A stretch of 32,000 bases of DNA from Kineococcus radiotolerans SRS30216 = ATCC BAA-149 (GTDB lineage: Bacteria; Actinomycetota; Actinomycetes; Actinomycetales; Kineococcaceae), in assembly GCF_000017305.1 (NCBI RefSeq), contig NC_009664.2, positions 120,001 to 152,000 of the forward strand, read 5' to 3'. Below the pieces are notes generated by a model, which had not been told where the DNA came from, made no database searches, and saw only the letters and a program-made list of their open reading frames with translations. A program made the position numbers and the translations under genes. The number at the start of each line of letters is the position of its first letter. Within the stretch, counting starts at the first letter, position 1. Of this stretch, positions 1 through 32,000 are shown piece by piece.

Positions 1-1061
1 TCGCCGCGGACTGGCCGCTCGTGGTGGCCGACGCCTCCGACGAGGAGTCGCTGCGCACGCTCGCGGAGTCGACGCGCGTCATGGTCTCCACCGTCGGCCC
101 CTACCTGCGCCACGGCCTGCCGCTGGTGCAGGCGTGCGCCCGCGCCGGCACCCACTACGCCGACCTGACGGGCGAGGTCCTGTTCGTGCGCGCCAGCATC
201 GACACCGCCGACGAGGCGGCCCGCGCGAGCGGGGCGCGGATCGTGCACTCCTGCGGTTTCGACTCGGTGCCCTCCGACCTGGCCGTGCTGCTCGCGCACG
301 AGTGGGCGCAGGCGCAGGACGCCGGCCCGCTCACGAGCGCCACGCTCGAGGTCCTCTCGGCGCGCGGCGGGTTCAGCGGCGGCACGGTGGACTCCCTGCG
401 CCTGCAGCTGGACACCGCGCGCCGCGACCGGCAGGCGCGGCGGCTGGTGGGCGACCCGTACGCCCTGAGCCCCGACCGCGCGCGCGAACCGGACCTGGGC
501 CGCCAGCCCGACGTGTTCCGCCCCCACCGGCGCGAGGCGACGAGCGAGTGGGTGGCGCCCTTCGTCATGGCCACCTACAACACCCGGGTGGTGCGGCGCA
601 GCAACGCCCTGCTCGACCACGCGTACGGGCCGCGGCTGCGCTACGCGGAGGTCATGGCGTTCTCCGGGCGCACCGCGGCCCTGCGGGCGAGCGCCGTCAC
701 GGGGGTGCTGGCCGGGCTCACGGGCCTGCTGGCCGTCCAGCCCCTGCGGCCGCTGCTCGACCGCCTGCTGCCTTCCCCCGGCACGGGCCCGGGCGAGCGC
801 ACCCGCCGCACGGGCCACTTCCGGCTGCGCGTGGACGCGCGCACGGAATCCGGCCGCCGCGCCACCGTGACCGTCGCCGCCCAGGGCGACCCCGGTTACG
901 CCGCGACGGCGGTGATGCTCGGGCAGAGCGCTCTGGCGCTCGCCCTCGACGGCGATCGCCTGCCCGCCCGCGCGGGGGTCCTGACCCCCGCCACGGGCAT
1001 CGGGATGCCGCTGGTGAACCGCCTGCGCCACGAGGGGTTCACGCTCGACGTCGCCACCTGA
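1..1061 (+). CDS. Saccharopine dehydrogenase-family / trans-acting enoyl-reductase-like protein, 5'-truncated by the window edge
   Basis: The frame is open from nt 3 to TGA 1059-1061. Motifs STVGPYLRHGLPLVQAC..GTHYADLTGEVLF and SCGFDSVPSDL are typical of the Sacchrp_dh family. The N-terminal Rossmann part is absent, so the gene starts upstream of the window. Confidence 0.8.
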   Translation, partial: AADWPLVVADASDEESLRTLAESTRVMVSTVGPYLRHGLPLVQACARAGTHYADLTGEVLFVRASIDTADEAARASGARIVHSCGFDSVPSDLAVLLAHEWAQAQDAGPLTSATLEVLSARGGFSGGTVDSLRLQLDTARRDRQARRLVGDPYALSPDRAREPDLGRQPDVFRPHRREATSEWVAPFVMATYNTRVVRRSNALLDHAYGPRLRYAEVMAFSGRTAALRASAVTGVLAGLTGLLAVQPLRPLLDRLLPSPGTGPGERTRRTGHFRLRVDARTESGRRATVTVAAQGDPGYAATAVMLGQSALALALDGDRLPARAGVLTPATGIGMPLVNRLRHEGFTLDVAT

Positions 1062-1496
1062 CGACCCGGCACGCGGTGGAGGGGTGCCGCCGGCCTCAGA
1101 GTCGTCGGGGCGGGGAACGAGCCGCGCCCGGAGGACCGCGACAGCAGGACGCGGGGACCGACCGGGTAGCACCGGCCCCACCCGCCGGAACGGACGCCGA
1201 CGGCAGCCGGCACCGGCGCCGACCAGCTCGGACGGCCCGTGGTGACGGACCGGACGGGGAGAGCTGAGACCGGCAGCAGCCGATCCGTCACGGCGACGGG
1301 CGGGTCAGCGAGGCCGGGACGGCTGGGCCCGGACAGTCGGGCTGGCCAGCTGAGCCGGGCACACGACGGCGTCGCCGGCACCTCGGGGCAGCCGTTCAGG
1401 GACCGGGTCAGCAAAGGACTCAAGCGGCCACGCGCCGGTGCCGAGAACGTCCGGACCGGCCTCGCCCCGAGACCGGGAACCCGGAGAGGACCAGCT

Positions 1497-2342
1497 GTGC
1501 GCACCCCCACCGCCACGACGCCGGGAAGCGCCGCGCAGCGCCACGACGTCCACGTCCTGGGCCACCCCCAGGGACCCGTGCTGCTCCTCCTGCACGGCTT
1601 CGGCACCGACCAGTCGTCCTGGAACCGGGTCCTGCCCGCCCTCACCCCCCACCACCGCGTCGTGCTGCTGGACCAGGCCGGTGCCGGCGGTTTCGACGCC
1701 ACCGCCTACGACCGCACCCGCTACTCCACCCTCGACGGCTACGCCGCCGACCTCGTCGAGGTGTGCGAAGAGCTCGACCTGCACGACGTCACCCTCGTCG
1801 GGCACAGCGTCAGCGCCATGATCGCCGCCCGCGTCGCGCTGGCCGCACCCGACCGCATCCGCCAGGTCGTCATGCTCGTCCCCTCCGCCCGCTACACCGA
1901 CGACCCCGCCAGCGGCTACGACGGCGGTTTCAGCACCGAGGACATCGACGAACTGCTCGACACCCTCGACAGCAACTACCTCTCCTGGACCGCCACCGTC
2001 GCGCCCATGGTCATGGGCAACCCGAGCCGTCCTGAGCTGGGTGAGGAGCTCACCGCCTCCTTCCGCCAACTGCACCCCGACGCCGCCCGCGACTTCGCCC
2101 GCGCCACCTTCCGCACCGACTCCCGCGCCCTGCTCGCCGAGGTGAGCACCCCCGTCCTCGTCCTGCAGAGCCGCGACGACGTCCTCGCCCCCGACACCGC
2201 CGTCCGCGACGTCGTCGCCCGCCTGCCCCACGCCACCCTGGTGAGCCTGGACGCCTCCGGGCACTGCCCCCACCTCAGCCACCCCGACGCCACCGCCGCC
2301 GCCGTCCTGGCCCACCTCGCACCCCCCGGCCACCGGTCCTGA
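1497..2342 (+). CDS. RsbQ / KAI2 / D14-family alpha/beta-hydrolase (Ser-Asp-His)
   Basis: GTG 1497 lies 6 nt after RBS GGAGAGGA (1483-1490). The in-frame upstream extension from 1239 is R/G-rich with rare codons (AGA, GGA, CGA, TCA) and lower GC3. Motifs: LLHGFGTDQSSW, nucleophile elbow VGHSVSAMI, LQSRDDVLAP and ASGHCPHLSHP. The protein is collinear by eye with B. subtilis RsbQ and plant KAI2/D14. Confidence 0.88.
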   Translation: MRTPTATTPGSAAQRHDVHVLGHPQGPVLLLLHGFGTDQSSWNRVLPALTPHHRVVLLDQAGAGGFDATAYDRTRYSTLDGYAADLVEVCEELDLHDVTLVGHSVSAMIAARVALAAPDRIRQVVMLVPSARYTDDPASGYDGGFSTEDIDELLDTLDSNYLSWTATVAPMVMGNPSRPELGEELTASFRQLHPDAARDFARATFRTDSRALLAEVSTPVLVLQSRDDVLAPDTAVRDVVARLPHATLVSLDASGHCPHLSHPDATAAAVLAHLAPPGHRS

Positions 2343-2397
2343 CCCGGCCGCCCGGGCTGCTCACCCGACCGGAGGACTGCCTCGGGAGCTCAGCCCG

Positions 2398-4152
2398 GTG
2401 ACGCGGTGGTCGATCATTGACCAGGTGGGTGACCAGGTGGATCGCGCCGAGGAGGCTGAGACGCAGCGCTTGACCGCCCTGCGCAGCTACCACCTGCTCG
2501 ATCACCGCTCCGAGCCTGCGAGCGCTCTCCTCCCGAGCAGCCCCGGGCAGGACGCGGAGGACCCGACCGCGCCGAGGTCGGCGGTGCGGACCGGGGCTCC
2601 CGCGGGGACCGGGACGACCGCGGGGAGCGGGGCGGCGGTGGCGGCCGGGCCCGTCAGCGGCGCGGAGATCGACGCCATCACCCGCCTCGCCGCCGCCATC
2701 GCCGGCGTCCCCTTCGCCAGCGTCAACCTCATCGACGAGCACCACCAGCACCCCCTCAGCAGCACCGGGACCCCGCCGGCGCCCCCGGCACGACCGATCC
2801 CCCGCACCCAGTCCCTGTGCGCCACCCACTTCAGCGCCGGCGAGCCGGTCCACGTCCCCGACCTCAGCCGCGACCCCCGCTACGCCGACCACCCCTGGGT
2901 CGACGGGCGCCTCGGCGCGCTGCGCTCCTACACCTCCGTCCCCCTGCTCAGCCCCGACGGGCACGCCCTGGGCACCCTGTGCGCCACCGACCTCGTCCCC
3001 CGCCGCCTCGACGAGGAGCGACTGGCCCGCCTGTGCGACCTCGCCGCCGTGCTGGTCGCGCTCTTCGAACGCCACCGCGACGCCGTCCTCCACGCCCACC
3101 TCGCCGCCGAGGCCGAAGCCCAGCGCGCCCTGGCGCAGTCGCTGATGGCTGAGCAGCAGCACCGCGCCCAGCAGCTGACCCAGCTGGCCCGCGCCTCCAG
3201 CGCCCTGGCCACCGCCGAGGACCCCCGCACCGCGATCTGCCACGCCGCGCGCCGGCTCACCGACGCCGACGGGGTCTACCTCCTGCAACCGGACGGGCAC
3301 GGACGCCTGGTCTCCACCGCCGTCGTCGGCTTCCCCGACGGAGGAGATCGAGCCCCGGACCCGGACTCCCACCGGGACCCGCTCCTGGACCTGGACCTGA
3401 CCCGGGAGCGGGGGCTGCCGCTGGCCACCTTCCGCAGCGGGAAGCAGCGGTTCGTCGCCGACGTCGCCGCCCACCCCGACGCCGACCCCGCCCTCGTCGA
3501 GACCCTCGGAACGGTGTCCGGGGCTTGGCAGCCGATCCTGCTGCGCGCAGGCACCTGCACCGGGGTCCTGGGCATCGTCTGGCGCCACCGGCGCGAGGAC
3601 CTGGACGCCACGCTGGCCTGGGCGCTGCACACCCTGGCCCGCGAAGCCGCCCACACCCTGGAGCGCGCGGACCTGCTCGCCCAGCTGACCGAGGCCTCCC
3701 GGCGCGACCCCCTCACCGGGGTCGGGAACCGCCGGCACTGGGACGAGGTCGCCGCCCGCGAGGTCGGTCGTGCCGAGCGCAGCGGGGACCCGCTGACGTT
3801 CGCGTTGATCGACCTGGACCACTTCAAGGCCTACAACGACGCCTACGGCCACCTCATCGGCGACGACCTGCTGCGCGAGTTCGCCGCCGCCGCCGGTGCG
3901 CAACTGCGCCCCGGTGACACGATCGCCCGCTGGGGCGGGGAGGAGTTCGCCCTCGCCCTGCCCGGCTGCGACCTCGAGCAGGCCCGCGACGTCGCCGACC
4001 GCATCCGCGCCGTCGTCCCCCACGCCCAGACCGCCACGGCCGGTCTGGCGCAGTGGACCCCCGGCGCCAGCGCCGCCACCGTCCTCGCCCGCGCCGACGC
4101 CGCCCTCTACCGCGGCAAGGAGGCGGGCCGCGACACCACCGCCACCGCCTAG
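2398..4152 (+). CDS. GAF-GAF-GGDEF diguanylate cyclase (GGEEF active site, RxxD I-site)
   Basis: GTG 2398 lies 9 nt after GGGAG (2384-2388). The N-terminus reads RLTALRSYHLLD...ITRLAAAIAGVPFASVNLID...SLCATH...RSYTSVPL, which is GAF. A second GAF-like block follows (GVYLLQPDGHGRLV...GVLGIVWRH). The C-terminus reads DPLTGVGNRRHWD..FALIDLDHFKAYNDAYGHLIGDDLL...RPGDTIARWGGEEFALALPG...ALYRGKEAGRD, which is GGDEF. The exact start is uncertain by a few codons. Confidence 0.9.
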   Translation: MTRWSIIDQVGDQVDRAEEAETQRLTALRSYHLLDHRSEPASALLPSSPGQDAEDPTAPRSAVRTGAPAGTGTTAGSGAAVAAGPVSGAEIDAITRLAAAIAGVPFASVNLIDEHHQHPLSSTGTPPAPPARPIPRTQSLCATHFSAGEPVHVPDLSRDPRYADHPWVDGRLGALRSYTSVPLLSPDGHALGTLCATDLVPRRLDEERLARLCDLAAVLVALFERHRDAVLHAHLAAEAEAQRALAQSLMAEQQHRAQQLTQLARASSALATAEDPRTAICHAARRLTDADGVYLLQPDGHGRLVSTAVVGFPDGGDRAPDPDSHRDPLLDLDLTRERGLPLATFRSGKQRFVADVAAHPDADPALVETLGTVSGAWQPILLRAGTCTGVLGIVWRHRREDLDATLAWALHTLAREAAHTLERADLLAQLTEASRRDPLTGVGNRRHWDEVAAREVGRAERSGDPLTFALIDLDHFKAYNDAYGHLIGDDLLREFAAAAGAQLRPGDTIARWGGEEFALALPGCDLEQARDVADRIRAVVPHAQTATAGLAQWTPGASAATVLARADAALYRGKEAGRDTTATA

Positions 4153-4171
4153 GGGCGTCCCCGTGACGCCC
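4153..4171 (+). terminator. Small GC hairpin directly after the GGDEF stop codon (candidate weak or intrinsic terminator)
   Basis: GGGCGTC (4153-4159) pairs with GACGCCC (4165-4171) around a 5-nt loop, abutting TAG 4150-4152. There is no U-tract. Confidence 0.3.
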
Positions 4172-4287
4172 ACCGGCCCGCGACCCCGGGCCTCGGGGAT
4201 CCGCGAGGCGGCGCGGCGGGAGGGGCAGGACCGCCACCGGGTTCAGGGCCCGCGTCCGGAGAACCGTCGGACGTCACCGCTCACCGC

Positions 4288-4314
4288 TCAAGTACTCCGC
4301 GCAGGCGCCGATCG
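4288..4314 (+). promoter_or_regulatory. Candidate sigma-28 (FliA/SigD/WhiG)-type promoter upstream of the MCP gene
   Basis: TCAA (4288-4291), a 15-nt spacer, then GCCGATCG (4307-4314). The sigma-28 consensus is TAAA-N15-GCCGATAA. The site lies about 40 nt upstream of ATG 4355. Confidence 0.35.
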
Positions 4315-4354
4315 ATCACGTGGGCACGTCCGTGCCTCGTGAGGAGGAGCGACG

Positions 4355-5971
4355 ATGCCCGCAGCGCCCGCAGCACCCGAGAACCGCCACCCCCGGTCCT
4401 GGATCTCCGACCGCCCCGTCGGGGCCCGCATCGGCGCCGGCGTCGCGGTGGGCGCCCTCGTCGCCCTCGCCGTCGGCGGGGTCGCCACGACCCGCCTGAT
4501 GGACCTGCGCGACGCCACCGCCGCCACCTACTCCCAGAGCGTGCAGCCGCTGGTCGACCTCTCCGCCGCCCAGCGGGGTTACCAGGCCGCCCGCGCCCGG
4601 GTCGTGGAGTACCCCGCCGCCGGCCCCGAGGTCCGCGCGAAGCTGCTGACGCAGTTCGACGAGAAGTCCGCCGACCTCACCGCCGGTCTCGACGCCTACG
4701 CCGCCGACGCCGCCGACCCCGCCCTGGTGGAGGCCGTGCGCGAGGCGCAGGAGCAGATCGACACCCTCTTCCACGACACCCTCGTCCCCCAGGCCGACTC
4801 CGGCGACGTCGCCGGCGCGGCCATCACCTACCGCGAGCAGATCCTCCCCGTCGTCTCCGCCGGCGCCGACGCCATCGAAGCCGCCGGCCAGGCCGAGGAG
4901 GCCCGCGCCAAGGCCCGCACCGAGGCCGCCACCGACAGCGCCTCCTCCGCCCTCCTCGTCGTCGGTCTCGTCCTGACCCTGGGTCTGCTGCTCGCCCTGG
5001 CCATCGCCGCCGTCGTCGTGCGCGGCATCACCACCCCCCTGCGCCGGGTCGCGCAGGTCCTGGACGCCGTCGCCGAGGGCGACCTCACCCAGGACGCCGG
5101 GATCCACAGCCGCGACGAGATCGGGCGCATGGCCGCCAGCCTGCAGCGCGCGACCACCCACCTGCGCTCGGTCGTCACCTCCCTCACCAGCACGTCCTCC
5201 GCGCTGGCGCGCTCCAGCACCCAGCTCTCCTCCACCAGCGCTGAGCTGGCCGGTGGCGCCGAGGCCGCCGCCACCCAGGCCGGCGTCGTCTCCGGTGCGG
5301 CCGAGGAGGTCTCGCGCACCGTCTCCACCCTCGCCGCCGGCAGCGAGCAGATGGGCGCGAGCATCCGCGAGATCAGCGTCAGCGCGGCCGACGCGGCCCG
5401 GGTCGCGGAGCAGGCCGTGGACATGGCCTCCGCCGCCGACGAGACGGTCAGCAAGCTCGGGGACAGCTCCCGCGAGATCGGCGACGTCGTCAAGGCCATC
5501 ACCGCCATCGCCGAGCAGACGAACCTGCTGGCCCTCAACGCCACCATCGAGGCCGCGCGCGCCGGGGAGATGGGCAAGGGCTTCGCCGTCGTCGCCGGTG
5601 AGGTGAAGGAGCTCGCGCAGCAGACCGCGCGCGCCACCGAGGACATCACCCGCCGCGTCGACACGATCCAGGCCGACACCGGCCACGCGGTGAGCTCCAT
5701 CGCCCAGATCCGCGAGGTCATCGCCCGCATCAGCGACTACCAGACCACGATCGCCTCGGCCGTGGAGGAGCAGACCGCGACGACGGCGGAGATGAACGGC
5801 AACGTCAGCGAAGCGGCCGGCTCGTCGGAGGACATCGCCCGCAACATCTCCACCATCGCCGACAGCGCCGCGTCCACCACCCGCGCCGCTGAGCAGACCC
5901 GGCAGGCCTCCACCGACCTCGGTGCGCTGTCCTCGGAGCTGGCGGAGTCGGTCGGCCGCTTCCGCGTCTGA
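4355..5971 (+). CDS. Methyl-accepting chemotaxis protein (two TM segments, 4-helix-bundle-type sensor, HAMP, MA domain)
   Basis: ATG 4355 lies 5 nt after GAGGAGGAG (4341-4349). TM1 is [18 protein letters not shown] and TM2 is [28 protein letters not shown] reads [18 protein letters not shown]. The conserved hairpin tip [35 protein letters not shown] is present. Confidence 0.93.
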
Positions 5972-5989
5972 TCTCGACCCAGCACGCCC

Positions 5990-6038
5990 GCGAGCGGCCC
6001 CCTGCCAGCGCCAGCGCCACGCAGGCCGGGCCGCTCGC
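5990..6038. terminator. Extended GC hairpin between the convergent MCP and ABC operon (candidate bidirectional terminator)
   Basis: GCGAGCGGCCC (5990-6000) pairs with GGGCCGCTCGC (6028-6038), an 11-bp perfect stem. An inner CCTGC/GCAGG stem follows. The hairpin starts 19 nt after the MCP stop. There is no U-tract. Confidence 0.4.
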
Positions 6039-6067
6039 CCACTTGCCGCGTCGACCGTCCCGGCCGA

Positions 6068-6105
6068 GCCGGGGCGACGACCCCGGCCGCGACCGGATCG
6101 TCGCG
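6068..6105 (-). terminator. Two adjacent small hairpins downstream of the ABC ATPase gene
   Basis: GCCGGGG (6068-6074) pairs with CCCCGGC (6081-6087). CGCGAC (6088-6093) pairs with GTCGCG (6100-6105). Both lie 30-65 nt after the minus-strand stop at 6134. Confidence 0.25.
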
Positions 6106-6133
6106 ACGAACCCCTCGTGGACCGTCGTCGAGG

Positions 6134-7237
6134 TCAGCGCAGCCTGGCTCCGCCCTCGGGTTCGAAGAGGTAGACGCGTTCGGCGGGTGCGGTCAGGCGG
6201 AGGGATTCCCCGCGCTGGTAGCGCAGGTCCGCGGGTGTCTGGACGACGACCGAGGAGTCCAGCCCCTCGACCCGCACGGTGGCCAACCCGAACTCCAGCA
6301 CGTTCTCGTAGACCAGGACCTCGCCGGGCACCGACGTCTCGCCCTCCCGGGCGATCCGGGCGTCCTGCGGGCGGACGCCCACCGTGACGGCCGTTCCCGG
6401 GGCGGCCCGTGACGCCGTCGGCAGCACGCCGTCGCGCCCGACCCGCACCGTGCCGGTCCGCTCGACCGTCCCCTCGAGGAGGTTGATCTTCGGCTCACCG
6501 ACGAAGTCGGCGACGAAGCGGTTGGCGGGGTCGTCGAAGATCTCGTCCGCGGTCCCGAACTGCTGGATGGTGCCGCCGTCCATGACGGCCAGGCGGTCGG
6601 CCAGGCTCAGCGCCTCGAGCTGGTCGTGGGTGACGACGATCGTGGTGTACCCGAACTCCCGCTGCAGGACCTTCAGCTCCCGGCGCACTCGTTGGCGCTG
6701 GGCGGCGTCCAGGTGCGACAGCGGTTCGTCCAGCAGCAGCACGGGCGGGTTGCGGACCAGGGCGCGGGCGAGGGCGACGCGCTGCTTCTGCCCGCTGGAC
6801 AGCCCCGCCGGCCGCAGCTCCAGGAGGTCGCTCATCTCCAGCCGGTCGGCGATGGCCCGCACCCGGGCGTCCGCGTCCTTCACCCCGCGGGCCTTGAGGC
6901 CGTAGGACAGGTTCCCCCGGACGTCCAGGGGCGGGTAGAGGGCGTAGCTCTCGAACCCGACGCCGACGTCACGCTTGCCGGGGGGCAGGTGCGGGATCGA
7001 GCGCTCGCCGATGCGGATGTCCCCGGAGGTCACGGTCTCCAGCCCCGCGATCATCCGCAGGGTCGTCGTCTTGCCGCACCCGGAGGGTCCGAGCAGGGCG
7101 ACGAGCTCGCCCGGGGCGATGTGCAGGTCGATGCCCTTGACCGCGTGGAACGCCTCCCGTCCCCGGCTCTCGTACCGCTTGTGCAACTCCTCCAGGACCA
7201 GCGCCTTGGCGGTGGTCGTCTCCAGCGCGCTCACCAC
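6134..7237 (-). CDS. Sugar/polyol ABC transporter ATP-binding protein (MalK/UgpC type), second ATPase
   Basis: GTG 7237 is the start. Walker A is GPSGCGKTT, the signature is LSSGQKQRVALARAL, Walker B is LLLDEPLSHLD and the H-loop is VTHD. A C-terminal MalK-like regulatory domain is present. The start overlaps the upstream ATPase stop (GTGGTGA, 7231-7237). Confidence 0.92.
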   Translation of the reverse strand: MVSALETTTAKALVLEELHKRYESRGREAFHAVKGIDLHIAPGELVALLGPSGCGKTTTLRMIAGLETVTSGDIRIGERSIPHLPPGKRDVGVGFESYALYPPLDVRGNLSYGLKARGVKDADARVRAIADRLEMSDLLELRPAGLSSGQKQRVALARALVRNPPVLLLDEPLSHLDAAQRQRVRRELKVLQREFGYTTIVVTHDQLEALSLADRLAVMDGGTIQQFGTADEIFDDPANRFVADFVGEPKINLLEGTVERTGTVRVGRDGVLPTASRAAPGTAVTVGVRPQDARIAREGETSVPGEVLVYENVLEFGLATVRVEGLDSSVVVQTPADLRYQRGESLRLTAPAERVYLFEPEGGARLR

Positions 7238-8373
7238 GAGACCCTCTCCTCCGTCGCGGACCCCAGCCGCCTCGAGTCCTCCGCGCCCGCAGCGGGGGCG
7301 AAGACGTGGACGTTCTCCAGGGACAGGTGCAGGTCGACCACGTCGCCCTCGCGGGCCCCGGCGTCGGAGTCGGCGACGACGATGACGCGCTCGGAACCCC
7401 CCTGCGGGCCGACGTCGACGCTGAACTCCATCAGGCGGCCGAGACGCTCGGCCAGCGACACCCGGCCCCGGAAGGACAGCGTCCCGGGACCGCCCGGCCC
7501 GAGCTGCAGGTCCCGGGGCCGGATGCCGATCCGGGCGCGGCCCTCGGGCAGGTCCAGGTGCCGGGGCACCGGGACGCTGAGGTCCCCTCCCGCCCCGCGC
7601 AACGCGCCCTGCCCGGCCGTGACGTCGAACAGGTTGATCTCCGGCTGCCCGAGGGCCTTCGCGACGAACGTGTCGACGGGCCGGCGCCAGATCTCCTCCG
7701 GGGTCCCGACCTGGACCACCCGCCCCGCGCGCAGCACGGCGATGCGGTTGCCCAGGGCCAGAGCCTCCTGGTAGTCGTGCGTGACGTACAGGGACGTCGT
7801 GTTCGACATGTCCCCCAGCTGCTTCAGCTCGGCCCGCATCTGGGCGCGCAGCTTGGCGTCCAGGTGGGACAGCGGCTCGTCCAGCAGGTAGACGTCCGCG
7901 GGACGGACCAGGACCCGGCCGAGGGCGACGCGCTGGCGCTGCCCGTTGGACAGCTCCCGCGGGAACCGCTTGAGCAGGTGGTCGATCCCGAGAGTCGTGG
8001 TGACCGCCTCGATGCGCTGCTGCTGCTGCTGCGCGGTGTAGCGCCCCGTGCGACCGGAGCGCAACGGGGAGGCGAGGTTGTCGAACACCGTCTTCTGCGG
8101 GTAGAGCGCGTAGCTCTCGAACGCCATGGCGACGTTGCGGTGGTAGGGCTCGACCCCCTCCATCGACACGCCGGCGATCTCCACGTCGCCGGCCTCGACG
8201 TCGACGAGTCCGGCCACGCTCTTGAGCACGGTCGTCTTCCCCGCCCCGGAGGGACCCAGGACGACGAAGAACTCCCCGTCGCCGATGGACAGGTCGACCC
8301 CGACCAGCGCCTCGACGGCCGACTTGCCGTTCCCGTAGGTCTTGGACAGGTTCGCGATGCGCACGGTGGCCAT
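7231..8373 (-). CDS. Sugar/polyol ABC transporter ATP-binding protein (MalK/UgpC type), first ATPase
   Basis: ATG 8373-8371 gives MATVRIANLSKTYG. Walker A is GPSGAGKTT, the signature is LSNGQRQRVALGRVL, Walker B is YLLDEPLSHLD and the H-loop is VTHD. The start overlaps the permease stop (TGATG). The rest of the 560-aa track ORF is read-through into the permease gene. Confidence 0.92.
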   Translation of the reverse strand: MATVRIANLSKTYGNGKSAVEALVGVDLSIGDGEFFVVLGPSGAGKTTVLKSVAGLVDVEAGDVEIAGVSMEGVEPYHRNVAMAFESYALYPQKTVFDNLASPLRSGRTGRYTAQQQQQRIEAVTTTLGIDHLLKRFPRELSNGQRQRVALGRVLVRPADVYLLDEPLSHLDAKLRAQMRAELKQLGDMSNTTSLYVTHDYQEALALGNRIAVLRAGRVVQVGTPEEIWRRPVDTFVAKALGQPEINLFDVTAGQGALRGAGGDLSVPVPRHLDLPEGRARIGIRPRDLQLGPGGPGTLSFRGRVSLAERLGRLMEFSVDVGPQGGSERVIVVADSDAGAREGDVVDLHLSLENVHVFAPAAGAEDSRRLGSATEERVSW

Positions 8374-9257
8374 CAGGCCTTCACCGCCCCGAACGACAGG
8401 CCCCGCACGAGGTAGCGCTGGATGGTGAGTGCGAGGACGAGCGGGGGCAGCGCGCCGAGGAGGGCCGCGGCTGCCGTGAGGTTGTAGTAGGCCTGGCCGC
8501 CGCCGCCGAGGTACTTGGTGACCGCGACGGTGACCGTCGTGGCCGCGGAGTCGGTGAGGATGAGCGGGAACAGGTAGTTGTTCCAGGCGAAGATGAACGC
8601 CAGCAGCGCGGCGGCCGCGATGCCGGGGCGGACCAGCGGCAGGGCGACGGTGAGGAACGCCCGGGTGCGGGTGTACCCGTCCAGCAGCGCCGCCTGTTCC
8701 AGCTCCGGAGCCAGGTCGGTGAAGTAGGACCGGAGGATCCACACCACCAGCGGCATCGTCACCAGCTGCAGGACCCACACCATGCCCAGCTTGGTGTCGA
8801 AGATGCCCAGGGTGTTGTAGATGACGAACAGCGGGACGATCACCATCAGTTCCGGTGCGAACCGGAAGGACAGCATCTGGAACATGAGGTCCTCGGACCC
8901 ACGGAACTTCCACCGCCCCGCCGCGTAGGCGGCGGGGATGCCCACGACGAGGGACACCAGGACGGCCCCCGCGCAGTTCAGGACGCTGGTGAGCAGAGCC
9001 TGCCCGAAGTCGACGCTGGTGAGGTCCTCCCCGCGCTGGGACAGGACCGTCCCGAAGTTCGCCATCGTCGGGGAGAACTGGAAGTAGGTCGAGGTCTGCT
9101 GAGCGTCGTTCTTCAGCGCCAGCAGGACCATCCAGAGCAGCGGGAAGAGCGAGAAGACGAACCAGGCGAGGATGGCCAGGTCGGCGACCACCGAGCCGGG
9201 GGTGATCCGCTTCTGCCCGGGGGTCAGTTCCCGGGCGAAGCGCGACGTGATCGCCAT
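8373..9257 (-). CDS. Carbohydrate ABC transporter permease (MalG-like, CUT1)
   Basis: ATG 9257 gives MAITSRFAREL and lies 1 nt after the upstream permease stop (9259). There are six hydrophobic segments. The EAA-type loop reads LEQAALLDGYTRTRAFLTVALPLVRPG. Confidence 0.9.
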   Translation of the reverse strand: MAITSRFARELTPGQKRITPGSVVADLAILAWFVFSLFPLLWMVLLALKNDAQQTSTYFQFSPTMANFGTVLSQRGEDLTSVDFGQALLTSVLNCAGAVLVSLVVGIPAAYAAGRWKFRGSEDLMFQMLSFRFAPELMVIVPLFVIYNTLGIFDTKLGMVWVLQLVTMPLVVWILRSYFTDLAPELEQAALLDGYTRTRAFLTVALPLVRPGIAAAALLAFIFAWNNYLFPLILTDSAATTVTVAVTKYLGGGGQAYYNLTAAAALLGALPPLVLALTIQRYLVRGLSFGAVKA

Positions 9258-9258
9258 G

Positions 9259-10206
9259 TCAGGCCCCCGATCCCGCAGCACGACGCTGCGCCTTGCCGAG
9301 CACGCTCACGAGGTAGCGCGCGGTGATGAACACGATGATCCACAGCAGGAACATGTACGTGCTGCCGCGGGAGTAGTTCAGGTTGGTGATGGAGTCCTCG
9401 AACGCGCCGATCTGCAGGGTCGTCGTCGTGACCCCGGGGCCGCCGGCGGTCAGGACGTAGACGGCGTCGAAGACCTTCAGGCAGTCCATGAACCGGAAGA
9501 TGACCGCGACCAGGATGTAGGGCCACATCATCGGCAGCATGAGGCGGCGGAACATGTAGAACCAGCTCGCCCCGTCGACGTCGGAGGCCTCGAACGGCTC
9601 CTTGGGCAGGGACCGGATGCCGGCCAGGACGAGGATCGCCACGAACGGCGTGTAGATCCACACGTCGACGAGGATGGTCGACGCCAGCGCCCGGTCCTTG
9701 CTCAACCAGTCGAAGGTGGACCCGAGCCCGAGCACGTGGTTGAGGACACCGAACTGCGGGTTGAACATGAGCTTCCAGATGACCCCCGCGATGACCGGGG
9801 CGATCATCAGGGGCAGGATGAGGAGCCGTTCGAACGTCTTGCCGATGAGCGTCGAGCGGTTCAGGAGCAGAGCGATCGCCACCCCCAGCACCGTCTCCAG
9901 ACCCGTCGCCGCCACGGCGTACAGCAGTGTCGTCCCGGCGCTGCGCCAGAAGAGCTGGTCGCCCAGGACGCTGCGGTAGTTGTCGAGGCCGACGAACTGC
10001 GGCGACGGGTTCGTCGCCGCGTAGTCCAGCACGGTGTAGTACACGCCGTAGAAGAACGCGTACAGGATCCCGATGATCAGCAGGACGGCCGGCACCGACA
10101 GCAGGTACGGGCGGAGCCTGCGCCGCCACGCGGGCACCCGGCGCACGTTCCCGGGCGCCCGCCCGGTCTCCTTCGAGGGCGTGCGGCCGCCGACGGTGGT
10201 CGCCAC
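9259..10206 (-). CDS. Carbohydrate ABC transporter permease (MalF-like, CUT1)
   Basis: GTG 10206 is preceded by AGGGAGGAGGAG. The EAA loop reads PFEASDVDGASWFYMFRRLMLPMM. The protein is multi-pass hydrophobic. Confidence 0.9.
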   Translation of the reverse strand: MATTVGGRTPSKETGRAPGNVRRVPAWRRRLRPYLLSVPAVLLIIGILYAFFYGVYYTVLDYAATNPSPQFVGLDNYRSVLGDQLFWRSAGTTLLYAVAATGLETVLGVAIALLLNRSTLIGKTFERLLILPLMIAPVIAGVIWKLMFNPQFGVLNHVLGLGSTFDWLSKDRALASTILVDVWIYTPFVAILVLAGIRSLPKEPFEASDVDGASWFYMFRRLMLPMMWPYILVAVIFRFMDCLKVFDAVYVLTAGGPGVTTTTLQIGAFEDSITNLNYSRGSTYMFLLWIIVFITARYLVSVLGKAQRRAAGSGA

Positions 10207-10236
10207 GGCTCCTCCTCCCTTGCTCCGACCCGGGGG

Positions 10237-11679
10237 TCAGGCGTTGATCTTGGTGGTGTTGGCCTCGGCGAGTTCGTCCAGGCGCGACTTCGCGTCCGCT
10301 CCGGAGTAGATGTCCTGCAGCGCGACGGCCCAGTCCTCGGTCGTCTCGAAGAACTTCGTCTGCGGGGTGAACTGGATCTTGGTGGAGTCGATGACCTTCT
10401 CGAAGGTCTCCAGGTAGCCGGGGAAGCCACCCAGGGTCTGCTTGAAGGAGCCGTCGAAGACGGAGGCGCGGACCGGGTCGGCGAACGTGGAGGCGGTGGC
10501 CTTGTTCATCGCGTCCTTGCCGGTCGCCCACTGGATGAACATCCAGGCGGCCTGCTTCTTCTTCGACGCCGCGTTCATGGCCAGCGACCAGGTCCACAGG
10601 TTCGTGGCGTAGCTGCCGTCGGGTCCCGCGGGGCCCGGGTACCAGGCGAGGTTCCCGGCCTGGGCACTGGCGCCGGCCTTCTGCTTGGGGTAGGTCGCAC
10701 TGTCGGCGTCGTAGACCATCATGGCGTTGCCGTTGCCCAGGTCCCCGGTGCACTGCGGGTAGTCGTAGGTGGTCCAGGACGTGGGGCCCGCGTTCCTGGC
10801 CAGGTCGACCCACTTCTTCGTGAAGTCCACAGCCTTCTCGGAGTTCATGGCCGCGGTGTAGGTGGTGCCCTCGGCGGTGTAGTCCTTCGCGCCTTCGCGG
10901 GTGAACTGGGTCATGAAACCCGGGTGGATCGTCGCCCAGGACTTCGATCCGCGGAAGGCGACGCCGTAGCGGTTCTGCGAGCGGTCGGTGAGGTCGGTCG
11001 CCAGCTGGATGAAGTCGTCGAAGGTGTCCGGCAGGGCGATGCCCCGAGCGTCGAACTCCTTCTTGTTGTAGGCGACGACGTTCGTCTCGAAGCCCCACGG
11101 GATGGCCCACTGCCCGCCGGTGCCCAGCTCGGAGCCCTTCTCGAAGTCCCAGCGCGTGGAGGTGCGCAGGCCCTCGTAGATGTCTTCGAAGTCGTAGTCG
11201 GGGTTGGTGGCCGCGGAGTTCTCGATCCAGGGAGTGAGGTCCTCCATCCAGCCGGGGGGACCGTACTGCCAGATGAAGTAGGCCCCGGTCATGAAGACGT
11301 CGTGGGCGCCGGTCTTGCCGGCCAGCTCGGTGTTGAGCTTGGTGAAGTAGTCGGCCTCGGCGACGAGGTCGGCCTGCACCTCGATGCCGGTGAGCTCGGT
11401 GAACTCCTTCAGCAGCGGCTGGAACGCCTGCTGGTAGGGGTGCGGCGTCTGCAGGATCTTGATGCTCTCGCCCTGGAGGGCCTTCCAGTCGAAGGACCCG
11501 GTGACCTCGCCCGCGCCGTTGGCGCTGCCCTCCTCACCACCGCCTCCGCCGGTGCCGACCCCGCACCCGTACAGCATCGGGACGGTGGCCGCGCCGCCCA
11601 TCGCGGCCAGCACCGACCGGCGGGTGACCTTCTTCTTCGGGACGTGCAGTCCGCTCTCGGACCGGGTGAACTCGTTCAT
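10237..11679 (-). CDS. Extracellular solute-binding protein (family 1), Tat-signal lipoprotein
   Basis: ATG 11679 gives MNEFTRS... and lies 9 nt after GGAG. A twin-arginine motif (TRRSVLAAM) is followed by a lipobox (LYGC) and a Gly-rich linker. The body is typical of CUT1 sugar or polyol binding proteins. Confidence 0.9.
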   Translation of the reverse strand: MNEFTRSESGLHVPKKKVTRRSVLAAMGGAATVPMLYGCGVGTGGGGGEEGSANGAGEVTGSFDWKALQGESIKILQTPHPYQQAFQPLLKEFTELTGIEVQADLVAEADYFTKLNTELAGKTGAHDVFMTGAYFIWQYGPPGWMEDLTPWIENSAATNPDYDFEDIYEGLRTSTRWDFEKGSELGTGGQWAIPWGFETNVVAYNKKEFDARGIALPDTFDDFIQLATDLTDRSQNRYGVAFRGSKSWATIHPGFMTQFTREGAKDYTAEGTTYTAAMNSEKAVDFTKKWVDLARNAGPTSWTTYDYPQCTGDLGNGNAMMVYDADSATYPKQKAGASAQAGNLAWYPGPAGPDGSYATNLWTWSLAMNAASKKKQAAWMFIQWATGKDAMNKATASTFADPVRASVFDGSFKQTLGGFPGYLETFEKVIDSTKIQFTPQTKFFETTEDWAVALQDIYSGADAKSRLDELAEANTTKINA

Positions 11680-11757
11680 GGCTGACGCTCCATCGCTCGG
11701 GAGGGAAGGGGGTGCCGTCCCCAGGACCACTGGTCGTGGGGTGCCGGGTGCGAACGG

Positions 11758-12849
11758 TCAGGGGATGAGGGAGACCTTGACGGAGTTGGCGGAGTCGGCG
11801 ACGAGGTCCAGGCCCTCCTGGAACCGGGCCAGCGGCAGCTGGTGCGAGCAGATCTCGTCCAGCGGGAGTCGCCCGGAGGCGATGAGCCGCAGCGCGGCCG
11901 GCCAGGTGTTCTGCCCCAGGTGGGCCCCCAGGACGTTGAGCTCCTTGTCGTCGGAGATGATGGACCAGTCCACCGTCACCGGGTCCTTGAAGACCGAGTA
12001 CTCCACGAAGGTCCCCAGCTTTCGCAACAGGTTCAGGCCCTGCGCCACCGCCGACGGGTGACCGGTGCCCTCGATGTAGACGTCGGCGCCGTAGCCTCCG
12101 GTGAGCTTCTTCACCTCCTCGACGACGTCGACCTCGGTGATGTTCAACGTGACGTCGGCGCCGCACTTCCGGGCCAGTTCCAGCTTCTGCGGCAACGCGT
12201 CCAGGGCGATGATGCGCTGGGGGAACTTGGCCGCAGCACCGGCGATCATCCCCAGGCCGATCGGCCCGCAGCCGGCGACGACGACGGTGTCGCCGAAGCG
12301 GATGTCGGCGCGTTCCACCGCGTGGAGCGCGCAGGACAGCGGTTCGGCGTAGGCGACCTGCCACGGCGGGAGGTCGTCGGGGGCCTTGTGGACCAGGGCC
12401 TCCTTCGGCAGGACGAGGTACTCGGCCATGGCGCCGGGGGTGCGGCGCTTGAAGCCGAACATGTCGTGCGGCTGGCACATGTGGTAGTCACCGCGGTTGC
12501 AGTAGCGGCAGTTCCAGCACGGCACGATCTGCTCGGCGACGATGCGATCGCCCACGACGACGCCCCAGCGCTCGGAGGCCTCCTCGTCGATCTCGGCGAT
12601 GCGGCCGGTGAACTCGTGACCCGGGACGGTGTCCGTCTCGGCCCAGGCGGGCCGGTTCTCGTCGCCCCAGAACTTCGCGGCGCCGTGGTAGCACTTCAGG
12701 TCGCTCGCGCAGATGCCCACGGCCTCGACCTTGAGCAGCGCCTCGCCCGGACCCGCCACGGGCACGGGTACCTCCTCGAGCCGGTAGTCGTGCGGGCCGT
12801 GGACGATCACGGCCTGCATGGTCTTCCCTGTGGTCTGCGTCTCTGCCAT
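11758..12849 (-). CDS. Zn-dependent polyol dehydrogenase (MDR family; sorbitol/xylitol/erythritol-threitol dehydrogenase-like)
   Basis: ATG 12849 gives MAETQTTGK and is preceded by AAGGAG. The catalytic Zn motif is GICASDLKCYHG...PGHEF. The structural Zn cysteines are CWNCRYCNRGDYHMC. The NAD fold reads VVAGCGPIGLG. Confidence 0.9.
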   Translation of the reverse strand: MAETQTTGKTMQAVIVHGPHDYRLEEVPVPVAGPGEALLKVEAVGICASDLKCYHGAAKFWGDENRPAWAETDTVPGHEFTGRIAEIDEEASERWGVVVGDRIVAEQIVPCWNCRYCNRGDYHMCQPHDMFGFKRRTPGAMAEYLVLPKEALVHKAPDDLPPWQVAYAEPLSCALHAVERADIRFGDTVVVAGCGPIGLGMIAGAAAKFPQRIIALDALPQKLELARKCGADVTLNITEVDVVEEVKKLTGGYGADVYIEGTGHPSAVAQGLNLLRKLGTFVEYSVFKDPVTVDWSIISDDKELNVLGAHLGQNTWPAALRLIASGRLPLDEICSHQLPLARFQEGLDLVADSANSVKVSLIP

Positions 12850-12909
12850 GGACTGCTCCTTCGCAGCGCGGTCGGGCCGGCGCCCGGCGCAGAAGAGTGT
12901 GTGAGGTGC

Positions 12910-12935
12910 GCTCACCGACGACCTCGTCGGTGAGC
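12910..12935. promoter_or_regulatory. 26-bp near-perfect palindrome in the divergent ADH-operon / SorC intergenic region (operator or 5'-UTR hairpin)
   Basis: GCTCACCGACGA-CC-TCGTCGGTGAGC has 12-bp perfect arms. It lies 61-86 nt upstream of the ADH ATG (12849). Confidence 0.45.
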
Positions 12936-12993
12936 AGTCGTCCGAGCCCACGGCCACCGGCCTTCCCGGTGACCCTCTTCCGTGGTCTTCCGA

Positions 12994-13023
12994 ACGCTAG
13001 GACCTGTGCGGCACACTTGTCCA
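12994..13023 (-). promoter_or_regulatory. Candidate promoter of the polyol dehydrogenase/ABC operon
   Basis: On the minus strand: TGGACA (13023-13018), an 18-nt spacer, then TAGCGT (12999-12994), which fits the TANNNT -10. It sits in the lowest-GC part of the intergenic region. Confidence 0.3.
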
Positions 13024-13103
13024 GCACATGCGTGCAACGATCTGGTGACCGACCCGGCGATGGAGCCGCGCGGCCCGCAGCGGCACGCGCGAAAGGAGTG
13101 CAG

Positions 13104-14051
13104 GTGGTCAACCCCGAGCGGTTCCCGCTGGCGCTGGCGCACACCGCGGCGACCCTCTACTACCTGCAGGACGCCACCCAGGCGGAGATCGCCGAGCGCA
13201 TCGGCACCTCCCGCGCCACCGTCAGCCGCCTGTTGCGCGAGGCCCGCGAGCGCGGCCTGGTCCGCATCGAGGTGCCCCCCCTGCCGGTCGACAGCCCGGG
13301 CGACCTGGCCGACCGGGTGCGCGCTGCCCTGGGCCTGCAGCAGGTGTCGCTGTGCCCGAGCACGGGGGCCGCGCACGTCGCCGAGGCCGTCTCCCCCGTC
13401 GTCGTCGCGCTCCTGGAGGGCCTGGGCCTGGAACCGGGGGACGTGCTGCTGGTGTCGTCGGGTCGCACCGTCTACGAGATCGCCCAGCGCGAGCTGCCGC
13501 GGCTGCCGGGCGTCCTGGTCGCCCCGATGGTCGGCGGGCAGGACGAGCCGGAGGCCTGGTACCAGACGAACGAGATCACCCGGCGGATCGCGGTCGGCGT
13601 CGGCGGGACACCGAGGTTCCTCTACGCCCCGGCGTTCCCGGGCCACCGCCTGCGCCACAGCCTCGCCGAGGACGCGGAGTTCCAGCGGTTCACGAAGCTG
13701 TGGAGCGACGCCCGGTGCGCCCTGATGGGCATCGGCGCGCCCCCGCTGCAACGGGAGTCCATCCCCGGCTTCGTCCCGACGGAGCAGGCACCGCTGGCCA
13801 CGGCCGTCGGCGACGTGGCCTCGCGCTTCTACGACGCCACGGGCACGGAGGTCTCCTACGAGGGGGCCGACCGCCTCATCGCGATCCCGCTGGAGGTGCT
13901 GCGCCGGGTCCCGGTCCGGATCGCCGTCGCCTACGGCGCCCAGAAGATCCCCAGCATCGTCGCGGGCGCGCGCGGTGGGCACTTCAGCCACCTCGTCATC
14001 GACCCCGCGACGGCCACCGCGCTGCTCTCGACCCTGGAGGACGACCTGTGA
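13104..14051 (+). CDS. SorC-family transcriptional regulator (HTH plus sugar-phosphate-binding domain)
   Basis: GTG 13104 lies 6 nt after AAAGGAG (13092-13098). The HTH reads LYYLQDATQAEIAERIGTSRATVSRLLREARERGLVRI. A SorC/DeoR-type C-terminal sugar-binding domain is present. Confidence 0.88.
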   Translation: MVNPERFPLALAHTAATLYYLQDATQAEIAERIGTSRATVSRLLREARERGLVRIEVPPLPVDSPGDLADRVRAALGLQQVSLCPSTGAAHVAEAVSPVVVALLEGLGLEPGDVLLVSSGRTVYEIAQRELPRLPGVLVAPMVGGQDEPEAWYQTNEITRRIAVGVGGTPRFLYAPAFPGHRLRHSLAEDAEFQRFTKLWSDARCALMGIGAPPLQRESIPGFVPTEQAPLATAVGDVASRFYDATGTEVSYEGADRLIAIPLEVLRRVPVRIAVAYGAQKIPSIVAGARGGHFSHLVIDPATATALLSTLEDDL

Positions 14052-14827
14052 ACCCGGACCCGATCGCGGACCCCTTCGACCTGACCGGCCGCCGCGCGCT
14101 GGTCACCGGCGCGACGCAGGGGATCGGCACCGACATCGCGCGCACCCTGGCCGGCGCCGGCTGCGACCTCGTGCTCACCGCCCGGGACCGCGAGGGCCTG
14201 GCGGCCCTGGCCCGTTCGGTGCGGGCCGACCACGGGGTCCGGGTGGAGGTCGTGCCCGCCGACCTCGCCGACGCCGCCGAGACCGAGGCCCTGGCGGCCT
14301 CGGCGCTGGCTGCGTTCGACGGGCTCGACGTCCTGGTCAACAACGCCGGGATCTCGGTGCCCCAGCGCGTGGTGGACGTCGACGCCACGACGTGGGACCT
14401 GGTGCTGGCGGTGAACCTGCGAGCCCCGGCGCTGCTGGGTTCGCGGATCGGGCGGGCGATGGCGCAGGCGGGGCGGGGCAGCATCGTCAACGTGTCCTCC
14501 GTCGCCGGTTCGCTGGCGCTGGCCGAGCACTTCTCCTACTGCGCGAGCAAGGCCGCGCTGATCATGGCGACGAAGGTGCTCGCCCTCGAACTGGGTCCCT
14601 CCGGTGTCCGCGCGAACTGCGTGAGCCCCACGGTGGTCATGACGGAGATGGGTCAGCGGGTGTGGGGCGAGGAGGCGAAGGCGGCGCCGTTGGTGGCACG
14701 GATCCCGCTGGGGCACTTCGCCCGACCCGCCGACGTCAGTCACGCCGTGCTGTTCCTGGCCGCTGACGCCTCGGCCATGGTGAACGGGGTGGACCTGAAG
14801 ATCGACGGCGGGTTCTCCGTCGCCTGA
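14048..14827 (+). CDS. Short-chain dehydrogenase/reductase, L-xylulose reductase (DCXR)-like
   Basis: GTG 14048 overlaps the SorC stop (GTGA). Motifs: TGATQGIG, NNAG and S..YCASK (YxxxK). The stretch ALELGPSGVRANCVSPTVVMTEMGQRVW....RIPLGHFA closely resembles the DCXR/L-xylulose reductase family as I remember it. Confidence 0.88.
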   Translation: MNPDPIADPFDLTGRRALVTGATQGIGTDIARTLAGAGCDLVLTARDREGLAALARSVRADHGVRVEVVPADLADAAETEALAASALAAFDGLDVLVNNAGISVPQRVVDVDATTWDLVLAVNLRAPALLGSRIGRAMAQAGRGSIVNVSSVAGSLALAEHFSYCASKAALIMATKVLALELGPSGVRANCVSPTVVMTEMGQRVWGEEAKAAPLVARIPLGHFARPADVSHAVLFLAADASAMVNGVDLKIDGGFSVA

Positions 14828-14970
14828 CGGCCGGTTCCAGACCGTCGAGCGGCCGCGGTCCGCTGCGCCAAGGGGTCGGAGCGGGCCGAGAGGACCTCCA
14901 GCGCGCCGACGACCTGCCCGCCTCCCCGGTCCCCCGTCCACCGGGCGCCCCGTCGAGGGCTCCGGGCACG

Positions 14971-16491
14971 TCAGACCCGGGTGCGGCGCTCCAGCGCGGA
15001 CAGCTGGTGCTGCAGCTCCGCGGTCGCCTCGTGCAGCGCCCGGTAGGCGGGGTACAACCCGGCGTAGATCTCCGCCGCTGCCGGATCGGGTTCCGTGGTG
15101 GACTCCACCCGGTTCCAGACCGCGTCCACGTCCACCGCGCCGAGGGCCACCGCGGCGAACTTCGCGTCCCCCAGCGAGGCCCCGATGCGCTCGGCCGGCA
15201 GGTCCTGCCGCAACCCGGTGACGTCGGTGACGATCTGCGGCCACAGCGGCGACCCGGTTCCGCCCCCGACCGCGACCACCCGGCGGATGTCGACCCCCGC
15301 GGCCCGCATCTCGTCGAGGTTGTGCCGCACGCCGAAGGCCGTCGCCTCCAGCAGGGCGCGGTCGACCTCGCCGCGGGTGGTGCGCAACGTGAGGCCCAGC
15401 AACGCTCCCCGTGCCTCGGCGTCGGCGAACGGCGTCCGCTCCCCCGCGAAGTACGGCAGGGCCACCAGCCCGTGCGCACCCGGGGGAACGGCAGCGGCCT
15501 CGGCGACGAGTTCACCCACGTCGGGGGCGCCGATGGTCTCGCGCCACCACTCCACGGCGCTGCCCGAGCTCGCCATGCCCGCCGCGAGCGTGCTCTGCCC
15601 CGGACGTACCCCGGCCGTCCCCCAGAGCGAGGGGTGGAACCGCGGGCCGTCGGTCACGGCGACGAAGAAGGTCGTCGACCCGTACATGACCATCAGGTCA
15701 CCGGGGCGGCCGACGTCGACGCTCTCCGCCTCGGCCCACGCGTCGCACGTCCCGGCCGCGACGGGCGTCCCGACGGGGATGCCGGTCGCGGCCGACGCCT
15801 CGGGGGTGACCGTCCCGACCCGTTCCGAGGGCCAGACCAGCCGGGGCATCGGCACCCCCGGCGCGATGCGGGCGCAGCGGTCCTCGATCCAGGCCATCTC
15901 GTGGCGGTCGTACAACGGGGTGCTCTGGCTGGCGGAGTGCCGGTCCAGCACGTACTCGCCGGTGAGCCGGAACACGAGGTAGGAGTTCGTCATGAAGAAG
16001 AAGCGCGCCCGGGCGAGGACGTCCGGCTCGTGCCGGCGCAGCCACTCGAGCTTGCCGCCGGCGGCCTGCGTCGACATGCGGGAACCGCAGCGGCGCAGCA
16101 GGTCGTGCGCTCCGTAACGTTCCTCCAGTTCGGCGGCCTCGACCACGGAGCGGGTGTCGACCCCGTACAGGATCGCCGGGCGCAGCGGACGACCGTGCTC
16201 GTCGGCGAGCAGGACCGTGGGACCGATCCCGCTGGCGCAGACCGCGGCGACGCGGCCCACCGCGACGTCGTCGGGGTCCGCGGCACGGGCGGTGAGTTCT
16301 CGCGAGATCGCGCGGAAGTCGTCCCACCACACCGCGTCGGCGTCGTGCTCGACGCGACCGGGACGAGGGTTGTCGGTGCGGTGCCGACGCGAGGCGCGCG
16401 CCAGGACCCGGCCGTCCAGCGTCGTCAGGACGCCCTTGCTGCTCCCGGTGCCGATGTCCACCCCGAGCAGCAGGTCACGATCTGGTAGCAC
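14971..16491 (-). CDS. FGGY-family carbohydrate kinase (xylulokinase / erythrulose-kinase-like)
   Basis: The N-terminal motif is LLLGVDIGTGSSKGVL and the C-terminal FGGY domain reads VVAVGGGTGSPLWPQIVTDVTG. The preferred start is GTG 16491, 8 nt after GAGGAGG. An alternative start is GTG 16521. Confidence 0.88.
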   Translation of the reverse strand: MLPDRDLLLGVDIGTGSSKGVLTTLDGRVLARASRRHRTDNPRPGRVEHDADAVWWDDFRAISRELTARAADPDDVAVGRVAAVCASGIGPTVLLADEHGRPLRPAILYGVDTRSVVEAAELEERYGAHDLLRRCGSRMSTQAAGGKLEWLRRHEPDVLARARFFFMTNSYLVFRLTGEYVLDRHSASQSTPLYDRHEMAWIEDRCARIAPGVPMPRLVWPSERVGTVTPEASAATGIPVGTPVAAGTCDAWAEAESVDVGRPGDLMVMYGSTTFFVAVTDGPRFHPSLWGTAGVRPGQSTLAAGMASSGSAVEWWRETIGAPDVGELVAEAAAVPPGAHGLVALPYFAGERTPFADAEARGALLGLTLRTTRGEVDRALLEATAFGVRHNLDEMRAAGVDIRRVVAVGGGTGSPLWPQIVTDVTGLRQDLPAERIGASLGDAKFAAVALGAVDVDAVWNRVESTTEPDPAAAEIYAGLYPAYRALHEATAELQHQLSALERRTRV

Positions 16492-16789
16492 TGCCCACGC
16501 CTCCTCGCGCCCGTCCTGCACCGCATCCTGTCACCCGTGCCGGGTGGGCAGGACGGCAGGACGCGACGCCAGGACCGGACCGACGAGGCCGGGGTCGACG
16601 GGCGGCGGTGGCCCCGCAGGAGGAGGCGCCCGCGCGCCACGGGCTGCGCCGGCGGGTGGTCCGGGCGTCCCCGCCCGCCACGTCCTCCGCGGGTCGGCCA
16701 CCCACGGCGTCCGGGGACCTCGGCGCGGTGCCACACCCCCGTCGGAGAGGAGCCGTCTCAGGGTGCCTGAGCCCGCCCTGCGCAGCTCC

Positions 16790-16817
16790 GGCTAATCATG
16801 TTACCTTGTGGCTAATC
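16790..16817. promoter_or_regulatory. AT-rich island with direct repeat GGCTAATC x2, 20 bp apart, between the divergent kinase and TetR genes
   Basis: GGCTAATC occurs at 16790-16797 and again at 16810-16817, separated by ATGTTACCTTGT. This is a striking low-GC patch in an otherwise >70% GC region. It shares the GGCTA core with the palindromes at 17891-17933. Confidence 0.4.
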
Positions 16818-16929
16818 CAGGTGCCCGTCATCGGGCGCGGCTGGCCGCCCACGAGACGACTGGTTCCGATCATGAGTTCCTCGCAGGACACGCACCCCGC
16901 CGCGCCGGGGCACGGAACCCGGGCCCACG

Positions 16930-17514
16930 GTGCCTAGAGCCGGTCTCGACGCCGCCACCGTCACCCGCGCAGCCGCCGAGGTCGTCGACGACGTCGGTTA
17001 CGCCGGTCTCACGATGGGGCTGGTCGCGGACAGGCTCGGGGTGCGGGCGCCGTCCCTGTACAAGCACGTGGCGGGGCAGGCGGACTTGAGTCGCCGCATC
17101 GCGGTGCTGGCGGTCACCGAGATCGGCGACGCTCTGCGCGACGCCCTGCAGGGCAAGTCGGAGCGCCAGGCGCTCGAAGCCGCCGCCCACGCGACACGGC
17201 AGTACGCCCGGAACTTCCCCGGCCGCTTCGCGGCGACCCTCTACACCACGGCGACCGATCTCGAGGATCCGCTCCACCTCGCGTGGCTGCGGGTCATCGA
17301 ATCCCACTCGGCCATCCTGAGCGGGTACGAGATCCAGGAGGAGGACAGCCGGCACGCCCTGCAGATGCTCCGCAGCTTCCTGGACGGGTTCTCCCTGATC
17401 GAGCCGGCGGGAGACCTGCACACCGAGGACGAGATCGACGCCAGCTTCCGCTGGCTGATCGCCTTCATCGACCGCGGCCTCCGCGAACTGTCCGACCCGT
17501 CGCGCGGGGCGTAG
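16930..17514 (+). CDS. TetR/AcrR-family transcriptional regulator
   Basis: GTG 16930 has no obvious SD, so the transcript may be leaderless. The HTH reads AAAEVVDDVGYAGLTMGLVADRLGVRAPSLYKHVAGQADL. The helical C-terminal ligand domain resembles the WHG type. Confidence 0.85.
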   Translation: MPRAGLDAATVTRAAAEVVDDVGYAGLTMGLVADRLGVRAPSLYKHVAGQADLSRRIAVLAVTEIGDALRDALQGKSERQALEAAAHATRQYARNFPGRFAATLYTTATDLEDPLHLAWLRVIESHSAILSGYEIQEEDSRHALQMLRSFLDGFSLIEPAGDLHTEDEIDASFRWLIAFIDRGLRELSDPSRGA

Positions 17515-17878
17515 CCCGCACCCACCGGCGCGGCGGACGGGTGCTCGTCGCCCGTGGGTCGTCACGAGGGACAGCACGTGCGCGACGGGCTGTCCTCGGC
17601 GTGAACCGGCCACCGCACGCACCCGCGTCGAAGGCCGCCACGCGGAGCCCGGGAGCGGCACGTCGACGGACGACGGGCCGGCGACACCGCAGCGCCGCGG
17701 AGGTCCACGTCCGCGGCCGGAGCGTGCCGCTACAGCGCCGCAGGAACCCGCTCTCACGGGGCACGCGCGAGCACTCCCACCGACCTTGCCGGGATTCCCC
17801 GAGTGGGACTCCTCGGGGATGCGCGCGCCGGTGCGGGGCGGCCGCGTGCGAGCGGCGGAGGAGACCACCGGAAAAGGG

Positions 17879-17933
17879 TTGACACCTCCTGGCTACGATA
17901 AATAGCCTACGGATATGGCTACTAACGTTAGCC
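17879..17933 (+). promoter_or_regulatory. Promoter plus tandem operator palindromes upstream of the alpha/beta-hydrolase gene
   Basis: A perfect -35 TTGACA (17879-17884) is followed by an 18-nt spacer and TAGCCT (17903-17908). Two GGCTA-N7-TAGCC inverted repeats lie at 17891-17907 and 17917-33, centres 26 bp apart. The second also contains the perfect 10-bp palindrome CTAACGTTAG. Confidence 0.55.
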
Positions 17934-17988
17934 TGGCGCCGACACCGACACCCGCGGGACGGCGCCTCAGCAGACCGGAGGACTCACC

Positions 17989-18957
17989 ATGAGCAAGCCG
18001 TACACCGACGCAGGCGAGATCCCCGTCGACGAACCGCAGCCGGTCATGACCTACCACCCGGTCACGGTCGACGCCCCGGGCCGCCCCGTCCCCCTGCAGG
18101 TCAAGGTCTCCGTGCCCGCCACCGGCACCGACCTGCCGGTCATCCTCCTCTCCCACGGTCACGGCGCGTCGAACTTCCTGGCCTCCATGAAGGGTTACGC
18201 CCCGCTGGTCGAGTTCTGGGCCGCCCACGGTTTCGCCGTCATCCAGCCCACGCACCTCGACGCCAACGAGCTCGGCCTGCGCGACACCGACCTCCCGGAC
18301 GCGCCGCTCTTCTGGCACGACCGGGCGAGCGACATGAGCCACGTCCTCGACCACCTCGGCGACATCCAGGACCAGGTCCCCGGTCTCGCCGCCCGCGGGC
18401 TCGACGCCGGACGGGTCGCCGCCGTCGGCCACTCCCTGGGAGGCATGACCGTGGCCTCCCTGCTGGGCATGCAGGTCCAGGACCCTGCCGACCGACGCGC
18501 CAAGAACCTCTCCGACCCCCGCATCAAGGCCGGCGTCGTCATCGGCGCTCCCGGCGCGGGCCACGACCTCGCGGACTGGGCGCGCGAGAACTACCCGATC
18601 CTGCAGCACCTGGACTTCAGCACCATGACGGGCACGGGTCTCGTCATCGCCGGCGACGCGGACCTCAACCCGTTCTTCTCCGAGCGGATCAGCTACCGCT
18701 CCGACGCGTTCACCCTCAGCCCGGGGCCCGGCAAGACCCTCCTGACCTTCTTCGGAGCGGAGCACATCTACGGGGGCGTCTCCGGCTACGACGCGGGCGA
18801 GACGTCGGACGAGAACCCCGAACGGGTCGCCACCCTGCGGGCCCTCGTCTGGGCGTACCTGCGCAGCCGCCTCTTCGCCGGCGACCCCGCCTGGCAGAAC
18901 GCCGTCGACGCCCTCGGCAACGCCAAGCAGCCCCTGGCCGAGGTCGAGTCGAAGTAG
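17989..18957 (+). CDS. Alpha/beta hydrolase (dienelactone-hydrolase / chlorophyllase / PAF-acetylhydrolase-like fold)
   Basis: ATG 17989 lies 6 nt after GGAGGA (17977-17982). The nucleophile elbow is VGHSLGGMT. The candidate Asp is in VIAGDADL and the candidate His in FGAEHIYGG. Confidence 0.8.
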   Translation: MSKPYTDAGEIPVDEPQPVMTYHPVTVDAPGRPVPLQVKVSVPATGTDLPVILLSHGHGASNFLASMKGYAPLVEFWAAHGFAVIQPTHLDANELGLRDTDLPDAPLFWHDRASDMSHVLDHLGDIQDQVPGLAARGLDAGRVAAVGHSLGGMTVASLLGMQVQDPADRRAKNLSDPRIKAGVVIGAPGAGHDLADWARENYPILQHLDFSTMTGTGLVIAGDADLNPFFSERISYRSDAFTLSPGPGKTLLTFFGAEHIYGGVSGYDAGETSDENPERVATLRALVWAYLRSRLFAGDPAWQNAVDALGNAKQPLAEVESK

Positions 18958-18988
18958 CAGGCGCGCCGACCCGAGCTCACCCCGCCCC

Positions 18989-19023
18989 ACCTCGGGCGAC
19001 GGCCGACGGGGCGCCCCCGAGGT
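18989..19023. terminator. Hairpin between the convergent hydrolase and nitroreductase-family genes
   Basis: ACCTCGGG (18989-18996) pairs with CCCGAGGT (19016-19023), an 8-bp stem with a 19-nt GC-rich loop. There is no U-tract. Confidence 0.3.
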
Positions 19024-19111
19024 CGCCCACCACGACCGGGAGCGACCGTGCGGACCGCGTTCGCGGCGACCGCCGGCGCCGTCACCCGCCACTCGCCTCT
19101 CCGGGGAAACC

Positions 19112-19612
19112 TCAGGGCGCAGTGGGGGTGGTCGTGATCCGGAACACCGGGTGCTTGGGCCCGGCGGCCAGGAGTCGCGCGTCGCTCGCGTCGGCACCGA
19201 CCCCGTCGAAGAACATCCCCACCTCCCACGCCCAGCGGCGCAGGTACTCCCGCAGCAGCGGCGGCTTGTCCGCCTCGGGCACCTCCACCGCGGTGAAGGC
19301 CTGCGAGCGCCGGCCCCAGCGCAGCTCCCCCGCGCCCGCGGCACGCAGGTTGCGCACCCACTGCGTGTCGCCGCGAGGGGCCACGAGGTAGCGCACCCCG
19401 TCGATCGTGAGGGGGTTCACCGGAGTCGTGCGCCACTGCCCGCTGCTGCGTCCGCGCACGGCGAGGACGCGGGAGCCGGCCAACGGCAGTCCCAGACGTG
19501 TCGCGGCGGCCACCAGGGGGTTGAGCACGCGTCGGGTGAGCAGGTCCGGCGCGACGTAGCGCGGGACGGGGTTGCGAGCGGTGGTCTGGTAAGAGAGCAC
19601 TGATCTCGTCAT
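19112..19612 (-). CDS. Deazaflavin (F420H2)-dependent nitroreductase/quinone-reductase family protein (DDN-like, split beta-barrel)
   Basis: ATG 19612 gives MTRSVLSY. The core RVLAVRGRSSGQWRTTPVNPLTIDGVRYLVAPRGDTQWVRNLRAAGAGEL...REYLRRW matches the actinobacterial DDN/PF04075-type family. The RBS is weak, so the start is uncertain. Confidence 0.78.
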   Translation of the reverse strand: MTRSVLSYQTTARNPVPRYVAPDLLTRRVLNPLVAAATRLGLPLAGSRVLAVRGRSSGQWRTTPVNPLTIDGVRYLVAPRGDTQWVRNLRAAGAGELRWGRRSQAFTAVEVPEADKPPLLREYLRRWAWEVGMFFDGVGADASDARLLAAGPKHPVFRITTTPTAP

Positions 19613-19679
19613 GCGGTCCAGTGTGCACCCACCGGCGCACCCTGACAAGAGCGGTGCTCTCGAAAGAGAGCGTCGCTCT
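19593..19679. promoter_or_regulatory. Array of GAGAGC/GCTCTC half-sites in the divergent DDN-like / TetR intergenic region (candidate TetR operators)
   Basis: GAGAGCAC (19593-19600) is the reverse complement of GTGCTCTC (19654-19661). GCTCTC-GAAA-GAGAGC forms a palindrome at 19656-19671. AGAGCG-T-CGCTCT forms a palindrome at 19667-19679. Confidence 0.5.
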
Positions 19680-19700
19680 GGGCCGTGAGAGGATCAGGGC

Positions 19701-20378
19701 GTGCCTGCCGTCCCGACCGCCCGCGAGCGCGCCCGTCGCGAGCTCACCGCCGACATCCTGGCCGCCGCCCGGCGCCAGCTCGCCACGTCCGGCGCGGCCG
19801 CGCTGTCGGTGCGCGCCGTGGCCCGCGAGCTGGGCCTGGCCTCCTCCGCCCTCTACCGATACTTCGCCACGCGCGACGAACTGCTGACGGCGCTGATCGT
19901 GGAGGCCTACGACGACGTCGCCGATGCGGTCGAGGCCACGGTCGGTCCCCGGCGCGGGGCATCGCGCCGCACCCGCTTCACCGCCGCCTGCCGGGCGTTC
20001 CGGGCCTGGGCCCTGGAGCACCCCCACGAGTACGCCCTCATCCACGGCTCGCCCGTGCCCGGTTACCGGGGCGACGAGCGGACCACGGCGGCCGGCGCGC
20101 GGGTCCCGCTGGCCCTGCTGTCGGTGCTGGCGGGGATGGACGCTCCCGCGGACTCCCCGCGCCTGGCGCCGCAGGTGGCCGAGGGCGCGGCCCGTGTCGC
20201 CGCGGCGGGGGCCGGCGAGGTGCCCCCCGCCCTCATCGTCACCGCGGCCCAGTGCTGGACGGCCCTGCTGGGGCTGGTGAGCAGCGAGCTGTTCGGCCAG
20301 CTGGCGAACACCTTCGACCCGGCCGACGCCTTCGCCGACGCCACGATCGAGGCGCTCGCCGACCGCCTCGGCCTCTGA
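19701..20378 (+). CDS. TetR/AcrR-family transcriptional regulator
   Basis: GTG 19701 follows GAGAGGA. The HTH reads ILAAARRQLATSGAAALSVRAVARELGLASSALYRYFATRDELL. It is divergent from the DDN-like gene. Confidence 0.88.
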   Translation: MPAVPTARERARRELTADILAAARRQLATSGAAALSVRAVARELGLASSALYRYFATRDELLTALIVEAYDDVADAVEATVGPRRGASRRTRFTAACRAFRAWALEHPHEYALIHGSPVPGYRGDERTTAAGARVPLALLSVLAGMDAPADSPRLAPQVAEGAARVAAAGAGEVPPALIVTAAQCWTALLGLVSSELFGQLANTFDPADAFADATIEALADRLGL

Positions 20379-20509
20379 GGTCGGCCCCCGCGGGCGCAGT
20401 TTCGACCGACGTCGGCGGGCAGCCGGTTCGGGCCCGATCCCGCGTGCCGAGGTGACGGAGCACCACGAGGCGGGGAACGGCTACGCGGGGGAACCGCGGT
20501 GGTGGGCGC

Positions 20510-22150
20510 TCACGGGAGTCGGGCTGCGGTGCGCGGGTGCGGCGCCACCTCGGCGAGCAGCGCCAGCAGGGACCGGTCCTGGCCGTGCGGGGCCAGGACG
20601 CACAGGCCGACGGGCAGGTCCCCGACCCGTCCCCACGGCAGGTTCAGGGCGGGGACCCCGGTCTGGGAAGCGAGGGTTGTCAGCGGCAGCGTCCCGGCGC
20701 GCACGGCCTCGAACCGGTCGGGGGTCGCCTCGATCCGCGGCGCCGGGGTGGCGGTGCTCGGCAGGCACAGCCACCCACCGCGGAGAACCGCGGTCAGGCG
20801 CGCGCGGGTCGCCTCGATCGTGGTCCGCGCGGCGTTCAGGGTTTCCGCTCCGACGCCCTCCCCCGCCCGGAACCGTGCCTCCACCGCCGGGGAGAGGGCG
20901 CCGGGGTTGGCGGTGATGAACGCGCCGTGGCTGGCCCACGCCTCAGCCGCCTGGACCGTCCGGAAGGCGGTCGTCCAGGCGGTGACCTCCTCGCCGGTGA
21001 AGTCCACGCCGACGTCGTCGACGTCGCGCAGGGGCAGGCCCGTCTGCACGGCCAGCGCCCGCAGGGCCGCCTCCACCGCCAGCGCGGTGGCGGGCTCGGC
21101 CACCTGGAACAGGGTGCGGCTGCGCAGCAGGGCACGGGGCCGGGCGGGCGGGTGCGTCGGGCCCGTCAGCAGCGCCGCGGCGGCGACGGCGAGCACCCCG
21201 GCGTCCCGGGCGAGCAGGCCGACGGTGTCGAAGGTCGGGGCCAGGGGCAGAACCCCGGCGGCGTCCACGGCGCCGTGGGTCGGGCGCCAGGCGTAGAGCC
21301 CGCTGAAGGAGCCGGGTACGCGCAGCGAACCCGCCGTGTCGGTCCCCAGGCCCAGGTCGGCGGTTCCGGAGGCGACCGCTGCGGCGCAACCGGAGGACGA
21401 TCCGCCGGGCACCCGGCCGGGGGCGGCCGGGTTGGGCGGGACGCCGTGGTGGGCGTTGACGCCCAGGAGGGAGAAGGCCAGTTCGTCGGTCTGAGCGATC
21501 CCGGCGATCCCGGCGCCGGCGTCCAGCAGCGCCTGCAGCGCCGGGGCGTTCACCGGCTCGGTGCGCGCCTGCTCCAGCCACCGCGGCACCCCGCCGCCGG
21601 TGCGCTGCCCGGCGACGGCGACGAGGTCCTTGACCGCGACGCGGATCCCCGTCAGCGGCCCCGTCCCGGCCCCGGCGGGCAGGGCGGTGGCGCTGTCTGG
21701 GGTGCGCCAGGTGGTGGCGTCAGCGGGCGCGGCGCTCGCCGCGGCGCTCTCCCCGGCGGGCTGCCGGGCCGGTCCGGCCGGCGGGGCGCTGGAGACGTGC
21801 GCGGCGGTGATCCGCCAGCCGTGGGGCCCGCGGTGCCAGAACTGGGTCTGCAGGCCGCGTCCACCGTCGAGGCGCTCGGTCTCGGAGACGGTGAACGCGT
21901 CGTCGGCGGAGACGGCCCGCAGGTGCACCCGCCGGAGCCACCGCGTCGGAGCCCCACCGCGACCTCGCCGGAACGCGGAGATCTGGTCGTGCCCGACCAG
22001 CGCCGTCCCCCCTTCGGCGCGGACGGTCCGCGGTCCGGGGGCGAAGAGGGCGTCCAGCGCGTCGAGGTCGTCCTCGCGCAGGGCCCGCTCGTACCGCGCC
22101 GCCGCGGCCAGCAGGCCGCCTTCGTCGCCGTCGTCGCCGTCGTCGTGCAC
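20510..22150 (-). CDS. Fusion protein: N-terminal AtzH-like (DUF3225 / SnoaL-NTF2-like) domain plus C-terminal amidase-signature amidase
   Basis: The N-terminal ~125 aa read AAARYERALREDDLDALDALFAPGP..VRAEGGTALVGHDQISAFRRGRGG...WHRGPHGWRITAAHVS. The amidase part reads AVKDLV (Lys), GGSSSGCAAAVA (cis-Ser) and LGTDTAGSLRVPGSFSG (nucleophile Ser). The proposed start is GTG 22150, after GGGAAGAGGA, and is uncertain. Confidence 0.85.
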   Translation of the reverse strand: MHDDGDDGDEGGLLAAAARYERALREDDLDALDALFAPGPRTVRAEGGTALVGHDQISAFRRGRGGAPTRWLRRVHLRAVSADDAFTVSETERLDGGRGLQTQFWHRGPHGWRITAAHVSSAPPAGPARQPAGESAAASAAPADATTWRTPDSATALPAGAGTGPLTGIRVAVKDLVAVAGQRTGGGVPRWLEQARTEPVNAPALQALLDAGAGIAGIAQTDELAFSLLGVNAHHGVPPNPAAPGRVPGGSSSGCAAAVASGTADLGLGTDTAGSLRVPGSFSGLYAWRPTHGAVDAAGVLPLAPTFDTVGLLARDAGVLAVAAAALLTGPTHPPARPRALLRSRTLFQVAEPATALAVEAALRALAVQTGLPLRDVDDVGVDFTGEEVTAWTTAFRTVQAAEAWASHGAFITANPGALSPAVEARFRAGEGVGAETLNAARTTIEATRARLTAVLRGGWLCLPSTATPAPRIEATPDRFEAVRAGTLPLTTLASQTGVPALNLPWGRVGDLPVGLCVLAPHGQDRSLLALLAEVAPHPRTAARLP

Positions 22151-22244
22151 GTGTCCTCTTCCCTGTCGGCTCGGGGGTGAGCGCGGGTGGTGCCGGTCGG
22201 CCGGTGTCGATCGGTGCCGCCGAGGGGATCGTGGTGGGCGCACC

Positions 22245-23102
22245 TCAGTGCCGTTCGAGCTCCCTCAGCGCGTCGTGCGCCGCCGCCACCGCCCGCGTCC
22301 GGTCCTGACCGGGTCCGCTGCGCGAGGCGAGGACGCCCTCGGCCAGGACCGCCACGGTCATCATGACCGCGGCGTAGCTGTCGAAGGCTCCGGGACCCTC
22401 CACGGGGACGACGAGGCGGTGGGCCACCGGCACCGGCGGCGGAGCAGCGGCGGGGTCGGTGAGCAGGACGCAGGGGACGCCGAGGTCGGCGGCGAGCCTC
22501 ACCGCCGCCGACACCGTCGGGGTCCGGCGGCGGAAGCCCACGACGACGAGGACGTCGCGCTCGTCGAGCCCGGCGAGCTCCTCGGCGACGGTCTGCCCCG
22601 GCAGGGGGCCCACCGCCACGTCGGGCCGGGCCTGCACCAGCTGCTCGCGCAGGTGCAGCGCGACGGGGTAGCTGTTGCGCCAGCCGAGGACGAGGACCCG
22701 CCGGGCCCGCGCGAGGGCGGTGGTCACGGCGTCGAGGTCGGCGGCGGCCAGGGCCGACGCGGTGCGGGTGAGGTTCTCGACGTCGTGGGCGAGGTGGACC
22801 GCGACCGGTTCCCCGCCGCTGTCGGGCAGTCCCCCGGTGGGGACGCCGCGGGCGCGCGGTGAGCGGGCGCCGGTCCGGGCCTGGGCGTAGGAGGTGAAAC
22901 CGAGCCGGCGGAAGAACCGGCTGACCGTGGCCTTCGACGCCCCGGACGCCTCGGCCAGCTCCGCCCCGCTGTAGCCGGCGAGGTCGTCGGCGCGTTCGAG
23001 CACGAACCGGGCGACCTGCCGCTCGGCGGGGGTGAGGCGCGGCCACGCCGCGTCGACGCGCTCGCGCACGCCGCGGCCGGGGGAGGTCTCGGGGGCGGTC
23101 AC
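22245..23102 (-). CDS. RpiR/MurR-family transcriptional regulator (HTH_6 plus SIS domain)
   Basis: GTG 23102 overlaps the upstream stop (GTGA). The HTH reads LTPAERQVARFVLERADDLAGYSGAELAEASGASKATVSRFFRRLGF. A SIS-like C-terminal half is present (VLVLGWRNSYPVA...VVVGFRRRT). Confidence 0.88.
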   Translation of the reverse strand: MTAPETSPGRGVRERVDAAWPRLTPAERQVARFVLERADDLAGYSGAELAEASGASKATVSRFFRRLGFTSYAQARTGARSPRARGVPTGGLPDSGGEPVAVHLAHDVENLTRTASALAAADLDAVTTALARARRVLVLGWRNSYPVALHLREQLVQARPDVAVGPLPGQTVAEELAGLDERDVLVVVGFRRRTPTVSAAVRLAADLGVPCVLLTDPAAAPPPVPVAHRLVVPVEGPGAFDSYAAVMMTVAVLAEGVLASRSGPGQDRTRAVAAAHDALRELERH

Positions 23103-24361
23103 GGGCGGTGGGTGGCGGCGCGGCGGGTGGCGACGTCGAGGACGGCCGCCTCGAGCGCGTCGAGGCCGGTGGCGACGTCGGACAGCGTCACGCTCTCGGC
23201 GGGGGCGTGGCTGATGCCGTCCGCGCAGCGCACGAAGACCATGGCGACCGGGGTGATGGCGGCGACGGCCATCGCGTCGTGCCCGGCCCGCGACCAGATC
23301 CGCAGCGGATCGGCGTCACCGGTGGCGGCGATCCCGGCCACCACCGACGCCGTCAGGTCCGCGTCGCAGTAGACCCCGGCGGCGCGGTGGGTCTCGGCCA
23401 GCTCGAACCCGAGCCCGCGGGCGGTGCAGAGCCGTCGGGCGTCCGCCGCGATCGCCTCGACCAGCGCGTCGCGCTCCCCGTCGTGCTCGGCGCGGACGTC
23501 GAGGGAGAACTCCACGAGACCGGGGACGACGTTCACGCCCCCGGGGTGGGCCTGGAGGCGGCCGACGGTGGCGATCCCGCCGCGTTCGACGGCGAGGCGT
23601 TCGACGGCCAGCACCACCTCGGAGGCGCCCACGAGGGCGTCGCGCCGCTTCGGGTAGGGGGTGCCGCCGGCGTGGCGGGCCTCGCCGACGACGCGGCCGG
23701 TGAAGCGGCGGGCCCCGGCGATGGAGGTGACCACCCCGAGGGGACGGTCGGCGGCCTCCAGGTGCGGGCCCTGCTCGATGTGCAGCTCCAGGTAGCCGAC
23801 GAGGTCCTCGGGCCGCCGCGCGGCCTCGGTGATCCGGGCGGGGTCCAGGCCGAACGCCGCGGCGGCTTCCCGCACGGTCGTCCCGGCGTCGTCCGCGCGG
23901 TCCCACCACTCCTCGCGCCAGGCGCCGGCGACGGCGGAACTGCCCATCAGGGCGGTGGAGAACCGGGTGCCCTCCTCGTCGGAGAACGCGACGACCTCCA
24001 GCGCGAACGGGAGTTCCGCCGCGCGCGGGGCGAGGCGGCCGGCGACCTCGATCGCGGTGAGGACCCCGAGGACGCCGTCGTAGCGGCCGGCGTCGGTGAC
24101 GGTGTCCAGGTGCGAACCCAGCACGAGCGCGGGCAGGCCGGGGGCGTTCCCCTCCAGCCGGCCCCACTGGTTGCCGGCCTGGTCGCGCCAGGTGCGCATC
24201 CCGGCCCCGGCCATCCACCGGGCCGCCACCTCGTTGGCCCTCGCGTGCTCGGGCGAGAGGTGGACCCGCTCGACGCCGCCCTCGAGCGCCGAGACGGCGG
24301 CGAGCTCGTCGCACCGGTCCAGGACCCGCTGCGCGTCGCGCCGGGCGTCGGAGGTGCTCAC
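23099..24361 (-). CDS. allC: Allantoate amidohydrolase (M20 family; AllC/PucF-like Zn/Mn hydrolase)
   Basis: GTG 24361 overlaps the aminotransferase stop (GTGA). The protein is collinear by eye with E. coli AllC: GSHLDTVTDAGRYDGVLGV, VVAFSDEEGTRF, ELHIEQGPHLE, HAGGTPYPKRRDA, VNVVPG, SRAGHDAM and GISHAPAE. N-carbamoyl-amino-acid hydrolase cannot be fully excluded without a tree. Confidence 0.85.
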   Translation of the reverse strand: MSTSDARRDAQRVLDRCDELAAVSALEGGVERVHLSPEHARANEVAARWMAGAGMRTWRDQAGNQWGRLEGNAPGLPALVLGSHLDTVTDAGRYDGVLGVLTAIEVAGRLAPRAAELPFALEVVAFSDEEGTRFSTALMGSSAVAGAWREEWWDRADDAGTTVREAAAAFGLDPARITEAARRPEDLVGYLELHIEQGPHLEAADRPLGVVTSIAGARRFTGRVVGEARHAGGTPYPKRRDALVGASEVVLAVERLAVERGGIATVGRLQAHPGGVNVVPGLVEFSLDVRAEHDGERDALVEAIAADARRLCTARGLGFELAETHRAAGVYCDADLTASVVAGIAATGDADPLRIWSRAGHDAMAVAAITPVAMVFVRCADGISHAPAESVTLSDVATGLDALEAAVLDVATRRAATHRP

Positions 24362-25647
24362 GCGTAGACCTCCTGCGCCGCCGCGGTTCCCGCTCCGGCT
24401 TCGACGGGCGCGCCGTGGCGGCGCAGGACCTGCTCGAGGGCGGCGAGGGTGACCAGGACGGCGTCCTTGCGGGCGTTGTACCCCATCGTCCCGATGCGCC
24501 AGACCCGTCCGGCCAGGGGCCCGAAACTGGTTCCGATCTCGATGCCGTAGTCGTGCAGGAGTTCGGCGCGCACGGCGTCCCCGTCGATCCCGGAGGGGAT
24601 CTCGACGGCCACGACGTTGTGCATCTTGTGCTCCACGTCGCCGAACACCGCGAGTCCCAGCCCGCGAACCCCTGCCAGCATCGCCTCGCCGTGCCGGCGG
24701 TGGCGGGCGACGGTCGCGTCCAGCCCCTCCTCCAGGACCAGCCGCGCGCACTCGCGAGCGCCGTACAGCATCGTGGTGGCCTCGGTGTGGTGGTTCAGGC
24801 GCTCCTCGCCCCAGTAGTCGAGGATCATCGCGAGGTCGAAGTAGTTGGAGCGGATGCGCAGCCCCGCCGGGGCGGTGTCCTCCGCCGAGGCGGGGTCGGC
24901 GCGCAGGCCCGCCTCGACGCTGCGGCGCGCTTCGATCACCGCCACGGCGCGCGGGGACAGCGAGATCGGGGCGCTGCCGGAAGGGCCGCCGAGGCACTTC
25001 TGCAGCCCGGCGGTGGCGACGTCGACCTCCCAGGCGTCCATCTCGAACGGGTTCCCGGCGAGGGATGCCGTGCAGTCGACGTAGAGCAGGGCGCCGTGCC
25101 GGTGACACATCCGGCCCACGCCCTCCAGGGGCTGGTTCATCGTGGTGGAGGTGTCGCCCTGGACGAGCGCGACGAGCTTCGGCTGCACCTCGCGCACCGC
25201 GTCCTCGAGGGCCTCGAGGGTGAACACCTGCCCCCACGGAACCTCGCGGACGTGGACGTCGGCGCCGCAGCGCTCGGCGATCTCGCGCAGCAGGTGGCCG
25301 AAGCGGCCGAAGACGGGGACGAGGACGCGGTCGCCGGGGACGATGAGCGAGACCAGCGCGGCTTCGATGCCGGCGCGGGAGGTGCCGTCGACGAGCAGGG
25401 TCGCCGCGTTGGTGGTGCGGAAGACCGCGCGGTAGAGGGCTTGGGTCTCGTTCATGTACGCGGTCATGGCCGGGTCGTACTGGCCGACGAGCTGGGCGGA
25501 CATGGCGCGCAGGACCCGGGGGTCCACGGTGATGGGGCCCGGCCCCATGAGCAGCCGCGGCGGTGGGGCGATCGGGGCCGCGACGGAGGTGCGCAGGAGG
25601 GACGGGTCCACCGCCGGGTTCTGGATCGACTGTTCCACACTGGTCAT
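24358..25647 (-). CDS. Class-V aminotransferase of the alanine/serine-glyoxylate family (PucG-like, candidate (S)-ureidoglycine-glyoxylate aminotransferase)
   Basis: ATG 25647 gives MTSVEQS and lies 10 nt after GGAG. Motifs: LMGPGPITVDPRVLRAM, VQGDTSTT and the PLP lysine motif AGLQKCLGGPSG. It is located between allantoinase and allantoate amidohydrolase. Confidence 0.85.
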   Translation of the reverse strand: MTSVEQSIQNPAVDPSLLRTSVAAPIAPPPRLLMGPGPITVDPRVLRAMSAQLVGQYDPAMTAYMNETQALYRAVFRTTNAATLLVDGTSRAGIEAALVSLIVPGDRVLVPVFGRFGHLLREIAERCGADVHVREVPWGQVFTLEALEDAVREVQPKLVALVQGDTSTTMNQPLEGVGRMCHRHGALLYVDCTASLAGNPFEMDAWEVDVATAGLQKCLGGPSGSAPISLSPRAVAVIEARRSVEAGLRADPASAEDTAPAGLRIRSNYFDLAMILDYWGEERLNHHTEATTMLYGARECARLVLEEGLDATVARHRRHGEAMLAGVRGLGLAVFGDVEHKMHNVVAVEIPSGIDGDAVRAELLHDYGIEIGTSFGPLAGRVWRIGTMGYNARKDAVLVTLAALEQVLRRHGAPVEAGAGTAAAQEVYA

Positions 25648-25763
25648 GTTATGCAATCTCCGTTCCAGAACCAATGCCCCGCACCAACCCTTCGAAACTT
25701 CCGGATGCCGGCCCCCTGCTGCCACCGGGCCCCACCACCGACGCCGTCCGGGCGCGGGACGGG

Positions 25764-27266
25764 TCAGGGGCGCTCGCGGGCCGGGGCGTGCAGCAGTTCC
25801 CCCCGGGGTTCGCCCTCCAGGTCGATCCGGTTCCCCCGCAACCACGTCGAACGCACCGCGCCGGTGAACCGCCGCCCCTCGTAGGGCGTCACCGCGTTGC
25901 GGTGGTGCAGGGACCGCGCGTCGACGACCCACTCCTCCTCCGGCGCGAACACCGCGAAGTCCGCGACGTTGCCCACCGCGATGCGCCCCCGGTCGCGCAG
26001 ACCGGCCAGGTCCGCCGTCGCCGACGCCATCCACCCCACCACCGTCTCCAACCCCACCCCGCGCGAGCGGGCCGCGGTCCACACCGCGGGGAGCCCCAGC
26101 TGCACGGAGGCGATCCCGCCCCAGGCGATCCCGAAGTCGCCCTCCTCCAGCCGCTTCAGCTCCACGGTGCACGGGGAGTGGTCCGAGACCACGCAGTCGA
26201 TCGTGCCGTCGAGCAAGCCGGCCCACAGCGCGTCCTGCTCGGCGCGGTCGCGGATCGGCGGGCAGCACTTGAACGAGGTGTCCCCGTCGGGGACGGCGCC
26301 GGCGTCCAGGGTCAGGTAGTGCGGGCACGTCTCCGCGCTCAGGCGGGTCCCCGCGGCCTTGGCCGCGGCGACCTCGGCCAGCCCCGCGGCCGAGGACAGG
26401 TGCACCACGTGGGCCCGCGCCCCGGCGCGGGCGGCGGCCTCCGCGAGCGCCCGCACCGCACGGGCCTCCGCGCTCGGCGGGCGCGAGGCCACGAAGTCGG
26501 CGAAGCTCCGGCCCCCGGGGTGGGCGTGGGCGTCGATCTCCTCGGCGTCCTCGGCGTGGGCCAGCAGCAGGCCGTCGAAGCGGGCCAGTTCGGCCAGCGC
26601 CACCGCCAGGCCGGCGGCGTCCAGCGGGGGGAACTCCGCCACGCCGGAGTCGAGCAGGAAGCACTTCACCCCGAACACCCCCGCCGCGTGCAGCGGAGCG
26701 AGCTGGTCGGCGTTGCCGGGCACGGCGCCACCCCAGAACCCCACGTCGACCGTGCACTGCCCCGCCGCCGCGGCCCGCTTCACCGCGAGCGCGGCCGGGT
26801 CGAGGGTGGCGGGGACGCTGTTCAGCGGCATGTCCAGGATGGTCGTGATGCCCCCGGCGGCCGCGGCACGGGTCGCGGAGGCGAAACCCTCCCACTCGGT
26901 GCGGCCCGGTTCGTTGACGTGGACGTGGGTGTCCACCAGCCCCGGCAGCAGCACCTCGTCCTCAGCCAGGACGACCTCGCGCGCGGCCGCCCAGGGGTGC
27001 TCGAACGCCTCCACGGCGACGATCCGCCCCTCCCGCACCGCCACGGACACCGCCCGCGTCGCACCGTCCACCACGGCCCGCGCCGCCCGCAGCACCACGT
27101 CCGCCCGCGGTCCGCCCCCAACCGCCGGCACCACGTCGCCCGACCCGCCGTCCACCACGCCCTCCACCCTTCCTCCGGTCAGCACACCTCGTTCGACGTC
27201 CGGCGGGCTCCACCACGGCGGCCCGCCGGGCCGCGCGTCGAGGTCCCCCGTGGTCCGCCGGGTCAC
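25764..27266 (-). CDS. allB: Allantoinase (cyclic amidohydrolase)
   Basis: PGLVDTHVHVNEPGRTEWEGFASATRAAAAGGITTILDMPLNSVPAT is a near-textbook AllB metal motif. The start is placed at GTG 27266 because it overlaps the XdhC stop (GTGA) and the next 24 codons all end in G/C. Alternative internal starts are GTG 27167 and GTG 27158, after GGAGGAAGG. Confidence 0.85.
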   Translation of the reverse strand: MTRRTTGDLDARPGGPPWWSPPDVERGVLTGGRVEGVVDGGSGDVVPAVGGGPRADVVLRAARAVVDGATRAVSVAVREGRIVAVEAFEHPWAAAREVVLAEDEVLLPGLVDTHVHVNEPGRTEWEGFASATRAAAAGGITTILDMPLNSVPATLDPAALAVKRAAAAGQCTVDVGFWGGAVPGNADQLAPLHAAGVFGVKCFLLDSGVAEFPPLDAAGLAVALAELARFDGLLLAHAEDAEEIDAHAHPGGRSFADFVASRPPSAEARAVRALAEAAARAGARAHVVHLSSAAGLAEVAAAKAAGTRLSAETCPHYLTLDAGAVPDGDTSFKCCPPIRDRAEQDALWAGLLDGTIDCVVSDHSPCTVELKRLEEGDFGIAWGGIASVQLGLPAVWTAARSRGVGLETVVGWMASATADLAGLRDRGRIAVGNVADFAVFAPEEEWVVDARSLHHRNAVTPYEGRRFTGAVRSTWLRGNRIDLEGEPRGELLHAPARERP

Positions 27267-28408
27267 GAGCAACGACGCACCTGCGGGACGATCAACGGAA
27301 CCGGGGTGTCCGCGCGGTGGATCGGACCCGCGCTGCGGCTCAGACGCGCCCCGCTCCCCCCGTGCCGGTGCGCGATGATCTCCGCGACGATGGACACGGC
27401 GGTCTCCTCCGGGGTCCGTGCTCCGAGGTCCAGACCGAGGGGCGAGGACAACCGCTCCAGCTGCTCAGCCCGCACCCCCGCCGCGGCCAGCCGGGACAGG
27501 CGATCCCGATGGGTTCGTCGCGACCCCAGGGCGCCCACGTAGCCGGCGGGCCCGCGCAGCGCCTCCTCCAGCAGGGGGACGTCGAACTTCTCGTCGTGGG
27601 TGAGGACGCACACGACGGTGCGCTCGTCGACGGCGGTGGCGCGCAGGTACGCGGCCGGCCACTGCACGACCACCTCGTCCGCGTCCGGGAACCGGGCTCG
27701 GGTGGCGAACAGGCCCCGCGCGTCGCAGACGGTCACGTGGTAGCCGAGGAACTTCGCCAGCCGCGTCAGCGCCCCCGCGGGCTCGACCGCCCCGAACACC
27801 AGCAGGCGCGGCGGCGGGGCGACCACCTCGAGGAAGACGTCCACCTCGTCGTACCGGCCGTCCGCGCACCCCACCGGCCGCGGTGCACCGCTGTCACCGC
27901 GGCGCAGCGCCGCGCGGGCCGCCGCCTCCACGCTCCGGTCGAGGTCCGCGTCGCCGAGGGTTCCCGCGGTGCCCGCCGCGTCCACCAGCAGGGTGCGGCC
28001 CAGCCGCGCGCTGCCCGCCGGGCCGACGACGGTGGCCAGGACCGTCGCCCGCCCACCGGCCTCGGCCTCGACGGCCCGGCGCAGCAGGTCGCCGTCCGCG
28101 ACCGTGAACGGGCGGACCAGGACGTCGAGGGCGCCGCCGCAGGTCAGGCCCACGGCGAAGGGGTCGTCGTCCACCCCGAACCGCTCGGTGCGGGAACGCC
28201 CGTCCTCCAGGGTCAGGCGGCACAGCTCGTACACCGCCCCCTCGACGCAGCCGCCGGACACGCTGCCGACCACCGCACCGTCCGCGGTCACGACCAGGGA
28301 GGCTCCCGCCGGGCGCGGCGCGGACCCCTCGACGCGGAACACCGTCGCCACGGCGAAGGGTTCGCCCCCGGCCAGCAACCCCCGCAGTTGCGGGAAGACC
28401 TCACGCAC
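27263..28408 (-). CDS. xdhC: XdhC/CoxI-family molybdenum-cofactor insertion chaperone for xanthine dehydrogenase
   Basis: GTG 28408 overlaps the stop of the Mo subunit (GTGCGTGA). The N-terminal XdhC_CoxI motif is [37 protein letters not shown]. The C-terminal Rossmann-like domain reads [30 protein letters not shown]. Confidence 0.9.
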
Positions 28409-31151
28409 GGTCGGCCGCCTCGGCCAGCGCGCGCCAGACGCGGTCCGGGCGCATCGGCAACCTCCGCAGCCGCACCCCGACGGCGTCGCGCACCGCGTTG
28501 GCCAGAGCGGGAGCGACGGGGTTGTAGGGCGCTTCGCTCATCGACTTCGCCCCCAGCGGGCCCACCGCGTCGACGGTGTCGGCGAACAGAACCTCCGTCG
28601 TCCCCAGGTCGGCGGCCCGCGGGGCGTGGTACTCCCGCAACGACACCGTGAGGGGGCTGCCGTCGTCGGCGCGGTGCACCTCCTCGAACAGGGCCGACCC
28701 GATGGCCTGCGCGACCCCGCCCTCGACCTGCCCGCGCAACTGCACGGGGTTGAGGACGACCCCCGCGTCGACGGCGTGCACCGACCGCAGGATCCGCACC
28801 TCGCCGGTGCTGGTGTCCACGGCGACGCGGAAACCCTGGACGTTGAACGCGACGGAACGCAGTGCGGCGTCGTCGGCCCCGTCGGCCCGCGGCGCGGCGC
28901 CCGCGGTGCGCACCGCGTGGGCGTGGACGTCGCTCAGCGGGACGGAGCGCGGCCCGCACCGCACCCCCTCCGGTTCCAACACGACCGTCGCCGGGTCCGC
29001 GCCGAGCAGGTCGGCGCCCAGCGCCCGCACCTGCCCCGCGAGGCGCTCGCAGGCGATGAGCAGCGCCTTGCCGGCGACGACGGAACCGGCCGAGCCGAAC
29101 GCCCCGGTGTCGTGGCCGGTGACGTCGGTGTCGGCCTGCCGCAACCGCAGCCGGTCGGCGGTGGTGCTCAGGGCGTGCACGCCGATCTGGGTGTGGACGG
29201 TCGTCGTGCCGTTGCCGAACTCCGCGGTTCCGACGTTCAGCTCCCACGTCCCGTCGGCCAGCAGGCGGGCGGAGGCCTCCGCGAAGTGCCCGCGCGGGGG
29301 CACGGTGGCGATCATCGACAGCGCGATCCCGGACCCGGTGCGCCAGCCGGGCCCGTCGGGGACGGGGTCACCGCCGCGCGGGAGTTCCCGCTCCACCAGG
29401 TCCAGGCACTGGTCCAGGCCGTAGCTGCCGAAGCGCAGACCGTCGTCCTCGCCGGTGACGGCGGGGTCGGAGGTGGCGACGAACCGGTCGCCGGGGACGA
29501 CGACGTTCCTGCGGCGCACCGTGAACGGGTCGATCCCGAGTTCGCGGGCCAGGTCGTCCAGCGCCGATTCGAGGGCGAAGACGACCTGGCCCAGGCCGTA
29601 CCCCCGGAAGGCGCCGGAGGGGACGGAGTTCGTGTAGACCGCGCGGGCGTCGACGCGCTTGTTCGCGCACCGGTACGTCGCCACCGACTCGTGCACGGAG
29701 TGGAACATCACCCCCGGGGAGTGGTTGCCGTAGGCGCCGGCGTCGGAGAGCAGGTCCACCGCCAGCGCCGTCAGGGTGCCGTCCGCCGTGGCGCCCAGAC
29801 GCACCCGCACGTCCATCGGGTGCCGCGTCGGCAACGCCGTGAGCGCCTCGCGGCGGGTCGTCTCGTACTGCACGGGCCGGCCGGTGCGCAGCACCGCGAG
29901 GGCGACGAGGTCCTCGGTGAGCATCTCCTGCTTGCCGCCGAAACCCCCGCCGACGCGGGCGGCCAGCACCCGCACCCGCGCGCGGTCCAGGCCGAGGACC
30001 CGGGCGAGCTCGTCGCGCACGAGGAACGGCACCTGGGTGCTGCTGCGCACCACCAGCCGTCCCTCCTCGTCCAGCCAGCCGACCGCGGCGTGGGTCTCCA
30101 GCGCGACGTGGGCGACGCGCTGGGTGCGCCAGGTCCCCTCGACGACGGCGTGGGCGGAGGCCAGGGCCTCCTCGACGTCGCCGACCTCGCTGTGCAGCTC
30201 GGCGACCAGGTTGCGCGCGGGGTCCGCGATGCGGCTGTCGGCGTCCTTGTCGGCGTGCAGCAGCGGCGCACCGGGAGCGGTGGCCCGGTGCGGGTCCAGG
30301 ACGGCGGGCAGCACCTCGTACTCCACGGCGATCAGCCCCAGCGCCTCCTCGGCGAGCGCCACTGACTCGGCGACGGCCACCGCGACCCGCTGGCCGTGGT
30401 GGCGCAGGACGGGGTCGAGGACGAGGGTGTCGTCGGGGTCGTCGAGGCGGTTCTGGTGGCGACCGGTGGAGAACAGCACCGGCGGTGCGTCGTGGTGGGT
30501 CAGCACGAGGTGCACGCCGGGCAGCGCGGCGGCGGCGCGGGTGTCGATGGCGGTGACGCGGGCGTGCGCGTGCGGGCTGCGCAGGACCGCGGCGTGCAGC
30601 AACCCCGCCGGAACGTCGCCCTCGGCGAGGTCGAGGGTGTACGGCTCGGTGCCGGTGACGACGCGGTGCGCGGCCGGCGCCGCGACGGCCTCGCCGATCC
30701 CCCCGCTGCGGGCGAGCGCGGGCAGGGTCTGTCCGCCCGCCGCCTCGCGGACCGCGCGGTACCCGGTGCAGCGGCACAGGTTGCCCTTGAGGTGCTCGTC
30801 GAGGTCGGCGCGCTGCTCCTCGTCCAGCGCCGCGGCGGTGACGACCATCCCCGGCGTGCAGAACCCGCACTGGAACCCGGCCGCGTCCACGAAGCGCTGC
30901 TGCACCGGGTGCAGGCTCCCCGCCGGGGCCAGGCCCGCGGCGGTGGTGACCTCCCGGTCGCCCGCGCGCAGCGCGGGGTACAGGCACGAGTGCACCGGGG
31001 AACCGTCCACGAGCACCGTGCAGGCCCCGCAGTCCCCGGTGTCGCAGCCCTTCTTCACCGTCGTCCCGGCGTTCTCGCGCAGCAGGGTCCGCAGGCACTG
31101 CCCCGGCCGCGGCTCCACCTCGGCGGCCACCCCGTCCACGGTGAGCTTCAC
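28401..31151 (-). CDS. Xanthine-dehydrogenase-family protein: fused [2Fe-2S] small-subunit domain plus molybdopterin-binding large subunit
   Basis: GTG 31151 overlaps the FAD-subunit stop (GTGA). The ferredoxin-like cluster is [12 protein letters not shown] and the second cluster is [11 protein letters not shown]...CRCTGY. These continue without a stop into the Mo domain ([33 protein letters not shown]). Total length is 916 aa. Confidence 0.9.
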
Positions 31152-32000
31152 GAGGCACCCCCGGGTTCCGCGGGTTCCGCGAGTTCCTCGAGTTCTCCGA
31201 GTTCTCCGAGTTCCGCCACGACCCCCGCGACCGAGCGCAGCGTCACCGCGCGCCGCCAGTCCGGGTCGCCGTGCACGTCGGAGAACCAGCCCGGCCCCTC
31301 CGCCACGGCGGTGCGCACGTCCTGCACCGCGCGCGCGGTGGACGGCGCGGCCGGGTAGCGCAGCACCACCGGGCGCGGTGTCGCCGCCGTCACCGCCAGC
31401 GTGAACGTCCCGTCCGCGTCGCGGCGCGCGGTCACCAGCGACGCCGAGCGGCCGAGGCGCTGCAGCGAGGTGCGGCGGAACGCGGTGCGTCCGCGCAGCG
31501 CGCGCTCGGGCAGGTCCACCGCCCGCAGCACCTCCCCGGGGCGCAGCGCGGTGCGCCCGTCGCCCACCACGAACTCGGCCACCGGCAGGTGCCGGGTGGA
31601 ACCGTCCGCCCCCCACAGCTCCACGACGCCGTCGAGGGCGACGGCGAGGGAGGTCATGGCGCCGGCCGGCAGCGCCGTGCACACGTTGCCGCCGACGGTG
31701 GCCACCGCGCGCACCTTGAAGGAGGCCAGGAGCGCCCGCACGCACTGCCGCAGCAGCGGGTGCGCGGACCACCCCGGCCGGGCCGGCACGGCGGCCACCT
31801 CGGCCACCGGGCACGTCGCGGCCAGGCGCAGGCCCGCGGCGGAGACGGTCCAGGGCTGCCACTCCAGGGTGGTCAGGTCCACCAGGGTGCGCAGGTGCGG
31901 CTGCTCGCAGGAGAACAACCACGTCCCCCCGGCCAGGACGGAGGTCGTGCCCGCGCCGGTGTGCGCGGCGGCCAGCGCGGCGCGGTCACGCACGGGGATG
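31148..32000 (-). CDS. Xanthine-dehydrogenase-family FAD-binding (medium) subunit, probably 5'-truncated by the window edge
   Basis: The FAD-binding motif is LAGGTWLF, followed by [17 protein letters not shown]-dehydrogenase-flavoprotein-like C-terminus is present. An in-frame GTG exists at 31993, but the frame stays open to the window end and the usual N-terminal ~15 aa seem to be missing. Confidence 0.8.
31163..31216 (-). repeat. Six imperfect tandem copies of a 9-bp unit inside the 3' end of the FAD-subunit gene
   Basis: The units are GGGTTCCGC x2, GAGTTCCTC, GAGTTCTCC x2 and GAGTTCCGC. On the coding strand they encode [18 protein letters not shown]. The repeat ends 12 nt before the GTGA junction with the next gene. 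Confidence 0.9.

Follow-up and report, generated by a model that had tools for sequence, protein, structure and literature searches.

A rare RsbQ paralogue in Kineococcus radiotolerans and a neighbouring GAF-GAF-GGDEF cyclase that is probably only co-expressed with it

In Kineococcus radiotolerans SRS30216, a gene for an RsbQ-type alpha/beta-hydrolase lies directly 5' of a gene for a predicted diguanylate cyclase with two GAF domains, which raises the question of whether the hydrolase signals to the cyclase. The window analysed is the whole 32,000-nt stretch NC_009664.2:120001-152000, and positions are counted from its first letter (Table 1). The analysis points to a rare RsbQ paralogue, called RsbQ2 here, and a neighbouring cyclase with which it probably shares no more than its expression; direct hydrolase-to-GAF signalling is possible, yet unsupported by conservation.

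Table 1. Positions of the RsbQ2 gene, the cyclase gene and their parts in the window.
Feature	Position	Strand	Basis
Leader 5' of the RsbQ2 gene, conserved non-coding, includes GGAGAGG ribosome-binding site	1354..1496	+	DNA match to metagenome locus L090
RsbQ2, paralogous RsbQ/KAI2/D14-clade alpha/beta-hydrolase, 281 aa, GTG start	1497..2342	+	ORF and PDB match
Catalytic Ser104, GHSVS elbow	1806..1808	+	aligns with RsbQ Ser96; in 52/53 aligned relatives, gap in the other one
Catalytic Asp228, second D of SRDD	2178..2180	+	53/53 sequences; aligns with KAI2 catalytic Asp
Catalytic His256, SGHCPH	2262..2264	+	His in 52/53 sequences; Gln in P0036
55-nt spacer with imperfect inverted repeat	2343..2397	+	sequence, folding
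GAF-GAF-GGDEF diguanylate cyclase (predicted), 584 aa	2398..4152	+	Pfam GAF, GAF_2, GGDEF
GAF domain 1, residues ~86-205	2653..3012	+	Pfam GAF 92-217, 57.2 bits, E 3.3e-15; model
67-residue continuous helix 206-272, GAF1 to GAF2	3013..3213	+	AF2 model
GAF domain 2, residues ~276-403	3223..3606	+	Pfam GAF_2 ~280-423, 35.8 bits (cut-off 28.6); model
Signalling helix 404-434, GAF2 to GGDEF	3607..3699	+	AF2 model
GGDEF catalytic domain	3703..4146	+	Pfam GGDEF residues 436-579, E 1e-35
RxxD inhibitory site RPGD, residues 504-507	3907..3918	+	five residues before GG
Active-site motif GGEEF, residues 513-517	3934..3948	+	sequence
Methyl-accepting chemotaxis protein (MCP) gene (4HB_MCP-HAMP-MCPsignal), neighbour	4355..5971	+	Pfam; 202-nt gap after cyclase

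The hydrolase ORF holds every motif that the initial annotation had quoted for it, i.e., HGFGTDQSSW (residue 33), GHSVSAM (Ser104), SRDD (Asp228) and SGHCPHLS (His256). The triad Ser104-Asp228-His256 is present in 3/3 RsbQ2 sequences, at the positions homologous to the RsbQ and KAI2 triad. The top PDB sequence match, at 229.6 bits and E 4.5e-67, is Bacillus subtilis RsbQ (1wom). Behind it come some 55 KAI2/D14/HTL/DAD2 chains with E between 1e-52 and 1e-38; the KAI2/D14 chains score 135-180 bits, after which the score falls steeply to 64 bits for unrelated hydrolases. When the NCBIfam models for enol-lactonase, BioH and similar enzymes were applied to RsbQ2, all stayed far below their cut-offs. 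The AF2 model (pLDDT 91) superposes on 1wom with a TM score of 0.90/0.93 and an rmsd of 1.3 A, and its lid consists of four helices (147-159, 161-173, 179-190 and 194-206). These values show that RsbQ2 is a true member of the RsbQ/KAI2/D14 (DKR) clade with intact triad, fold and lid, as had been claimed from the motifs. The protein is probably ABS03582.1/WP_011981279.1, the 281-aa member of the same cluster (at least 90%) on the SRS30216 chromosome.

The GTG start of RsbQ2 is preceded, 7 nt upstream, by the Shine-Dalgarno sequence GGAGAGG. Positions 1354-2351 are 86.5% identical in DNA to the metagenome locus L090, with homology stopping at 2351, 9 nt past the stop codon, and the 143-nt leader has been kept together with the gene. 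An in-frame upstream extension of the ORF to 1239 was considered and rejected: the alignment with the relative contains 1- and 2-nt indels, and for this reason both the extension and the leader are regarded as non-coding. No Rfam match and no folding signal (z -0.06) were found in the leader, which presumably also holds the RsbQ2 promoter region.

On the 4,761,183-bp chromosome of K. radiotolerans the cyclase corresponds to P0121, with 100% identity, and its database start is the GTG at 2425, which yields 575 aa and a spacer of 82 nt. PDB structure 4zmu (GAF-GGDEF) matches it in the GAF (E 9e-14) and the GGDEF (E 1e-18). The AF2 model (pLDDT 83) presents a beta-sheet with helices in both GAF regions and, N-terminal to GAF1, a helix (residues 3-30) followed by a disordered low-complexity insert (36-86). 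The GAF-GAF-GGDEF architecture, the GGEEF site and the RPGD site at its distance of five residues had all been annotated correctly. Residues D472, D474, K477, N480, D481, R511, GGEEF, K574 and R578 are invariant among the relatives of the cyclase; judged by its sequence, the protein lacks none of the catalytic residues for c-di-GMP synthesis and retains the inhibitory I-site. A profile of 113 partner N-termini, which assigned 162.5 and 133.9 bits to two partners left out of it, gave the cyclase 0.1 bits for an RsbP-type PAS, and Pfam finds GAF only. The same search over the six frames of the window found no RsbP-type PAS, with a best match of 3.4 bits.

Both genes lie on the same strand, 55 nt apart, in a motile actinomycete, as the initial annotation had stated; its remark that no hairpin intervenes does not hold, since the spacer is occupied by an imperfect inverted repeat of 17 nt (2352-2368 / 2382-2398) that reaches the GTG at 2398. 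The repeat has no T-tract and folds no better than shuffled sequence (z -1.1), and a terminator scan between the RsbQ2 and cyclase genes yielded no terminator-like site (folding z -0.77 and -1.14). Co-transcription of the two genes is plausible. It is somewhat unlikely that they form separate transcription units and are mere neighbours, in which case the repeat would be an actinobacterial-type terminator without a U-tract, or an operator, and the cyclase would have its own promoter. The repeat that fills the spacer would agree with this, as would its z of -2.1 in a second K. radiotolerans strain, the lack of spacer conservation against L090 beyond 9 nt past the stop codon, and the upstream regions of 98-800 nt that cyclase orthologues have for themselves elsewhere. 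However, the hairpin in the window is indistinguishable from shuffled sequence and lacks a T-tract, 55-82 nt leave little room for a promoter, and a sigma-70-like promoter scan, which is weak for actinomycetes, gave no match. The MCP gene announced as following immediately is indeed the next gene, after a gap of 202 nt; it occurs in the second strain as well, and in L090 a different MCP gene lies upstream of the hydrolase.

A canonical operon exists elsewhere on the same 4,761,183-bp chromosome, where RsbQ1 (ABS05826.1, 282 aa) overlaps by 4 nt the gene of P0211, an RsbP-type PAS-GGDEF-EAL protein that shares 81% identity with the DK006 partner. The window hydrolase is therefore a paralogue. 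The two copies are 77% identical to each other and occur together in the second K. radiotolerans strain too. In the tree, RsbQ2 groups with P0001 and P0002 in a clade with 100% bootstrap, nested among the Kineococcus RsbQ1 sequences. The RsbQ2 clade is very rare: 5.8 billion sequences yield two protein clusters, and two lineages are known, K. radiotolerans and the metagenome L090 (84% identical). K. vitellinus has an orthologue of the cyclase (P0127) and an RsbQ1 with a PAS partner, without RsbQ2.

From the genus-wide RsbQ consensus, taken as the residues conserved in at least 85% of sequences elsewhere, RsbQ2 departs at A128V and C225S only. Its dN/dS of 0.54 is higher than the 0.30 of RsbQ1, both values being distorted by extreme GC3; relaxation could explain the difference, and so could adaptation to a new partner. 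Two other RsbQ copies that lost their PAS partner have decayed (L098, with His changed to Gln, and L128, with a stop and a frameshift). Given that RsbQ2 has kept its triad while these orphaned copies decayed, it appears to be in use for something.

The initial annotation had read the locus as the two-gene logic of rsbQ-rsbP with GAF in place of PAS, and as not characterised. The latter is contradicted by Nadezhdin, Brody and Price, who in 2011 described 45 pairs of RsbQ and an RsbP-type PAS protein with outputs that include diguanylate cyclases (PMC3183031); hence a hydrolase-dependent input into c-di-GMP signalling is a published idea. In these pairs, a bioinformatic finding, the coupling is always via an N-terminal RsbP-type PAS (PMC3183031), which is recognised by an hPCG motif and a conserved F-alpha helix (PMC3183031). 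As to the former, the gene layout and the GAF-GAF-GGDEF partner stand, yet the partner has no PAS and the canonical pair is encoded elsewhere in the genome.

The partners of RsbQ-type genes carry an RsbP-type PAS in 119 of 123 related loci. An overlap with the hydrolase gene is seen for 93 of these 119 partner genes and measures exactly 4 nt in 80 cases; another 19 are separated from the hydrolase gene by 0-12 nt. In 80 actinobacterial loci the partner is PAS-SpoIIE (77) or PAS-histidine kinase (3) and never GAF. Outside the RsbQ2 clade, the 43 other partners include a single GAF-only case, at L128, where the hydrolase is pseudogenised; in the partner at L101, GGDEF and a weak GAF match are combined with an RsbP-type PAS. 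Wherever else a Kineococcus RsbQ gene was examined (L082, L083, L089, L093, L094, L095 and L138), its partner is PAS-GGDEF-EAL, and at least ten further species encode both RsbQ and PAS-GGDEF-EAL proteins on contigs whose lengths are identical.

The RsbQ2 gene, in turn, lies directly 5' of the cyclase on the same strand with a gap of 55-82 nt, without the 4-nt overlap. Whether this adjacency is conserved in related genomes depends on the side from which it is viewed. On the cyclase side it largely is not: five of seven known orthologue contexts (L084, L085, L087, L088 and L137; 63-77% identity) are without any RsbQ. On the hydrolase side, a GAF-type gene of this cyclase family is directly downstream in 2/2 RsbQ2 lineages, and the claim of conserved adjacency is for this reason not fully refuted. 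The flanks upstream of RsbQ2 differ between the two lineages (a saccharopine-dehydrogenase-like gene in K. radiotolerans vs an MCP gene in L090), and the N-termini of their cyclases are quite diverged; since the adjacency was kept despite both, chance alone seems an insufficient explanation, and a functional link is favoured.

How these observations are best explained can be stated tentatively. The reading we lean towards, although we give it slightly less than an even chance, is that RsbQ2 is a duplicate restricted to the K. radiotolerans lineage, co-expressed with the cyclase and not part of a hydrolase-GAF receptor pair. RsbQ2 would work like RsbQ, i.e., ligand binding and hydrolysis at the triad would cause a conformational change that is passed on by protein contact. 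Its most likely receiver would be, in trans, the PAS-GGDEF-EAL protein whose gene lies elsewhere in the genome, because RsbQ2 keeps almost all residues conserved in RsbQ1 and an RsbP-type PAS is the only known receiver of RsbQ; alternatively, it may currently have no dedicated receiver. Control of the cyclase would come from its tandem GAF sensors, by way of the long helices, and from c-di-GMP feedback at RPGD. The juxtaposition would be secondary, having arisen after the duplication within Kineococcus, with both genes probably transcribed together and their products converging on the c-di-GMP pool. Against this reading stand the adjacency to a GAF-type gene in both lineages, the retained triad and the ambiguous dN/dS of RsbQ2.

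In a competing reading, RsbQ2, ligand-bound or hydrolysing, would bind the dimeric cyclase at its N-terminal helix/GAF1 and long helices and switch c-di-GMP synthesis, with GAF replacing PAS as receiver. The shared strand, the 55-nt spacer without a terminator signal, the recurrence of the adjacency despite different flanks and diverged cyclase N-termini, and a triad kept under selection all speak for it. The long helical linkers of the cyclase resemble the kind that RsbQ is modelled to contact in RsbP (PMC12143880), sensors are modularly exchangeable before GGDEF, PP2C and histidine-kinase outputs (PMC12143880), and the L101 partner already joins an RsbP-type PAS to a weak GAF match and GGDEF. 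Nevertheless, we consider such direct pairing unlikely: it is found in two independent lineages only, five cyclase orthologues function without an RsbQ neighbour, GAF-only partners occur in 0/80 actinobacterial loci and outside the RsbQ2 clade only beside the pseudogene at L128, the typical 4-nt overlap is absent, the conserved sites of RsbQ2 carry hardly any clade-specific change that would point to a new interface, and the cell already has a canonical PAS partner. The same doubt applies to the evolutionary form of the proposal, in which the copy switched its receiver from PAS to the N-terminal helix/GAF after the duplication, so that RsbQ1 feeding PAS-GGDEF-EAL and RsbQ2 feeding GAF-GAF-GGDEF would be parallel butenolide-type inputs, and the recurrence in a second lineage reflects selection for the pairing. 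It is more doubtful still that RsbQ2 does not signal at all, being a stand-alone metabolic esterase or lactonase, or a redundant duplicate drifting to loss, whose position means nothing beyond possible read-through. The rarity of the clade, the dN/dS above that of RsbQ1, the decay of other orphaned copies and, if RsbQ2 was inherited vertically, its loss from most lineages that keep the cyclase are consistent with this, but both lineages retain the triad, the lid and almost every family-conserved residue, the 143-nt leader is conserved with the gene, dN/dS is still well below 1, and the adjacency to the same cyclase family is repeated.

If RsbQ2 does signal to GAF, it would be the first receptor of the RsbQ/KAI2 family with a receiver other than an RsbP-type PAS (in bacteria) or MAX2/SMXL (in plants), and the two K. 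radiotolerans paralogues would be a natural system in which to map the determinants of partner choice in these receptors. As the evidence stands, the main value of the locus is corrective, in that RsbQ-PAS-GGDEF-EAL is already standard in Kineococcus and its relatives.

In comparison with B. subtilis RsbQ-RsbP, the window hydrolase presents 42% identity, an rmsd of 1.3 A, the same triad and the same gene order, with the hydrolase first. The partners differ: that of B. subtilis is a PAS-coiled coil-PP2C protein that controls sigma-B, whereas the window neighbour is GAF-GAF-GGDEF. RsbQ hydrolyses butenolides, and its catalytic His becomes covalently modified (bioRxiv 10.1101/2023.12.05.570042). 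The PAS domain of RsbP is bound by RsbQ (PMC3183031) and is the only domain experimentally shown to bind it; an AF2 model puts RsbQ at the PAS-linker interface of RsbP (PMC12143880).

The plant proteins KAI2 and D14 share with RsbQ2 a homologous fold, lid and triad (32-37% identity, TM 0.87-0.89). They are hydrolase-receptors for butenolides that signal via the F-box protein MAX2/D3 and SMXL degradation, and nothing comparable to MAX2/D3-SMXL is present in the window system. The Pseudomonas aeruginosa GAF-GGDEF protein (4zmu) resembles the window cyclase in its GAF and GGDEF domains and the intact GGEEF, yet the window protein has two GAFs joined by the 67-residue helix and a disordered N-terminal insert. 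For GAF-GGDEF cyclases such as 4zmu, we know of no need for a hydrolase partner.

In Moorella thermoacetica, a small separate protein, RsbT, switches a GGDEF cyclase via an N-terminal dimerisation domain and a helical linker (RsbU-N-terminal-GAF-GGDEF; PMC12143880). Unlike in the window, the partner there is a kinase-like protein released from the stressosome, not an alpha/beta-hydrolase, and the receiver is the RsbU N-terminal domain.

The closest system is the bipartite RsbQ-PAS sensing module with a diguanylate cyclase or phosphodiesterase as output, with RsbQ1 and P0211 as canonical example, in which a hydrolase gene likewise lies immediately 5', on the same strand, of a gene for a multidomain c-di-GMP enzyme with helical linkers. 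The window pair differs in its tandem GAF (PAS score 0.1 bits vs 134-163 for true partners), in an output of GGDEF only vs GGDEF-EAL, in its 55-nt spacer vs the 4-nt overlap, and in an adjacency known from only two lineages, with partner orthologues mostly without RsbQ. Given that this conserved and published arrangement sits elsewhere in the same genome, the pairing of RsbQ2 with the cyclase is a local, unproven and lineage-restricted variant of a known module and no new signalling principle.

The hydrolase of the window, RsbQ2, had been assigned to the RsbQ/KAI2/D14 clade by the initial annotation, and this membership is genuine. Every motif quoted for it was found, yielding the triad Ser104, Asp228 and His256. 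When solved structures in the PDB are ranked by sequence, the closest is B. subtilis RsbQ (E 4.5e-67), followed by about 55 KAI2, D14, HTL and DAD2 chains (E 1e-52 to 1e-38), with an abrupt fall to E 1e-16 for hydrolases outside RsbQ/KAI2/D14. Given this wide margin, and NCBIfam scores that were all well under the cut-offs, the possibility of an enol-lactonase, BioH or another metabolic hydrolase was discarded. The AF2 model (pLDDT 91.1) includes the four helices of the lid, and its superposition on RsbQ gives TM 0.90/0.93 and an rmsd of 1.3 Å. RsbQ2 is 98% identical to the protein of a second K. radiotolerans strain, keeps the triad, and departs from the residues conserved in at least 85% of other Kineococcus-type RsbQ proteins only at A128V and C225S. 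The use of dN/dS as a functional test was abandoned, since all Kineococcus genes lie between 0.3 and 0.58 and discrimination is poor due to a GC3 of about 0.95; the G+C content of the window is 73-78%. A longer in-frame ORF starting at 1239 was also rejected: alignment with a relative presents indels of 1 and 2 nt before position 1497, so the in-frame stretch 1239-1496 is non-coding. The features considered are collected in the table.

Features of the RsbQ2-cyclase locus, the rest of the window and compared loci (positions count within the window unless a locus is named)
Feature	Position	Strand	Description
Leader	1354-1496		143 nt, non-coding, upstream of hydrolase gene
Hydrolase ORF (RsbQ2)	1497-2342	+	281 aa, GTG start, GGAGAGG 7 nt upstream
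Imperfect inverted repeat	2352-2368 / 2382-2398		17 nt, spans GTG 2398 and likely ribosome-binding site
Cyclase ORF	2398-4152	+	
Low-complexity insert of cyclase	2503-2655		residues 36-86
MCP gene	4355-5971		
ORF in putative catabolic region	23099-25237	-	712 aa
Canonical operon of K. radiotolerans	L136, 739-3302		outside the window
Interrupted RsbQ homologue	L128, 2-490		in-frame stop and frameshift
GAF-GAF-MCPsignal protein	L128, 667-2385		soluble, 173 nt farther on
RsbQ homologue P0036	L098, 3-605		Gln replaces catalytic His
PAS-GAF_2-GGDEF partner	L101, 3107-4486		metagenomic

The downstream protein (the cyclase), which is 100% identical to database protein P0121 of K. radiotolerans, has the GAF-GAF-GGDEF architecture previously described for it. 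Pfam places GAF at residues 92-217, GAF_2 at about 280-423 (above threshold) and GGDEF at 436-579, and both reported motifs are present, GGEEF at 513-517 and RPGD at 504-507. Relatives show no variation at the catalytic and I-site residues. In the AF2 model (pLDDT 83), an N-terminal helix (3-30) is followed by a disordered insert, GAF1, a 67-residue helix (206-272), GAF2, a signalling helix (404-434) and the GGDEF domain. The insert, which is rich in Ala, Gly, Pro and Thr and predicted to be disordered (pLDDT < 50), varies greatly in length across orthologues and is almost missing in the subgroup of proteins P0125 and P0126. A hidden PAS domain, in the cyclase or elsewhere in the window, was rejected after a negative profile search: a profile of 113 RsbP-type PAS domains yielded 0.1 bits for the cyclase, compared with 162.5 and 133.9 for two left-out true partners, and had no match when the window was translated in six frames. 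The MCP gene reported after the cyclase is present. The other genes of the window are unrelated, and include a sugar ABC transporter, a dehydrogenase, SorC and TetR regulators, an FGGY kinase, an amidase and a xanthine-dehydrogenase-like cluster. The genes around 23099-25760 (amidase, amidohydrolase, XdhC and molybdopterin dehydrogenase), a region which also holds a 712-aa ORF, suggest a purine/xanthine-type catabolic cluster.

The RsbQ2 and cyclase genes are probably co-transcribed, and a pattern scan found no intrinsic terminator between them. The initial annotation had reported no intervening hairpin, and this needs correction: the spacer contains an imperfect inverted repeat that reaches the GTG at 2398. 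It has no T-tract and in the window folds no better than shuffled sequence (z of -1.1); the second strain gives a z of -2.1. The repeat was not recovered in L090, a metagenome locus carrying an RsbQ2-like gene; it could be an operator, a terminator lacking a U-tract, or chance. The spacer measures 55 or 82 nt because the cyclase start is ambiguous, the longest ORF starting at GTG 2398 (GGGAG 9 nt upstream) and the database entries, of 575 aa, at GTG 2425. Regarding structured RNA, no riboswitch or other Rfam match was found at E <= 1 within 1-6500, which covers the leader, the spacer and the region upstream of the MCP gene, and these three present no folding signal (z of -0.06, -0.77 and +0.87, respectively). 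The leader is kept in L090, within an 86.5%-identical match, despite different genes farther upstream, and could contain a promoter or operator moving along with the hydrolase gene.

Elsewhere in this genome lies the canonical operon, in which the gene of a 282-aa RsbQ (ABS05826.1, here RsbQ1) overlaps by 4 nt that of the PAS-GGDEF-EAL protein P0211. This gives K. radiotolerans two RsbQ paralogues, 77% identical: the SRS30216 chromosome encodes RsbQ1 and ABS03582.1 (281 aa, in the same cluster at 90% identity or more as the window's hydrolase), and both RsbQ1 and RsbQ2 are present in the second strain. The same 4-nt overlap is found in K. sp. SYSU DK006, whose partner protein has P0211 as its nearest relative (81% identity), in K. 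glutinatus, in K. vitellinus/T13 and in several metagenome relatives, and about ten further species have RsbQ and PAS-GGDEF-EAL proteins on equally long contigs. In a neighbour-joining tree of 53 sequences, RsbQ2, its counterpart in the second strain and the metagenome protein P0002 form one clade (100% bootstrap) nested among Kineococcus RsbQ1 proteins; judged by this nesting, RsbQ2 is the product of a duplication inside the genus. A search for a PAS-gene remnant or mobile-element ends flanking the hydrolase gave nothing, as the canonical locus is matched at the DNA level over the coding region only (1539-2317) and repeats are at chance level.

Partners were surveyed from the hydrolase side in an actinobacterial sample of at least 80 loci, mostly from Streptomyces, whose homologues are 51-59% identical and among whose listed matches Kineococcus is absent; Kineococcus contexts came from 12 single-protein look-ups. 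For the 80 actinobacterial loci listed, the downstream gene on the same strand encodes a PAS-SpoIIE (PP2C) protein in 77 and a PAS-histidine kinase in three, with no GAF partner. The 43 further partners, which come from Kineococcus genomes and from metagenomes, consist mainly of PAS-histidine kinase, PAS-GGDEF-EAL and PAS-PP2C proteins. The RsbP-type PAS profile was matched by 119 of the 123 partners surveyed. Among these 119, the partner gene overlaps the hydrolase gene in 93 cases (by exactly 4 nt in 80), and in a further 19 the two are separated by 0-12 nt. The exact overlap is of the ATGA/GTGA type (loci L001-L133, 123 surveyed). Such overlap points strongly to translational coupling and could serve as a mark by which true modules are recognised.

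The four partners with no PAS match are those of the two RsbQ2 loci, L113 (a methyltransferase neighbour) and L128. The last was dismissed as independent support for an RsbQ-GAF pairing, given that its hydrolase belongs to the PAS-partnered clade and is interrupted by a stop codon as well as a frameshift; L128 resembles a canonical locus that has been broken. Separately, P0036, from a metagenomic Kineococcus-like clade, has no PAS-type gene downstream, and is possibly a non-catalytic or decaying orphan. Another metagenomic partner, at L101, combines an RsbP-type PAS, a weak GAF_2 (E 2.6e-4) and GGDEF, and hence a GAF can be placed between the RsbQ-receiving PAS and a cyclase domain.

Conservation of the RsbQ2-cyclase adjacency differs according to the side from which it is viewed. 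From the hydrolase side it is conserved, in a sample of just two lineages: the second K. radiotolerans strain has the layout of the window, and in L090, whose RsbQ2 is 84% identical, the family's N-terminal signature is carried by a protein that starts about 100 nt downstream. From the cyclase side it is mostly missing, and the family is usually found with no RsbQ neighbour: RsbQ is absent upstream of the full-length orthologues (63-77% identity) at L084, L085, L087, L088 (K. indalonis) and L137, whose neighbours on that side differ in every case and are mostly divergent. In K. vitellinus, a cyclase orthologue and an RsbQ1-PAS pair occur without RsbQ2. An MCP fragment precedes RsbQ2 in L090 and a saccharopine-dehydrogenase-like gene does so in the window, DNA homology between the two begins 143 nt before the start codon and stops 9 nt beyond the stop codon, and the L090 cyclase N-terminus is nearer the P0125/P0126 subgroup than the window's. 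This leaves two histories: either an old pair with several losses of RsbQ2, or an RsbQ2 cassette placed twice beside the same cyclase family.

Read from sequence, the locus comprises an active-type tandem-GAF cyclase and, 55 nt before it, an RsbQ paralogue with intact catalytic residues. The observation of the initial annotation was borne out, while its interpretation is supported in part. Direct signalling from RsbQ2 to the GAF domains is possible but rather unlikely: the recurring adjacency and the preserved triad favour it, but the cyclase is devoid of PAS, the gene overlap is missing, RsbQ2 has no clade-specific changes, and many cyclase orthologues have no RsbQ beside them. Most probably, RsbQ2 still signals in the fashion of RsbQ, either in trans to the PAS protein or with no receiver of its own, and the cyclase would be controlled by its own GAF sensors.

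A hydrolase-dependent input to c-di-GMP signalling had been considered uncharacterised; it is not new, since the RsbQ-PAS-cyclase module is published. Nadezhdin, Brody and Price (2011, PMC3183031) describe 45 adjacent pairs of RsbQ and RsbP-type PAS proteins, with PP2C, histidine kinase or diguanylate cyclase outputs, and give the PAS as necessary and sufficient for RsbQ binding. In a 2025 eLife paper (PMC12143880), a model places RsbQ where the PAS meets its linker, and the coupling of the module to GGDEF cyclases is restated. Butenolides are hydrolysed by RsbQ, with covalent His modification (bioRxiv 10.1101/2023.12.05.570042). The sole new element would be GAF in place of PAS, and the RsbQ2-cyclase locus is a lineage-restricted variant of this known, published module.

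Follow-up and report, generated by a model that had tools for sequence, protein, structure and literature searches.

Introduction

PucG passes the amine of ureidoglycine to glyoxylate, yielding glycine and oxalurate. This PucG/HpxJ route leaves two purine nitrogens in oxalurate; for the enzyme of the hydrolytic step, annotation goes no further than 'putative'. The supplement of PMC3560190 lists hpxY, hpxZ, hpxX and hpxW of Klebsiella oxytoca (EU884423) as annotated for oxalurate conversion, with HpxY marked putative, and gives the neighbouring hpxU as a regulator that is also of the RpiR type. HpxW is cited in PMC5270733 as a characterised oxamate amidohydrolase (PDB 5HFT). AtzH has a substrate pocket of Tyr22, Arg46 and further Arg and Gln residues; a carbamate-decarboxylase role has been proposed for AtzH/HpxZ, and the known substrate is too unstable for direct assay (PMC6219798).

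Here we describe a gene of Kineococcus radiotolerans SRS30216 that joins an AtzH/HpxZ-like domain to an amidase-signature domain in one chain. The stretch analysed, referred to as the window, comprises 32,000 nucleotides (positions 120,001 to 152,000 of NC_009664.2); loci with L numbers are regions retrieved from this and other genomes.

Results

A purine gene cluster expected to yield oxalurate

The fusion gene lies at the end of a series of purine-related genes on the minus strand:

20510 to 22150, minus strand: predicted oxalurate amidohydrolase, a fusion of an AtzH/HpxZ-like domain (aa 15-121) with a PRK08310-like amidase-signature domain (aa ~158-535), 546 aa
21788 to 22108, minus strand: AtzH/HpxZ-like NTF2-fold domain of the fusion (alignment to 6BJT, pocket residues as listed in PMC6219798)
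20546 to 21679, minus strand: amidase-signature domain of the fusion, with triad K174, cis-S251 and nucleophile S275 (profiles, alignment, structure match)
22245 to 23102, minus strand: RpiR/MurR-family regulator (Pfam)
23099 to 24361, minus strand: allantoate amidohydrolase of the ureidoglycine-forming AllC/HpxK/PucF type (NF006775, 491.7 bits, cut-off 479)
24358 to 25647, minus strand: oxalurate-producing ureidoglycine-glyoxylate aminotransferase PucG/HpxJ (3NNK 576 bits, PucG 3ISL 456, next match 305)
25764 to 27101, minus strand: allantoinase AllB (TIGR03178, 552.6 bits, cut-off 357.85; start uncertain, slightly upstream of 27101)
27263 to 28408, minus strand: XdhC molybdenum-cofactor chaperone (profile matches)
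28401 to 31151, minus strand: xanthine-dehydrogenase-like FeS and Mo subunit (score under that required for the XdhA equivalog; role assigned from context)
31148 to 32000, minus strand: xanthine-dehydrogenase-like FAD subunit (gene start 26 nt outside the window)

The best match of the aminotransferase, 3NNK, is the Klebsiella ureidoglycine-glyoxylate aminotransferase. An earlier note on this DNA had described a co-directional operon of XDH, XdhC, allantoinase, a PucG-like enzyme, allantoate amidohydrolase and RpiR. The gene identities and the shared strand hold; a single transcript is unsupported, as pucG, allC and rpiR overlap by GTGA but the other gaps in the cluster are of about 95-160 nt. 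A promoter and terminator scan detected no sites. The spacing of 94 nt between rpiR and the fusion is too short for a 62-aa AtzG/HpxX-type gene, and no hpxX-like gene was seen at the locus. Just past window position 32000 (L010:2029-12661) are genes for two PucR regulators, uricase, HIU hydrolase, OHCU decarboxylase, an NCS1 permease, two nucleoside-deaminase-family proteins, a MobA-like transferase and an NtaA/DmoA-family FMN monooxygenase; an adenosine-deaminase-like ORF was noted there by inspection only.

The statement that the window holds no ureidoglycine aminohydrolase or ureidoglycolate lyase extends to the whole genome, which is 100% complete: AllE, AllA, AllD-family proteins and AllG were not found in it, with positive controls. 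Given the established chemistry of PucG, the pathway is therefore expected to yield oxalurate. A search for allantoicase gave no match in the source genome and none in any control genome, so that its negative outcome carries no information. Neither an AtzE/HpxY-type amidase nor AllFGH was found in the source genome, which carries a urease and an allophanate hydrolase with a urea-carboxylase-like neighbour (the neighbour by inspection only).

Another group of co-directional genes (L010:12883-20000), one of which matches the nitrilase family, appears to resemble the nitrogen-starvation clusters of the MSMEG_0565-0572 type. Downstream of the fusion (window 16930-20378) are two TetR-regulated pairs, one with an alpha/beta hydrolase and one with an F420-dependent quinone reductase family gene, and window 8373-16521 holds, by inspection, genes for a sugar ABC transporter that have no relation to the fusion, together with dehydrogenase and kinase genes. 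A second M20 hydrolase (L115:7667-8890, plus strand; NCBIfam 'allantoate amidohydrolase', 607 bits, cut-off 372) adjoins an N-methyl-amino-acid-oxidase-like gene, far from the purine genes.

The fusion protein retains the amidase triad and most AtzH pocket residues

The gene is a single ORF, as previously noted, and runs on the minus strand from a GTG start at 22150, preceded by an AGAGGA ribosome-binding site, to a stop at 20510; its product has 546 residues plus the stop codon rather than 547. A 547-aa ORF on the plus strand (20537-22180) was rejected as an antisense shadow, because it failed a codon-bias screen and all homology lies on the minus strand. The proposed joining of an AtzH-type domain to a complete amidase-signature domain is borne out by Pfam, by the residues and by an AlphaFold model. 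The AtzH-like family PF11533 matches aa 15-121 with 80.8 bits and the Amidase family PF01425 matches aa 158-529 with 163 bits, both above the Pfam cut-off of 27, so that the protein belongs to both families. The Lys / cis-Ser / Ser triad corresponds to K174, S251 and S275, which are kept in 77, 78 and 78 of 78 homologues respectively.

The N-terminal domain matches the AtzH-like structures 2RCD, 6BJT and 2OWP. Alignment to 6BJT shows that eight of the nine pocket residues of AtzH are kept: Y22, R46, R63, R66, R73, R96, Q106 and Q108 correspond to Y20, R44, R61, R64, R70, R93, Q101 and Q103 of the fusion, and each is conserved in at least 76 of the 78 homologues. The sole difference is F94 of AtzH, which is T91 in the fusion and T or S among its homologues. 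With a nearly invariant triad and a pocket kept to this degree, both domains look to be under selection. The AlphaFold model, for which the alignment of 78 sequences served as input, has high confidence in each of the two domains (pLDDT 93.7, pTM 0.93). A Foldseek search with it returned amidase-signature enzymes at E ~1e-26, with malonamidase E2 at the top and all amidase-signature enzymes scoring about equally.

The acidic N-terminus is encoded by two copies of a 9-nt unit. Residues 1-10 have a mean pLDDT of 60 and the N-termini of homologues are short and variable; the repeat therefore looks incidental and was rejected as a functional feature. The nearest database protein, at 97% identity, is also from Kineococcus radiotolerans, and further matches come from Kineococcus, Kribbella, Streptomyces, Nocardia, Sanguibacter and Subtercola, among others. 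A tblastn search of a plasmid collection with the amidase domain gave no match at E 1e-40.

The amidase falls outside the AtzE/HpxY family

The best family for the amidase domain is by far the PRK08310 amidase (NF006169), at 365.2 bits just under the NCBIfam cut-off of 391. The scores for AtzE/HpxY (TIGR02715, 136.6 bits, cut-off 425.75; NF006631, 143.4 bits, cut-off 461), for the allophanate hydrolase AtzF (TIGR02713, 126 bits, cut-off 511) and for GatA (TIGR00132, 134 bits, cut-off 481) place it outside each of these families, and the same genome has a separate true AtzF and a separate gatCAB locus. The N-terminal domain reaches 72.3 bits with the HpxZ equivalog NF033625 and so lies below its cut-off of 135. 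In the amidase tree (FastTree, SH-like support only) the fusion falls among PRK08310 members and away from AtzF and GatA, and the actinobacterial amidases form one well-supported clade, most of whose members have the N-terminal AtzH-like domain.

The amidase follows the oxalurate-forming enzyme across the order

Among 401 genomes of the order of the source organism, 95 carry the fusion or its amidase and 76 carry PucG/HpxJ. Every one of the 76 genomes with PucG also has the amidase, at a distance of 10 kb or less in 63 of them, although these genomes are related and do not represent 76 independent events. Within genera the amidase and PucG are equally patchy (22/26, 8/17, 3/23, 2/6, 3/8 and 1/6), and this matching patchiness in several genera indicates that no single lineage accounts for the link. 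As a control, allantoinase is over its cut-off in 17 of the 44 genomes that have neither amidase nor PucG, so the amidase tracks the oxalurate-forming step specifically and not purine use in general. Nineteen genomes of the order have the amidase and no pucG.

Neighbours were labelled by tblastn at 89 actinobacterial loci, comprising 74 intact fusions, 13 amidases without the AtzH domain and two split genes. Both pucG and allC are near the amidase at 51 of these loci, 41 of which also have fmdA, and the typical gene order is allB-fmdA-fusion-pucG-allC. The association with pucG and allC anticipated in the earlier note thus stands, but an exclusive link to purine genes does not, in view of the second cluster described below. 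Two Kineococcus strains, SYSU DK006 and DK003, have two copies of the fusion each; the DK006 copy that adjoins fmdA (L004:10001-11519) is interrupted near residue 102, where the reading frame changes.

An FmdA-family gene usually stands in the place of hpxW in actinobacteria

The operon-type FmdA/AmdA-family gene is present in 82 genomes, 79 of which also carry the amidase. It occurs in 66 of the 76 PucG genomes, as against all 76 for the amidase, and the source genome is among the ten without it; there the operon-type fmdA is lost and a more distant paralogue only is present. The only GGT of the source genome scores 92 bits with HpxW (5HFT) versus 668 with 6J3A, its best match, and so is no HpxW orthologue. 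On these genomic associations, the FmdA/AmdA subfamily (such as the gene at L001:5376-6395, minus strand, with members at some 50 further loci) is a candidate non-homologous oxamate amidohydrolase in the place of HpxW. Five loci from the Kineococcus family (L046, L047, L048, L107, L108) have neither the AtzH domain nor the operon-type fmdA and retain amidase, pucG and allC. An FmdA paralogue with an apparent twin-arginine signal (L110:6883-8139, minus strand) lies beside histidine-utilisation genes, and paralogues scoring like it occur in Kineococcus genomes without pucG.

Unfused relatives in Proteobacteria

Of 301 proteobacterial genomes, 29 were found to carry PRK08310 amidases without a fused domain. 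Five of the 32 loci lie beside pucG and allC, and the other 27 have no pucG nearby. At four of those five (L134, L136, L139, L143) a GGT-family gene is directly downstream of the amidase, forming rpiR-amidase-GGT-pucG-allC clusters; the one GGT compared with the PDB, from L143, has the oxamate amidohydrolase HpxW (5HFT) as its best match. Searches of the five genomes in which the amidase adjoins pucG/allC gave neither an AtzE/HpxY over the cut-off nor an AtzH-like gene. In gene content, these clusters are the Klebsiella hpx layout with a PRK08310 amidase apparently replacing hpxXYZ. At three other loci an unfused atzH-like gene adjoins the amidase; the one tested (L133) overlaps the amidase gene and scores 196 bits with HpxZ, over the cut-off of 135. 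The neighbours of most other proteobacterial copies are uninformative, and the wider PRK08310 family may therefore be functionally mixed.

A second cluster unrelated to purine genes

At 21 of the 89 actinobacterial loci the fusion is beside an isochorismatase-family gene; of the 19 genomes that have the amidase but no pucG, 12 show this arrangement. The usual genes of this second cluster (L019, L020, L022, L028, L050-L055, L069 and L105; L133 in Proteobacteria) encode a creatininase, a cupin, an FAD-binding oxidoreductase (FAD_binding_4), a cytosine-deaminase-like amidohydrolase, an MBL-fold protein and an ABC transporter. Frequent additions are a gene of the flavin reductase/PNPOx type and fmdA, the latter within 10 kb at 7 of the 21 loci, and the proteobacterial L133 and L141 have an HpxW-like GGT family gene. 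In the amidase tree the purine and second contexts are interleaved, each occurs in both major subclades, and the second-context copies of Kineococcus nest among purine-linked ones. The simplest reading would be one activity serving two upstream pathways.

The isochorismatase is under the cut-offs for both BiuH (121 versus 370 bits) and RutB (117 versus 378 bits), and was rejected as a member of either family. We also rejected the second cluster as the lumazine pathway of Cupriavidus, as the paper on that pathway mentions no amidase, creatininase, isochorismatase or cupin. No description of a creatininase/isochorismatase/cupin cluster was found in the open-access papers searched.

Discussion

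Proposed reaction and alternatives

We propose that the fusion probably converts oxalurate to oxamate, CO2 and NH3. Oxalurate was also the substrate suggested in the earlier note, and it remains a predicted one, favoured by comparative genomics through the amidase in all 76 PucG genomes and the missing AllE, AllA, AllD and AllG. Guanine deaminase, XDH, uricase, HIU hydrolase, OHCU decarboxylase, AllB and AllC would take purines to ureidoglycine, and PucG, its known chemistry being applied by homology, would combine this with glyoxylate to give glycine and oxalurate. Oxalurate resembles 1-carboxybiuret minus one NH. By analogy with AtzE acting on 1-carboxybiuret, Ser275 would attack the terminal ureido carbonyl of oxalurate, releasing NH3 and leaving N-carboxy-oxamate; by analogy with AtzH, the fused domain would then accelerate the decarboxylation of N-carboxy-oxamate to oxamate and CO2. 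We give this two-step route about an even chance. The AtzH-like domain would be accessory, since several relatives are without it, which fits a step that also occurs spontaneously. Where an FmdA-family gene is adjacent, as in most actinobacteria, its product would convert oxamate to oxalate and NH3, the task of HpxW. The universal presence of the amidase in PucG genomes as against the incomplete presence of FmdA, together with the proteobacterial pairing of amidase and HpxW-like gene, points to the amidase acting first and HpxW or FmdA second. Contrary to what had been suggested, the step is probably not the terminal one: the oxamate formed would require a further amidohydrolase, either HpxW or the neighbouring FmdA-family enzyme.

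Some observations weigh against the oxalurate reading: 27 of the 32 proteobacterial loci have no pucG nearby, 19 genomes of the order have the amidase and no pucG, and the source genome has neither an HpxW orthologue nor the operon-type fmdA to take oxamate further. The second cluster bears on the breadth of this activity. The enzyme could be a broader N-carbamoyl or acyl-urea hydrolase of the biuret, carboxybiuret or ureido type, with its main role beside creatininase and isochorismatase and recruited next to purine genes, in which case oxalurate would not be its physiological substrate. The number of second-type loci, the 19 genomes with amidase and no pucG, the mixing of contexts in both major subclades with the nested Kineococcus copies, and an isochorismatase that resembles RutB and BiuH, if below both cut-offs, fit such a role; but the strict retention of the amidase with PucG and not with AllB speaks for oxalurate, and the fmdA or HpxW-like GGT genes of the second cluster suggest convergence on the same oxalyl product, so that we regard the broader role as unlikely. 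As a more tentative extension of the oxalurate reading, a PRK08310-like amidase, with or without AtzH, and an FmdA-family enzyme might together form a second, non-orthologous oxalurate-to-oxalate module, which would serve purine breakdown and also an undescribed N-heterocycle pathway made up of the deaminase-like amidohydrolase, FAD oxidoreductase, creatininase, cupin and RutB/BiuH-like hydrolase, with substrates possibly of pterin type, converging on oxalurate or a close oxalyl-ureide.

Other alternatives keep the purine setting and change the chemistry. The order of the two hydrolases might be reversed, with the fusion hydrolysing oxamate and oxalurate being left to FmdA or some other enzyme: malonamidase E2, the top structural match, acts on the C3 homologue of oxamate, and the source genome has no HpxW orthologue. 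This is quite unlikely, however, as four proteobacterial clusters place the amidase directly beside an HpxW-like GGT with no HpxY found there, 10 of the 76 PucG genomes do without FmdA and none does without the amidase, and oxamate hydrolysis would give a decarboxylating AtzH-like domain no role. A direct acyl-urea cleavage of oxalurate to oxalate and urea, followed by urease or urea carboxylase, would suit a genome with urease, an allophanate hydrolase beside a urea-carboxylase-like gene and no clear oxamate hydrolase; we consider it improbable to a high degree, for it accounts neither for the conservation of the AtzH pocket nor for the recurrent pairing with genes of HpxW-like or FmdA type. 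That pairing is equally unaccounted for if the fusion acts upstream, with ureidoglycine or the carbamate from the AllC reaction as its substrate, and so substitutes for the AllE that was not found. Although the gene always travels with allC/pucG, ureidoglycine is already consumed by PucG and no AllA or AllD was found for the use of ureidoglycolate, and we attach only the slightest probability to such a role.

If the oxalurate assignment is true, three groups without an assigned function would receive one at once, namely the amidases of PRK08310 type, the AtzH-like domain of the fusion and one subfamily of FmdA, and the recovery of purine nitrogen would be completed in 76 of the 401 genomes sampled from the order, about a fifth. 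Furthermore, a single-chain fusion with a stable, purchasable substrate offers an easier test of the carbamate-decarboxylase role of AtzH/HpxZ.

Comparison with known systems

The step had been taken for an undescribed one, which does not hold: hpxY and hpxZ of Klebsiella are already annotated (putatively) for the same conversion, and NCBIfam names the family NF033625 'oxalurate catabolism protein HpxZ'. The oxalurate-to-oxamate reaction has thus been proposed before; what is new is the non-orthologous amidase, its fusion to an HpxZ-like domain, the exchange of FmdA for HpxW and the reuse in a second cluster, for which we found no description in the open-access papers searched.

The oxamic transcarbamylase AllFGH of E. 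coli (PMC11326118) also turns oxalurate into oxamate, but is phosphorolytic, anaerobic and built of unrelated proteins, and its AllG was not found in the source genome. AtzEG and AtzH of the cyanuric-acid pathway of Pseudomonas sp. ADP (PMC6219798) share with the fusion the same two folds, eight of nine pocket residues and an analogous predicted deamination followed by decarboxylation; in contrast, they are separate proteins acting on carboxybiuret and dicarboxyurea, the fusion has about 26% structural-alignment identity to AtzE, and its locus is without cyanuric-acid genes. NCBIfam PRK08310 (NF006169) is the best family match, and its unfused proteobacterial members share the pucG/allC/HpxW-like context, whereas the actinobacterial members form their own, mostly AtzH-fused clade and the fusion, at 365 bits, is under the cut-off of 391. 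The closest system is hpxWXYZ of Klebsiella, where an amidase-signature enzyme and an AtzH/DUF3225 protein likewise stand beside hpxJ/pucG, hpxK/allC and an RpiR gene, and the same reaction is predicted. The separate HpxY of Klebsiella is here replaced by an amidase outside the AtzE/HpxY family (137-143 bits; cut-offs 426 and 461) and fused to the HpxZ-like domain, hpxX has no visible counterpart at the fusion locus, and the usual actinobacterial neighbour is fmdA instead of hpxW.
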